DNA from: Schmidtea polychroa
Taxonomy: Eukaryota
NCBI GenBank assembly: GCA_044892525.1
Contig: CM097885.1
Location: forward strand, 19,160,001-19,224,000
DNA: 64,000 bases
Direction: 5' to 3'
In this document: positions 1 through 64,000 of the stretch, in pieces
Layout of the letters: each line of letters begins with the position of its first letter
Position numbering within the stretch: position 1 is the stretch's first letter
The notes under the pieces: model-generated
Told to the model about the DNA's origin: nothing
Database searches by the model: none
The model's input: the letters and a program-made list of their open reading frames with translations, nothing else
Position numbers and translations under genes: made by a program

Positions 1-522
1 TTCAAAGGTTTAATTAATTAATCAATTAATTTCTTTGCCCACAGTTGATATTTGATACAGAGGAATTTTACACCGATTGATCGATATATTTGTGAATATT
101 GGGTAAGATCACAGAGTGTGATCTGATTGATAGGGGCACTGATTGGTGTTCATTCACCAATACCCAACTGTTGCTGTCAACAGACGATTGAACTTCAAAT
201 TTTATCTCGATTTCCCCTGTCGTTTTTACTAAATCACTTATGACAGTTTCATTATTATAGAAATTAAAAAAATACATATTCACGATAAATTTAGATGATA
301 AACAATTTCAAGTTAACTGAGTGATGGAAATTTATTTATTAGTAACGTTTATAAAATAAAAACAATGCAAATTTTACAATTAATATCTAATTTTTTATTT
401 AAATAGAATAAGAGTGATAAAGTTTATTCTAGAATTCATATTTTCTTGACGCTCGTTTTGGTACATAATTGTATCATTCTATTTAATATTCATCGTCGCA
501 ACAAATATTATTTTTGTAGAGG

Positions 523-662
<140 letters not shown>

Positions 663-666
663 TTAA

Positions 667-800
667 CTTGAAAAAGGCAGTGCCGAAAATTCGTGAATAT
701 CAAAAACATCGATATATTTACTGATTCATAGTCAAGCTTTTTAATAAATACAATGGAAAAGAAATCAGTGGTGAAATTTGAAAAAAAAGTTCTTATAATA
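667..800 (+). repeat. Interspersed repeat family A, probable Penelope-like element terminal repeat
   Basis: CTTGAAAAAGGCAGTGCCGAAAATTCGTGAATATCAAAAACATCGATATATTTACTGATTCATAGTCAAGC... recurs at about 1195-1995 (minus, split by an LTR), 6086-6118 (minus), 6176-6290, 12088-12230 (minus) and 25764-25880. Starts with a hammerhead-like core. The Penelope assignment is inference. Confidence 0.7.
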
Positions 801-1234
801 ATATTAATAATTATAATAAATTTCATATATTTTGTTAAAAAATTTTAATATTTAAATATTTAATATTTAATATTATTTATTAAGTATTTAAATGCATATC
901 ATTAAATATACCGCTGTTTTTATGCGAACCTTTAGGTTTTAACATTTTCACATGCGATATAATGTGTATTAACAATCGCCTAGATAATATATAACTTTTA
1001 TTGTCATATAACATATTACAAATTATAAACATAACTATAATAAATCCTGAAGCCGTTTAAATTATTATGAAAATATAAACTTTCAAATAATTAAATTTTT
1101 CAACATGACTTAAATTATATGTTCATTTTGGTTATATAGTTATTTGTAAATTATTTATATTTATTATTTATATATCGTAATATAAAAACACTTAAAAGAG
1201 AGCTTGAAAACTATAAATCAGTAATATATTGATG

Positions 1235-1945
1235 TGTTGAGGATACCTAAATAACAATTTATAAAGAAATAAATAAAGTTACCTGGGGGAAGATCGCCAT
1301 GACAAACGGGATGATCTATTGGAACTCGGGAAAGAGAGCGGAAGTAAAAAGAAATTAAAATGAGAATATAAAGGAAATAAAAGGAATCAAACAGGAAAAT
1401 AAAAACCAAGGTCAGTACTAATTAATTAGTACAAAAAGGAAAAGGAATTTTGAAATCGGGGAAAAAGGAAAACAACAATATCCTTATCTTAACAGCTTGC
1501 CAGTGATAACAGAATTAATGGGATAAGGCCATTGAAACAACAATTTGGAAGAAATATTTGAATCAAATTGAAGCAGAAAAACTAAAAAGAAAACTGAAAT
1601 AAAAGAGAATCAGCAAATTGTTCATTCAGTTGATAATAGAGTAAAGTTAGACTAGTAAAGCCAAGTAAAAATCAGAGAACAACCAGTTAAAATTACCAAT
1701 TATTATACTCTTTAGTTGTGAGAGGTTTGACAAATCAAAGTTATACGAGTGTGCTATTCTTCACCATAGTGTTGTAATAAGCACGGTATAATAGTCAGCT
1801 TGTTGAGTCAATTGTATCATTGTGAAAATATTTGTGATATTCAATAAAGTTTCCAGTGTTAATTGTTATTTGTGTGTGGCAGTCAAAGACACGCTTGGAG
1901 TCAGAGTAAGAGTTCTAATTCTATCACCAACTCAATAACCCAACA
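1235..1945 (+). mobile_element. Solo LTR (711 bp)
   Basis: Begins TGTTG and ends CAACA; flanked by a 4-bp direct repeat GATG (1231-1234, 1946-1949); internal AATAAA near 1843; removing it rejoins a minus-strand copy of repeat family A. Confidence 0.8.
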
Positions 1946-2306
1946 GATGTTTTTTGATACTCACGAATTTTCGACACTGCCTTTTTCAAGTGAATTTAAT
2001 CATTATTACATTAAATAATTGTTGTTGGGCAAAAATAAATTTATTTCGTATATTATAATAAATTTATTGGTTTAATTATATTTTATTTATATTTTATTTT
2101 AATTACCCAAATAATATTTCCTATTTTTTTAATTTTATAATTTAATTTTTAACTTTTTAATATTTTATTTTATAAAAAAACGTTTTTTATTTTTTATATA
2201 TTTTTTTAATTTTAAATTTTAAATTTAAAATTTAAATCTAAATCAAAACCTGAATTTAAACTTAAATACAAATAAACGTCTCAGAGATTTTTTTATTTTA
2301 TTTATA

Positions 2307-2492
2307 TTAATTTAGTTGAATGTTGATGGACGGTTTAAGATTTTTGATATAAAGAGTCTCTGAGGCTAATCTTTGCAATGAATTTTTGAACGCATCTTGT
2401 AACATTTTGCATTTTGTTTCGTGTAATAGTGGTGCTGATTTGTGCAATATTTTTCCAGTGTTCGTGATAATTGCTGGTTTTGCACTTGACAA
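2307..2492 (-). pseudogene. Penelope-like GIY-YIG endonuclease C-terminal remnant
   Basis: ORF ends RLASETLYIKNLKPSINIQ, matching the E-x-L-x-I-K-x-x-K-P-x-I/L-N-x-Q tail of PLE GIY-YIG domains. Confidence 0.6.
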
Positions 2493-3518
2493 TAAAGAAG
2501 GAAATATATAAAAAAATTGTTTTATTGTTTGTTTAATTTATAAAATTCCAAGTTAGAAATTCCAAATTTATTTGAACCATTCATTTATTATTCGCGTGAC
2601 AGTAAAATAAAATCAAAATTCTGCTTAATTAGTATTTGTCCTACTGACAATTTGATCAGTTATATAATATTAATTAAAATCTATTAATATATATTTCCAT
2701 AGTGTGACTAAAGAAATTTAAAAAGTTAATTTTGCTTAAATTGTAAGGTTATCGTTGTCTTTGAAACTGCAGAGATGATTAAATGCCTCTATTAAACATT
2801 TACAATGTCAACGAAATTAAAGTTATAAACATAAATCAGCGTAAATTAAAACAAAATTTGACTTGTGATATATTAATAAATAAGAAAACATTAAATTAAT
2901 CAGTCAAAATATTCAGTGTGGAATAAATTATTATTTTGATATTAAAATATTTTAATACTTTTAAATCACTGGTTCTCAAAATTTTTATAAGTGACGCCTT
3001 TTCCTGCATATGGAAATACAAATATAATAATATTAATATAATAAATTATATAATGAATATAATAAAATATCAATAAAAGATGATTCATTTTTAATTAAAA
3101 ACTAAAACGCCAAACATATGAAATTATTCAGTCTGTCATCATAATCTATCTCAAAAATTATACATGGAAATAATAAAGATGTGTTATGATTTAATTCAAT
3201 AATCTCAATAAATTCGTTGTTGATTAAACATTAATTGTAGCAGGTTGTGATTTAATCACCAACAAACTTATTAATAAAAATTTTTTAAAGAATTTTAAAA
3301 ACTTTTAAATCAGTTGTCTCTTTAAACATTTTTAATTTTCAATAATAACTTACATTCTTCAATCGACTATGTTCCAGAACAATATCCGAAGATAACAGAA
3401 AGTCTTTTCTATGTACATGTTATTGCACCAATTACATGAAAACTTCTACATTAGATCATCACTAAACCTAATGTCATTCAATCCTCCTCAGAAATATACC
3501 AAAATTCTTGATATGGTC

Positions 3519-3574
<56 letters not shown>

Positions 3575-3722
3575 GTAGTCAAACCAATTAAATCAATATA
3601 AATATTAAATTAATATTTATATTAATAATAACATATTTAAAAAAATTTTGTTTTAATATGTTATTAATTTAAGAAAAATAGAATTTGAAAAAAGTCGTCT
3701 TACTTCTATCTTATTAATAATA

Positions 3723-4001
3723 ATGCAAATTAATGTAGAAGACAACATTGGTGTCAGAAGTGTGGCTCAAGAAAGTAGTCACATTCAAATGAAAATTCCA
3801 ACATTTTTCGACAATGTCGCAGTCTGGTTTCAACAAGTGGACGCAGCATTGGAACTGGCCTCAATCAGAAACGAAAAAACCAAATATTTTCACTTGTTAA
3901 ACAGCTTACCATCTCGCGTTCTCGAAGAGTACTCGGATTTAATGGATCCCCATATCAAGCAGCCATATTCAGCACTTAAAGAAGCATGTCTTCTATTATA
4001 A
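3723..4001 (+). pseudogene. Truncated LTR-retrotransposon gag N-terminal domain
   Basis: KIPTFFDNVAVWFQQVDAALELASIRNEKTKYFHLLNSLP...PYSALKEA resembles the KLPxF...WFxQxEAxF...KFxxLxxxL...PYxxLK motif of Gypsy-type gag N-termini; cut off by a family-B repeat. Confidence 0.7.
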
Positions 4002-4011
4002 TTATTATTAT

Positions 4012-4996
<985 letters not shown>

Positions 4997-6022
4997 GGAT
5001 TTCTTAACATAAATTCTCTCGATTTTATTTTATTATTATTTATTACTGAAAAAACTAAAACTAAAAGAAACAGTTAAAATAAAAATGTTATTTACTATTA
5101 CAAAATTTACATGGAAATATACTAAAATCATCTATGGAAAATGTGAAATACAACACTGTCAATAATTCTGATTTACGTTACAAATTATTATTAAAAAAAG
5201 TTAAAAAATATACATTACATTTACATATTAGGAACGCTCAATTTGAAATTCGGGAAATGATTGGAAAAGTAAACTTTTTTTCTGTCGTACTTTATATGAA
5301 ATTTTTATTTTTTATTTTTCTTTTAGTTAAAATTTAGTAATAATTTAAACAAAGTTCGCTTACAAATAACATTTCCATAATTCAAAAAGAATTTCAATTT
5401 CAATTTATTTTATAAAAAAAACAAATCCAGCTAAAGTAACTTTCACATAATCTAATCACGTTTCAAAACTAATATGTTTTCTTTAAACAAAATAACATTT
5501 TCAACAAAAAAAGGAATAGGTTCTAATTATTCAACAGAAGTTTATTTGAATTCTGTTTATCCGAGATAAACAATAAATAAAAATAAAATGTATTTCATCT
5601 CAGCTGTAATAAATATACGTGACTAAAATCAGAAAATAGATGAATTTTCTTTTATTTCACATTTGTTCTATATGGAAATTATTCAGGTTTTTCTTGATTC
5701 GAGGCGTGCATAATTCTATGGATGATGAAAAACCCAATTAACCAATTAAATATTTGAATATTATTTTAAAATTAATAAAAAATAAATTATTTTATAAGCT
5801 TTGAGATATATTGTTAAGGGATGTTATAATTTTCTATACTTTTTAAACTTAATTATTTTCAGAGATGAAATAATAATGAGTCTTGCATTACTAGTTTTCA
5901 ATGTTCAAACAGGCGAGAACCTGTCCGGAAAAAAAACATGCAAATATAACACTAAGTAAAGTTCAAGTGAAACATACAAATTAAACTGGCATTGTATTTA
6001 TAAAAAAATTGATTATGAATCA

Positions 6023-6023
<1 letters not shown>

Positions 6024-6086
<63 letters not shown>
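6024..6086. repeat. (TA)n microsatellite
   Basis: Direct dinucleotide tract. Confidence 0.97.
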
Positions 6087-6091
<5 letters not shown>

Positions 6092-6399
6092 TTTTTTGAT
6101 ATTCACGAATTTTTGAAAATATGGGGATTAGATAATAGATAATGGTCAAAATCACTTGATAATGTTTGTGCATAAAATTTGTGAATATAAAAAAAGCATC
6201 GACATCTTTACTGATTCATAGTCAATTTTCTATAAATACAATGCTAATTGAAAAGAAATCAGAGATGAAAATCTAAAAAAATTCTTATAATTAATTAAAC
6301 CAACTAAAATGAGCAAAACAAGCATCAAAATTAGAAACAAATAAGTAAAAAAAAATAACCGATTTATTACAAGAATTAAACAAAAATATAAGAAATATA

Positions 6400-8750
6400 A
6401 ATAGCACAATTAAAACAGATTCATACTGTCGCTACAATGGCATCGATGATGTTAATTTCAAAGTGAATTTTGATGGAAGAAAATGGACTGTACAAGGGAG
6501 GGGGTTGGAGGTCAACCAATGCTAAGAGATCTACACGGGACATTCCATTTAATAGAATAATTCCAAAAACCTTGATAAGTAAGTTCAAGAGTGGATTTCA
6601 AACTGTTGATTGCAAGAACAACATGGACCATACAACGTAGTTATACCTTTAGTAGCAGTCAAGTAACTCGACAAAGAAATCTTGTGCTGGTAATGTATTT
6701 CTAATAATTAAACATGTGTGTCGAATGGAAAAGATGTAGTCAGTCCTTATTAATTTACGTAAAACTTACTTTGCAGAATCTTTAGTGTTATCAAGTGATG
6801 CGATATGCGAGAAGTAATTATTATTTAAGTCGCTTAGAGTTTGCTTTAAGCTGCGCTCTTAAAATAATATCAAAGATCTTGTGAAAACACTTTCCTATAA
6901 TGTTGACGCTCGAGACACCAAATTCAGCTATATCGACGACATCGTAGATTTTCCTGACTCGCATGGGCTTAAGACCAAAGATCCGGTATTTATTGTAAAC
7001 GCAAGGGTGTTGGGACTTTCTTACTTTTGCACAAAAAGCGAAAAAAGAACCTTGATCGCGAACTTTGACGTAAATGAGACATGCTCTATTTTCTATTTGT
7101 TGTTTCATGATTGTGCACTATTCGGTGTTGCGACATGGCAACGAGTTGTCTGCAGTTTCATTTAACGCCTGAGGTTGGAAAATTTATGGGATGACGATGT
7201 CGGGAACAAGAGTGAAAACGAAGACCTAGTTGGTGGAATTTGACTAGCACCGTATTTACCACTAGGCCGACAAGACATGACATGTAGTAACTTGTACGAG
7301 TAAGGACTTTGGAAGAAAATTCATGAAACATTTAATCATTATGTTATTAAAGTTTAAACTGATAAACTTTAATTCGTGTTGCTGGATTTGTCTTCTCAAT
7401 ATAACTTATATTGTGAATATCAATATGAACTTATAATTTTAAAGAGCAAAAGTAAGTAAATGCAGCTAAGGAAGAATTCAGTGTGACGCCAGTAATCTTG
7501 CACTAGAAGGCTACCTAAAAAATAACTAAAACATAGTTGAAAATGCCTCGTGGTTATGAAATAAGAATGATAACTTACATATCATTGTTGCGGAACTAGA
7601 TGCCGTTTAGTGAGGTATTAATCTTGCAGAGTGATGCGACGTTTAAAGATTAAAGAATATTACATCTTCAAATGGGTTGACAATGTTTTGTTCGGAATGA
7701 TAAAAGTAGATACTAGTTGTTGCTCCGAGATAATGGTTAAAAGACGGCTTGATATAATCAAGCAGCTAGATGATGAGTTTGGACAAGAAATATATATGGA
7801 ACGGTAGCATCAGAAAAAAACATAACAGAGACTTTCACTCGAAAACCACAAAGCGTGGATGAATTTTTGATCTCACCCATTGCTTGGGAAGTTCTTTATT
7901 CTTAGTTTCAAATTTCAAGGGAAGTATCACCTTTGCACTAATCCAATGCTATATATAGCCAAGAAATTAGATCCAACTATTATCTTCAGCATAGTGAAGA
8001 AAATTATCAATTCGTGACAATCAGCCCAAAATATCGATAGAATGTACATGAGAAATGGACTCCGCAGAGTTCATATATGGGACCTAAAAATAAAATATCG
8101 ATGTGTCTACAGACCAAAATAGTAGAAAGAAATCACGCGGATAGTTTTTTAAAGTCAGTATGTGACCCACTCAGAACAGTTTTATTTTATAATATTACTC
8201 CACATTCAGGTTTAGACGATGACAACATAACTTTAAAGGTGCATTTTGGTCATATATAGAGGTGTCCAGAATTTCTAGGGAATAAAGATGAATCCGATAA
8301 ACATGACTATTGTAACTCAGATGACTATTGTAACTCTGTATACTGTTAAAAATTATGTATTTGTGAAGCTGTTGAATAGAAAATACAACGTACACTATGT
8401 GATTGGCACCAGAATCAATTCTTCAACAAACATGTAAGTCAATGGTACCGCAAGTTATGTCAGTCATCTAAGAAGGGTCGCCAACCCCATGATATTTTTG
8501 AACAATCTGAACTGATAGGTGACAGGAACGCAGATAATTTATCAGTTTCCAATTGCAAAGAATGAAAAGAAAATTCAAGGCCATGGAGTCGATGAAAGAT
8601 TATTAGAATGATCCTAATATCAATACTGATTTTGCCAGAGATCCGAGACATTAAAATCCAATTGAATTATACATCAATGGCAACGTAACTGATGTTTCGA
8701 CAAATATATTTTTGTACCCCCTAAAAGTCATCGAGCATAAAGTAAAGTTT
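6400..8750 (+). pseudogene. Highly decayed LTR-retrotransposon (Gypsy-like) pol
   Basis: Higher-GC block; ORF 6881..7165 contains FSYIDDIV (RT YxDD), followed by a GACGCCAGT (DAS, RNase H-like) near 7484; many stops and frameshifts; boundaries approximate. Confidence 0.5.
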
Positions 8751-11700
8751 CTGTTAGTTTATTCAATCTTTTACAATGGACGTACATTAAATGAATAGAA
8801 TAATGTATTTGTTAGAATATTAAGATTTAACAGGTAAATAAAAATATTTAGAAACGCAATTCTTTGTTCAATTAATGTTTATGTTGATTAAAATTTCATC
8901 TTAAGATTTGAGATTGTCTTCTATAAAAATATAATTTTGTACGAATGAAGTGCAATAAAACTTCAAGAAAACAGATGAAATAAGCAATAGAAAAATTCTA
9001 ATTGAGTTTCCGCAACTCCTAAATATTGTACAGATAAAGAAAGAACAATATATCATTCATTGTCTCTAATCGGCGTTCCTGAATATTTTATCGATTGTTT
9101 ACATGTTTGTTTCATTAGAGAAATTGCATGCACCGTATTTGTATGTTTTATTAATTTTTCTACCCTTTCTGGAATCCTATAATAAATTGGTAGATGTATT
9201 TTCAGCACATAAGTGGGTTTGAATAAAAATTATAATATAACTAATATGTTTTCTAATATAAGGAGTTTTTATCAAATGCAACGATGTAAACAAGAAGTGA
9301 ACCTGTGCCGTTTACACTGTATATACGCATAAATGTATTGCCTAGACTCAACAGACCAAAGTTCATCAGTATAGCTAGAGTTGTGTTTTGTACTTTGAAA
9401 ATGAGGTTACACATGTATACGAATTATATTTCATATAATTGTTTTTGGCCGGTGAAATTCTATTATGCTTACACCTTCTTTTGAGAAATCATCTATAATA
9501 CAGATTTATATATGCTGAGAAAACTTGTAGATCCCTACAAAGTCTCCTTTGAAAAAGATATAGCAGGGCAATTGGGTGTATGTTATGATTGTATAAGTAA
9601 TGGAATATTACAATTTCAATTAAAAATCTGAAAATATAACAATAATAACTTTTAACAATAACTTTATTCCATATATTAATCTGAAATAATATCACTCTTT
9701 TTTTTGTCATTGATTGATTATAAAATCGGCCAAGTGATAATCTTTCTCTCTGGGTTATAATGCATCTGTATAATTTCTGACATGAGAGGATTCTTCTTGT
9801 AGTCTCTTAAGATATAACTCTTTATCTACCACTCAAATGGTTTGATGATTTCTTAGGTGCAAATATTTCCACAGTGTGATTTCGCAATACTGATCTTATC
9901 CAAAATTTCAATTTTTATTTCTCTTCTTTACAAATCTATTAGTTTAGTTATTTCTGATATTTGGCTTTTTTATTTTTAATTTAGTTGTAAACCCTATTTA
10001 ATAATTCTTCCCAATTTAATTTGCTAAACTCTCTTCAGTTTCTAATTCTCTCTTCAAAGTTTTCTTTAGTAATATATTCAACTTTCTTAAATTTATCAAT
10101 TTCTATAGTAAATCATTAAAAACAGTTTATAGAGAACTAATTAACAGTATAACATCAAAAAAGAAATTACATTGCAGTGTGCAAACCAATAGATGACTCA
10201 TAGTTTTAAATTTTTGAATTATTTTTGGATTTTTTATAGTTTAAAGTAAGTAATATTAAATAATATTAAAAAATTTAGAAGTAGAAATAAATGTAGTCTT
10301 GTCTCGCAGTTGCCTAAACATAGAAAAATTATGCAAAAAAACACCATGCACAAGTTTCACAATAAAGTACCTGTTTAAGTAAAACTACTTTTTCGGTCTT
10401 GAAAATGTTATTAAGTGTATATTCAAATATAATTTGGAAAATTTTCTGAAATAGCAGCTGTCCAATATAAATAAATGATGTAATATAAATTATATAATAG
10501 AAAACGAATTTCATTTTAATTAAGGTAAGTGTTCTGCCAAAAAAGTAAATAACGGGTTCAGCACTCTATAAAAGGTTATGAATCAATGTTGGTAATGAGA
10601 AGCATCAAAAATAGATTGCAAATATGTTACCAACAAATTGCATTTATTTTGGCTATGTATGTTCAAATTTCATAAATAACATTGTATCTTACTTATGTGA
10701 TTCAATTATACGTAAATAGTATAAAAATTAACATAACTATAGTTAAACAAGGAAACATTCTGTCTTTCTGTAATCAAAATATGAATGTGAACAATTTGTT
10801 GGAACTTTCCAAAATATGGAACCGAAGATTAAAAATTTTAATTCTGCATTTGACCTCTAAGGGTTCGATTAACACTCTTAATCCGTCATTGTATATAACT
10901 TACAATAATTAAATTAAAAATATAAACATCACAAGCTTTGTGATACCCAGCGCAAATCCCCATAGTATGGAGTTTCGAGCTTTTGGGTCTCATCAGTACT
11001 ATGCAGGAGACGCGAAGATTATAAGTATATAATATTGCTGCTTTAACTTTATTGTATACTTTCCCTGTTACACCGGAAATCACATCACTTGCTTAATAGC
11101 TTAGTCGCAGATAAATATGTAAACTTGTAAACATGGCGTATGAAAAATCATAAACACCTCTGCGGACTAAAAAATGAGTCGATATACAGAAAATCTTTAC
11201 AAGTGCATCTGATTACTTTTAGCATTTTTACTTATAAAGTAATGGTATAAAATATTTTTTTCGGATGTCTTACACTTGAATAGTATTTGCCATTAATTTA
11301 GCTTATTTATAATTTCGATGGAGATTGACAAGGACTATCTTATAGTCGAAAGTTTTTTCATTAAATACATTATTCGCAGCAAAAGGCATTAAATTATCAT
11401 TTTATTATTTTAAATAATAAATGGTGTTTCCAAGAAATCATCACTTTATATTTAAATAATAATAATAAACTTTATTTTAAATTTTATTATTAGAAATTTA
11501 TCGAAATTTAAACTTCCAAAAATATTTTCAATACAAAAACAAAAATTGTTATTTCTAACATTTATTCTCCAGAAACCTCATTAAAAATGCTATGAAATAA
11601 TATCTGGCTATCATAGAGTTTACCTCTAAAAGTGAAATTTTCTAGAGAATGTAAAAACAAACACGCTAAACTGCTTACTTTCAAGTTTATCAGCAATTTT

Positions 11701-14506
11701 GAAAGAAAGTAAATTATTAACAGTTTGGATTGTTAGGCAAAATAACTAAAACTTTCAACGGGTTTCCCTATTTTTCCCCAGTTAAATATGCAAATTTATG
11801 ATGCCAGTCTGGTCGTTTCTCTTCTTTCAGTACACCATATGCCGTTATTTGTAATTAAATTTACATCCCCAATTAAATAACCGAAAAAAATAAATATTTA
11901 AACACTCTTTACTGAAATGGTAAATTATACTGCGACCTCTGGCTCCTTCCTTGAATTCAAATGAAATCTCTGGGGTCAATTCAGATAATTTTTTGCAAAT
12001 GAAATATTATTGATTTTTTAAAAAATGTGAAAGGTTCGTGAAACATTTTTATAATATTTTATAAATATTTTTGATTATATTAGAATATTATAAGAACTTT
12101 TTTCAAATTTCACTACTGATTTCTTTTCAATTGATATTGTATTTATTAAAAAGCTTGACTATGAATCAGTAAATATATCAATGATTTTTTGATATATTTA
12201 TTGATTCATAGTTAAGCTTTTTAATAAATGCTATATTAGAATGCATTATAATATATAGGTTTCATAACATGATTAATAATTTCACTAATACTGGAGGTTT
12301 TGAACATCCTTATGTAGACTATAGTCATATGTTGAAAGTTGTAGGAGGGAAACCAATTAATTTTATTTTATTGGAAAATGGTGACACATCACTATATAGG
12401 TGTTACCAAATTAGACAGACATTTATATTGAAATGATCTTACAATTTCTGATACTATAGTTCAGATATTATGATGCCATTGTTGTTTAACGGTTTTCAGT
12501 ATAAGGTTTCTTTTGCGTAAACACAAGGAATTGTGTGATCAATTCTTTATCACTCGTCATACTCTTCTTTTAAATAAAAATATAGAATTTAAGGTTTGGT
12601 CTTAAACAGTGACTTCTTCTTTTGTCCTTTGAAGCTATTTTACCGGTAGATGGTAGACATTGTCAAAAGCATTTTATTTAAAAATATTACTGGTGTGAAA
12701 GACATAAAACGTTTTTTGGACTTGATTGTTGTTGTGGAGATGAACAAAGGTAAATATTTCTTGTAAATAAGTTCATTAGTCGATAAAAATGTAGCAATGA
12801 CAGTTAAGCCACTAGATACTGGAGCAAAAAACACAAATAACTCTAATTTGCAACGGGAAATTCAATAACATTAATATATAATGAATTGATCCAGACATTA
12901 GCATCAATCCGGGAAATACTGTTCTACTAACATTTCGACCAAGATCTTTCATCAAATCAATTTTATAAATTATAAAATCCATTTTCAGCCATATAGTAGA
13001 CTGCACGATAGTTAAACCGTAGATCGAATTCATGAATTATACATTCAAATCGAATTACGGAAAATAAACGTGAACTAAATCCAACTAGCCAAGCCAGTGA
13101 TAAAATAAATAATGTCAAAACATTAGATGCAATTTAATTATAGATAAATTATCTTTCCTGAAAGTATCTTTTGTCATTAAAGATACGAGAATAAAATTAA
13201 ATTGTAAGGTTATGAGGTGTTTTCAGCTGAGAATTAAATATTTTAATGATTTATTAAAATACTTTTAAATGATAAATAATTGACTATTTAAAATAACTTT
13301 TAAAAACATTTTTTAAAATTGAATTTTTGAATTGAAATTTTTAAATTAAAAAATTAAACAAGCTTTTATTAGTAAATCATTTTTAAATAAATATATTTTA
13401 AATATCGAAATTTGAATAAATGATTTTTAAAATATTTTATTCAACGCTGAAAATTTGTTTGGAAATTATACAATATTTCATTAAATAAATACTTGGAATT
13501 ATGACATTAACTTTTGAACCGGATTTAAAAAATAATTTAGAAAATGTGTTAGCAGCTTCTAATAAAGGCAAATAAATAAAAAATAAATATTTTTAAAAAC
13601 CTTTAAACAAAGTTTATTTAAAATTTTTTTAATTAATTTTTTTAAATTTTATAAATAAAATCTTCATTTGCTGCAAAGACCACCACGATTGTATATTTAA
13701 TTTTTATATAGTTTTTCCATTTTTCTAAAATAACATTAACTACTTCTGATTTTCTTTCTTTTTCTTCTGCTGTCACCTGTTTTCTTTGTAACAAATCTTT
13801 AGTCAAATCAATTTCAACACCCTGAGAACATTAAATGACAACATTATAAATAATTTATATGGGCAGGTCTTGTCTAAAAAATTACCTTATAGTAAATTTA
13901 AATGAGTTACCTTCAATAAACAGTTAAATAATTTAATTAATTCAATAAACACGGAACATTGGATATCCCCAAATCTATTAATGATAAACTGGATGATTTT
14001 CCAATCGCTGCTAAAAATATGTGTGCATTGGGTTCTAAAGTTTATAAGCTGATGCTTACGCATTATCCCAAGAAGAATTATGTTTTCATTGAAGGCTTCT
14101 CGACCTTTTTGTTTCTTACGGTGATAAAATAACATATATACATGGGTCAATTTCTTATAGGCAAAAGTCAATTTTCAATGTATACATCAATACGAATACT
14201 ACGGCAAGGTCGACACAAATTAATTCAGTTCATTTAAACAAAATTCCATTTACTTTAAAATTCTTAGCCAAATATTTGTGTTAAATTGTAAAAGATATAT
14301 ATATATATATATATATATATAACAGAAATATAATTAAATTTTGATAAAATTTATCACAGTGGAACCAAATAAAAACTGATTTTACTAATAACTAAATACT
14401 AAATTTGTAAAATTTATAAAAATCTTTACAGGATTATATAAATTATTTAAAAATTAAATAATTGAATTTCTTAAACATAAAACCAATATTTTAGAGTAGA
14501 AGCAGA

Positions 14507-14927
14507 CATGGGTGTGTGCAGGAATTTTTTCAGGGAGGCGGACAAAAATATTTTTTTTACCAAGTAGACAATTTTTCTAGGGGTAAGAGATTTGAAATAA
14601 AATGCATGTGTATAATAAATATTTGTGGCATTATACAAAAAGGACATTTTTATTAATTTACAAAATAGAACACTTTTTTTAAAACCAGAACGTCAGTTAA
14701 TATTGAAAGATTTTATACTAATAAGATGTTTTGAAATCATTGATTTCCAATATAATTAATAACATTAAAAAAAGACAGGAAGCCTCTTTAAATTTAATTT
14801 TTTTATTAATTTTTTTTTGTCTTGGATTTTTCCAACATTGTTTGAGCGCATCTATTAAAATGTGTTTAAACTTATCGAAAAATAGAATGGTTTGCGAAAT
14901 TCAGGAGAGGGGGAGTGGACGCCCATG
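14507..14927. mobile_element. Non-autonomous hAT-type MITE (421 bp)
   Basis: Termini CATGGGTGT / ACGCCCATG are inverted (1 mismatch); 8-bp flanks GAAGCAGA (14499-14506) and GAAGCAGG (14928-14935) form a near-perfect TSD, the length typical of hAT elements. Confidence 0.7.
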
Positions 14928-16087
14928 GAAGCAGGTGCTTGTATTTTGTGTAACTGGATAAGTTTAATTAAAAAATATCAAATTAATTAATATAATAATA
15001 TTGCTAAATTTAATTTATCTTATTAAAATAATTATTTAAACTAATAGAAAAAAAATTAAATTAAAGATATTAATGAAAACTTTCGATATTTTGCAATAAA
15101 AATTTGAAAAAAAATGAAATAGAACATTTATGAAAAGTTAATGAATGCGAAAGATATTGTTTACTAAACTGTTTAATAATATATAGATAATTATCAATTT
15201 AAAAACTTTTTTATTTTATAAATTGACAATTTAGTTGTGTTCAAGAATTGTATATTTTGTGCAATTAATTTTTTAGAAAATTGTATGAAAATATGAAGTT
15301 AAAATTAAATTTTGATTTTACTGAAAATTTTAATAATCCCTCTAAATTTCAATTGCTAATTTATTTCACCCATTTAAATTATAATTCAAAAAAGTAAATT
15401 TTATTAATATTATTTCCTTTAATCATTCAAAAAACGTTATTTAAATGTAAAATATTTTTTAAATTTATTACATCTATAGTAAAAAATAAAATATAAATTA
15501 ATTTAAATAATAATTTAATAATTACTTAGAAAGTAGGTTTTTCCCGGGCGCCCTTTTTTCAAAATCCCAAGTCCTTCACGTGAATCTTATTGCATGCGTT
15601 AGAATCAATGTGTTCGCAAACCAAAAACGCACGTATGATGCAACACATTAATATTTTTCAATACTTTAAAATGCTATTATACTTGATTTTAAATTCCATC
15701 TATACATTGCACTATTGAAAAGTGCATCAGGAGTCGGCTTTCCATCGTATGATTTGGTCCCTTAAAGCAACTTCCGAGAATTTAGATTCAACAAAATACA
15801 CACAACTTATTTTATTAAAATTTTTATTGTATTAAAATTTTTATTGTATTAAAATTTTTAACGACTTATACAAAATATATGTAGAAATATTATCGGATCA
15901 ATGATCGGATCAAAAATGTTACTAAAAATAGATGTCTTTTGTTATTAAAAATAGAACGACCTTGGCGAGTCAACGGATCAATGATCGGATCAAAAATGTT
16001 TATAAAAATAGATTCAAAATGTTACTAAAAATAGAACGACCTTGATGACTCAGTAGATGAGTCATGGTCTTTGTTTAAATGACCTTG

Positions 16088-16219
<132 letters not shown>

Positions 16220-16354
16220 ATTTATAGTAATAAATAATAAATCCCATGGGCGCGTCATTGTCTTTGTTCTGAAAACAGATGTCTTTGTTCTGAAAATGAT
16301 GAGTCTTTGTTCAAAAAATAAATGAGTCATCGATGAGTACTTTTGTATTGCCGT

Positions 16355-17290
16355 TTGTTTGATATGTATATTATAAGGTTTGAAAAATTTAAACCTTGGA
16401 TCCTTGGACTCTTTGACCTTCAAGCTTGGACCATCATACTCATCTTTGAATTACCTTTTGTTTGATATGTACATAATAAGGTTTCTAAAATTTGAAACTT
16501 CGACCCTTTGACTCTTTGACCTTCAAGTTTGGACCATCATACTCATCTTTGAATTACTTTTTGTTTGATATGTATATTATAAGGTTTTAAAAAATTTGAA
16601 CCTTGACCCTTTTGATGGAATGACCTATGAAGGTATGACCATCATACTCACCTTTGAATTACCTTTTATTTGACATGTATATATCTATATGTATAATTTT
16701 TAAAGGTTTTCAACCCTTTGAAGGTTTGAAGGTTCAGGAGCATTCATAAACCTTTGAAAGTATGACCACGATACTTACATCTCGAATACTTTTTGTTTGA
16801 TATGTATATTATAAGGTTTTAAAATTTTTGAACCTTGGACCCTTCGACCTTTGGACCTTCGAACTCACCATCAAAAGTCCTTTTGAAATATATATATATA
16901 TATAATATGGTTTGAAAAATATTTAATTTTGGACACCTTTTGAAGGTTATTGACCCACCATATACCTTTGAGGGTATAATCATTAGGTAGACCTCTCAAA
17001 TACCTTTCGAATGATACCCTTGGGTGAAGGTTCGACCTTATTTGACCTTTGGAAATTTAAATATGACCTTGATGAATCATCCAATGACCTTGAATGAGTC
17101 ATGGTCTTTGTTTCAATGGCCTCGGTGAGTCACCCAATGACCCTGAATAAGTTCTAATTACCTTGATGAGTCATAATGTCTTTGTTTAAATGACCTTGAA
17201 AAATGTACTTTTAGACTTAGAAAAAAATTTCATTTTGGAAGAGGGGTGTGCCAAAGGTGACATGTGCCAGTGGTGACACATCCTACTACT
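16355..17290. repeat. Degenerate tandem array (about 100-bp units) ending in a Maverick-like terminus
   Basis: TTTGATATGTATATTATAAGGTTT...GACCATCATACTCATCTTTGAATTAC recurs about 5 times; the block ends ...GACACATCCTACTACT at 17290 (reverse complement AGTAGTAGG). Confidence 0.6.
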
Positions 17291-19189
17291 AAAGAAATCT
17301 TTTTATTGAAATGATTTTGTAAATAATTAATTTTGAAGTTACTTTTAAACATAAAATCTTTTCATATAATAATAAATAATAAACTTACTTTAATTCATAT
17401 TTTCATGTAGAAATAATATCTAAAAATCATTTTTAAGTATCTTTTATTGATATTAAAATTTTCTTTAAAAATAATTAATTAATTAATTAAAATGTATTCA
17501 TTAAAACTAAATAAAAATTACAGTTTAAAATAACTTTAAATAAATTTCATTCATATAATTTTTTTCATCCCAATATTCATACTACAAAGATTTATTGACT
17601 GACACCAAGTGTTTAGAAATTGCGTTTGCCGTGTTTGTATGTTTCATAAATATTTTCTATCCTATCTTGAAATCTAGAATAAATTGGCGGGTGTAATGGT
17701 TAAGCATACGTTTTAAGCATACATATAAGTTTGTGTTTTCTATAATATGAAATAATAATTTTCTTTTGTTATATGCGGTTTTTTTGAATTACAATACGAT
17801 ATAAAAGCGCATAAATTACGGAAAATTTAACCATAAACTAAGGTCTATATAAGAAATAATTAATTTACATACATAAAGAAAAATAATCAGATGAGGTTAA
17901 GGACATTAGTACAAATTTATTGCATCTTATCATTTTCAAAAAAAAATTATTTTAAATGATCTGAAATTCTGTTTATAAAAAACTTTAGAAAAAAATTAAT
18001 TTAATAAAAAATATATTTATTAACTTATCATCTGTTCATAATATTTGTCTTTGTTGCACATAATTTATGCGCTTTGGTGTATAATGACATGAAACACGCG
18101 TCACTTCATTGGATAATATGTATATTTATAATACATGTTGCATTTTTAAAATTAGATTTTTAGTTATATATCTTTCCCAAAAAATAAGGAAGTCAACAAA
18201 ATTTATTTTATCAGATATTAATAGTATGAATATCATTAAACTCACTGCTGGAGGTCCAAAACGTTGAAAGCGATGTGTTAATTTATAATTGTTGGATCAG
18301 TAAACGCTATGATGGAAACAAGACATATAATTGAAGAAACCCGGGACTACTGGAAAGTTTAAATTTTCTTTGACGTCAATTAAAAAAAACGATCAAAATA
18401 TTTGGGAAAACCTAATTTAATTTTAAAAGTAAATTCATTTTCAACAAGTCCGTCTTCATTAATTAAAGTTACCACAGTTTACCCATCAATTAAGGACGTA
18501 CCGCTGGTTTCAGTTTTAATGGAAATTATCACAACAAAAATGGGAATAATTAATTAATTTCATTCAATTACTGCTAATAAAAAGAAACTTTAAAACAAAT
18601 ATACATTTAAATTAAAATTTTAATTAAATAAAAAAAGTTACTTAAAAATAAATTGGCTATGTTCATGAACTCAATTATTTTATAATATTATAAAACATAC
18701 AGTTAATTCCGGTTTAAATTAAAAATCATATTGTCTGATATAAAAAGAAATATGACTGGGTTATACTATAATCTTTTATAACAATACCCCAATATAAAAT
18801 ATCCAAAAATAGTATTAAAAATTTAGGATGATTTTTAGCCAATGGAAATTAACTAAAATATTTAATAAAAAATCTCAAGTCCCTGTATTGAGATTTCAAA
18901 ATTATTCGAAATAAATTTAATAAAACAATTGGGATAAAGTCAGATGTAAAGCATTGATGATAAAATCTTGAGATTCTAAAATAAACGTTCAAATTGAAAT
19001 GATTCCAGACATTATTAGTTTTTAATTAATTTTTGTCTTATTTTGATTACAAACCCGACTACATAATTTTGGTTTATTATATTAACTATATTACTTATAG
19101 AAGTTGAGGCAAGAAAATATGATAATTATTTCTTATTTAAAATGTTGTTAATGAAAATAGAAATTGACAAAATAACGTATCATTTTTGA

Positions 19190-19640
19190 GTATTACACGA
19201 GTCAACGCATAGAGTGTGGTACCCCCTCTCCTGAATCTAAAACAATACCGGTAGTTTTTCATGAAGCATAAATTGACAAAACAGCTTGGATAGTAATATA
19301 GAGCAGGAGTATTGAATGTTTCAAACATGATTGGAATCATTTTTTCTCTGTAAATTTTTGGATTCAGTGGTCCTTCCGTGAAAAGAACTAGATGCTCTTC
19401 TAGCACAATTCTCAATTCATTGAAAAATTTATGATGCCAGATCATTTTTATATCATCTCTGTCAGTAACAATGGGATGTTCAATGGGATATTTTATCGTC
19501 AAAATATATCTTTATGATTGTGTATTTTTGGCCGCGTAACTATTTTTCTGGCCTATTTCAATCACAATACCTTGATGAGAAGATCTTTCGATAATACATG
19601 AAAAGACAGTGCATGGAGCATCATCATTTGATAATTTGGA
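19190..19640 (-). pseudogene. Actin pseudogene fragment (about residues 20-175)
   Basis: [105 protein letters not shown] aligns with actin; in-frame stop and a downstream frameshift; no intron in the aligned part. Confidence 0.9.
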
Positions 19641-22600
19641 TATGAACATATCCAAGAATTAATATCATAAAACATTTTGAATATCGAATTAATAAATTTC
19701 CAAAAACAATTGAATTCAAACGAGCAAGAACGTATTTTTTCCAAATCAAACAAAACCCTCTCGCATTTTACAATTCAAAAATCATTAATCAAAACATAAT
19801 CGATCAAATTCCAGAATAAATCCACAGAGAAAATCAAATCGATCACTAAGTTCCAGAAAAAAAAAATAAGCTCACAAAACAAACTCAATTACTTGCATCT
19901 AAAAAAATCAGATAAAATATGTGTGCGCACACAGACACGAATAGTCAGAATTAACCAGTTCCCGAGACATCAGTGCCTTTTACCCTATTTATCATCAACA
20001 ATATATAAAAATTATTTATTTTTGTTTGGCCTTCCTGAATGGAGTCGTTAACTTTGATCATTGAATGGTAACAGTTGAGATATTGTTTTCTGTTTTTTTG
20101 TATGAATAGGGGGCCCTGTACTTTTAAATAGGATGAATTTAATGCCTCGAGGTTTTGTTCTTCTTTAAAGATTTTAGAAACCTTTTAGAAATCGTTGAAT
20201 GTCAATTCACAAAATCATATTGAGTACTTATGTGAAAAACAGACTCACATTACTTTATAGGTTCCTTTGAAAAGTGTATCAAACACTATTTGGTCACTAT
20301 AGTTGACTTTGAGCTTCGTGTCACTGTAATCTTCTACTATCAAAAGCTTTGACGTTGGTAATATGATGATCTCGTATTTAAAAGAATAAAAAAATGATAA
20401 AAAAATTAAAAAAATTGAAAATAACTTTAATTTCGAACTTAAATTAAGATACAACCGAAATACAGATAATTCAAATAGAAAGACCAAAATCTCCAAATTA
20501 ACATTTGAAGTAAAAACTCAAAATTTTCAATTTTTTATGTTAATTAGCTATAGATTTCTAAAAAATATTTTATTTTTTAGAAAAAGTTATTAATATATTC
20601 ATTAAAGTGAAACAATCTGAAATAGTATACTTTCAAACAAATAATTATAGCCCAAAATCAGATATATTGAATAAACATATTCAATTTTTGATTATTGAAG
20701 TTTTTCTTTGATTTTTCAATAGTTACAGATGAAAACTACTAAATAGAAGCACAACTAGTGATACACCTAATTCCGAATATTAAAAGTTTCTATAATCTTA
20801 AAAAAATCGATAAAATTATAATATAGGAATACACAAACTTATCTGTGTGCAAATATTTAATGTTCCGAAAGTTAAAAGTTTCATTATAGGAATTGAGAAA
20901 GTGACAGAAAAATAATTTTACATAGAAACACAGCACACATAAAATAAAATACATGCAAATTTATTATAGTTTTTTTTATTCCGAAAGTTAAAAGTAATTA
21001 ACATTATTATTATTATTATTATCTACTACGTAATATTACATATTTTATTTTATCACAAATAAAAGTTTTGTAATTTATTTTAAATTAAGGACAATTTTTG
21101 ATCAACAAAAAAATGATTCCTCCTAAATTCAATTGTCGATGCTTTCAAAATTAACTTTTTTAATTCTATTTTAAAAACAATACAATACGGAATCCTTTGC
21201 AAGGTTTTCAATTATTTCATAAAAATGAATTAATAATTTTTTTGACATTTTCTAAAATTAATTGTTGGTATTTTTATTATGCAGTATTTTTATTAAGCAC
21301 AACAAATAAATTTTTTAGTTACTTGTTAAAATAAATTTCTAGATTTTTGGTAAATAAATAATTCCTTGAATAATTTTATCGTTACTGAAAACCAGTTTAC
21401 CAATAAAAATATTTAAATATTCTTGTTTCACTTTGTAGTTTGACATAAAATAATACTAAAATAAACGAATGAAATAAAACAATAAATTTCGTATATTTTA
21501 ATAAAATTTGTTAATATTATATTAATTAACGCTAATTTTTAAATCTAAATGGAATACAAATATTTTCTAAATATTTTGCCATAGATCACAACATTGTGTC
21601 TAAAATTGAAAATAAACATTAATACCACGCTGAGTTTTAATTTAAATTCAGAGGCGGGATACATTCATGGGTATTGTAATTAAATTTATTTGTTCGTAAT
21701 GATTTTAACAGATTTAGTACTAATTATGACAAAAATAGTATAAATTTTTAGGCTTCGGATTGTATAATCTAGAAAAGAAGTATTATTAGTTTAAAAGCTA
21801 TTATTAATGCAGATCAATCATACATGCTCATTGCACACACAAACATCCCGCATCAGTCATCATACAATGAGGCTATTGTAACCTGGTTAGACAATTGATT
21901 TATCACTAAATTCTCTTACATATTTTATCTGTTTAAATATATATCCTACTAATCTTTCGTGCATTACCGGTTATGAATGTTTGATCTAGAATATTGTAAA
22001 ACAACTAATACATAATTTAATTAATTTACTTTCAAATAAATTTCTAAGAAAATCAATTTCAGAAGAATTTGTAACATCATTTTAATTTGATATAAATAAA
22101 TTAATTTTATTAATTGCTTGATTGATTTTATGAATAAATTTCTCAACGAAGCCTTTCATATTTTCACTCAACATAACATTTTTAATTTATTCACGATAAT
22201 GAGTTTTGCATTTTGTATTAGAATGAGTTTGTTTTTGGAAGAAATCATAATTTATTTATTTTATTTTTTTTTTCGTAATCGTCATAAATCAGCTTGACAG
22301 AGAGCGTGATTGTTAATTATTGATGTGATGCTCCATCAGTTACTGACGAAAGTTGAAAGATCAGTTGGGTGTGAAGAGTTTTGGTTTTCCTTATCCTTTG
22401 CAAAATAACTGAGAAATGGCGAACAAAAAAACCCATCAAACACTTACATTGGATATATTTATGATTTATTGTAAGAAATTATCAATAATTAATTTTGTAA
22501 GTCGAATATATAAAAATAATAATTAAAACATAATGTGGGAAAATCTTTTAAATTAAAATTGATTAAATTAATTATTGAAATTTAAGTAAAAATAAAAAAA

Positions 22601-23497
22601 TTATCTTTGTGTTTTCTATTATAATTTTTCTATTAATTAAAATAGTGATTTAAAAATTTAAATAAATTATAAAATATATGTTAATTCGAACAAAACTAAT
22701 AATATTATAATTTCTAAAGTCCAATAAAACATCATTTAGTTTCTTGCAAATTTGTTGTGTAATTATTATTGTCGGTTTTGCCAATTTCTTGTATTAAATT
22801 TATTAGAAAATCTTTCTTTCTTTCTAAATTAAGGACATTTTGTTTCTGTAAAATTTCTTTCACAGAAGATGGCATTTTGACATAAATCCCTAAACTTGAC
22901 AGGCAACAAAAACAAAAAATCCATTTAAATATTGGATAAATTAGTGATCTCTGGAACATATTTTTATAACGCCATAACACCAAATCAAAAAATCACATTG
23001 CTCCGACGAAACTGGGAAATTTACTCAGGTTCCTGACAGTTAATGTTCTTGAGATATTTTAAATAATTATATTATTATTACAAATAAATATTATTTTTAA
23101 AGGCTTGTTAAATTTTGTGTTTTTACTTTAAATAAATATTTTTTTTAAATATTTTGTCATTTGTAATTTTTTAATTGATATTTTAATTTAATTAAATTCG
23201 GTCGGCAAGTTTTTTATTTTAATTTTAATAATAATAATAATTACAATATGAATGGTTTTTATATTAAAGAAATTTTGTAAATATATATTAAATTTAATGA
23301 AAACAGTTTGTTTAAATATAAAATTTCTAATTGCTTAATTTTGAAAAATTTAATATACTTTCAAATTTTTATGAAATTTTTAAGATTTTTGATGATTTGT
23401 TTAAAAAAGTATTATTAAAATCTAATATAGTTTTTCTTTCCAAATTGAATATGAAAACGAACCTTTCAAAATATATTGTATAAATGATATTAAAAAG

Positions 23498-24762
23498 CGC
23501 CACTCAAACGTTCGTTTTACGATATATCTCGACAGTTTTCCTGTTATTATCAGGAAAGATATAATAACTATAGAAATTATAGATTTTTGAACAAATTTAT
23601 TAATTATATTAATTATATCAAATTTTTATTAAAAATATTTTATTCTTTATAATTTATAATTCAAATAGTAACTTATTTTTTTAAATTATAGCAATCAAAA
23701 ATTAAAATTTTAAAATATTGAAATTCAAAATTATTCAGTTTAATAATTTAATAATTATTTAGTTTAACAACAAAAATCTATACATACAATATATAGAAAT
23801 CTATTTACAAACTTTTAAAAAACAAGTATTCACTGGATTTTGAACGTTAATTTTTAGATTTAATGACTTTATCAATAACGCTTCACAAATTACAGGTTTA
23901 TAATAATTAATGAAATTTTTTAATAAAATCTTAAAAACAGACATACCAATTTTTCTCTTATTGTTCTCACTAATATTGGTCATTGCTTTCGGTCTACAAT
24001 GTTCTCGAGCTCAAATACAGAGAAGACGGGAAGTCTTTCCAATGTATGTGACATTACACCCATTACACGTAAACGGATAAACAAAATCAGAACATAGTTC
24101 AACCAGAGTTTTAGACTTATTAATAAACATATTGAGTAGTTTACATGAATTTGACACAATCCTGTAATGTAAGTTCCCTAACTTTATGCTTATCTTCTCT
24201 TTATAACCTTTCAAATCATCTGAGTATGGCAATACCAACACAAATTTAGGCTCATCATCCTTACTCACACTATTTAATTTATTTAACTCACCAAACCTTC
24301 ACAATAAGCGAAGAGAAAAATAGGTATTTCTGATTTTAAAATTTTATTAAATATTTCTTAATAATTATTGAGAACCTGTAATATGTGCATCGTAATTAAT
24401 AACATCAATAGATCCGAAGATGAATGTACAAAATCCAATGAATACATATGTTTTAAATGTTTTTAAATAGTTTTGTATATTGTATGTATAGATTTTTGTT
24501 GTTAAACTAAATAATTAATAAATCATTAAATTGAATAATTTAGAATATCAATATTTTAAAATTTTAATTTATTGATTGCTACAATTAAAAAAAATAATTT
24601 ACTATTTGAATTATAATTTTTATAATTTTTTTTAAATTTGATATAATTAATAAAATCAATAAATTTTTTCAAAAATTTATAATTACTATAGTTATTATAT
24701 CCTCCTTGATGATTACAGCAAAACTGTCGAAATATATATTAAAACGAGAGTTTGAGTGGCAC
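23498..24762 (-). mobile_element. Truncated Penelope-like retroelement with inverted terminal repeats
   Basis: 24011..24268 encodes VYPFTCNGCNVTYIGKTSRLL (GIY-YIG) and 23801..23983 encodes ICEALLIKSLNLKINVQ; about 23498-23845 and 24430-24762 are diverged inverted copies, an arrangement typical of PLE pseudo-LTRs. Confidence 0.8.
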
Positions 24763-26085
24763 TTTCTTATAATATTTAAATAAATATGATTTTTTGTTTT
24801 TTTCATTATAAATTAAATTAATTTTTTCGATTTCGAATTTTAAGAGTCCTGGAATTTCTAAGTAATTAAAAAATTTGCAGAACAATACTAATATGTAATC
24901 TTTATATAAATTAGTTAAGAAAAAACTAAATACCATATTTTGTAACTGAAGAATCGTAATCCAAGTAAAAAATTAATTGTTTTTTTAATCTATGACATTA
25001 AACCTGGCTCATTCGTGACATTATCTAAATTTTGTCTCTTTCTAATTTCTTTTCAGTAATTTATCATTCATTCATGTAAAGTTTATCTGATTACAACTAC
25101 GAAAATCATCTAGATCATTTCAAACAAACAATAAACAGTTGTATATAAACCCAATCAACATTTCCTCAATTAAAATAATTTAATTTATTGCTGGTTTTGC
25201 ATCAACAAAATGTCATGGAATATCCTATCATTATCCCTTCGTTTATCTCTTATTATCTTTTCGGTAGATTCTGAATAGAAGTAAAAATTAAAAATAATTT
25301 CATAAAATTACTGAAGTTGTGAAAAAAAAATTTTATGATGTGAATTTTATTTTAATTAACCTTTCAGAATTTAAAAATTTTTTATTAATAAATAAATTAT
25401 GAAATTAATAATAAAATTACTATAATTATATATATATATATAATAGCTACAGTCTGTCAAAAATGACAGACTTTGCTTAGAAATCATATTTTTCAATCCA
25501 AATAAATAATTCTCTCAGCATAATAAAATTTGTAAGTACAAAGAAAGTTGCTTTAAAATGTGATACAATTCTTATTTATTTTATTTCAACAACTTTTTAA
25601 TGATATATTCAAATTTGTTATTAATTTAACAATTTATAATTTTTTAATATTTATATTAAAATTACAATTATAATTGTACTTACGTCAAGTAATCAGTCAA
25701 AATTTGAATTTTCAAAAATACATTATCACAACTGCATTATTAATAAATAAAAAATTTATTGCTGAAAATTCGTGAATATCAAAAACATCGATATATTTAG
25801 TGATTCATAGTCAAGCTTTTTAATAAATACAATAACAATTGAATGAAATCAGTGGTTAAATTTGTAAAAGTTCTTATAATAAGATTTAATAGTATAAAAC
25901 TTATCAATTTCAATAAAATTTTGCTTTATGGAGAATTATATTGGTTGAATGATTTTCTGGGTATGTGAATTATATTTTATATAATACATACTATGAACTC
26001 CAAAATAAATATTAGGTTATGGGCAAACATAGGTAAATTTATTCTTTTAATATTTCATTTATTTTTATTATAATCAGAGATCAAA

Positions 26086-26418
26086 AGTAGTGAGGAATCT
26101 ATGCACCCCAGCACCCCCACCCTAAAAAAAAACAGCGCTATTGACCCATATTTTCCACATTTATATGCTTTTTTACCCCATATTCTTCACTTTTTTTAAC
26201 TTTTAAACTTTGTCCCCTATTGCCATTAACCCTTAATTTCTTCCCTTAAAAGTAAAAAAGTTCGGAATAGATGTATTTATAGATTAGTAATTCCGAGAAA
26301 AGGTAACGGGGTGCATAGATTCCTCACTACTTGGTCTTAAGGATTTAATGTTATAAGGATTTAATGTTATAAGAATATCAGATTACCTAATTCATAATGA
26401 TCTAGGTCGCCTGATCAC
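26086..26418 (+). repeat. Left terminal inverted repeat (333 bp)
   Basis: Exact reverse complement of 40359-40691 on base-by-base reading; contains a 16-bp tandem duplication TAAGGATTTAATGTTA (26338-26369). Confidence 0.97.
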
Positions 26419-26491
26419 TTTTAGATTTAAAAAAAATAAAAATTAATATCAAAACCAAAACATCGTATCCAACCAAAAAATTCTTTTAAAA

Positions 26492-29400
26492 ATGGAAGCT
26501 ATTTTCAATTGTGAAATTTGTGAAAAAAATTTTAAAAATAAAACTGCTTTAACATCTCATAAAAAATCAAAAGACCATTTAATAAAAGCTAACACACTAG
26601 ATGACACTAATTCCAAAATCTGTTCTAAATGTAAGGATAGATATTTATTTTCAGGTTATAAGAAGCATTTTAAAAATTGTATTGGAGTTCCTAAAAACAG
26701 AGAAATATTCGAATGTTCAGCATGTGGAAAAAAGATGAAGATAAAATCTTTTTACTTAAGACACATAGAAGATTGTGGTCTTGAAGCAAAAGATTCTGAT
26801 TCAAACTCAATGACTGAAAAAGCTGAAAAACTAGAGTTTAATTGGGACAACTTCAATCACACCGATGTAATTGTAGAAGTAAAACGAGGACCCAGATCAA
26901 TCATGCAATATATAAGAGAAAATAAAAAAAAAATAATATCATCAATGGATGATGCTATAAAAAAATTTGGTAGATCAAGATTTAATGTTATAAAAGTTAA
27001 ATTTACAGGAAATGCAAAATACTGGAGAGGAGATGATTCAATCGCAATGCCTCTAGATGTAAAAATTGAAACCTCATATAAATATTTATTTTCTACAAAA
27101 GCAGGAAATAAACTTGTTAATGATATAGCTAAAGAATTGGAAGAAAAACAAGAACAGGTGGAACAAGAACTAGGAGAATCTAATTTAAGATTCCACTCTT
27201 TTCAAAATATAGAGATTGAATACTGGAGAGGCGCACCACCAAATCCTAAATCTTTTATTCACACACCATTCACCTCCAACCATGTTATAAATGTACAGAA
27301 TAAAGATAATAAATGTTTTCAATGGTCAATACTTGCACACTTACATCCTCAAGCAACTAACCCACAGAGAGTTCAAAAATATGAAGAATATGAATCTGAA
27401 TTAATTTATCCAAAAGATTTTTCCCACCCAATGAAAATTGAAGATGTTCCAGCATTTGAAAAATTAAATAATCTTAAAATTAATATTTATCAATTCATTC
27501 CAACCAAAATTACAAAAACTAGAAAAAATAAAAATTATAAACACATTATTCCTATTTACATTTCTAACATGGAAATCTCAGATGAAAAGAGAGAAGTAGA
27601 TCTTTTAATATTAGAAGAAGGTAAACCAGATGAAGACTTTGATGGAGAAGAATATGGTGAAGAGGTTCAAAGCGTTCACCCGAGGAGAGAAGCAGAAGAA
27701 GGCATTTCATTAGAACCAGAAGCAGAAAGCACTGCGTCCGGAGGCACTATGTTAGATAAAAAACTTCATTATATCTTAATAAAGAATTTTCAAAGTTTTA
27801 TGAAAGGAAACACACTCATTCGTGGAGGCATATGTTGTAAAAGATGTTTATATCATTCAAGTTCAAAACTTGCTGCTATTAAACATGAGAGACTCTGTTG
27901 TAAGAATCAACCTGCTTTAATAAAAATGCCACACAAGAAAAATGCTAATATGAGGTTTAAAAACTATTCCAATCTATTAGAAGCATTGGGAGTGGTTTAT
28001 TGTGATTTTGAAGCTATAAATGTAAAACTAAGACGAACAAAAACTAATACTGTAAAACTAACAAAACAATTACCCTCTGCTTATAAAATGTTTTTTAAAA
28101 GTAATTATCCAGAACTTGTAGAATCTAGAGAATATTCATTTAGAGGAACTTCTGACAAAGAGACTCTAGATCATTTTGTTAAAACTTTAAATAATCTAGA
28201 ACATGAATTATATATAATATTAAAATCCAACTTTCCTATGAATTTTTCAGAAGAACAAGAGGAAGAATATAAAAATGCAACACACTGCTGGATGTGTAAA
28301 CAAGAGTTTGATATTCAGGAGGAGGAGGATGAGAAGCCAAAGGTTGCAGACCATGATCATTTTAAAAGAGAAAATAATTACAGAGGAGCAGCCCATAAAA
28401 AATGTAATCTCAATTGTAAAAAACCAACACACATACCATTTATATTTCACAATCTTTTTGGCTATGATATTCACCTATTCATTAAGCATCTGGCCGCAAA
28501 TGCTAAAAACTCTTTCAAGGTTATTGGACTTACAAAAGAAAAATATAAAAGCATTCAATATGGATGCTTTAAGTTTTTGGACTCGTTAAATTTCTTAGGG
28601 ATGTCTTTGGATGGGATTGCTAAAACTATGAACCCTGAGGATTTTAAATATACAAAAGAACATGTGTTATTAAAAAACAATATTCCATTAGAGGAATATA
28701 ATACCTGTCTAGCAAAAGGAATCTATCCATATGATTATATAGACTCCTTTGAAAAATATAATGAATTACTCCCACCCCAAGAAGATTTCTTTTCTGTTTT
28801 AACACAATCAGGGATTTCTGATCAGGAATATTCCCGTGCAGTTAAAATGTGGAATCTATTCAACTGTAGAAACCTTGGAGAATATACTGACATGTATCTT
28901 TCCTTGGATGTTTATATCTTAGCTGATTGCTTCGAGACATTTTCAAAAGCTTTTGAATTAAAACCTTATAATTATATAACCGCTCCCTCTCTAGCTTGGG
29001 ATATATTATTATATACCATATGGACTGATGAAGATGTAGCAGTAAGAAATAAAACTATTGAATTATTAGTTGAGCTTGATATGTTTAATGTATATAAACA
29101 TAATATTAGAGGAGGTATTTCTTCAGTACAAGGGAATAGAGAAATAAATGCTAATAATTTTACAACTCTTTATCCTAAATTTTTCAAAGATCCTGATGCT
29201 CTATATGTAGAAATAACAAACCCAGAAGATCGTAAGGAAATAATGGAAGGTCTTTCTAATCCTTCTGAAATAATGTATATAGATGCAACAGCTTTATATG
29301 CGGGAGTAATGACTCAATACCTTCCAATTGGCAAGTTCACCTGGAAAGAACCCACTGAGGAATTAATACAAGAAATTCTAAAAACACCAAAAGATTCTCA

Positions 29401-30886
29401 ATTTGGATATGTTGTAGAATGTGATCTTGAATATCCCAATGAAATAAAATCCAGAACTAGATATTTTCCATTTGCTCCTGTAAGAAGAAAGATCTCTCCT
29501 GAAGAACTATCAGATTGGCAGATTGCTCAGAATAGAACACCATGTATAAAACTTTTATGTGATCAAACAGATAAAACTGATTATCTTTGTCATTATAGAC
29601 TCCTCCAGCTTTATCTCTCACATGGAATGGTTTTAAAAAAAGTACATTCTATAATTAAATTCCGACAAGCTCCTTTTATGAAAAAATTCATCGAGGGAAA
29701 TATCTTAAAAAGAAATGCAGCAAAGAGAGCTGGAAATGCTTTTCTTGATATGATTTATAAACTTTTAAACAATGCAGTCTTTGGAAAGACAATGGAGAAT
29801 ATTGATAAATATACTCGTGTAGAGCTCTTAACCAATACAACAAAAGATCTTAATAAATATAATCGAATAATTGGAAAGCCTACATTTAAAAATGCAGAGA
29901 TATTCTCTAGTAACCTTATAGCTATAGAGATTAAAAACTCTGTAAAAACTTATAATAAACCAATCTTTATAGGTTTTTCAATTTTAGAACTTTCAAAGCT
30001 TCAAATGTATGAGACCTACTATGATGTTCTAGTACCCCATTTTGGAGATCGAATATCCATGCATGCTATGGACACTGATAGTATGTTTTTAAAAGGTCAT
30101 AGTAAAGATTTAAAAAAGGAAATAAGTGAAAACGAAACCTTAAATAAATTAATAAACAACTCTGGAGAATTATTTACTTTTAAAGATGAAAAACCAAATA
30201 CTCCAATAAGTGGAGGAGTGTTTATTAGACCTAAACAATATTCTCTTGAAATGAAAGACAAACCAATTATGAAAGAGCATACAATAAAATTTATAATAGG
30301 GGAGGGAGAAGGATCTGTTGAAATAGATCACACATTTGAATATCCTTCATTCCCTGAAAACCCGAAAAGCTATAAAGAAAATAAAAGTAAAGGAATTCAA
30401 AAATCAGTGTCAAAAACCTTCACACATCAAGAGTATAAAGATTCATTAAATATAAATTATAAAAATAAAATTGCTAAAACCCATCATCTTAAATCAGAGA
30501 AACATAATATATATCTTGAAGAGTGTAACAAGATTGCTATAACAAATTATGATGATAAAAGATTTATACTTTCTGACTTGAAGACAACATTACCTATTGG
30601 AAATGATTTAATCCCTATAATAAAAAATCTTGATAAAATAAATGAAATTTATAACCTAGAGATTACAGACCTTCAACTTGCTAAAGTAGAAATCCAATAT
30701 CCTGAAATATTAATTCCTAAACCTTTATATAATCAAGTTCAAAATATAAAACCTATAGAACTTAAATATTTTAATACTGATCCTGAATATATCCAAGGAC
30801 TAACACCAGAAGACTTTAAATCACATAAATTAATGTTAAAAAGCATTACTGCAGAAATAATTATAAATCAATTACGACTGGTCTAA
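26492..30886 (+). CDS. pPolB: Protein-primed family B DNA polymerase with N-terminal zinc fingers and an endonuclease-VII-like insert
   Basis: Exonuclease motifs YCDFEA, HNLFGYD, YLSLDV; polymerase motifs YIDATALY, KLLNNAVFGK, MDTDS, FKDE, RPKQY, KGI; CWMC...DHDH...YRGAAHKKCN (EndoVII-like); CEIC..HKKSKDH and CSAC..HIEDC zinc fingers. Confidence 0.96.
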   Translation: MEAIFNCEICEKNFKNKTALTSHKKSKDHLIKANTLDDTNSKICSKCKDRYLFSGYKKHFKNCIGVPKNREIFECSACGKKMKIKSFYLRHIEDCGLEAKDSDSNSMTEKAEKLEFNWDNFNHTDVIVEVKRGPRSIMQYIRENKKKIISSMDDAIKKFGRSRFNVIKVKFTGNAKYWRGDDSIAMPLDVKIETSYKYLFSTKAGNKLVNDIAKELEEKQEQVEQELGESNLRFHSFQNIEIEYWRGAPPNPKSFIHTPFTSNHVINVQNKDNKCFQWSILAHLHPQATNPQRVQKYEEYESELIYPKDFSHPMKIEDVPAFEKLNNLKINIYQFIPTKITKTRKNKNYKHIIPIYISNMEISDEKREVDLLILEEGKPDEDFDGEEYGEEVQSVHPRREAEEGISLEPEAESTASGGTMLDKKLHYILIKNFQSFMKGNTLIRGGICCKRCLYHSSSKLAAIKHERLCCKNQPALIKMPHKKNANMRFKNYSNLLEALGVVYCDFEAINVKLRRTKTNTVKLTKQLPSAYKMFFKSNYPELVESREYSFRGTSDKETLDHFVKTLNNLEHELYIILKSNFPMNFSEEQEEEYKNATHCWMCKQEFDIQEEEDEKPKVADHDHFKRENNYRGAAHKKCNLNCKKPTHIPFIFHNLFGYDIHLFIKHLAANAKNSFKVIGLTKEKYKSIQYGCFKFLDSLNFLGMSLDGIAKTMNPEDFKYTKEHVLLKNNIPLEEYNTCLAKGIYPYDYIDSFEKYNELLPPQEDFFSVLTQSGISDQEYSRAVKMWNLFNCRNLGEYTDMYLSLDVYILADCFETFSKAFELKPYNYITAPSLAWDILLYTIWTDEDVAVRNKTIELLVELDMFNVYKHNIRGGISSVQGNREINANNFTTLYPKFFKDPDALYVEITNPEDRKEIMEGLSNPSEIMYIDATALYAGVMTQYLPIGKFTWKEPTEELIQEILKTPKDSQFGYVVECDLEYPNEIKSRTRYFPFAPVRRKISPEELSDWQIAQNRTPCIKLLCDQTDKTDYLCHYRLLQLYLSHGMVLKKVHSIIKFRQAPFMKKFIEGNILKRNAAKRAGNAFLDMIYKLLNNAVFGKTMENIDKYTRVELLTNTTKDLNKYNRIIGKPTFKNAEIFSSNLIAIEIKNSVKTYNKPIFIGFSILELSKLQMYETYYDVLVPHFGDRISMHAMDTDSMFLKGHSKDLKKEISENETLNKLINNSGELFTFKDEKPNTPISGGVFIRPKQYSLEMKDKPIMKEHTIKFIIGEGEGSVEIDHTFEYPSFPENPKSYKENKSKGIQKSVSKTFTHQEYKDSLNINYKNKIAKTHHLKSEKHNIYLEECNKIAITNYDDKRFILSDLKTTLPIGNDLIPIIKNLDKINEIYNLEITDLQLAKVEIQYPEILIPKPLYNQVQNIKPIELKYFNTDPEYIQGLTPEDFKSHKLMLKSITAEIIINQLRLV

Positions 30887-30910
30887 GAATTAGAATTTTA
30901 ACACTATAAA

Positions 30911-31465
30911 ATGATGGAAACTAAAAATCAAGAAAATAACATTTTTGAAATTATAAAAAATATTACTAATTTAAAGGATAACAGATGTAAAGGAATACAG
31001 AGAGTGGTTGCAAAGAATCTTTCTCATCAAGATTATATAGATACATTGAATCCAAATCATAAAGATAAAATTGATGAAATACATCAACTTAAAAGTGAAA
31101 ACCATGATATTCACTTGATAGAATCTCAAAAAATATCATTATCAAATTATGATGATAAGAGATTCATACTAAGTGATTTAATGACAACTCTACCTATTGG
31201 AAATAATTTAATCCCTATAATAAAAAATCTAGAAAAGTTGAATAAGTTATATGATACAAAGATTACTGATCTTGATATTTATAATGTTGAAATTATTTAT
31301 CCCGAGAGAGAAATCGAGAAACCTTTATATTCTCAAGTTTTTAATCCTATATGTTTAGAACTTAAATATTTTAATACTGATCCTGAATATATAAAAGGTC
31401 TAAGTGATAAAGAATTTAAAGATCATAAATTAATGATTCATAGGTTGGCTTTCAACCATAACTGA
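30911..31465 (+). CDS. Stand-alone paralogue of the pPolB C-terminal region
   Basis: Gap-free alignment to the pPolB C-terminus over about 155 aa (about 62% identity by manual count), e.g. NYDDKRFILSDL, TTLPIGN, ELKYFNTDPEYI; own ATG and open frame. Confidence 0.85.
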   Translation: MMETKNQENNIFEIIKNITNLKDNRCKGIQRVVAKNLSHQDYIDTLNPNHKDKIDEIHQLKSENHDIHLIESQKISLSNYDDKRFILSDLMTTLPIGNNLIPIIKNLEKLNKLYDTKITDLDIYNVEIIYPEREIEKPLYSQVFNPICLELKYFNTDPEYIKGLSDKEFKDHKLMIHRLAFNHN

Positions 31466-31559
31466 AACCAACGATATTTAATTTTTTAATAATAAAATGT
31501 CGACAATTAATTTAAGCAACTATAGCAACCTGATCTACTTTTTTAAAAATACACCCATT

Positions 31560-32171
31560 TTATAAGTAAGAATTCTTTAACCATTTTTCTCCAGATGTTT
31601 TTTTATTACTTATAACATTAGCCACCATGCCCTCCCTTTTTAATCTTATAACCTCATTCTTTATATCTTGTATTATTTGATTTGATTTCATTATTTCTTC
31701 GTCTGTCAGGATTCCATCTTCCAAAGCTTTTAATTGAAATAAAAATAATTTAGAGATTCCTAATTCTATTGATAAACAAACTTCTCTATATAAACTTTTC
31801 TTTTTAGAAGTATTAGATAATGAAACTATTTCAGTTAAGAAACCATCAGCCACAGAAATACTTCCAAGTATTACAGGTGCAAGAGTAACAACTGGTAAAG
31901 TTATGGGTAAAATAACTGTTAATATTGCAGATGCAAATCCTAAAGAATAACCTATAACTTTTAAAACTGTATTCCCTTTATTCCATCTATTTTTAATTTT
32001 TTTATAATGCTTTAATAAATCTTGTAAATGTAAGGTTTCTGATTTAAATTCTTTTACTCTCATAATTTCAAGTTCTGTGGGAGCCGAGGCCTTGGAACCT
32101 TTGTGACCTTCGGAATAATATCCTGATGATCTCAATTCTGGGTAAATTTTTTCTTCTCTTACTTCTTCCAT
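31560..32171 (-). CDS. Maverick membrane protein (hydrophobic hairpin)
   Basis: Hydrophobic stretch VLKVIGYSLGFASAILTVILPITLPVVTLAPVILGSISV between helical regions; N-terminal IYPEL and ASAP motifs. Confidence 0.75.
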   Translation of the reverse strand: MEEVREEKIYPELRSSGYYSEGHKGSKASAPTELEIMRVKEFKSETLHLQDLLKHYKKIKNRWNKGNTVLKVIGYSLGFASAILTVILPITLPVVTLAPVILGSISVADGFLTEIVSLSNTSKKKSLYREVCLSIELGISKLFLFQLKALEDGILTDEEIMKSNQIIQDIKNEVIRLKREGMVANVISNKKTSGEKWLKNSYL

Positions 32172-32179
32172 TTTAATAA

Positions 32180-33190
32180 TTAAAAAAATAAGACTTTATT
32201 CTTCTGAGCACCATCTGGTACCAATACTCGGATATCAAAAGAAACTCTTGTTGAGAGGATGTCTTTATACAATTCTCTCAATGCTTTACGAACTTCATCA
32301 ACATCAACCTTTTTTCCATAAAATATTAAATCTATATATTGTACAAGTGAACTAGAAAAATGAATATTCTTACTTTTAACTTTATGTAGTCCATGTGAAT
32401 GAGTATTAACATACCAATCTCCGTGTGGTAAATCATAACTAGTCATTATAACATCACCCTTTTCAAGCTTACTATTATAATCACATTTCACAAACCATTT
32501 CATTCTTTCATTATCATCATCAAACAAAAAGAAATAAGGATCAATAATTTTTACAACCATAAAAACACCCCATTCTTTACTGTTTGTTGTTATTAAACTT
32601 GGTTCTATAAAATGTTTATATGTATGGGGTAATAATGTTTTATTCTGTTCTAATTCAGCAGCTCTTTTTCTAATACTATGTGTGGTGTTAATGTGTGTTC
32701 CATGAGACTCTAAATTTGAAATTCTTTTATTAAATGATGTAATCATCTCATTTATTATATTATATATTGCATTAAATTTAGTATTCATAATTTGTTTATC
32801 TTTAGAATTTAATATAGCAGTATTTAACTTTACAACTTGTTCAGTTAACAGACTTTGTAACTTGTCAAATTTATCATTAAATCGTTGTTCGATATTATTA
32901 AGCTTTGATTCCATTGAATCAATTTTTGTTGTTAATGAACTTTCAATTCTTGTTGTTGTTAAATCAGTATATTTTTTAACACCACCTACATATTTCTTAT
33001 TAACTGCATCAGCTTCATCAGTTGGAAAAGATAATTCTTTTATCTTGTGTCCATTTAAAATTAAATCACCCTTCATTGAATCACCTCTTTCATTAATATA
33101 TTTATTTTCTGTTAAAGTTAATATTTCTTCTGTATTAAACCCTGTTTTTATTGTTCCACCACCTCTATTACATGGAATATAAGAACTCAT
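32180..33190 (-). CDS. Fibre-like structural protein
   Basis: GDSMKGDLILNGHKIKELSFPTDEADAVNKKYV resembles viral tail-fibre/trimeric stalk motifs, followed by heptad coiled coil and a C-terminal globular region. Confidence 0.65.
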   Translation of the reverse strand: MSSYIPCNRGGGTIKTGFNTEEILTLTENKYINERGDSMKGDLILNGHKIKELSFPTDEADAVNKKYVGGVKKYTDLTTTRIESSLTTKIDSMESKLNNIEQRFNDKFDKLQSLLTEQVVKLNTAILNSKDKQIMNTKFNAIYNIINEMITSFNKRISNLESHGTHINTTHSIRKRAAELEQNKTLLPHTYKHFIEPSLITTNSKEWGVFMVVKIIDPYFFLFDDDNERMKWFVKCDYNSKLEKGDVIMTSYDLPHGDWYVNTHSHGLHKVKSKNIHFSSSLVQYIDLIFYGKKVDVDEVRKALRELYKDILSTRVSFDIRVLVPDGAQKNKVLFF

Positions 33191-33214
33191 TTATTAATAA
33201 TTTAAAATGAATCT

Positions 33215-33979
33215 TCAAACCTGTTTCAAATGTAAATACATTGAAATCTCTTCTCCATTAAAATCAATCAATTCTCCTTCTTGATTAAGAATTTTAAAAT
33301 TAATATCCATTATATATTTTCTACATAAAGGTAAATAATTTGGAGTATTCATTCTTTCAACTATTTTATATCCCATAGGAACTGTGTTTGAGGGAAAGGA
33401 ATATAAAACATTTGTTTGTTTACCATTATTATAAGAACCTGTTATACAATCGCAATGAATATTTATTGTGTTTGTATTTATAATTTTTATAATATGTTCT
33501 GATGTTATTATTTTATCTTCTTTTATTGTTATATCCATAGGTTTAAATCCTAAAACTGTGTGAAAGAAACAATTATCTAAAAAACTAATTTTTATATTCT
33601 TCAAAGTCATTACACATTTTGAAGTTGGTATATCCATTTTAATTTTAATACCTTCATTTGTTTTTTTAGAAAGTATATCATTTAAATCTTTTATCTCATA
33701 TGCCCCAGGTTCTATTGTTATAATTTCTGGTTTATGCCCATCACGAGTTTGAATAGTAAATTTATTATTATCTTTAGTTATATTAAAAATAGTATTATAA
33801 GCACAAAACCATAATAGCCCCAATTCATAATTTAAATTTTGATCTAATTTAATTGAATCTTGAAAGTTTATAGTAAAGTCTGATTCTTTTGAATTTATAG
33901 ATAAAGTTCTTGAATATTTATCTGACATTATGTTTACCATTTTTTTTAAATTATCTTCCGGAGGGTTGTGAAGCTCCAT
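33215..33979 (-). CDS. Minor capsid protein (penton, single jelly roll)
   Basis: DFTINFQDSIKL..YELGL..YNTIFNIT, IEPGAYEIKDLN, INIHCDCITGSYNNG...VLYSFP, NQEGELIDFNGE: Polinton/adintovirus penton pattern. Confidence 0.88.
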   Translation of the reverse strand: MELHNPPEDNLKKMVNIMSDKYSRTLSINSKESDFTINFQDSIKLDQNLNYELGLLWFCAYNTIFNITKDNNKFTIQTRDGHKPEIITIEPGAYEIKDLNDILSKKTNEGIKIKMDIPTSKCVMTLKNIKISFLDNCFFHTVLGFKPMDITIKEDKIITSEHIIKIINTNTINIHCDCITGSYNNGKQTNVLYSFPSNTVPMGYKIVERMNTPNYLPLCRKYIMDINFKILNQEGELIDFNGEEISMYLHLKQV

Positions 33980-34027
33980 TTCTTTAGTAGTAAATTCATA
34001 TAGTAAAAATCCTTATAGTAAAAATCC

Positions 34028-34492
34028 TTATAGTAGAGATTCTAGATCATTATAAATTTCTTGAATTATAGATTCAAAATCCTGCGTATGCCCCTTTCCC
34101 TCTCCCTTATTCAATCTATACAAAACATATAAACTTAAAATACCACATATTTTAGTATTCAAAGGTTGAACTTGTAAAGAGTTAAAAGTATAACCATTTG
34201 GGGAATCAATCGGAGAACCCTTCAAGAGATAATCTTCAACTTCTTTAGTAGGTTTAATCCCAAAAGAATCAAAGTAGATAGATTTCTTATATATACAAAC
34301 CCAATGAGATCCTTTTTCATTTGAATTTTGATAATTGATTATTATATTCAGGGGACTCTCCAGACTTGATAATTCATCATTCATTAATATTTTAATTTTT
34401 AAATTTAAATAATTTGCATAATCTTTTAAATCAAAATTTGTTTTTGCATTTATTCCAAATGTTTTTAAAAAATCTAATATTGAAGGAGTCAT
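34028..34492 (-). CDS. Adenain-like cysteine protease
   Basis: GSHWV (His), YFDSFG (Asp), QVQPLNTKICG (oxyanion Gln and catalytic Cys). Confidence 0.93.
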   Translation of the reverse strand: MTPSILDFLKTFGINAKTNFDLKDYANYLNLKIKILMNDELSSLESPLNIIINYQNSNEKGSHWVCIYKKSIYFDSFGIKPTKEVEDYLLKGSPIDSPNGYTFNSLQVQPLNTKICGILSLYVLYRLNKGEGKGHTQDFESIIQEIYNDLESLL

Positions 34493-34514
34493 TTTGTATT
34501 TTAAAACTTCGTAT

Positions 34515-35357
34515 TTATAACTTCGTATACTTATTAAATTTATCTTTTGAAATTATTCCTTGTTTTAACAAATCTTTAGAAATCTTTAAAATATCAGAAT
34601 CTAAATTATTATGTCCTGCTTTCCTTGCAGCTAATAGTTTTCTTAATTCAATAAAAAGATTGATGGGATTTGGTTTACCACCTTCACTAATTAATCCCTC
34701 TCCCTCTGTAACAACATAACCCTTTTCATTTTTATTTAAATAATTCTTTAAATCTTGAATATATTTTGCTTTAGAACTAGCTCTTATTAATTTTATTAAA
34801 TTTAAATATTTTTTAATTTCTTCAACATCATCTGAAGAATATCCACAAAGTAATCTATAAAAATCATCTGTAAATTCAAAGTCTAAATATTCATTATTAT
34901 AAACATTTTGTGAATGAATACGTGATTTATTTTCTGAATTTGAACAGAATTTGGACAGAGTCCCCTGAGACTTTTGACCTTCAGACAGAGTCCCCTCATA
35001 TGGATTAAGATAGAGGCCTTTTCCAACGGACACTCCCCCTTTAGCTTGCCCTACCTTCTTCATTGAATCGATTTCAGTTTGTAGTTTTTCTTTTTCTAGG
35101 TCTGTCTTTTGAGATTCTTTAGCTTTTTGAACTGTAGTTGCAATTCCTCCAGCTATTCCAGCAGCACCTGATAAACCAGCAATGATTGCAGGTATTAAAG
35201 CAGCTAATGGAAGAATGCCACCTTCTTTAGCTTTGTGGAGCTTCGCTCTAACTTGTTCTTTTACATGTTTTTCAATAAAATATTTTTTACCATCAATTAC
35301 AACTGATTTATTTTTATTTGAATTTATTAATTCTTGCAAAGATTCTTCAGTTGTCAT
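34515..35357 (-). CDS. Core/membrane-lytic precursor protein (adenovirus pX-like segment)
   Basis: KEGG|ILPLAALIPAIIAGLSGAAGIAGGIATTV resembles the GG-cleaved amphipathic pX-type peptide; further GxG|L sites (GKGLYL, GEGLIS); C-terminal ELRKLLAARKAGHNN..DLLKQGII resembles a recurrent Maverick domain. Confidence 0.75.
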   Translation of the reverse strand: MTTEESLQELINSNKNKSVVIDGKKYFIEKHVKEQVRAKLHKAKEGGILPLAALIPAIIAGLSGAAGIAGGIATTVQKAKESQKTDLEKEKLQTEIDSMKKVGQAKGGVSVGKGLYLNPYEGTLSEGQKSQGTLSKFCSNSENKSRIHSQNVYNNEYLDFEFTDDFYRLLCGYSSDDVEEIKKYLNLIKLIRASSKAKYIQDLKNYLNKNEKGYVVTEGEGLISEGGKPNPINLFIELRKLLAARKAGHNNLDSDILKISKDLLKQGIISKDKFNKYTKL

Positions 35358-35372
35358 TTTATAATAAACAAA

Positions 35373-36164
35373 ATGGATATTTGGAAACCAATTTTAAATA
35401 GACATAAGAGTAAATTTAATAATAAAGTATTTCCTGATAATTTTAGATTATTAATTGTTGGTTCTTCTGGATGTGGAAAGAATGTACTTGTTTTGAGAAT
35501 GTTACTTGAAGATGATTTTTTAGATTATAATAATTTAATCTTTTATTCTACAACCATAAATCAACCAGAATTACAACTTTTGAAATGTGGATTTGAAAAT
35601 AAATTAACTAAAAAAGCAATAATTGATATTTTTAAAAATCAACATAGGTGTCCTGAAGAAGTTTTTCAACCTTGTGATATGGTTGATTGGTATAAGGAAA
35701 AGATTTTAGAATCAGATATTAGTAATAAAAATGATTATATTTGTGAAGAAGGGCAGGAGGCAATTCAAGTTTTATTCTCTAATAAACCTGAAGATGTTTT
35801 ACATTGTGATTTACTTCCTAAAGATAAAAAGAATCTAGTTATATTTGATGATGTTGTCAACATGAAAAATCAAGAGATTCAAAAGAGTTACTTTACACGA
35901 GGTCGACATAATAATTGTAATGTTATTTATATATCTCAAACATATTATGCTTTAGATAAAAATTCAATAAGAAATAATTCCAATTGTTTTATATTTTTTA
36001 AATTAGATCGCCGTGATAAGAATATGATTTATAATGATTTATTTTCAAATGTTGAACCTGATAAGAATATGTTTGATATGTTTGTTGATAATCATTGGAA
36101 AGAAAAATATAATTATATTTATTTGGATAGAGAAGAAGCTGAAATATGGAAAAGTTTGTTTTAG
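35373..36164 (+). CDS. FtsK/A32-like genome-packaging ATPase
   Basis: Walker A GSSGCGK(N), Walker B LVIFDD, arginine-finger region TRGRH, ISQ and IRNN motifs; start moved to the ATG at 35373. Confidence 0.92.
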   Translation: MDIWKPILNRHKSKFNNKVFPDNFRLLIVGSSGCGKNVLVLRMLLEDDFLDYNNLIFYSTTINQPELQLLKCGFENKLTKKAIIDIFKNQHRCPEEVFQPCDMVDWYKEKILESDISNKNDYICEEGQEAIQVLFSNKPEDVLHCDLLPKDKKNLVIFDDVVNMKNQEIQKSYFTRGRHNNCNVIYISQTYYALDKNSIRNNSNCFIFFKLDRRDKNMIYNDLFSNVEPDKNMFDMFVDNHWKEKYNYIYLDREEAEIWKSLF

Positions 36165-36175
36165 GGCTTGTCGAC

Positions 36176-37585
36176 TTAAAAATCTGTTTTCTGTAGTTCA
36201 TTATTATAAAATCTACCTAATATTTTTTCATTATGTAAATCAAAGATGGTATATGTTATTGGAGTTGTATAATGTATTTTATTTATAATAAAAATTTCAT
36301 TTGTCCATTTTGCTGTGAATCCTTTTTCAAATTTATTTTTATATTTAAATATTCTTACTCGGTCACCAATTTTAAACTTTGGTTTTTCAATAACATCATT
36401 TTCAATATTTACCACTTTAATGGTTTCAGGCTTCATGGAATCATTTAAAGGTGTTAATTTTATAGAACTATGTACATCATTATTATATTCATTTACAATC
36501 TTTTGTAACAATTCATTGTTCCATTTTTGTTTTCCAATAGCAGTAAAATATTTCCACATTTTATTTTTTAATGTTCTATTTAATCTTTCAACTACGACTG
36601 CTTTTCCTTCGTTTTCTGTTGAATATAATTTAATATCATTTTCATTTAAAAACTTTGTAAAAACTTTGTTATAAAATTCTGTTCCTTTATCACACCATAA
36701 ATATTTTGGGATTCTTTGATTTTCTTCAAATATATTTTCAAATGCTTCTGTAATAGAATATCCTGTTTTATTTTCTTAACATCTTGCAAAAGCAAATCTT
36801 GTATATAAATCTATTACAGTTAAAATTATTTTATATTTTTCAGGGTCTGATGATTTGGGCATAAAGACTAAATCTGCAGACCATGTTTGATCTTTTTCAT
36901 GCACTTGAACTTTTAAATATTTTTTATTTTTTCTAAATTCATGGTGTAATTCCTTTGCATATTTTATTTCTGATTCTGTTGGGGTTTGTAAACTAGTCTT
37001 GGCTGTACTCTCGAGGGATCTTTCAATCTCTGCTTGTTCGATAATCTTTTTATAAGCAACATCTTTTGCTTTCCTAGGAAGTCTTGCACCCATGGTGATC
37101 GGACTGTGTCCTAAGCCTATGAAAATCTTACCTTTCATTGCTAATTTAACTAGAGCTCTTTGAATCTTTTCTTGGGTTGATGGATTTTGGATACTATTTA
37201 AATCATGTATTAAATTCACATCTGCAACATGTCTATCTCTAAGATTTGTTGAATTGTTTGCAATGTCATGTTTTAAAGCTGCTTGATCAATTCTATTTAT
37301 TGGTTCTTCTCCTTGTTTGGGATTATTATTTTCATCTAATCTAATATCTAGACGTGTTCCTGGTCCAGTGTAGTTGTGTTTAAATAAATGTCTTTCACCT
37401 GGATATTTTTCTATAGTAAAAGGTTTTAATATTGAAGATGTTGTTTTTGAAGATTGCAAATCGACTCCAGCTCGTGGAATTAGATCACCTCCTGTATGTT
37501 TTTTAGTTTTTAAATGACTTGCTTTATGATGTCTTGTAACTTGACAATTACAACTTTCACATCTCCAATATTTATTTAGAGACAT
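36176..37585 (-). pseudogene. Zinc finger + parvovirus-type phospholipase A2 + retroviral-like (rve) integrase fusion, one premature stop
   Basis: One reading frame 37585 to 36176 interrupted only by TAA at 36778-36776; CESC..HLKTKKH finger; HNYTGPGT...DQAALKHDIA...D PLA2 motifs; integrase DDE triad WSADL / WCDKGTEF / VERLNRT. Confidence 0.9.
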
Positions 37586-37614
37586 TTTAAAATGTTAAAA
37601 TATCAGGGATTATA

Positions 37615-38915
37615 TCAAGAATCTCCCCTAACATTTTCGATTATTGAAATCTTTCCACCATATAATTTCATTTCTATTTTCTTTTCTTCTAATATTAATG
37701 TATATACTTTAGCTTTAAAATTAGAATCCTTTGTTACATGAAGTGTAACATCAACATTATTTATGGCTAGGCGATCATCTTGGTCTGAAACATTTATACA
37801 AAATATAGAATATAAATTTTTGAAATCTTCTAAACTTAATTGCGGTTCAACTTTGAAATCATAACATGTTTCAATATAATTTAGATATGGGAATATGTTT
37901 TCATTATTTTCAATATTAAATTCCATTCTATTTATTGGATAATAAGAACTATTTAATTGAATTTGGATTGTTTTTAAATTATCAACTCCAATCTTTTGAA
38001 TAAACAAGTTGTTATTTTTTTGGAAAGATGAATCTACTTCTTTGAATCCAATCAAGATATATCTTGGTCGGTATGCTAAATTTGCTACCTTTATAGAATA
38101 TGTTGAACCCTCTGTCATACTAAATTCACTACAGATTCTATTTAAATAATTTACATTTATAGACTTGTTGGAATTTAATCTTTCAAGGAGTTTAATCTCA
38201 GAATGTGGGTTTAATGTCCATTCAGGTATATGTAATTCAAGTGTTGATAATTTTAATTTAGCTTTTGTATCTACAGCTCCATAGAACAATCTTTTATCAC
38301 CTTCTACTCTATTACAGATGAATTCTATAAAAACATTATGAAGTATACGATTATAGTTTTGAAGGAATCCAAACAAGTGTTTTAATTCAAAATAACCTTC
38401 AAATTTTTTAGATTTATAAAGTTCAGCTCTTTTATGGTAACCATGGTTTACATCTAAACCATCTTTATCTAAATCCCCTTTATTAACATCAGGAATCCAA
38501 CCTGTTAATTCACCATATTCGTTTTTATAATCACAACCAGTCAAAATAAAATTTAACATTGTAGAATATACTCCCGGATGCAAAACAGTTTCAATTTCTG
38601 ATGATCCTAGTTTTAATGATTAAAATTTAATCTCATGTTGGAGAATAAATTTGGAAAGAAATTATTTTCTAGGGTTATGTCTTTGTTTGCTTCAATTTCT
38701 AATTCGATTTTATAATATAATTTGGCATTACAAATATCTATAGGGTTTGATGTTTGAAGAGATTGAAAAACTATATCACCCCTACGATTTAAGTTTGCAA
38801 TAGATCCTGAAGTTGGGGAGATTTTAAGTACATCGTTTTTCTTGATTTCATGAGTAAATTCTTTATTATAATCAAGATTTAATTTATTTTTTTCTTGAAT
38901 TTTTATATTATTCAT
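37615..38915 (-). pseudogene. Major capsid protein (double jelly roll), frameshifted
   Basis: ORFs 38613..38915 and 37615..38583 join into about 428 aa if a 14-bp insertion (about 38618-38631) is removed; FELKHLFGFL, LELHIP, RPRYILIGF, IQLNSSYYP, YSIFCINVS fit Polinton MCPs. Confidence 0.85.
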
Positions 38916-38971
38916 TTTTATATATTAAAATTTACACACACAAAATAGGATTAATTAAATATATTATGTAA

Positions 38972-39053
38972 GCCATTATAGCGGAGTGGGAATAGGCTTC
39001 AATTTTATCACCGGGAGTACCGGGTTCAATTTTCGATTTTGGTCAATTTTTTT
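38972..39053 (+). ncRNA. tRNA-like Pol III unit 1
   Basis: A box TAGCGGAGTGG (38979), B-box-like GGTTCAATTTT (39023), T7 terminator 39047-39053; anticodon arm does not pair. Confidence 0.65.
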
Positions 39054-39206
39054 CGATATTTTTTTTTCAACGGAATCTGATTCAGCGTACTGATTTTAGT
39101 ATATATTTAAATTTTCAGATCGATCTGAGTGGTAGTTGTCGAGAAAATGAATAATTAATTATTAATTTCATCAATAAATAGTCACACATTAACAACTTAT
39201 TTTATA

Positions 39207-39287
39207 TTGAGTATAGCTTAGTGGTAATAGCACTCGACTGCATTGCCAATACCAATGGGTTCAAATCCCATTTCGGTCATTTTTTTT
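39207..39287 (+). ncRNA. tRNA-like Pol III unit 2 (tRNA-Cys-like 5' half)
   Basis: A box TAGCTTAGTGG (39214), B box GGTTCAAATCC (39258) inside a perfect T arm ATGGG-TTCAAAT-CCCAT, T8 terminator 39280-39287; GTATAGCTTAGTGGTAATAGCACTCGACTGCA resembles eukaryotic tRNA-Cys(GCA). Confidence 0.75.
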
Positions 39288-39444
39288 CAAATTTATTTTT
39301 AACGAAATATTGATCAGCATACTCGATTTAGTACTTGTACAAATTTTTAAGGAGATTGGTCAACGGCAACTCTTGGAAATTTAAGATCAAAAACGTTTTA
39401 ACTACCAAAAATTAATATATCCAATAAAAAAAATATTTATAAAA

Positions 39445-39741
39445 ATGGATGAGTTAAAAGAAAGAATGAGAAATGAATTGAATGAAGTTAAACATAAGAG
39501 AATGAAAAGAAGAGAAGAAGAACCATTAGAATACATCAAAGAGTTGATGGTAGATAATGAAAAGTATCGACATTTTTATATGAAGGCTGTAGATGTTGCT
39601 GATATAAGATTGAAGAAAATGAAACAATTACAGGAAAGAGTTAAAGAACTTGAATCGATTATTTATTGTCTAAAAAATGACAAAAATTCAAACCTTGATG
39701 GCGCAGTGGGAATAGACTGGCACAGTGGTTCAAATGGATAG
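39445..39741 (+). CDS. Small coiled-coil hypothetical protein
   Basis: 98-aa ORF with the same TAAAAATG start context as the other element genes; charged heptad pattern; its 3' end overlaps Pol III unit 3. Confidence 0.6.
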   Translation: MDELKERMRNELNEVKHKRMKRREEEPLEYIKELMVDNEKYRHFYMKAVDVADIRLKKMKQLQERVKELESIIYCLKNDKNSNLDGAVGIDWHSGSNG

Positions 39742-39774
39742 CGGTTCAAATCACATCTGAGGTTAGTTTTTTTT
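39692..39774 (+). ncRNA. tRNA-like Pol III unit 3
   Basis: A box TGGCGCAGTGG (39699), B box GGTTCAAATCA (39743), terminal stem ACCTT/GAGGT, T8 terminator 39767-39774. Confidence 0.65.
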
Positions 39775-39939
39775 CAACATAAAATAATATTAAAAATTTG
39801 AAAATAATATTGAAAATAGTGTGGGTATCTTATATTTATAAAGTACTTGTATATTTTATTTTATTTATTTTATTTTATTTTATTTTTTTATTAATTAATT
39901 ATTTTTTAAACATAAATATGAAAAAAAAAATATTGAAAC

Positions 39940-40034
39940 GGGTGATGGTGGCGAACCGGTAATTATCGCCACCTGTCTTTCGAACACCCCCGGATCGATT
40001 CCGGTAATGTGCACATTTATTTCTCAGTTGTTTT
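39940..40034 (+). ncRNA. Candidate Pol III unit 4
   Basis: A-box-like TGGCGAACCGG (39949), B-box-like GGATCGATTCC (39992) in a CCGG/CCGG stem, hairpin GGTGGCGA/TCGCCACC; first T4 at 40031-40034. Confidence 0.4.
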
Positions 40035-40358
40035 CGGACCTCTTTCGGATTCGCTTTCGAATTCATTTGTACTTTCGAGCAGCACACTTAAAACGCCGAT
40101 GAAATCGTATTCAAGCGAGAAGCGAATAATAAGGTGTGCTGCTGTTATCGGATTGATTCTGATGTATGAGTCTGGCCAGCTTGTATATTGGAAGAGATTT
40201 GATAAACGAAAGAGGTTGAATAAAAAAAAATGATCCGGATCAAAAAAAAAACTGTTGAGAGGACAGTGAAAAAAAAAAAAAAAAAAAACCACTGTCCTCT
40301 CAGAGCAGTTTTACTATTTCATAAAATTTTTTATTTTTAAAACTTTCAAAACCTTAAG

Positions 40359-40691
40359 GTGATCAGGCGACCTAGATCATTATGAATTAGGTAATCTGAT
40401 ATTCTTATAACATTAAATCCTTATAACATTAAATCCTTAAGACCAAGTAGTGAGGAATCTATGCACCCCGTTACCTTTTCTCGGAATTACTAATCTATAA
40501 ATACATCTATTCCGAACTTTTTTACTTTTAAGGGAAGAAATTAAGGGTTAATGGCAATAGGGGACAAAGTTTAAAAGTTAAAAAAAGTGAAGAATATGGG
40601 GTAAAAAAGCATATAAATGTGGAAAATATGGGTCAATAGCGCTGTTTTTTTTTAGGGTGGGGGTGCTGGGGTGCATAGATTCCTCACTACT
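40359..40691 (-). repeat. Right terminal inverted repeat (333 bp)
   Basis: Reverse complement of 26086-26418; followed by the TSD ATCAAA. Confidence 0.97.
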
Positions 40692-41855
40692 ATCAAAGTT
40701 TATCTCTTAAATAAGACAAACTTTCAAGCCTGCTTTTTATAAAGTGTTATAAATTAGCGTATAATTTTTTACAAATCGAAAAGTAGAGGTATTTGGTAGA
40801 AGAAGTATTTCAAAAATACAATATAAAAAAAGCAGGAAATAATGAAAGATTTCCATCATTAAAAACTCGATTCTGTATATTCAACTCTTTTAATATTATC
40901 AAAATATCGCAAATAATACTATTTAATTTCGACCAAAGGCAATTAAAATGATTAATCCAAATAATTTTATTAAAACTCATAAATATAATAAATTTAAAGG
41001 TTACTCTCCATCATCGCATTCCCAATTTCTATTGTATAAAAATAGATAAACATTTAAGGCCCAAACGTCTAGAGTCAGTAATATTGTTAAAAGTTTACTT
41101 GATTTATTAAAACGACGCAAATTTTATTAGCGGTTCTAATAACTGTAAATATTGCATATTTGAACTTAATTTTTTTATTATGTCAGATATCATATTTGAC
41201 TACAAACATGAGTTTTGAAAGATATTGTGAGTGAAAATAAAAATAAAGATATTATTGAGAGGTATATTTAAGAGGTGTACCTTATAATATAGAAATATGC
41301 AATAATATATAATACTTAATTTATTATAAATGAATTAGTTAAATTTTCTTATTAAAAAGCATTTTTTCAATTTATTAATATTTGTTATCAATGCTTGTTT
41401 TTACCTAACGCTCCGAAAAGAAGGTCGGATACTTGCGGATGAGCTTCAACCTTTAAGCGGTCGCAGAATATCTAATTTGTTATTTTACTTCTGATAATTT
41501 CCTTCAGTGTTCTGCTGAGGATTAGCAGACATCACAATCTCTTTGAATCTTAGCTTTGAGCACTATTATGCAGTGTTTCACAGATATATTTAGAATTACC
41601 CGTTGAATTGTTTGATATTGGCGAGTTATCAAATCATTTAAATGTGTGTTGTGTCAGTAGGCATTTCTTTACAACTGACATATTTTCTTTTACTGTGTTA
41701 TTTATGCCATAAAAGATTGTTTCTCGGAGACAGTCCGTTTTGTGGTGTAGTGGCGTTCAATTAGAGTAACAATTCGTTAATTCATCCCAATGTAATCCAT
41801 TTCATTCATCGTAAACACGGTGATGTGTAAAAGTAGTGTCGTTATAACCATGTTA

Positions 41856-41945
<90 letters not shown>

Positions 41946-41950
<5 letters not shown>

Positions 41951-42099
41951 CAATAAAATGATAATTTAAGCCTTTTGCTGCAAATAATGTATTTAATGAA
42001 AGAATTTTCGACTATACGATAGTCCTTGTATAGTCGAAAATTCTTTCATTAAATACATTATTTGCAGCAAAAGGCTTAAATTATCATTTTATTGTTTTA
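41946..42099. repeat. Perfect palindrome of family-B repeat (72-bp arms, 10-nt spacer)
   Basis: 41946-42017 is the exact reverse complement of 42028-42099; lies between (AAT)n tracts at about 41857-41946 and 42134-42206. Confidence 0.93.
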
Positions 42100-42132
42100 A
42101 ATAATAAATGCTGCTACCAAGCAATCATCATT

Positions 42133-42207
<75 letters not shown>

Positions 42208-45200
42208 GTAATACCAGCAATCTCCCTTCTCTTTTATCCCGTTGTTGCCAATGTGAGTTTAGATTTCCTTTTGGGTGCATGTGTTATTAAGCATTCTATG
42301 CCACTAGCATCATTTTTATATGTACCTTATTTCATGTTATGGTACTAATTTTTGGTATGGTACTATGTTTGTACTACCTTTTTTTATATTCGTTATGTGG
42401 TTCATATATATTGCAAAGCAGAAAGCTATAGCTGTTTTCATGCATATTTTCGCTAATGTCTTTGTTTCTTTGCTATTTGCTAACTTCGTTATCTTTTCTA
42501 CCATTTATTTTGTAATAACTTTATTTAAATAATTTTCTTTTCCTAATTTTCTTTCTTTTCCGTCAGTGTTTCCAAATACTTTTGTCTTTGCGAATTTGTA
42601 CGATATCGGATAATTTAACGCAAACTGGTAATATATATAAAACGATAAAACGGAAGTAAGAAAAATAAATTATCAAAGAATTATGAAAGATGCGCTATTG
42701 GTGACTTACTATTGAAAGATTTGTTTATAATGTAATAATATAATTATATGTATAATTTTAGTATATCTTCTTTTGCGGAACGATGAAATCCTTTCATGAA
42801 TCAACTTTATACGCGTATACGTTTCTGGGAACCATTCCTTTTCATTAAATGAACAATTGAACGGATTATTATAGTAAAAGTACAAATATATATGACAAAT
42901 ATATTTCATTTTAAAGTCATAAATCCTTGATTTTAATTAATATCTTTTACTTTAGATTAATTTTTAACTACATAATAAATAAGTATAAATTACATTATCC
43001 TGTTAAGTGATGATGTCCAGTAAAATATCAAGAAATTACTTAGATTCAGAGTTGTGTAAAATTATTTTCACATGAAATATTTAATGGGAAAAAACTATAT
43101 TTTAGATTCTCAATCGCGTTTAGTTTTCATAGAAAACTGGTTTTAAATGTTCTTAATTTATACAGATAATGACATTATCAAAATGCTTTTAATAACATGC
43201 TGAGATGATGATTTTGTATATAGAAATGCGGCTATATCAAATACATTTCAACTGATCTGTTAGATCTTATTTCAGTTCAAAATTTCTTTGGTATTTATTG
43301 AAAAAAAAATATTAAATTTGTGTTGTTGAAAATGGATATTCATATAATAATGACAAAGTATTTTTTTGACATCTTTAAATACGGTCGCAAAAACCGAAAA
43401 TTACTCCCGTTGATAACATGTTTATAATTATTTTATTATTTTTATTTTGTAATTTTATTTATGAAGTCGTAAAAAAAGTTTATAAAGGGCTCTAAAATTC
43501 ATTATTGTATAATAATTAATTTAGTCATGTTTGATTTTTTGCATGTGAGTGTTTATCTGAATTTGTGGCACTCTTTTAGGTGATACTGTTAGATTTCATA
43601 TGATTTGGTATCAGTATACATTTAATAAGAGTAAGGGAAACATTAACTTTGTGTCATATTAATTTGTAAGTATTGTAAAATTCTAGATTTACACCAAACT
43701 CCACTGTGATACACCTTCCTATAATAAAAGTTAGTGCGTAAATCAACTTGATGAATAATGTTTTTTTTTATAAATCAAGCAGATTTCAATCATTTTATTA
43801 TTATTCATATTTCTACATATTCAGAAAATTATTTATTATTTATCTATTTTAAAATTATATCTATTTAAAAAACAAATTTATCTCTATAAATATGTAAAAC
43901 ATCTAAGAATATGAATAAAATGAGAATAATGTTTGTCAATAACTTTGTCAATTACCAACATTCTTTAATAATATTACATTTTTAAAAATTATAACAGAAA
44001 TTTCATTTCTTTCTTGTTCGGGTAATAAACATTGTAGAAGATCTAGTAATATCTAAAATCCAATGGAAATAATAAAGTGATTATAATGTAAAATACAATC
44101 TTACAATATCATCTTTTCACCTTCGTAAAATGAAATGTTTTTGACAGAAATGGCTGAAATGCTAAGGAAATATTAAATTAATTTTAACTTTAAAATAAAT
44201 CTTACGAATATATATCTTCATTTTCAATGAAAACCCAAAGTATAGTTCTCAGAATTATAATTTAAATATTTCTCATCCATCTTTGTTTTCCTAAAATTGT
44301 CTAGAATAAAGTAATAAATGGAATGTATTATGGAATTACATTATTTATAAATATCGAAAGTTTGCAAGCGTTTTTAATATGTGCTGTGTTTGTGTGCAGT
44401 ACTTAACTTTTATGATACATTTTAAACTTTCAAATTGTAGAGTGTATCTCAATGGACTTGTAAAGAATAACATCAAAGTGAGTACGTATGTTTCTATATA
44501 TTAACTTTATTAAATTTCTTTCTTATATTATAAAAGGTGTTTTGTAGTAGAATTTGGTTTTTTGTGAAGTGTGACCAACCAACGATTTATGCTTTAATTT
44601 TAAAGCTTCCTAAATATTTTTATATTAAACATTTACTCTTCAATGAAAAATAATTTTAATTACAGAATGTACAGTTTCTCAGACCTAAAGTGTCAGTCAT
44701 TTGTCAACTTTTGACACCAAATCTCTTTGGAAGTTAACTGCCAAACATTTACATTATCGAAAAGTATTTTTTAAATGTTAAGAAAATCAAAGTGAAAATA
44801 AATATTTTATTTATATAAATATGTTGATGTACAATAAAAATGAATATTTTCAGTAGTTAATTAAAGCATTATTATATTTATATTATATTTATATTATATT
44901 TATATTATATTTATATTATATTTATATAGAATCATTCAAAATATTTAATTTTTTAAAGACACATTTTGTTTTATAAAATAATTATTCAATTCTTAAAAGT
45001 TTATTTATTTTAACAAAATTAATTGTTTAAATCAAATTAGTTTAATTCACAATAATTAAATTCTAGGTATCGCTCCTCCGAGATTATTTGATGGTTCAAT
45101 TGTTGCCTTAGGGAGATCTTAACTAAATAATTTGTTTTTGCCTTCATTGATATTTAAAATATTTTCATATCGGCTTTTCTGTTGATTATTTTAAATGGGC

Positions 45201-47239
45201 ATCGAATAAAAAATCTAGTTCTTTGGTTGTAGACTTCTGTAACCAGATGTTCTTGCTATTATAAAGTTCCTTTCGAACAAGGACATTGTCCGTATGTGGT
45301 ATACTTTTCATTTAAAAGTAATATTTTTCGATAATTTTTTCAACCATTTTGTATGATTTTGGTATGTCTTTTAGTTCTCTTTTAGTATGAAGAGTTATTT
45401 TTGATAATTAGCAATTAAAACATTCGTGAATAAACATTAGATCTCATTTCCAGTTTCTTCTCCTGTTTGAAGATAAATATATTTTAAAGCTTTCATTTTT
45501 ATATACTATTTCTTGTAGAGGTTGTCGTAATTACATATCCGATACCCCATTTCCTTTTTCTTGATGTATTCAATTGAAAATTTGGTTTCATTTTTATTAA
45601 ATAGATTGCTAGTGATTCTCAGTTACATATTTAATATTTGATCATGATTAAGATAGCTTTCTGGAAAAGAATGAAATTGCAATCAAGTTATATTTTGAGT
45701 AATTTTGATAGGGACTGACTGCTGAAAAAGCCTTTAAACACAACGTAAGTTATTGATATAAATCAAGAAATCCAAGACTTTGTGAGAATATTCTTCGCAT
45801 TTTTACATTTGAACTTGTCACATCTGTAATGTTAAAAATTCGCTCAAAACTCTGATGCCATCTTTATTTAGCTTTGTTTTATTAACAGTGTGTATATTTA
45901 AACAAAACTAATTGTTAATGAAATTAATGTATTGTGAAATAAAATTAGTTAATTTCACAATAATTCAATCCTAAAAATACCATGTTGAATTTATTTTTGA
46001 AAACCATACAATTTTGTTCCAATTAAATTCAATTATTTAAACAATAGCATTAATCAATGTTAGATTTATTAAATTTATTAAATTTAGATTATATTAAAGG
46101 AACAGTAATAATTAACAATCAATTATTCTTTTGTTCATCATTGAACTATTTTTTCTTTACAATTTCATTTATCTTCATTTAGATTTCTATTATAGATCAA
46201 TGACTTTTCAATTTAACACACATTTTTAAAACAGCTTCTCAGATGTCACCTAATGGTTAAAAAAGCAATAGAAAACGTATCACTTATGACAGTTGAGCTG
46301 CCTAAATTAATTGCAAAATATATTTTAATAAATAGTTTTCTTTGATTTAAATAGAGTAAACATAATAAAGTCAACAAATAGAATATATTTTTAACTAATT
46401 TCCACTTTTTATTTAAAATAGTTAAACATTTTTTAATAAATTATTTTTATAATTCTAATTATTTTGGGTATAAAATGTAGTAAGAATGGACAGATTTTGA
46501 GCCTTCATACTTTATACATTATTTACAAATTTTATCTGCTATAACCAAACAATTCATTTGATGTTTTGTATGCAAAATTTGTGCAAATTTAAAAGTTAAT
46601 GTCTCCTTTATGTGTTTAATATTGGATTTTGCTTAATTTTTTGTGGTAATTAAATTGAATTTCGAAATTCTTTATCAATTTCTAAATAACAAAAATACTT
46701 TTCTTTTTTACATACTGAAAAAAGGTCAAAGGTTAAAGCAAAATGTAATGACAAAGTCCACAATCTTTGTTGCGAAATATTAAGCTTTGATCTTTATTCA
46801 AAATGAAAATAAACCAAATATCATTAAATAAACAAATCCAAAGTTAACGAAATAAATATAAATAAATAATATTAAACAAATTTAAAATTGATATACTGAA
46901 AATTGCACAAATTGATAAATTTTAATTTAAATTTCATAGAGATTTAGAAATGCAAAGAACCAAAATGTTTATCAATTTCGTGAAAATCAAATTATCAAAA
47001 ATATTGATAAAAATATTTTAATTTTACATAATTAAAAACAAATTAATAAACGTTAAATATTTCTATATGAATAATGAAATGTTATCAAATTACATCTAGT
47101 CAATCGAGGTGAATCTAGTGAATTTTTTTTAATTATTAATTATTATTATAATAATATTATTATTTAATAACATTTCAAAAATAAATCTCGAGAAATTATG
47201 ATTGATTAGTTTCCTTTAGCGAATTTTGTTTTTATTTCA

Positions 47240-47265
47240 TAATAATAATAATCATAATCATAATC

Positions 47266-47334
<69 letters not shown>

Positions 47335-47336
47335 TA

Positions 47337-47430
<94 letters not shown>

Positions 47431-47432
47431 TA

Positions 47433-47517
<85 letters not shown>
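47240..47517. repeat. Head-to-head (AAT)n/(ATT)n microsatellite
   Basis: AAT tract switches strand to ATT at about 47399. Confidence 0.95.
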
Positions 47518-47518
<1 letters not shown>

Positions 47519-49784
47519 GTACTAAAATAGTAATTATGATAATGTTAAATACTGCAAATCCCTATTTTAAGACAAACCTATATAACTGATTTTCAAACCG
47601 AAAGAGTGAAACTTAAACATAATGTATAAAAATATCACAAATTTTTAGGCCTTACGCAATAGTGTGACTTTTACACAAGGATTTACCGTACTTTTCGGTT
47701 TTAAAATCAGCTTTATATGTACAAAAATTGGTGGTAATAAAATTTTTAACATTTGCTGATATTCAACGAAAATATTTCAAAACCAACAAAATGTAGTGAT
47801 TTTTAAATGAAACAGTGAAATATTATTTAATTTAAAATGTCGAATAAATATATTTTAAAACATTGAAATCTTCAGAAATACAAAAAGCTGGAGATGGAAT
47901 CAAATTTACACAGTTTATACAATAAATTTTATAATAATAAATAAATAATAAATTTCAATATATTTCATTAAATTTCAAAGACTTTTATAGCTTTCGATGA
48001 AGAATTTAATTAGACTTTTGTTTGATTAATAAATATTTCTGTTAAACTTTCTGAGTTTGTTAATAAAAACCTTATAGAAGAAAATCACATTAACTCGAAC
48101 ACTTTGTGCACTATCGATATTTTTGATGACGAACAAATCATTGTTTCCTGGTAAAGTTAATCAAAATAATGAATGTAAAAAATTAATTAAAATAATTTAA
48201 ATTAAGCAAACAAAATTTAATTGAGAATTTCTAAAAATAATCGATATTGATTTTTCATGTAATAAGTTGAAAAATTAATCAAATCTATTGATTGATGCCT
48301 TGATTTCTTGGTGCAAATGTTTGGATATTTAATTTTAATTAATCAATTTTAATTATTTCCGAATTTAATTATTAATTTTCTTTCGAAATAGTTTTTGTTT
48401 TATTTTATATTTTAATATGAAGTTATTTATATTAATTTTTATCTCCTAACTTAATCTGTTATAATGCACACATTACATACATTTTAAAATTCAAAATAAT
48501 TTTAAAAAATAGTTTTTAATATAATTAATTAAAACTATAATTAAATAAAGACTTTTTTAATCTTTTTTTAAATGATTTAATTTTAAATTAAGGTATCATA
48601 TGACAAAATCATGATTGTATCAGAATTGTTGAGTTATTGGTAGTTTGTCAGTGATTGTTAAGCTGACAAGCACTGATCTGACTGCGAGCGTGTTATTTAA
48701 TAACGACAATGGCAATTCAAATGATGTAAAAATTTATTGATTATCACAATTTATTACAAACAAATTCAACGGTACCAATTTTCAACACACTTCAAATGTT
48801 TCAAATACTTATTACAACCCTCCGGGAAGAATAGCACAACAATGACAATACTCTAAGAACTCAACCACTTGACTACTGCCGGTAATGGGCAATTCGCAAA
48901 CTTTATCTTGTTGCTTTTAATTTAATTTGAGTTTCTCAACTATAACCGATTTACTATTTCAATATGCAAGTTTCTTCAAACTGTTTCCTGATTCTCAACA
49001 CTTTATTTTATTCTCGTCGTAAATTCAAATTTCTGACAAGTTTCTCTTTTTCTAGAAAATTTTCTTTCTTTTTGTTAATTTGAGTTCGGTTTTTATACTT
49101 TTCTATCTGATGGCACTTATTAATAATTCATTCTTTTTTTACACTTGTTCCATTGGCATTACCTAATCTCTGGCAGCTGTCGAGATATTTATTTTTTTTC
49201 AAAGTAATATACAAAATGTAGTTTGTAAAACGTCAACCAGATAACAAGTAACAACAACCAAATACTTACAACCAACAACTATGTACTAACAAATAGATCT
49301 TTAAAAGAAAATTCTCTTCACTTCAAAAAATTTGATGAAAAATTTATTGAACTCAAGGCATCAATAATTTGGTAAAAATTGATTAAATAATTTTAAAAAT
49401 TTAAATAATTCAAAACATAATAAATAAATATCATAAAAATCTAATTAATGGACAAGAAAGGACTTTAAATTCCAGTCATTAATAATCCAATAAATAAAAA
49501 AATACTAATCATTCAAGTGAATAAACTAAGTTAATAAATTAATAAGAATTTTGAAATAAAATCTAGTTGATAATTGAATTAGATTGAATAAATTAATTGA
49601 ATAAATTAATTTAAATTTTTTTTTAAAAGTAATACTTGTATACTCAAATTGATTGACTGATTGCTCAAAATATTCAAAAAATTCAGTATAAATTCATTAC
49701 AATTATCAAAGTCGTAAATCTATACTAAATATAATTATCATTAAACATCAAAAGAGACGGATATAAGCCCACTAATGATTGAAA

Positions 49785-50691
49785 ATGTATTGAAAATTTC
49801 AGGACCATGGAGACCCCTTTACTATAGTCAGAAAATTCTATGCTTTTTAGTGTAGATCTTTTTACGTATTGAAAGTATCAGGTTCCAACGAGAGCTGCTA
49901 ACTATAGTCAGAAAAATCCTGGCTTTTTTCTATAGGCCCCTTTATTTGTATTGAAAAAAATATGAGTAGCTCCCTGTCGCAATGGCCTTATTTCTATAGG
50001 GTGTTATAGGTTCTTAATAATTGTCTATTTATTGTTAAATTATAGTTTTTTTATGTTGGTCACGTCTGTTGGCGCAAGTTTTTTTTTAAGAAAAAAAGAT
50101 AAAAAAACTATAAAATTCCACCATGGTAAATTATCGCTATACAAAAATCAAATAATCCATATACAAAAATTAATTAAAATATTCAAAAATATTAAAAAAC
50201 TTAAACCAATTTGTTTTGTGTAAAATTTGAAAGATTGGAAAATATTTTTTTGGGAATCTTTGTTTTCTACTGATTGTAATTAAAATTATTGTTGAAGACA
50301 AATAAAAAAATTAATTTATTTAAAAAGGATTTGATAAAATACAATGAAGAATACTTAGTTGGTTGTAAGTAGCTATTTGTAAGTAGCTATATCTATTGGT
50401 TTGATAGTTAGTACTTGGTATCTAGTGGTTAGCTGTTAGTAAGAAGTACATAGTTGTTAGTATTTAGTACCTAGTTGGTTGCTTGTTGTTGGTTGACCTT
50501 TTAGATTTTGACGAGAATATAAAAAATAATCTACTTACTGAATTAAGAAGAGCTTATTATAAGCAAATACTTGATGAATAAATTTTGTTAAGAGTTTTAT
50601 TGTTTTTATTTTTTGTGTATGTATGTGGTTGTTAGTACGTGGAAGCTAATATCTGGTTGTAAGTACTTGGTTTTTGAATTATTATTATTAC

Positions 50692-50764
<73 letters not shown>

Positions 50765-52260
50765 ATCGTTATTAATATTTTAATATTATTATCATTGAAA
50801 TTTGTATTTAAATTTGTCTTTAAAAATTATTTCATAAAGATTTCCATTAAAAATTTTCTTTTAAAATCTTTCATAAAAACTTTCATTTAAATTTGACTTT
50901 AAAAATTATTTAATAAAACTTTCATTAAAAAATTACATTCTGAAAAAAGTTGGTAGTTATTCAATTTATTAATAATAAATTTAAAAATTATTACTTTAAT
51001 TTACTTATTTTAAAAATTATTACTTTATTTACTTATTTAAAAATTATTACTTTAATTTACTTATTAACTTTAATTTAAAATTTTAGACCATTGATTACTT
51101 AATTAAAATATTTGGACCTTAATTTACTTTAATTCAACCCTTTATTGACTTACCTTTGTTTACCAAATATTACTTTAATTTATTTATTTATCCTTCATTT
51201 ACCTATTTATCCTTGTATTACTTAATTTAACATTTTACAACATAATTTACTTAACAACCGCATAACCCTTATTTACATATTTAACCAATAATTTGATGCT
51301 GTGAATGATTTATTAACAAAGATTTACATCTAAAATTGACTCTGAAAATTATTTCAAAAGAATTTCAATCTAAAATTGACTTTGAAAAATAATTCATTAA
51401 AACTTTCATCAAAAAATTAAATTTCTCAAAAAAGTTGGTGGTTATTCTATCTTTTTGTAAATAAATTTAAAATTCTTATTTTAATTTACTTATATATAAA
51501 AATTTTTACTTTCATTTAAAATTTTAAACTTTAATTATCTTATTTATAAAATTCTTGACCAATGATTACTTAATTTTAAAAATTAGCCTTTAATTTACCT
51601 AATTAACTTAATTAACTTAACCATTGATTTACTTTAATTTAAAATTTTAGACCCTAACTTACTTTCTTTTAAAATTTAGACCTTAATTTACTTATTTGAG
51701 CCCTTAATTTGCTTTAATTTAATTTTTTAGACCATATTTACTTTAATTAATTGAGCCCTTAATTTACTGTAATTTAATTTTTTAGCCAATTATTTACTTT
51801 ACTTATTTGAGCCTATATTTTACTTTATTTTAAAATTTGAACCTTAATTTACTTTAATTTTAAATTTTAAACCCATAATTTAAATATTTATTCTCAATTT
51901 ACCATGCCTTTTAGTGTAGATTGATATTTGTATTGAAAATCCCAGGGCCAAGGAGACCCATCTTAATTGTATTTGGAAAATTCCATGCTTTTTTAATGAA
52001 GACCTTCTTTTTCTATTGAAATTCTCAGCACCAAGGAGACCCACCTTAATTTATTCAGAAAAAACCTTGCTTTTTAACGAGAATTAAATTTTGTATTGAA
52101 AATTCCAGAACCAAGGAGACCCCCTCACTATAGTCAAAGAAATCCTTTGCAATTTTAATGAAGACCCTCTTTTTCTATTGAAATTCTCAGCACCAAGGAG
52201 ACCCACCTTAATTTACTTGGAAATATCCATGCCTTTTTTATTGAAGACTGATATTTTGAT
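49785..52260 (-). mobile_element. Relic terminal/subterminal sequence of the second Maverick family
   Basis: About 50535-52260 is a diverged reverse complement of about 53760-54610 (e.g. AAGAGCTTATTATAAGCAAATA vs TATTTGCTTGTAATAAGCTCTT); about 82-bp units ATTGAAA..CAG..CCAAGGAGACCC at 51930-52250 and 49785-49945. Confidence 0.7.
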
Positions 52261-54628
52261 TGTTTCCAATTAGCTAATTAAATTTTTAATTAATTTTAGT
52301 TTCTTGTAATTATTTCCTTCTAAAGACCTCCATTAACTTTAGTTTTATTTATCCCAGTGTTCAGCATCCATCCATACCAGTTTCCCCTGAAAATATTCAT
52401 TTTTAATTTTTTTGATTTTTAATTAATATTGTTGTACTTTAAATTATTATTGTGAATTTGATGTTTTTATTGATTTTCACTTTGGTTTTGTGTCTCATTG
52501 AACCTCAACAATTATAAGTTGGTAAATTTTCAATCTCAAAAGATCAAAACTAAAAAGTTAAAATCATAAATAAAATCCAAAATTAAAGGGAACTAAAAGT
52601 TTTAAAGAAATATTTTTTTAATTAATTTAATATTAAGTAATTTTTAAAATTTATATAATATTTTTTATAATTAATTTTAATTATTAATAATTATTATTAA
52701 TATATTTTCTTTCATAAAATTTCATTGTGAAATTATATGAAACAATAGATTCGTAAAAATTCGATTTCTATTATTTACTTTGGCGTCATATTGCGATGAA
52801 AAATGCAAACAAATATTTCAATTGAAATAATTTTTCACGATTACAAAAATACATATTGAAGGTCATTGTCAAAGAATTGACCATATTTTCAGAATAAATA
52901 TTCTTTAAATAAATAATGATTTTACATTTTAGAAACAAATAAATTGGATAATATTATTGTAAAAGTAAAATTGATAAAAACATTTAAATTTAATTTTTGT
53001 TTAAATAAGTTATTTATTAATTTTCTACTGACTATTTGTTAGAAATATAAATGTATTTTTCTTAATTTATTTTTAAAAAATCGGCATTTATTTGAACTTT
53101 TTAAATAATGGTAAAGAAAAATATTAAACTACATTTTGTTTGATTTTAACTATAGATTGTTATTTTAAAATTTCCCTCGTCAGTAAAAATCAAACGGATT
53201 AAAATTATATATAAATATATATTTCATAATTATATGTAAAATCATTATTTTCTCACTTTGATCTATTTTCAAATTAATTTTATTTGTATTTATTTTTTGA
53301 CTGTAAATCAATGTACAATATTTATCACAACCTTTCAATTTTTTTGTTGAATATAAATCAATTTTATATTCCTCAGTTGTTTCACAATTGATCTGTTTTC
53401 ATTTAATATTTTATTTATTTTCATAACTACTGTGAGGTGTTTTTAATAGCTTATATTAAACCATTATTGAATAATTGTATGTTAAAATTCTTATTCACTA
53501 ATTATTATTTTAGAAAAAACTTCATAAATTAACGATTTGTTTTAATATTGTTGTTATTAAATAAACATTATTTAAATTAATCTTATATTATGAATTTTAT
53601 TAATATAAGAAGTGAGTAGGTAGTTAGTAGCCTACGGGAACAATTACCCCCCCGCCAGCTGGTGGGGAGGGGGTAAATATTGTTCCCGTAATATTTTTAC
53701 GCTTTTTGATTACGCAATTGTTCCCGCAGGATACACATATTTTTTTCAATACATTTAGATAGGCCCTAGAGAAAAAGGCCCAGTATTATTCAGACTATAG
53801 TGAGGGGTTCTCCTTGGTCCTGGGATTTTCAATAGAAATTTGAATTACCACTAAAAAAGCATGTAATTTTTAGACTATAGTGAGGGGGTCACCTTGATCT
53901 TGGGATTTGCAATACAAAAAGGTGGTACTCAATAAAAAGCGTGGTAAATTTTAGAATTAAAGTAAATTATGGGTTCTGATTTTTGAATTACAGTAAATAA
54001 TGGTCAAAATTTTTAAAATATGGGTCTAAAAAATGAAATAAAGTAAATTATGGTCCAAATTTTTAAATTAAAGTAAATTAAGGTTCAAATAAGTAATTTA
54101 AGGTTCAAATTTTAAAATTAAAATAAATTAGGTTCAGATTTTTGAATTAAAGTTAATTATGGTCCAAATTTTAAAATTAAGTAATCAATGGTCAATTATT
54201 TTAATTTAAAGTTAAATAAGTAAATTAAAGTAATAATTTTTAAATAAATAAAGTATTAAGTAATTAAAGTAAGATTTTAAAATTTATTAACAAAAAGTTG
54301 GAATAATAGTCGGTGATTGAGAATTGAAATTTTTTAATGAAATTTTTTATGAAATAATTTTTTAAGTCAATTTTTAATGGAATAATAATAATAATAATAA
54401 TAGTAATAATAATAGTAATAATAATAGTTATAATAATAATATTATTATTTCAACCAAATACATAAAAATTCACTAAACACATAAAAAAATAACTAGACAC
54501 ATAACAAAACACATAAAAATTATCTAAACACATAAAAAGAACAAAAGTAAAGATATAAAATTTATTTATCCAATATTTGCTTGTAATAAGCTCTTCCTAA
54601 TTCTGCAGTAAAATATGAACAATTTCTT

Positions 54629-54910
54629 TCATCTTATATTCTTGGCAGCATCTCTATACCTTAACGGACATGGTAATTTCATTAGATCCGTACATACTTC
54701 ACAATCATCTATGCATTTAAATCTTGATTCTTTGACAGATTCGTAATGCCTTCGTATAATTTCTTCTATATTGATCATCGTTAATTGTTTGATTCTATAA
54801 GCTAATAATTCGGGAGCGCAATACGAAAGTCTATTATTTATATTCAGGAACAATTCTTCCATCTTTGTTAATATTGTTTGGAATATATATGCTTGCTTAT
54901 CGTCATCCAT
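54629..54910 (-). CDS. Hypothetical protein with a Cys cluster
   Basis: 93-aa ORF with AAAAAATG start and CIDDCEVC...PCP; directly downstream of the TBP-like gene; no family recognised. Confidence 0.5.
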   Translation of the reverse strand: MDDDKQAYIFQTILTKMEELFLNINNRLSYCAPELLAYRIKQLTMINIEEIIRRHYESVKESRFKCIDDCEVCTDLMKLPCPLRYRDAAKNIR

Positions 54911-54974
54911 TTTTTGAATTTATGTTTGTGTAGATATTCAGTTAATTTAAACACAATTAATTAAATTAATTAAA

Positions 54975-55421
54975 TTAACTTAATAAATATTCCAATATTT
55001 CTTCATTTGTTGTGATATTTATAGTTATTGATTTAATGAATTTCTGAATTTCTTGAATTTGATTAAAATAATCAAATCTTTTAATTCCTAATATAACCAC
55101 TTTACCGATTGAAAAAACATTTACACATAGAGGGTTATACTTAAGAATACGTAAAGCTGGAAATATTTCAGGCTCGTAGTAACTATCGGTTTGCATTGAC
55201 AATGCATTTAAATCAATGCATGTACCGATATCTAACGTTAATGTAATTGATTGGATTTGTAAATCCTTAATCTGATGTTTGAGATCACCTTCTTGTAATG
55301 GTTTCTTACACCCCATTATCTTACATTTCCCACTTCTGTCCACAACATGTTGAGGTTTTCCTAATGGGAACTTCTTTCCATTTACTATGCATCTTCCTCT
55401 ATAATTAATGTTGCTAATCAT
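54975..55421 (-). CDS. TATA-binding-protein-like protein
   Basis: IQSITLTLDIG..IDLNAL...YEPEIFPALRI..NPLCVNVFSIGKVVILGIK aligns with TBP repeat 2 (YEPELFPGLIYR...LIFVSGKVVLTGAK); ISNINY and SGKCKIMGCK correspond to a shortened repeat 1. Confidence 0.82.
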   Translation of the reverse strand: MISNINYRGRCIVNGKKFPLGKPQHVVDRSGKCKIMGCKKPLQEGDLKHQIKDLQIQSITLTLDIGTCIDLNALSMQTDSYYEPEIFPALRILKYNPLCVNVFSIGKVVILGIKRFDYFNQIQEIQKFIKSITINITTNEEILEYLLS

Positions 55422-55469
55422 TCTAATTATTCTAATTATAAACAAATTAAATTAAATAATTTAATTAAA

Positions 55470-55697
55470 ATGGACTTAAGAAATGACGCGGTATATCAAA
55501 TTGTAGGACCTAGTGGAAGCGGGAAAACTTTATTTGCATATAATTTTTACAATCAAACATGTTTAGAAAATCTTCAGACTATAGTTGTTAAAAATCTTCC
55601 AAGTGTTTCGAAAAAAATTAACAAGAAAACAAAACGTACAAAGAAAACAAAAAGTTCGAAAAATAAGAAAGAAATCAAGAAGTGGATCAAATTATAA
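55470..55697 (+). pseudogene. Truncated packaging ATPase N-terminus fused by deletion to a basic tail
   Basis: IVGPSGSGKT Walker A with no Walker B; continues into a lysine-rich segment ending KWIKL. Confidence 0.7.
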
Positions 55698-55929
55698 ACA
55701 ATCCGTCGCGTTAATTAATAATAATAATGAAATTTGAACGAAGTTTACCATATTTTAATGCTTTAATAAAGGCACGAAATTCGAAACAAATATCGATTTT
55801 ACAGTCTTTTCCATCATTTGTTATTGATGATTTGCTTGAAGTTATTATAAATGTTGTCAGTGGTAATGTAAATATAACTAAAGCTAAAAGATTAGTATTG
55901 CAAAGACATAAAAGATCACTTTTATAATA

Positions 55930-56160
55930 TATGAGGAAGTTTTATGATGAAGAAATTTTTAAATTGAAAATTTTAAAAATTAAATTTTAGATTAATTTTT
56001 AAAAAAAATAAGAAGATATTTTAATTAAAAATATCTTCGTAGAAAATTTGTTTGAATAAGAAAGTTTAAAGAAGACATAATTTGATACTGATATTTACTG
56101 AAATAAAATTTATGGAAGCAAAAACTGATTTTAATGTTTTACAGGATGAACCTCCTAATA
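55930..56160 (+). repeat. 5' LTR
   Basis: TATGAGGAAG...CCTCCTAATA, 231 bp. Confidence 0.93.
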
Positions 56161-57206
56161 TGGTGGCAGCGGTAAACACTGACGCAATCACCGAAAGATT
56201 GCTACCAAAGGTATTCTGCCAAGGTGACGACTTGGAAAAGTTCAATAAAAGATGCGAAATTTATTTCGACGCCAAGGGAATCACGCAGAAGAAAGATCAG
56301 GAAAGATTAACATCTTGCATGATTGATGAGGACCTCCTGGAAGTGTATGCCAAAACACTGAAAAAAGCCGAAGGATTCCAGGCTAGGTTGCGATTAGCAA
56401 TAGATCGCGAAAGAGATGTTTTAAAGGATCTACAAAACTTGTTAAATTACAAGCGGAAGGGTGAAGAAATAGAAACGTATTTTAAAAAGGTGGAGGACCT
56501 TGTTGATAGGTTGTTTGAAAATAAAGAATTTACCAAAGAGAAATTAACAGCAAGGATGTTAATAGTATGTGCGGAGAATAAAGAAATTGAGAAAGAAGTG
56601 ATACATCGGAAGTTAAAAAGCACAGAAGAAATAAAGGAAACACTAATTCTGATGGACAAAGTAGACAAGCAAAGAGATCAGATAAACAGCATGAAAAGTT
56701 ACGCCAGAGTGGTCTATCAGGAACCACAGAGAAGAGTACAATACAAGAAGAAAGAACAGAGAGAAGAAAGTATCCGAAGAGAAATGCCAGAATGCTGGTT
56801 ATGTCACAAAATAGGACACACGAAAATTGATTGTCCAATAAAAGGTAAAATAGAATGCTGGACATGTCATAGAAGCGGACATATAAGTAGAAACTGTCCA
56901 GATAAAAAAGCTCCAAGATGTTTTGGGTGTGGGAAAGAAGGTCATATAAGAAGATTGTGTCAGGAAATACGTTGTGAAAGATATAGCAGAAATGGTCATT
57001 GATCCGAGGAGTGTTATACAAAGATGAGGTACGGGAGAGCGACGGAGAGACAAAGATTCACGGGAAACAGATACAGTCGGATAAATGGTATCGAGGAAGA
57101 AGAAGAAAGGGAATCGTGTGTAGAGACAAATGAAGATAATTTTAGGAAGACGTACCCAAACAACAGGGCTCCACCAGTAGAGGAGTTGGTTGGAGCCATA
57201 TTCTAA
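56160..57206 (+). pseudogene. gag: Gag with CCHC zinc knuckles, premature stop
   Basis: CWLCHKIGHTKIDC, CWTCHRSGHISRNC, CFGCGKEGHIRRLC and a damaged fourth knuckle; TGA at 57000-57002, same frame continues to 57206. Confidence 0.88.
56161..56173 (+). promoter_or_regulatory. Primer-binding site (tRNA-Leu)
   Basis: TGGTGGCAGCGGT directly after the LTR is complementary to the ...ACCGCTGCCA-CCA 3' end of metazoan tRNA-Leu. Confidence 0.8.
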
Positions 57207-60200
57207 CAGAAAATTTGATGGGATATCCTCAAAGGGCAGAAAAGTGGGAGAATGTTGGAAGGGTAAGCGAGAAAGTATACAGGTTCCTAAAGAGAGAAAT
57301 GTTTGAAGAGGAAGTGGAAAGAATTGGAACCATTGAAACGGAGCAGGTTGTTGAAATTTTGTATAACAAAATGCAAGAAAGGCCTAGTATAACAGTAACG
57401 ATGAATGGGGAAAATTTCGACTGTTTATTAGACACGGGTGCAAGAATCAATGTAATGAGTGTGAACTGTTTTAACAAGCTACGAGGACAACAATTGACGA
57501 AAAGTGACGATAAGTTACGATGCGCAAACGAGAGTACGATCGAGACAATAGGAAAAACAAAGGTGCAAGTAACCATTGGAAATGTTTCGAAGGAAGTTAT
57601 ATTCATTGTGGCGGAGAAAGTGACACCAGATGTGATTGGAGGAATCGAATTACAAGAAACATTTGGATTTAGACTGTTAAAAATTAAAGATATCGAGGAT
57701 AGTGAAAAAGACAAGAACTATATTTGTAACATTGAAGCAAAATTTGGCAGAAAAATAAAGGATGAAGAACGATTGATACGAGCGTTGGAACAGTTAAAGA
57801 TCAATGAAGATAGCAAATTAAAGGAAATTATAACAAACAGTGGAAACGTGTTTATGGCAGATAAATGGGATGTGGGTCGCACACATTTGGTAAAACACAA
57901 GACAGTTACAAGAGGTGAGCCGATAAACATAAAACCATATCGCCAACCACTAAATTTGGAATCAAAGATTGAAGAAGCAATACAAAATTTGTACGAAAAT
58001 GGAATTATACGGAAATGTAACTCTCCATGGAATACACCGCTAATATGTGTATGAAAAAAAGAGAAAAAGGATATTAGACTATGCTTAGACTTTAGACAGC
58101 TGAACGCGGTAACAGAGAATAAGGCATTTCCAATGCCAAACATAGACGAGATGTTGGATTTGTTAGGAGGATCCGTCTTTTTCAGCTCAATCGATCTAGG
58201 TAATGCATATTACCAAGTGGAACTAGAAGAAGAATCACAGGAGAAAACAGCTTTCTCAACAAAGAACGGACGATATTGTTTCAACAGAATGCCGTTTGGA
58301 ATTGCAGCAGCACCAGGTACGTTCCAAGAAATGATGACAAAAGTATTAGGCAAAATAAAAGGAGCAATGGTGTATTTGGACGACATCTTGATTTATTCAA
58401 GCAGGAAAGAGAAACACTATACAATACTCGGAGAAGTGTTAAAGGCGATTGAGGAAGCAGGCCTAAGGATTATTCCAGAAAAATGCCAAATAATAAAGGA
58501 AGAAATCAGATTCTTAGGACACATAATCAGCAGGGAAGGAGTACAGACAGATCCATCTAAAATTCAGGCCATACAGAACTTTGGGAAGCCTAATTGCGTA
58601 AAGAAACTCCGAAGCTTTTTTTTGCAATTATTATAGAAGATTCATCAGTGATTATGCAAAGAAGGCAAGGATGTTAGAACAATTATGTAGCGGACCAAGT
58701 AACAAAAAATTAGAATGGAGTGAAGGAACGAATAGCGTGTTTGAGGGATTGAAATTAGCACTCACGACGGCGCCAATCTTATGTTTTCCGGATCTGAAAA
58801 AGGAGTTCATTTTAGATACCGACGCTAGTTTCGATACCATTGGAGCAGTACTTTCACAAAGAGATAAAGATGGAAAGGAAAGAGTAATTGCGTATGGATC
58901 ACACTCGATGACGAGCCACGAGAAAGGATATTGTATTACAAGAAAGGAACTATTGGCGGTATATTATTTTTACATTCATTTTAAGCACTATCTCTACGGA
59001 AGAAGATTCACGCTCAGGACAGACCACAAGGCAATCACGTTTATGATGACAACCAAGAAGCCGATTACTTCACAATTCCAAACATGGATCAATTATTTGA
59101 GCAGTTTAGATATAAGAGTAGAATACAGAAAGGGTATTAATCACCAAAATGCAGACATGGTGTCGAGAATTAAATGTGACACGTGTGTTCAATGTCAAAT
59201 GGCCCACGAAGAAGCTAAGAAAGGAAAGATAAAAACCAGATTACTAGACTCGATGTGAGAAGAAGGAAGAAGCAACATCCAACATGGAATTGTAGAAGAA
59301 GTACGAAAGAAAACGATGATACCTGAAAATGAGTTACAAGAAACAATAAAGGAAATACATAGACTATTGTGTCATGCTGGAGTCGAGAAGATAGCCGATT
59401 ATATGAAAGATAGATATGTTGGAAAACACCTGTGGAGTCAGATTCAGGAAATTGTTCGAAGTTGTGAGATTTGTCAAAAAACCAAGGCTTTAACAATAAC
59501 AACGAAAGAACCAGTAAAAAAACAAGATTCGAAGGAAATGTTCGAAATTATATTCGTGGATATATGTGGACCGTTGACAGAAACAAAAGGACGTAAGAAG
59601 TATATATTGGGCATAATAGATCAGTATAGTAAGTATCAAGTCTTGACAGCGATAACAAAACAAGACGAAGAAACAATAAAGAAAACGATTTTAGAAAAGT
59701 GGATTTTAAGATTTGGATGCCCAAAGGAGATAAGAGTTGATCGCGGAAAGGCGTTTGAATCAGGAATGATGAGAGAATTCACAAAGATGCTAGATATTAA
59801 ATTATGTTTTTCGAGTCCATACCATCACCAAACAAACGGTCAGATAGAAAGACAATTCAGGACAATACGGGATTTGATAAATGCTACTTTACAGGATAGA
59901 AAGAAAACGGATTGGGCAGAGATATTACCAGAAGTCGAATTCACTTTAAATGTAACCAAACAAAAAACGACAGGGAAAAGCCCGACAGAGATAGTTTTTG
60001 GAAAAAGGATTAGCAGGGAAAAATGGTACGGGTCCAAAGAAATACCGATAAAGGAAGAACTAGAAGAACAAACAAGGAGAAAATTCAATGTAGGAGAAGA
60101 AGTATTAGTAAAAGTAGAAACACGCCACAAAGGCCAGGACAGGTATGAAGGTCCGTACAAAGTAATAGAGAAAGTGCTTGACAGACGATACATCTTAAGA

Positions 60201-60269
60201 AATGAAGATGGAAAAAGGATCGAAAGAAATGTGGAAAAACTTAAAAATTTCTTAAGAAGGGGGATATGA
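57155..60269 (+). pseudogene. pol: Pol polyprotein (protease, RT, RNase H, integrase), disrupted
   Basis: LLDTGA, MPFGI, YLDD, TDAS, RTDHKA, H..H..CEIC, FVDICG / VDRG / IERQFRT; stops at 58052-58054 and 59256-59258, frameshift near 58620. Confidence 0.93.
60254..60264 (+). promoter_or_regulatory. Polypurine tract
   Basis: AAGAAGGGGGA immediately 5' of the 3' LTR. Confidence 0.85.
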
Positions 60270-60496
60270 GGAAGTTTTATGATGAAGAAATTTTTAAATT
60301 GAAAATTTGAAAAATTAAATTTTAGATTAATTTTTAAAAAAAAATAAGAAGATATTTTAATTAAAAATATCTTCGTAGAAAATTTGTTTAAATAAGAAAG
60401 TTTAAAGAAGACATAATTTGATACTGATATTTACTGAAATAAAATTTATGGAAGCAAAAACTGATTTTAATGTTTTACAGGATGAACCTCCTAATA
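60265..60496 (+). repeat. 3' LTR
   Basis: 232-bp direct copy of 55930-56160. Confidence 0.93.
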
Positions 60497-60719
60497 TAAT
60501 ATATAAACAAAAAGGAGGGTTCTTGGGTGCATTAATTCCTATAGTCTTCTCTGCAATTAGTGCAATCTCATCATTCAGTTCTTAATGGGTATCAAGAGTT
60601 CATTACCAAATAAAAATATTGTAGATTTTAATATTTTGACAACGTGTTGTAATAATGAAGAAAACGTATCACAAAATAAAAACGGAAAAAGTGAAAAAGG
60701 TGAAAACAAACGAGAAAAT

Positions 60720-62107
60720 AAAAGAGAAAAAGTTCAAAACAATATGGACAAACCCAAAAGATCCAGATGATTTTTGGTGGTGTAGAAAAATTAACAAAAC
60801 GAGTGAATAATTCAAAGAAAGAAACTCAGAAATGATTATCTAATCAATTAGCATATAGTTTAAATAAACCAAACCAATGTTGAAACGTTTTCCAACAAGA
60901 CCATACAAAACAATTGGAAACAATGATGTATGTCAGGGCTGTCCAAAGTCGGGAAATCAGAGGGCCACAATGCAAAAAAAAACTATTCGGGGGCCGCACA
61001 CAATGCAAAGAATTTTTATCTAAAATAAATGTCTAAGGATAGCAAAACGCCTGCCTGTACGGAAATTTTGGACTCAACACCTTCAGTTGTTACTAATGTA
61101 TACTCTGGCGCTTGTTTTGAATTCATTGGATATTTCTGTCTGCACGGCCTGTCTTAGGACCGCACACCAAAATTAAAAAATGATATTATGTTAATAATTA
61201 ATTGTACTAATGTTTAAGAAATATTATATGGTAAATATTTGATATTAGATATTGTATGGCAAATGGATTTGATGGAAATGATACTTTATTCAAAAATTAA
61301 CAAGGGTTACAAATATATTTTGACTTGTATTGATGTTTTTAATAAATATGCTCGTACTGTTCCTACAAAAACGAAATCTGCAAATGAAATGGCTGATGCG
61401 ATAAAAGAAATGTTTGAAGATGGTAAACCTATTAATTTAAAAACCGATTTAGGTAATTAAATTTAATTAATTAATTTTTAAATATTTTATTTAGGTAAAG
61501 AATTTTATAACAGCAAAGTTAAAGAGGTTATCAAAGGAATAAACCATTACCCTGTATTTTCTCAGTTCTAAGCTGCTCATGTAGAACGATTTAATCGAAC
61601 TTTAAGAGAAAGATTGAAAAAATATTTTGTATATCAAGTTAATAAAACTTATATAAATGTTTAGCCAAAAATTATTTTCAGTTACAATCATTCGCCACTA
61701 GGGTTAAAAGGACAAACACCTGTTGATTTTACTAAAAAACAAACAAAGATAGAAAAAATCAATAAACCAAAATACAAGGTTGGTGATCATGTAAGAATTA
61801 GTAAAATAAATTCTTCACCATTCATCAAAAACTTTGATAATAATTTGAGTGATGAAGTATATCAAATTTTGAAAATCAATACAAAGCAGAATCCTGTCAT
61901 GTATGTGATAGTTGATCATGAAAACAAACCAATCACTGGTAAATTCTACGAACAAGAACTCTAAGTTATTCCTGCTCCTACAATATTTAGAATTCAAAGG
62001 ATTTTAAAAACCAAAAAAGATGGTAAATATAAACAATACTATGTTAAATGGCACGGATATGAAACTCCAATTTGGATATCCGAAAATCAATTGATTAAAT
62101 ATATATT

Positions 62108-62111
<4 letters not shown>
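60720..62111 (+). pseudogene. Maverick integrase with C-terminal chromodomain, decayed
   Basis: WTNPKDP..GGVEKL, VWQMDL, LTCIDVF, TDLG|KEFYN (after removing a 42-nt intron), VERFNRTL, KYKVGDHVRISK, GKFYEQEL, YYVKWHGY..WISENQL; several stops and an insertion at about 60934-61252. Confidence 0.88.
60934..61252 (+). mobile_element. Truncated hAT-like MITE inserted in the integrase
   Basis: Begins CAGGGCTGTCCAAA with GGGCCACA/GGGCCGCA subterminal motifs; interrupts the integrase at DVW (TGTATG on both sides); no matching right TIR. Confidence 0.55.
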
Positions 62112-63032
<921 letters not shown>

Positions 63033-63059
63033 TACATTTTTATAGTAGTAACCAATCGG

Positions 63060-63551
63060 GTGGTGATTTATCATATTTTGTTGGTAAACAATATGGAACC
63101 GGTTGGAACGTTCAAAGACGAGAATAAAGGTCTTAAATATAAGGAATGGGTTTTTCTTAGACCTAAATGTTATAGCTTGTTCGGTGATGAGGAAACAAAA
63201 AAGGCTAAAGGTGTAACATTGAAAGGTAGTGACATAAAACATCAGTCATACCTAGATTGTTACAATAAAAATCAAATTTTTCCGATTCCTCAAACAAAAA
63301 TAACAAGCAAAAACCATCAAATTTATACAATTAAAAATGCAAAAGTAGCTCTAACTAACGCAGATGACAAAATGGTTTGGGTGGGGAAAAATACTAATTG
63401 TGCATTTGGTCATGTAAGATTAAGTCAATTAAATGATATAGAAGACGTTGGAGAAGATGTTGGAGAAGATGTTGGAGAAGATGTTGGAGATGTTGGAGAA
63501 GTTGATGAAGAAGTTTACATTGATGATGTTATTTTATCAGATGAAGATTAA
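63060..63551 (+). pseudogene. pPolB C-terminal fragment of the second Maverick
   Basis: GTFKDE, FLRPKCYS, KKAKGV, SKNHQIYT..KVAL..DDK..AFGH; the upstream polymerase is missing; acidic tail with a GEDV repeat. Confidence 0.88.
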
Positions 63552-64000
63552 TTGTATTAAATAATAATTTTATATCTTTACTTTTGTTCTTTTTACGTGT
63601 TTAGTTTTGTGTCTAGTTATTTTTTTATGTGTTTAGTGAATATTTATGTGTTGTGTAGTTTTTGGTTGAAATAATAATATTATTATTACTATTATTATTA
63701 TTATTACTATTATTATTACTATTATTATTATTTTTATTATTCCATTAAAATTTCCATTAAAATGGACTTTGAAAATTATTCCATTAAAATTTTCATCTAA
63801 AAAAATTTTATTTCTCAGAAGCTGTTGGTTATTCAAACGTTTTGTTAATAAATTTTAAAATCTTACTTTAATTACTTATTACATTACTTTTATTTACTTA
63901 TTTAACTTTAAATTAAAATTTTTGACCATTGATTACTTAATTTAAAAATTTACTTTATTGTAATTTAAAATTTTAGACCATAATTTACTGCAATTCAAAA

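Follow-up and report, generated by a model that had tools for sequence, protein, structure and literature searches.

A Maverick/Polinton of Schmidtea polychroa with an inverted copy of its terminus inside each terminal repeat: a possible fixed-polarity fold-back end

The element and its genes

The sequence analyzed here (the window) is a stretch of 64,000 nt from Schmidtea polychroa (assembly GCA_044892525.1, contig CM097885.1, positions 19,160,001-19,224,000 of the forward strand). Judged from its sequence, the interval 26086-40691 is a Maverick/Polinton of 14.6 kb, with perfect 333-bp terminal inverted repeats (TIRs; left, 26086-26418, + strand; right, 40359-40691, - strand) and a 6-bp target-site duplication (TSD). 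The TSD, ATCAAA, abuts the outer left end at 26080-26085 (+) and recurs at 40692-40697 (+). The assignment follows from size, TIR length, the (AGT)2 end motif and the TSD, which fit the definition given in the available text of PMC8097293. The expected genes are also encoded: a protein-primed DNA polymerase B (pPolB), a packaging ATPase, a double jelly-roll (DJR) major capsid protein and a rve-type integrase, the last recognized from below-cut-off rve matches and its similarity to the integrase of a related locus (L084).

The pPolB gene (26492-30886, +; PF03175, E 2e-15) is an open frame of 1464 aa. A structure model places a terminal-protein-like (TP) domain at about residues 120-247 (26849-27232, +), and vOTU Cys/His motifs come after it. 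The model, which covers residues 110-370 (mean pLDDT 79.6), shows two long helices and four strands, and a serine sits where helix 2 meets strand 4. The best match of the domain model is the little-finger domain of 4IR1 (PolIV; Z 8.7, rmsd 2.6, 99 aligned), with which polinton TPs are compared in PMC11161782, the source of the TP-domain definition. Among hairpin-bearing relatives (see below), GSGW-type and Cys motifs are present in all five for which the frame was found, and the His motif in four of these. Protein priming has probably been retained, since both the TP fold and the vOTU motifs are present. An ORF of 184 aa (30911-31465) duplicates a C-terminal part of pPolB (30374-30673 vs 30974-31273, 72% identical).

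The packaging ATPase is encoded at 35373-36164 (+; PF04665, E 1e-8). A phospholipase-A2-like domain and the integrase lie at 36176-37594 (-), where an in-frame stop interrupts the frame in the window copy. The integrase is in two pieces, which match positions 2-40 and 52-95 of the rve profile, both under the curated cut-off. It resembles the L084 integrase (E 2e-19), which itself matches rve (E 9e-9). The DJR capsid gene (37615-38915, -; PF21738, E 3e-23) is split over two ORFs, whereas the protein is a single 431-aa frame in relatives. Although the integrase and capsid frames are interrupted, both TIRs are identical, and the window copy may be mobilized with help in trans. An ORF at 34028-34492 is a candidate cysteine protease; its sole profile match is weak (Peptidase_C39, E 0.057), and it carries what we take to be adenain-like motifs. 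Lacking among the Pfam matches of the 12 window ORFs scanned is the HUH family.

The non-coding right arm contains a tRNA-like sequence (39209-39279) followed by a T run. It scores 26.7 bits against the Rfam tRNA model (gathering score 29; E 0.007), and ARAGORN called no tRNA there. Two further B-box-like motifs lie near 39743 and 39992, and these sequences may presumably be Pol III small-RNA genes like the adenovirus VA RNAs. A strong hairpin with a poly-A loop (40246-40314) sits immediately inside the right TIR and is absent at the left. Elsewhere in the window, a 6-kb stretch (~56000-62000) with raised GC, strong GC and AT skew, and a 209-nt direct repeat at 55953 and 60289 is possibly a retroelement.

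The nested terminal unit

Each TIR contains an inverted copy of its own terminus. The left outer arm (26086-26109, +) is the true left terminus and starts with the (AGT)2 end motif, as described in the available text of PMC8097293. It is followed by a 198-nt spacer (26110-26307, +), strand-asymmetric in composition (45 C, 19 G) and with seven CCC runs, and then by the inner arm (26308-26331, -), an inverted copy of the terminal 24-mer that is predicted to pair with the tip. The remaining 87 nt of the left TIR (26332-26418, +) hold a duplication with a 16-nt period. At the right end the inner arm lies at 40446-40469 (+) and the outer arm, the true right terminus, at 40668-40691 (-). Self-complementarity of the arm spans exactly 24 nt, in a unit of 246 nt. 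The left and right units are perfect reverse complements of each other, and TIR identity extends over 333 nt. No fifth match to the 24-mer was found in the 64-kb window with up to three mismatches allowed, and 100 shuffles gave none.

The first-pass annotation had reported that the 24-mer reappears inverted 198 nt inward at both ends, which is exact (0 mismatches), and had counted four termini. There are four sequence copies, but only the outer ends are flanked by ATCAAA; the inner copies adjoin TGGTCT, with no TSD.

Folded as single-stranded DNA, the 246-nt unit has a predicted energy of -38.1 kcal/mol (z -7.25), which none of 200 shuffles equalled. This stability comes from the 24-bp stem, because a 150-nt piece without the outer arm is about as stable as its shuffles (z -0.31). 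The mean pairing probability of nt 1-12, which pair with the inner arm, is 0.98. After 24 exact pairs no further pairing follows in the six registers tried. The last base at the 3' end of the + strand is predicted to pair with 40446, so that the element body would be the next template, which is the arrangement of a primer-template junction. At -30.2 kcal/mol the local stem is far less stable than the 333-bp panhandle (-404.7 kcal/mol), and thus could win only kinetically; the loop to be closed is 198 nt, against 14 kb for the full panhandle. The earlier suggestion that each single-stranded end can form its own panhandle agrees with the predicted folds of the window unit and of its relatives.

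We compared positions 25700-27200 with contigs of four out of 15 public sequencing runs listed. Three of the four (X12, X13 and X14) are samples from a single study, and one of them may be the assembly source; X1 belongs to another study. Such contigs drop rare variants, and loose ends were taken from 24 of 870 rows. In X14 a single 337-nt contig spans 26086-26418 with no differences and no gaps, at a depth of 170.8 as against 50.5-70 for interior contigs, and X12 and X13 give deep, continuous cover over the whole TIR. Thus most copies in the family of the window element have the nested end. The first-pass annotation had named family members lacking the inner copy as grounds for rejecting its reading; the inner copy is instead the common form in the run contigs and is kept in relatives.

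An exact flank-to-terminus contig in X13 (25809-26112) has a depth of 8.2 and an interior contig one of 3426, which suggests that the element is probably present in hundreds of copies, an estimate limited by the roughly four-fold variation of summed contig depth along the interior (228k-888k in X12). In X1 a flank contig fits to 26085 and stops there, and is probably an empty site. This run contains diverged polB relatives; its zero depth over 26210-26311 means no contig cover and is not proof of absence, its depth of 5139 over 26312-26362 may or may not include the inner arm, and there is cover over 26312-26413.

Two other features of the runs are recorded here. Depth in X12 peaks at 2.16 million over 26108-26158, compared with 0.75-1.06 million elsewhere in the TIR; the peak may come from poly-A length variants or from derivatives that share no more than the first 70 nt. 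A deletion of 70 nt across the inner TIR boundary (26365-26434) occurs as a natural variant (depth 24467 in X12 and 565 in X13). The deletion begins past the 246-bp unit, which is retained.

Fold-back ends in related loci

We collected 187 pPolB loci (31 from IMG/VR, 80 from JGI and 76 from GTDB bins; 184 distinct). The 76 GTDB loci (L112-L187) come from species representatives, some have host-like flanks, and they are probably eukaryotic or viral contamination of prokaryotic bins. At the DNA level the window TIR had no meaningful match in 111 pPolB loci compared, and its 24-mer had none in IMG/VR or in JGI contigs. Capsid queries recovered no related viral loci.

Inverted 18-mer copies within 1.5 kb were found for 14 of the 2807 end-motif occurrences tested (both strands). 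These belong to seven of the 187 loci, with units of 84-182 nt: L078, L103, L112 and L182 end in ACACAC, and L127, L084 and L098 in AGTAGT (for L084 and L098 the terminal position is deduced from one contig end). Five of the seven units lie ~300-750 nt upstream of polB and two past the integrase, near a contig end. A motif-blind scan gave 48 local inverted repeats, four of which start within 1 nt of an end motif where ~0.07 are expected from the end-motif frequency (0.00072). L112 contains a complete element of 19.4 kb that encodes pPolB, rve integrase and ATPase. The TIR of this element is ~226 bp, and each of its ends carries a 159-nt hairpin, both oriented alike; its TSD falls in a TAA repeat and is hence uninformative. 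This locus also contains a ~4.7-kb tandem duplication (12077-16307 / 16820-21065) in which the C-terminal half of pPolB and the integrase occur twice, either real or an assembly artefact.

In a prospective search of five assemblies, with a pattern built from the outer arm only and the inner arm excluded, 12 matches were obtained: three known ends, five new ends of the same type and four unlike them. Four of the new ends (L204, L205, L208 and L211) fold back at 18-19 of 20 positions, and the fifth, L213, is degraded. The four unlike matches do not resemble true ends, show no fold-back and were rejected; a backward control gave two matches. L130 and L131 also fold back, on contigs that end 9-11 nt short of the tip. 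The truncated-tip scan that recovered them gave four matches among 150 motifs in 184 loci, against a control mean of 1.04 and maximum of 4, and only these two were retained, by longer alignments and homology to L127. In total, 13 intact relatives fold back from the end motif, and one further relative is a degraded end of this type. Since two contigs stop inside the outer arm, such ends are easily missed in annotation. When the assemblies of L127 and L182 were searched for further copies of their ends, only the same end was recovered. A hairpin-shaped pattern found seven IMG/VR loci, none with pPolB and three with tailed-phage genes, and we attribute these to chance; three IMG/VR loci found with a second pattern had no fold-back, and no pPolB in the stretch examined.

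The two arms of the stem have changed together. Over the outer 19 pairs of eight ACAC-type units, 98% of 152 cells are paired, compared with 26-76% in slid-structure controls. Two-sided changes occur at nine of the 19 pairs (22 cells), which none of 500 shuffles matched; these statistics ignore relatedness, and the structure was derived from the same sequences.

In ten of the 13 intact relatives the inner arm, and never the outer one, has an extra base at position 20 (L112, L182, L204, L205, L208 and L211; L127, L130 and L131; L084). Exact pairing resumes past this base for 4-37 nt in the eight relatives measured. The other three depart from the rule: in L078 the extra base is at 28, and mismatches occur in L103 (at 29) and in L098 (2 nt, at 19-20). 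The element body is always on the side of the arm bearing the extra base, and the sole outside-to-outside match (L112 and L208) is a flanking ORF. The carriers are spread over three branches in a quick pPolB tree, which was built from single open frames only (80 of 176) and does not include L078 and L182; they therefore represent about three independent cases, not ten. Copying from arm to arm would erase the extra base. Its persistence between covarying stems thus points to selection, or to a mechanism that requires it.

Fold-backs are not universal. Six probable ends lack them: L096, L113 and L116 are AGTAGT-ended sisters of hairpin-bearing ends and share a subterminal motif of the ACAC clade, and L046, L017 and L164 are ends at contig starts. 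The fold-back is therefore dispensable for many Mavericks. Subterminal repeats of L096 (1032-1345) hold inverted copies of nt 14-28, tip excluded, and this end is possibly an intermediate in gain or loss of the fold-back. L026 has a 184-nt hairpin (4657-4840) ~150 nt upstream of pPolB, with AGTAGT inside the arms and not at their ends. In the nearest relative of the window element, L074 (51% pPolB identity), no inner motif occurs in the 183 nt upstream of polB on a truncated contig. Because the window unit has neither the position-20 base nor a long stem, and L074 has no inner motif, the window fold-back may have a separate origin from those of the relatives. The end design recurs with matched sequence changes in distant relatives and probably aids copying of the element.

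Interpretation and comparison with known systems

Our favoured reading, to which we give even odds, is that the 246-bp unit forms a built-in hairpin of fixed polarity at the element end, from which single strands prime themselves, and is not a mobile sub-element. A single strand would be released by excision or strand displacement, and its 3' end would snap back locally and prime the complementary strand, leaving a duplex that is hairpin-closed at one end. A protein-primed round from the open end could then run through the hairpin to give a head-to-head bridge with both arms. Of the two arms, only the outer type would function as an origin or as an integrase end, the inner one being out of register (relatives) or without the adjoining C-rich spacer (window element). 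Resolution at the outer-type arm would regenerate ends in one orientation, as at the left end of minute virus of mice (MVM). That the inner copy offers a second site for protein priming or for the integrase, as the first-pass annotation suggested, is doubtful: this copy faces the body, so that its use as an end could only release the 246-nt unit, and it is out of register in relatives. For the family of the window element itself, the case for such a function is made by analogy. Still more tentative is the generalization that a widespread subset of Mavericks, including animal ones, combines protein priming at open ends with hairpin self-priming of a parvovirus-like kind, the position-20 shift fixing which arm serves as origin or integrase end.

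If self-priming is correct, protein-primed and hairpin-primed replication would be linked within one element, and a possible origin for giant palindromic satellites would be at hand. Prior models of Maverick exit and replication have two distant TIRs pair; the fold-back offers a concrete local cis signal, and natural sister lineages with and without it exist.

The main alternative, though rather unlikely, is that the fold-back rebuilds a local terminal duplex, used as a template for protein priming or as an excision substrate (at a single-stranded gap or as a cruciform), without self-priming. This comes close to the own-panhandle idea of the first-pass annotation. Ends 15 kb apart would not need to meet, the covariation and arm asymmetry fit equally, and the TP fold and vOTU motifs are kept in hairpin-bearing elements. 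The units (84-246 nt) are about the size of a eukaryotic lagging-strand gap. However, any DNA polymerase could extend a 3' end that is completely paired on a long template, so that self-priming would be hard to avoid, and the local duplex lacks the blunt end of the panhandles on which protein-primed systems rely. The accepted model, as far as set out in the available text of PMC4046053, does need a TIR stem on single-stranded DNA for both excision and priming.

It is less likely that the inner copy in this family is a neutral relic of a single copy-back (template switch), or of a captured short Maverick derivative, spread between the ends by TIR correction and then amplified as its lineage succeeded. 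The missing long stem and position-20 base fit such a relic, as do the placement of the window branch far from other hairpin-bearing loci in the quick tree, the lack of the inner motif in L074, and the depth over 26312-26413 in X1 without cover of the spacer. In one X12 contig, short repeats replace the sequence immediately preceding 26337. Embedded termini are also reported from adenovirus mutants. Against this reading, the arm ends precisely at the terminus, just as those of the relatives do; no common TIR substitution appears among the 40 variant rows listed of 107, whereas polB has several; and the natural 70-nt deletion spares the unit. Capture of a mini-element into an older TIR, in particular, lost weight once the same design was found in relatives.

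The first-pass annotation had proposed that the unit could invert (flip/flop) or be mobilized by itself as a non-autonomous mini-Maverick, the inner copy acting as another functional end. This is very improbable, although the inverted ends of the unit match perfectly over 24 bp and bear the right motif, and TIR depth is more than twice the interior depth in X13 and slightly more than twice in X14, with the X12 peak at 26108-26158. The excess depth extends to ~26418, where depth in X13 falls (34k to 13k), and there is no step at the unit boundary, 26331 (X12, 851k to 758k; X13, 46k to 43k). Flanking direct repeats of 4-8 nt are found in none of 13 units, the window unit included. The loop has a single orientation at both window ends and both L112 ends, and no flipped spacer was seen in the window or the run contigs. 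Among 15 of 20 joints listed, none is a strand-switch joint within the TIR. The extra base is always in the inner arm (10 of the 10 relatives that have one). Had inversion been frequent, the X14 contig should be interrupted at the inner arm; it is continuous across both arms. Solitary 246-bp units are likewise absent from the 64-kb window and left no sign in the run contigs; rare flips or solitary units are possible, since these contigs drop rare variants. Mis-assembly, a general risk at repeats, has a negligible probability given the exact X14 contig through both arms, the continuous depth in X12 and X13, and the agreement of the two ends.

The element resembles the Mavericks/Polintons (adintoviruses) of PMC8097293 and PMC8502044 in its pPolB, rve-type integrase, ATPase, DJR capsid protein and 6-bp TSD, and its TIR of 333 bp lies within the range of 46-1447 bp given there. 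The available text of these papers describes no inner inverted terminus, whereas the window element and 13 relatives fold back. Internal palindromes are noted in some casposon TIRs (PMC4046053, text available in part). Palindromes also occur in the TIRs of Halocafeteria seosinensis virophages and one PLV subtype, where they likewise adjoin the TSD, and for these a July 2026 preprint (bioRxiv 10.64898/2026.07.28.741278) proposes hairpin priming. In the available portion of the preprint these palindromes are 52 nt in subtype 5, were found with a gap limit of 10 and occur preferentially with non-pPolB genes. The window unit differs in its 198-nt loop and in its pPolB with a TP domain, and that portion reports no covariation, arm asymmetry or polarity. 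The available text of PMC11296320, 10.1101/2025.02.07.637071, PMC11131425, 10.1101/2022.07.28.501842 and 10.1101/2024.01.15.575659 holds no relevant passage. For pPolB Mavericks, the literature searched describes no fold-back of the terminus that covaries or has a conserved additional base; that search stopped short of the founding 2006-2007 papers, Repbase and most subscription journals. Terminal palindromes are already reported in protist virophages and PLVs, and a covarying pPolB fold-back with an extra base is apparently undescribed within that scope.

MITEs and other non-autonomous derivatives are likewise short units with perfect inverted ends; the window unit has no TSD of its own (ATCAAA on one side, TGGTCT on the other). 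Adenovirus replicates from a panhandle origin, and laboratory mutants with embedded termini, in which a segment is joined to a second complete terminus, are reported. The likeness lies in the protein-primed ends and in an embedded copy of the terminus near the genome end. Those mutants are laboratory variants, whereas the window form is the family majority and has no second terminus past the inner copy. The AAV ITR has an A/A' stem and exists in flip and flop forms, as terminal resolution yields both orientations. There, too, a terminal arm pairs with an inner inverted copy and places the 3' end on the body; one orientation was seen here (the window, L112, X14 and 10 of 10 relatives).

The left end of MVM offers a further comparison. 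MVM is a single-stranded DNA virus resolved by the HUH nickase NS1, and no such gene is evident in the window element. In its left-end bridge, one extra (third) spacer nucleotide inactivates the origin of that arm (PMC1185569, which in the text available itself questions a single orientation for LuIII). A one-nucleotide inequality of the arms is present in 10 of the 13 relatives and absent from the window unit, where the arms diverge after 24 nt. For the relatives, then, the MVM left end, whose bridge is resolved asymmetrically, may be a fitting parallel, with arms that differ by one nucleotide.

What the first reader, a model, noticed from the sequence alone, without database searches (positions are those of the whole stretch)
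38972..39774. Array of tRNA-like Pol III transcription units inside a Maverick/adintovirus: candidate VA-RNA analogues
Seen: three co-oriented units, each with an A box (TAGCGGAGTGG 38979, TAGCTTAGTGG 39214, TGGCGCAGTGG 39699), a B box starting exactly 44 nt later (GGTTCAA.. at 39023, 39258, 39743) and a T7-T8 run about 24 nt after the B-box start. They share AGTGG(G/T)AATAG, while the sequence between the boxes has diverged and the anticodon arms do not pair. Unit 2 resembles tRNA-Cys(GCA) in its 5' half. Known: this is type-2 Pol III promoter geometry, used by adenoviral VA RNAs and gammaherpesviral tRNA-like RNAs, and Mavericks are related to adenoviruses. Inference: promoter and terminator have been kept while decoding structure was lost, suggesting 75-80-nt element-encoded ncRNAs (RNAi/innate-immunity decoys) or TFIIIC-bound chromatin barriers next to the capsid gene. 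I do not recall such an array being described for Mavericks, but cannot check.
Basis: partly seen in the sequence, partly recalled or inferred. Interest (0 to 1): 0.9.

Follow-up and report, generated by a model that had tools for sequence, protein, structure and literature searches.

The report
tRNA-like promoter units inside a Maverick
Three worn-down copies of a tRNA gene that still look like start-and-stop signals for RNA polymerase III are a fixed part of a virus-like Maverick transposon present about two thousand times in this animal genome, but whether they are used is not shown.

Summary
Three co-oriented units carry an A box and, exactly 44 nt on, GGTTCAA (3 matches vs 0 in 100 shuffles), then a T7-T8 run 22-24 nt later. 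None is a decoding tRNA (ARAGORN 0; best Rfam tRNA score 26.7 vs cut-off 29, unit 2).

They are not a host SINE. The element is a complete 14.6-kb Maverick (361-nt TIRs, 6-bp target duplication). A unit-1 24-mer occurs 2127 times and a capsid-gene 24-mer 2122 times, at a fixed distance where compared.

The unit-3 type is old: 10 of 12 diverged loci have it next to the capsid gene. Units 1-2 are a subfamily-specific tandem duplicate.

Among paralogues only the boxes, the T-run and CAAC survive (80-83% vs 36-48% identity). Among orthologues the boxes are no better kept than the flanks. No RNA fold is conserved, so a VA-RNA-like decoy is unlikely. TFIIIC/Pol III recruitment is plausible but untested, and relics remain a serious rival.

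Downstream lie a weaker fourth tRNA-like element and a conserved, strongly structured ~200-nt RNA domain (z -5.6) covered by contigs of runs guessed to be RNA.

The parts
26086..26446 (.). Left terminal inverted repeat of the Maverick. The 6-bp target duplication ATCAAA lies at 26080-26085.
   Evidence: 361 nt, 97% complementary to 40331-40691.
26492..30886 (+). Protein-primed family B DNA polymerase gene (1464 aa), with an N-terminal C2H2 zinc finger.
   Evidence: DNA_pol_B_2 E=2.1e-15; zf-C2H2_jaz E=1.7e-5.
35373..36164 (+). A32-type packaging ATPase gene.
   Evidence: Pox_A32 E=9.7e-9.
37615..38915 (-). Double-jelly-roll major capsid gene, read as two ORFs (37615-38559 and 38613-38915). Its start lies 54 nt from unit 1 and it points away from unit 1.
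   Evidence: DJR-like_dom E=3.1e-23. for the ORFs; both parts are conserved in diverged loci.
38970..39053 (+). Unit 1. A box 38979-38989; B-like box 39023-39033 (GGTTCAATTTT, lacking the C at the tenth position); T7 at 39047-39053. No cloverleaf.
   Evidence: fold z=0.11; 2127 genomic matches of its 24-mer.
39054..39204 (+). Spacer after unit 1. Its first ~110 nt are paralogous to the spacer after unit 2 (235-bp tandem duplication).
   Evidence: not structured (z=0.64).
39205..39287 (+). Unit 2, the most tRNA-like unit. A box 39214-39224; B box 39258-39268; intact T arm; GCA at the anticodon position; T8 at 39280-39287.
   Evidence: tRNA 26.7 bits, cut-off 29, E=0.0063; z=-2.77.
39445..39741 (+). 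98-aa ORF of coiled-coil appearance (my reading of the sequence). Its last ~50 nt overlap unit 3. Found only with units 1-2 in the main subfamily.
   Evidence: no Pfam family; absent upstream of unit 3 in diverged loci.
39690..39774 (+). Unit 3. A box 39699-39709; second A-like box 39718-39728; B-like 39727-39737; B box 39743-39753; T8 at 39767-39774. The internal 16-nt repeat AGTGGTTCAAAT.. occurs twice. This is the ancestral unit type of the clade.
   Evidence: orthologues in 10 of 12 diverged loci.
39941..40016 (+). Possible fourth, weaker tRNA-like element. A-like TGGCGAACCGG at 39949; B-like GGATCGATTCC at 39992 (43 nt on). No long T run follows, only T4 at 40031-40034.
   Evidence: no Rfam tRNA hit; conserved in all 12 diverged loci; its 24-mer has 3094 genomic matches.
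40025..40225 (+). Conserved, strongly structured RNA domain ('body'). It is followed by AATAAA (40219-40224) and an A run ending at 40230.
   Evidence: MFE -68.5, z=-5.59, 0 of 200 shuffles; minus strand z=-2.52; alifold on 10 rows; 88-93% pairwise identity; contigs of four runs cover it.
40248..40312 (+). Long perfect hairpin with an A-rich loop, just inside the TIR.
   Evidence: -30 kcal/mol, z=-7.64; conserved in diverged loci.
40331..40691 (.). Right terminal inverted repeat. The target duplication ATCAAA lies at 40692-40697.

Best explanation
The three units are paralogous, degenerate derivatives of one tRNA gene. They are a built-in part of a very successful Maverick family.

What they have kept is the layout of a type-2 RNA polymerase III gene. 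This is an A box, a B box 44 nt further on, and an oligo-T terminator at the distance seen after the host's own tRNA genes. What they have lost is the tRNA fold.

Most likely mechanism (inferred, not shown): TFIIIC binds the boxes. It places TFIIIB and Pol III about 10 nt upstream of the A box. A short (about 75-90 nt), poorly structured, oligo-U-ended RNA is then made.

Neither the inter-box sequence nor any fold is kept, and inter-box length varies from 25 to 44 nt. So if the units matter, it is through promoter occupancy or transcription itself. They would mark or insulate the capsid-proximal end of the element and the adjacent terminal non-coding module. The RNA product would not act as a structured decoy.

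The unit-3 type is ancestral and in some lineages lies inside the TIR at both ends. Units 1-2 are a recent 235-bp tandem duplicate inserted, together with a small ORF, in the main subfamily.
For: Shown:
- Non-random box geometry.
- tRNA descent: unit 2 scores 26.7 bits on the tRNA model over its full length.
- The units do not decode: ARAGORN finds 0 tRNAs in the window, yet finds 12 host tRNAs in 9 control loci.
- Host tRNA genes have a T6-T7 run 25-27 nt after the B-box start (counted by hand). The units have it at 22-24 nt.
- The units belong to the element. The element has TIRs plus a 6-bp target duplication. Of 40 scored matches (2927 candidates), 39 other places match the 1391-nt region at 97-99% identity. 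Unit-1 24-mer 2127 matches vs capsid-gene 24-mer 2122 matches. Where listed rows can be paired, the spacing is about 199 nt, as in the window.
- The AGTGGKAATAG signature joined to GGTTCGA occurs only 3 times in the genome. All 3 are variants of these units, so the units share one ancestor and were not captured separately.
- Paralogue footprint across four unit types: A region 0.80 and B box 0.83 mean identity. Inter-box is 0.36, trailer 0.42, flanks 0.46-0.48. Of 28 box columns, 19 are identical in all four types, against 6 of 75 other columns.
- Unit-3-type copies occur in 10 of 12 diverged loci. In the six loci where the capsid gene adjoins, the gap is 127-209 nt.
- Of 17 unit-3-type copies, 17 keep a strict A box and 14 a strict B box. 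Of those 14, 13 have a T>=5 run. This holds despite inter-box deletions (A-to-B distance 25-44 nt).
- L029 and L030 lie 7.2 kb apart in inverted orientation and both hold unit 3, unit 4 and the body facing outward. I read them as the two arms of one element.

Inferred only: TFIIIC/Pol III use and any benefit to the element.
Against: - Among orthologous unit-3 copies (10 rows) the boxes are not better kept than their surroundings. Invariant columns: A box 7 of 11, B box 8 of 11, inter-box 17 of 25, T run 7 of 8, 3' flank 22 of 26, 5' flank 34 of 53. Over that time span the data fit uniform constraint or no constraint.
- The paralogue footprint is partly circular, because the units were found and anchored by their boxes.
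- Unit 1's B box lacks the conserved C. Its T run is T5AT in 12 of 20 copies.
- Unit-2-like copies in L022 and L033 have lost the A box.
- Units 1-2 are missing between the capsid gene and unit 3 in the six diverged loci where the two adjoin.
- One contig of a guessed-RNA run (X2, 39723-39796) runs through unit 3's T run without stopping.
- No RNA run on record was available. Pol III transcription is untested.
Confidence: 0.45

Rival explanations
1. Functionless relics. An ancestor of this Maverick clade captured a host tRNA gene with its terminator. It was duplicated within the element and is decaying. The boxes look conserved only because they are how the units are recognised.
For: - Boxes are no more conserved than flanks among orthologues.
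- No cloverleaf in any unit.
- No tRNA hit at E<=1 in the 11 diverged loci searched.
- Unit 1's B box and T run are weakened.
- A-box-less unit-2-like copies exist.
- Frequent internal deletions.
- Units 1-2 are dispensable in the six lineages where the capsid gene adjoins unit 3.
- The host keeps its tRNA genes in tandem arrays, which are easy to capture as arrays.
Against: - With inter-box identity near random (0.36), neutral decay should have eroded the 17-nt A region (0.80) and the B box (0.83) too.
- The units share one ancestor.
- The unit-3 type is retained at the same place in lineages whose capsid proteins are only 56-96% identical.
- Strict boxes persist through independent deletions.
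Confidence: 0.3
2. Cis-acting DNA or parts of longer Pol II transcripts. The units lie 54-209 nt upstream of the divergent capsid gene and, in the main subfamily, over the 3' end of a small ORF. They could serve as capsid-promoter or UTR sequence, or as subterminal binding sites for replication or integration, independent of Pol III.
For: - Position next to the capsid start in every lineage where the two adjoin.
- The whole stretch, flanks included, is evenly conserved.
- Contigs of guessed-RNA runs bridge from the capsid 5' part into the ORF/unit-3 stretch in variants that lack units 1-2 (joints 38926>39408 and 38922>39671). One contig runs through unit 3's T run.
- The units lie in the TIR in some lineages.
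Against: - It does not explain why exactly the Pol III box positions and the T run are what the four paralogue types share.
- The bridging contigs may equally be DNA-level variants. The runs are only guessed to be RNA.
Confidence: 0.12
3. VA-RNA or TMER-like decoys. The units make structured small RNAs that block RNAi or innate sensors.
For: Pol III promoter geometry as in adenoviral VA and gammaherpesviral tRNA-like genes (recalled; PMC8223928 seen as listing abstract only). Mavericks share capsid and polymerase ancestry with adenoviruses (recalled).
Against: - Units 1 and 3 fold no better than shuffles (z=0.11, -0.94). Unit 2 is modest (-2.77).
- Inter-box sequence and length are not conserved.
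- No Rfam family other than the sub-threshold tRNA hit.
- The predicted length of 75-90 nt is about half that of VA RNA (recalled ~160 nt).
- T runs directly follow each unit, so no downstream hairpin can be co-transcribed as in TMERs.
Confidence: 0.08
4. Copies of a dispersed host tRNA-derived SINE that happened to land in this Maverick copy.
For: tRNA-like head with A and B boxes. The first-look tRNA search reports very many tRNA-like candidates in the genome (112431, rough count).
Against: - Same units at the same places in 39 other places at 97-99% identity.
- Unit-1 count equals the capsid-gene count (2127 vs 2122), at a fixed spacing where listed rows can be paired.
- A T run follows the head directly, and there is no SINE body or tail.
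- The other hits listed are Maverick copies or Maverick-derived satellites.
Confidence: 0.02

Closest known systems
tRNA genes carried by polinton-like viruses, virophages and MELD viruses
   Same: Small dsDNA elements of the Polinton/Maverick realm that carry Pol III-type tRNA units. PMC12220804 (passages read) reports 558 tRNA hits in 8300 PLV/virophage genomes. PMC8502044 (Figure 6 legend read) flags predicted tRNA genes in MELD viruses.
   Different: Those are called as real tRNAs by ARAGORN or Rfam and are explained by codon supply. Here none passes either tool, the fold is gone, and only the promoter and terminator layout remains. The host is an animal and the family has about 2100 copies.
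Trypanosomatid tRNA-like promoter elements (Leishmania U2 snRNA; PMC4950102, abstract read)
   Same: A degenerate tRNA-like sequence that keeps boxes A and B. It is itself transcribed (~109 nt) and acts through its boxes as a promoter element for a neighbouring gene.
   Different: That is a cellular gene in a protist, and the neighbour is a Pol III snRNA gene. Here the neighbours are a capsid gene and a polyadenylation-signal-bearing structured RNA, and no functional test exists.
Murine gammaherpesvirus 68 tRNA-like/miRNA genes (TMERs) and adenovirus VA RNAs
   Same: Virus-borne Pol III genes with internal A and B boxes that do not decode (recalled; PMC8223928 seen only as listing abstract).
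   Different: TMERs keep a tRNA-like fold and run on into pre-miRNA hairpins. VA RNAs are ~160-nt conserved structures. Units 1-3 have no conserved fold and are each followed at once by a T run.
tRNA genes and extra-TFIIIC sites as chromatin boundaries
   Same: Function through TFIIIC occupancy of B boxes rather than through the RNA (recalled from the yeast and mammalian literature). This would fit box-only conservation and placement at the element ends.
   Different: Nothing here tests chromatin or TFIIIC binding. It is an analogy only.
tRNA-derived SINEs
   Same: tRNA-derived head with A and B boxes, in high copy number.
   Different: The units are not independently mobile. Their copy number and spacing are tied to the Maverick capsid gene, and a terminator directly follows the head.

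Membership tests
Functional (decoding) tRNA gene | Cloverleaf with paired acceptor, D, anticodon and T stems, recognised by tRNA finders | tested here: not met
   ARAGORN finds 0 in the window but 12 host tRNAs in 9 control loci. Rfam tRNA: unit 2 scores 26.7 bits, below the 29-bit cut-off. Units 1 and 3 give no hit at E<=10. No tRNA hit in 11 diverged loci.
Type-2 Pol III transcription unit | A box (TRGCNNAGTGG; consensus recalled) | tested here: met
   All three units match exactly (4 matches vs 0.14 expected). Also 17 of 17 unit-3-type copies in diverged loci.
Type-2 Pol III transcription unit | B box (GGTTCRANNC(C); consensus recalled), 30-60 nt after the A box | tested here: met
   Units 2 and 3 match. 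Unit 1 matches only GGTTCAA. Spacing is 44 nt in the window and 25-44 nt in orthologues. Strict B box in 14 of 17 orthologous copies.
Type-2 Pol III transcription unit | Oligo-T terminator shortly after the gene | tested here: met
   T7, T8 and T8 at 22-24 nt after the B-box start. Chance P=0.006-0.017 per site. Host tRNA genes show T6-T7 at 25-27 nt. Unit 1 is T5AT in 12 of 20 copies.
Type-2 Pol III transcription unit | Actual transcription by Pol III and TFIIIC binding | not testable with these tools
   No run on record as RNA. Contigs cannot show starts or ends.
Adenovirus VA RNA / structured viral decoy RNA | Conserved stable secondary structure of the product | tested here: not met
   Fold z-scores 0.11, -2.77 and -0.94. 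Inter-box sequence and length are not conserved. No Rfam match.
Gammaherpesvirus TMER | tRNA-like gene running without a terminator into pre-miRNA hairpins | tested here: not met
   Each of units 1-3 is followed directly by T7-T8. For the weaker unit 4 plus the structured body the layout is open: only T4 lies between them and the body contains long hairpins.
tRNA-derived SINE | Independent dispersal, with copies outside other elements | tested here: not met
   2127 vs 2122 matches for unit 1 and the capsid gene, at a spacing of about 199 nt where listed rows can be paired. 39 other places at 97-99% identity over the 1391-nt query.
Maverick/Polinton element | Protein-primed PolB, double-jelly-roll capsid gene, A32-type ATPase, TIRs, 6-bp target duplication | tested here: met
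   Pfam; TIRs; ATCAAA on both sides.
Maverick/Polinton element | Retroviral-type integrase and adenain-type protease | tested here: inconclusive
   No rve or protease Pfam hit in the element's ORFs. By eye, the end of ORF 36776-37585 and ORF 36176-36559 look integrase-like. That reading is recalled, not tested.

The most novel reading that the evidence does not exclude
This Maverick clade carries an outward-facing terminal non-coding module. It comprises one or more tRNA-derived Pol III promoter units, a weaker fourth tRNA-like element, a ~200-nt highly structured RNA with a polyadenylation signal, and a long hairpin. In some lineages the module is duplicated in both TIRs. It would work as an element-encoded ncRNA system, functionally like VA RNAs or TMERs. 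For example, it might blunt the host's small-RNA or innate defences, or insulate the provirus from chromatin. That could have helped the family reach about 2100 copies.
Probability: 0.15. Interest if true: 0.85.

Novelty: new variant of a known kind. Interest (0 to 1): 0.55.

Why it matters
Mavericks/polintoviruses are treated as protein-gene-only elements. If the tRNA-derived units recruit TFIIIC and Pol III, an animal Maverick would join herpes- and adenoviruses in using Pol III. It would do so through promoter occupancy rather than through a structured RNA.

The material suits a test. About 2100 young copies, older lineages with natural deletion variants, and a conserved structured RNA next door all lie in one genome.

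If the units are relics, they still show that Mavericks capture and carry host Pol III genes. They also show that the terminal module recombines between subfamilies and seeds satellites.

Tried and rejected
- **Expression.** The look-up of sequencing runs listed no RNA holder. The four runs laid are contigs only guessed to be RNA, from 2 studies. Unit 2's 5' half (39170-39246) had no cover in any run. Cover over units 1-2 was thin or absent. The tool warns that such gaps and depths prove nothing, so I draw no conclusion on the expression of units 1-3.
- **Cross-species conservation.** The capsid protein found no relative in viral contigs (11 pattern hits, 0 confirmed). A 29-mer of the body and a unit-3 pattern found nothing in metagenome contigs or viral contigs. 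The tool states that this genome has no relatives in the genome search.
- **Origin.** blastn-short of the four units against the host tRNA-Lys, Arg and Gln genes found only T-run matches. No host tRNA-Cys was retrieved.
- **Coding reading of unit 4 and the body.**
  - A 69-74-aa ORF spans unit 4 in some loci (an ATG start seen in L022, L026 and L031). Its frame is broken in the window, L032 and L035.
  - A 44-aa ORF (40099-40233) is cut to 5 codons in L022-type lineages.
  - Both strands are open for about 100 codons.
  - By eye the codon-position pattern is not coding-like. There is no Pfam family.
  - The question is left open, leaning non-coding.
- **Spacers.** The spacers after units 1, 2 and 3 are not structured (z 0.64, -0.26, 1.73).
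- **Earlier notes.** Nothing near this place or like this sequence.
- **Literature.** Five searches were run.
  - Maverick+Polinton+tRNA (69 papers).
  - tRNA-like / Pol III / Polinton.
  - Polinton + 'RNA polymerase III' (6 reviews).
  - Maverick plus a host genus that I only guessed from genome size and chromosome number (8 papers; passages of two read).
  - None describes degenerate tRNA-like Pol III units in an animal Maverick. Supplementary tables of PMC12220804 (S11, S12) were not opened and may list pseudo-tRNAs.
Full report
**1. What is at the coordinates**

The sequence shows the three units as described.
- A boxes: TAGCGGAGTGG (38979), TAGCTTAGTGG (39214), TGGCGCAGTGG (39699).
- GGTTCAA starts exactly 44 nt later in each (39023, 39258, 39743).
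- T7, T8 and T8 runs begin 24, 22 and 24 nt after the B-box start.

The combined pattern occurs 3 times in the window against 0.00 expected from 100 shuffles. The A-box pattern alone occurs 4 times against 0.14 expected. The fourth match is a second A-like box inside unit 3. A T>=7 run at that distance from a random site has P=0.006 in the window and 0.017 locally.

The stricter B box GGTTCRANNC is met by units 2 and 3 but not by unit 1.

**2. The units are not tRNAs but descend from one**

- ARAGORN finds nothing in the window. It does find 12 canonical host tRNAs in 9 control loci.
- Rfam at gathering thresholds finds nothing.
- At relaxed thresholds only unit 2 aligns to the tRNA model: full length, 26.7 bits against a cut-off of 29. 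GCA lies at the anticodon position and the anticodon stem is mostly unpaired.
- Single-sequence folds are unremarkable: z = 0.11, -2.77 and -0.94.
- Host tRNA-Lys and tRNA-Arg genes have a T6-T7 run 25-27 nt after the B-box start (counted by hand). The units therefore keep the geometry of a tRNA gene with its terminator.

**3. Context**

The units lie in a complete Maverick of 14,606 bp (26086-40691).
- It has 361-nt TIRs that are 97% complementary.
- It has a 6-bp target duplication, ATCAAA.
- It encodes a protein-primed PolB, an A32-type ATPase, a PLA2-domain protein and a double-jelly-roll capsid protein.
- The capsid gene's first ORF starts at 38915 on the minus strand, 54 nt from unit 1.
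- A 98-aa ORF (39445-39741, + strand) ends inside unit 3.

**4. Not a host SINE**

- The 1391-nt stretch 38940-40330 has 39 further matches at 97-99% identity among the 40 scored of 2927 candidates.
- The box pattern with the family signature has 4391 genomic matches.
- A unit-1 24-mer has 2127 matches and a 24-mer of the capsid gene's 5' ORF has 2122 (2 mismatches or fewer). Where listed rows can be paired, the spacing is about 199 nt, as in the window.
- The signature AGTGGKAATAG joined to a canonical GGTTCGA occurs only 3 times in the genome. All three are variants of these units. So no host tRNA gene carries the signature, and the units share one ancestor.

**5. Diverged lineages**

A diverged copy found among the pattern hits (L022) was used as a query. 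It returned loci at 84-94% identity.

In 10 of 12 such loci (L022, L025-L035; absent in L031 and L033) a unit-3-type element is present. It occurs singly or as two tandem versions, which I call 3a and 3b. It is followed by an AT-rich spacer, a weaker tRNA-like element (unit 4), a conserved 'body' and a hairpin.

In six loci (L025, L026, L027, L030, L032, L034) the capsid gene lies 127-209 nt away (56-96% protein identity to the window's). Units 1-2 and the small ORF do not lie between them.

Contigs of the laid runs also join 38926 to 39408 and 38922 to 39671. These are variants without units 1-2.

L029 and L030 lie 7.2 kb apart in inverted orientation, and both hold unit 3, unit 4 and the body facing outward. 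I read them as the two arms of one element whose TIR includes the module. The unit-4 and body 24-mers have 3094 and 3133 genomic matches, about 1.5 times the capsid count. Many of these lie as inverted pairs 13.6-14.2 kb apart.

Units 1 and 2 are a 235-bp tandem duplicate with shared downstream sequence. A unit-2-like module lies elsewhere, after the hairpin, in L022 and L033. There it has lost its A box.

**6. Is there constraint on the boxes?**

Two tests disagree.

*Paralogues.* Four unit types were compared ungapped.
- The A region (0.80) and B box (0.83) stand out against inter-box (0.36), trailer (0.42) and flanks (0.46-0.48).
- Of 28 box columns, 19 are identical in all four types, against 6 of 75 other columns.
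- This test is partly circular, because the boxes anchor the comparison.

*Orthologues of unit 3* (10 rows).
- Invariant columns: A box 7 of 11, B box 8 of 11, inter-box 17 of 25, T run 7 of 8, 3' flank 22 of 26, 5' flank 34 of 53.
- There is no excess in the boxes.

*Indels.*
- The A-to-B distance ranges from 25 to 44 nt, through deletions between internal repeats.
- Even so, 17 of 17 copies keep a strict A box and 14 of 17 a strict B box. Of those 14, 13 have a T>=5 run.

*Young copies* (20, counting the window's own).
- Unit 1's T run is T5AT in 12.
- Unit 2 has a 9-nt insert before its A box in 14.
- Unit 3 reads TAGTGG in 19, where the window has TAGCGG.

**7. Reading**

The units are certainly tRNA-gene derivatives that belong to the Maverick. 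What they keep is the promoter and terminator layout, not an RNA fold. A VA-RNA-like structured decoy is therefore unlikely.

I consider Pol III/TFIIIC recruitment the best single explanation (0.45). Plain relics are a strong rival (0.30).

A known precedent for a degenerate tRNA-like acting through its boxes is the Leishmania U2 snRNA promoter (PMC4950102, abstract). tRNA genes in polinton-like viruses and virophages are in print (PMC12220804, passages; PMC8502044, figure legend).

**8. The neighbouring module**

- Unit 4 (39941-40016) has A-like and B-like boxes 43 nt apart but no Rfam hit.
- The body (40025-40225) folds at -68.5 kcal/mol on the + strand: z=-5.59, 0 of 200 shuffles. The minus strand gives z=-2.52.
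- An alignment fold of 10 lineages keeps the same helices, mostly through invariant pairs, with 3 pairs changed on both sides.
- It is the best-conserved stretch of the region, at 0.88-0.93 pairwise identity.
- AATAAA and an A run follow it. In runs X1 and X2 (one study), 3 and 6 contigs end at 40230 and continue with at least 12 A that the genome lacks. Contigs of all four runs (two studies) cover the body.
- Summed word depth there is far above that over the capsid gene, while DNA copy number differs only about 1.5-fold. The tool warns that contig depth cannot rank parts and that the runs are only guessed to be RNA. I take this as a weak hint of an abundant + strand, possibly polyadenylated RNA.
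- A perfect hairpin (40248-40312, z=-7.64) follows.

**9. Limits**

- No RNA run on record, and no raw reads.
- No sister genome.
- Single decayed copies stand in for lineages.
- Box consensus sequences and the properties of VA RNAs and TMERs are recalled, not computed.

Noticed in passing
window 39941-40330: Terminal non-coding module. It comprises a weak fourth tRNA-like element, a conserved ~200-nt domain that folds far better than shuffles on the + strand only (z -5.59 vs -2.52), AATAAA with contigs ending in non-genomic A runs at 40230, and a perfect 21-bp hairpin with an A20 loop.
   Followed up: partly
L021 (G000:C1:145500-149500); L035-L053 (G000:C3:25479762-25573739): Two satellites built from pieces of the Maverick end. 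One is a 1245-bp repeat containing a diverged unit 2 with both flanks plus a ~20-bp minisatellite. The other is a ~970-bp repeat containing a short unit 3, unit 4, the body and a fragment of the capsid gene's 5' part.
   Followed up: partly
window 38600-38917 versus 38918-40330: The window's copy is a mosaic. Its capsid 5' part is only 92.5-96.9% identical to 19 sister copies. Those copies are 98.7-99.5% identical to it across the units and the terminal module, so subfamilies recombine near the capsid start.
   Followed up: partly
window 36776-37585 (-) and 36176-36559 (-): An ORF with a parvovirus-type PLA2-like domain (Pfam Phospholip_A2_4, E=1.1e-7). By eye, its C-terminal end and the next ORF look like a split integrase core and C-terminal domain. 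No Pfam integrase hit.
   Followed up: no
window 26492-26580: The polymerase ORF begins with a C2H2 'jaz' zinc finger, a type that binds double-stranded RNA (Pfam E=1.7e-5).
   Followed up: no
L022 8582-8788 and homologous places in L026, L029-L031: An open frame of 62-75 codons (MKKYFIEMGVVGEP...) runs across unit 4 and the first half of the body in some lineages. An ATG start is seen in L022, L026 and L031. The frame is broken in the window, L032 and L035. No family hit. It may be a chance open frame in a structured RNA.
   Followed up: partly
G000:C4:76658343-76669437; G000:C474, C333, C140: The host keeps canonical tRNA genes in long tandem arrays: tRNA-Lys(UUU) every 424 bp and tRNA-Arg(UCG) every 278 bp. 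One array member reads tRNA-Gln(UUG) by a single anticodon change.
   Followed up: partly
window 54975-60269: An ORF with a TBP domain (54975-55421, minus strand). Next to it is a Ty3/gypsy-type retroelement split over several ORFs (zinc-knuckle gag, aspartic protease, RT, RNase H, integrase).
   Followed up: no
window 47207-47551: A ~345-nt near-perfect palindrome made of short repeats (many overlapping inverted-repeat pairs, 83-93% complementary).
   Followed up: no
window 26086-26109 and 26309-26332 (mirrored in the right TIR): The terminal 24 nt of the TIR recur in inverted orientation ~225 nt further in, so each end can itself fold back.
   Followed up: no
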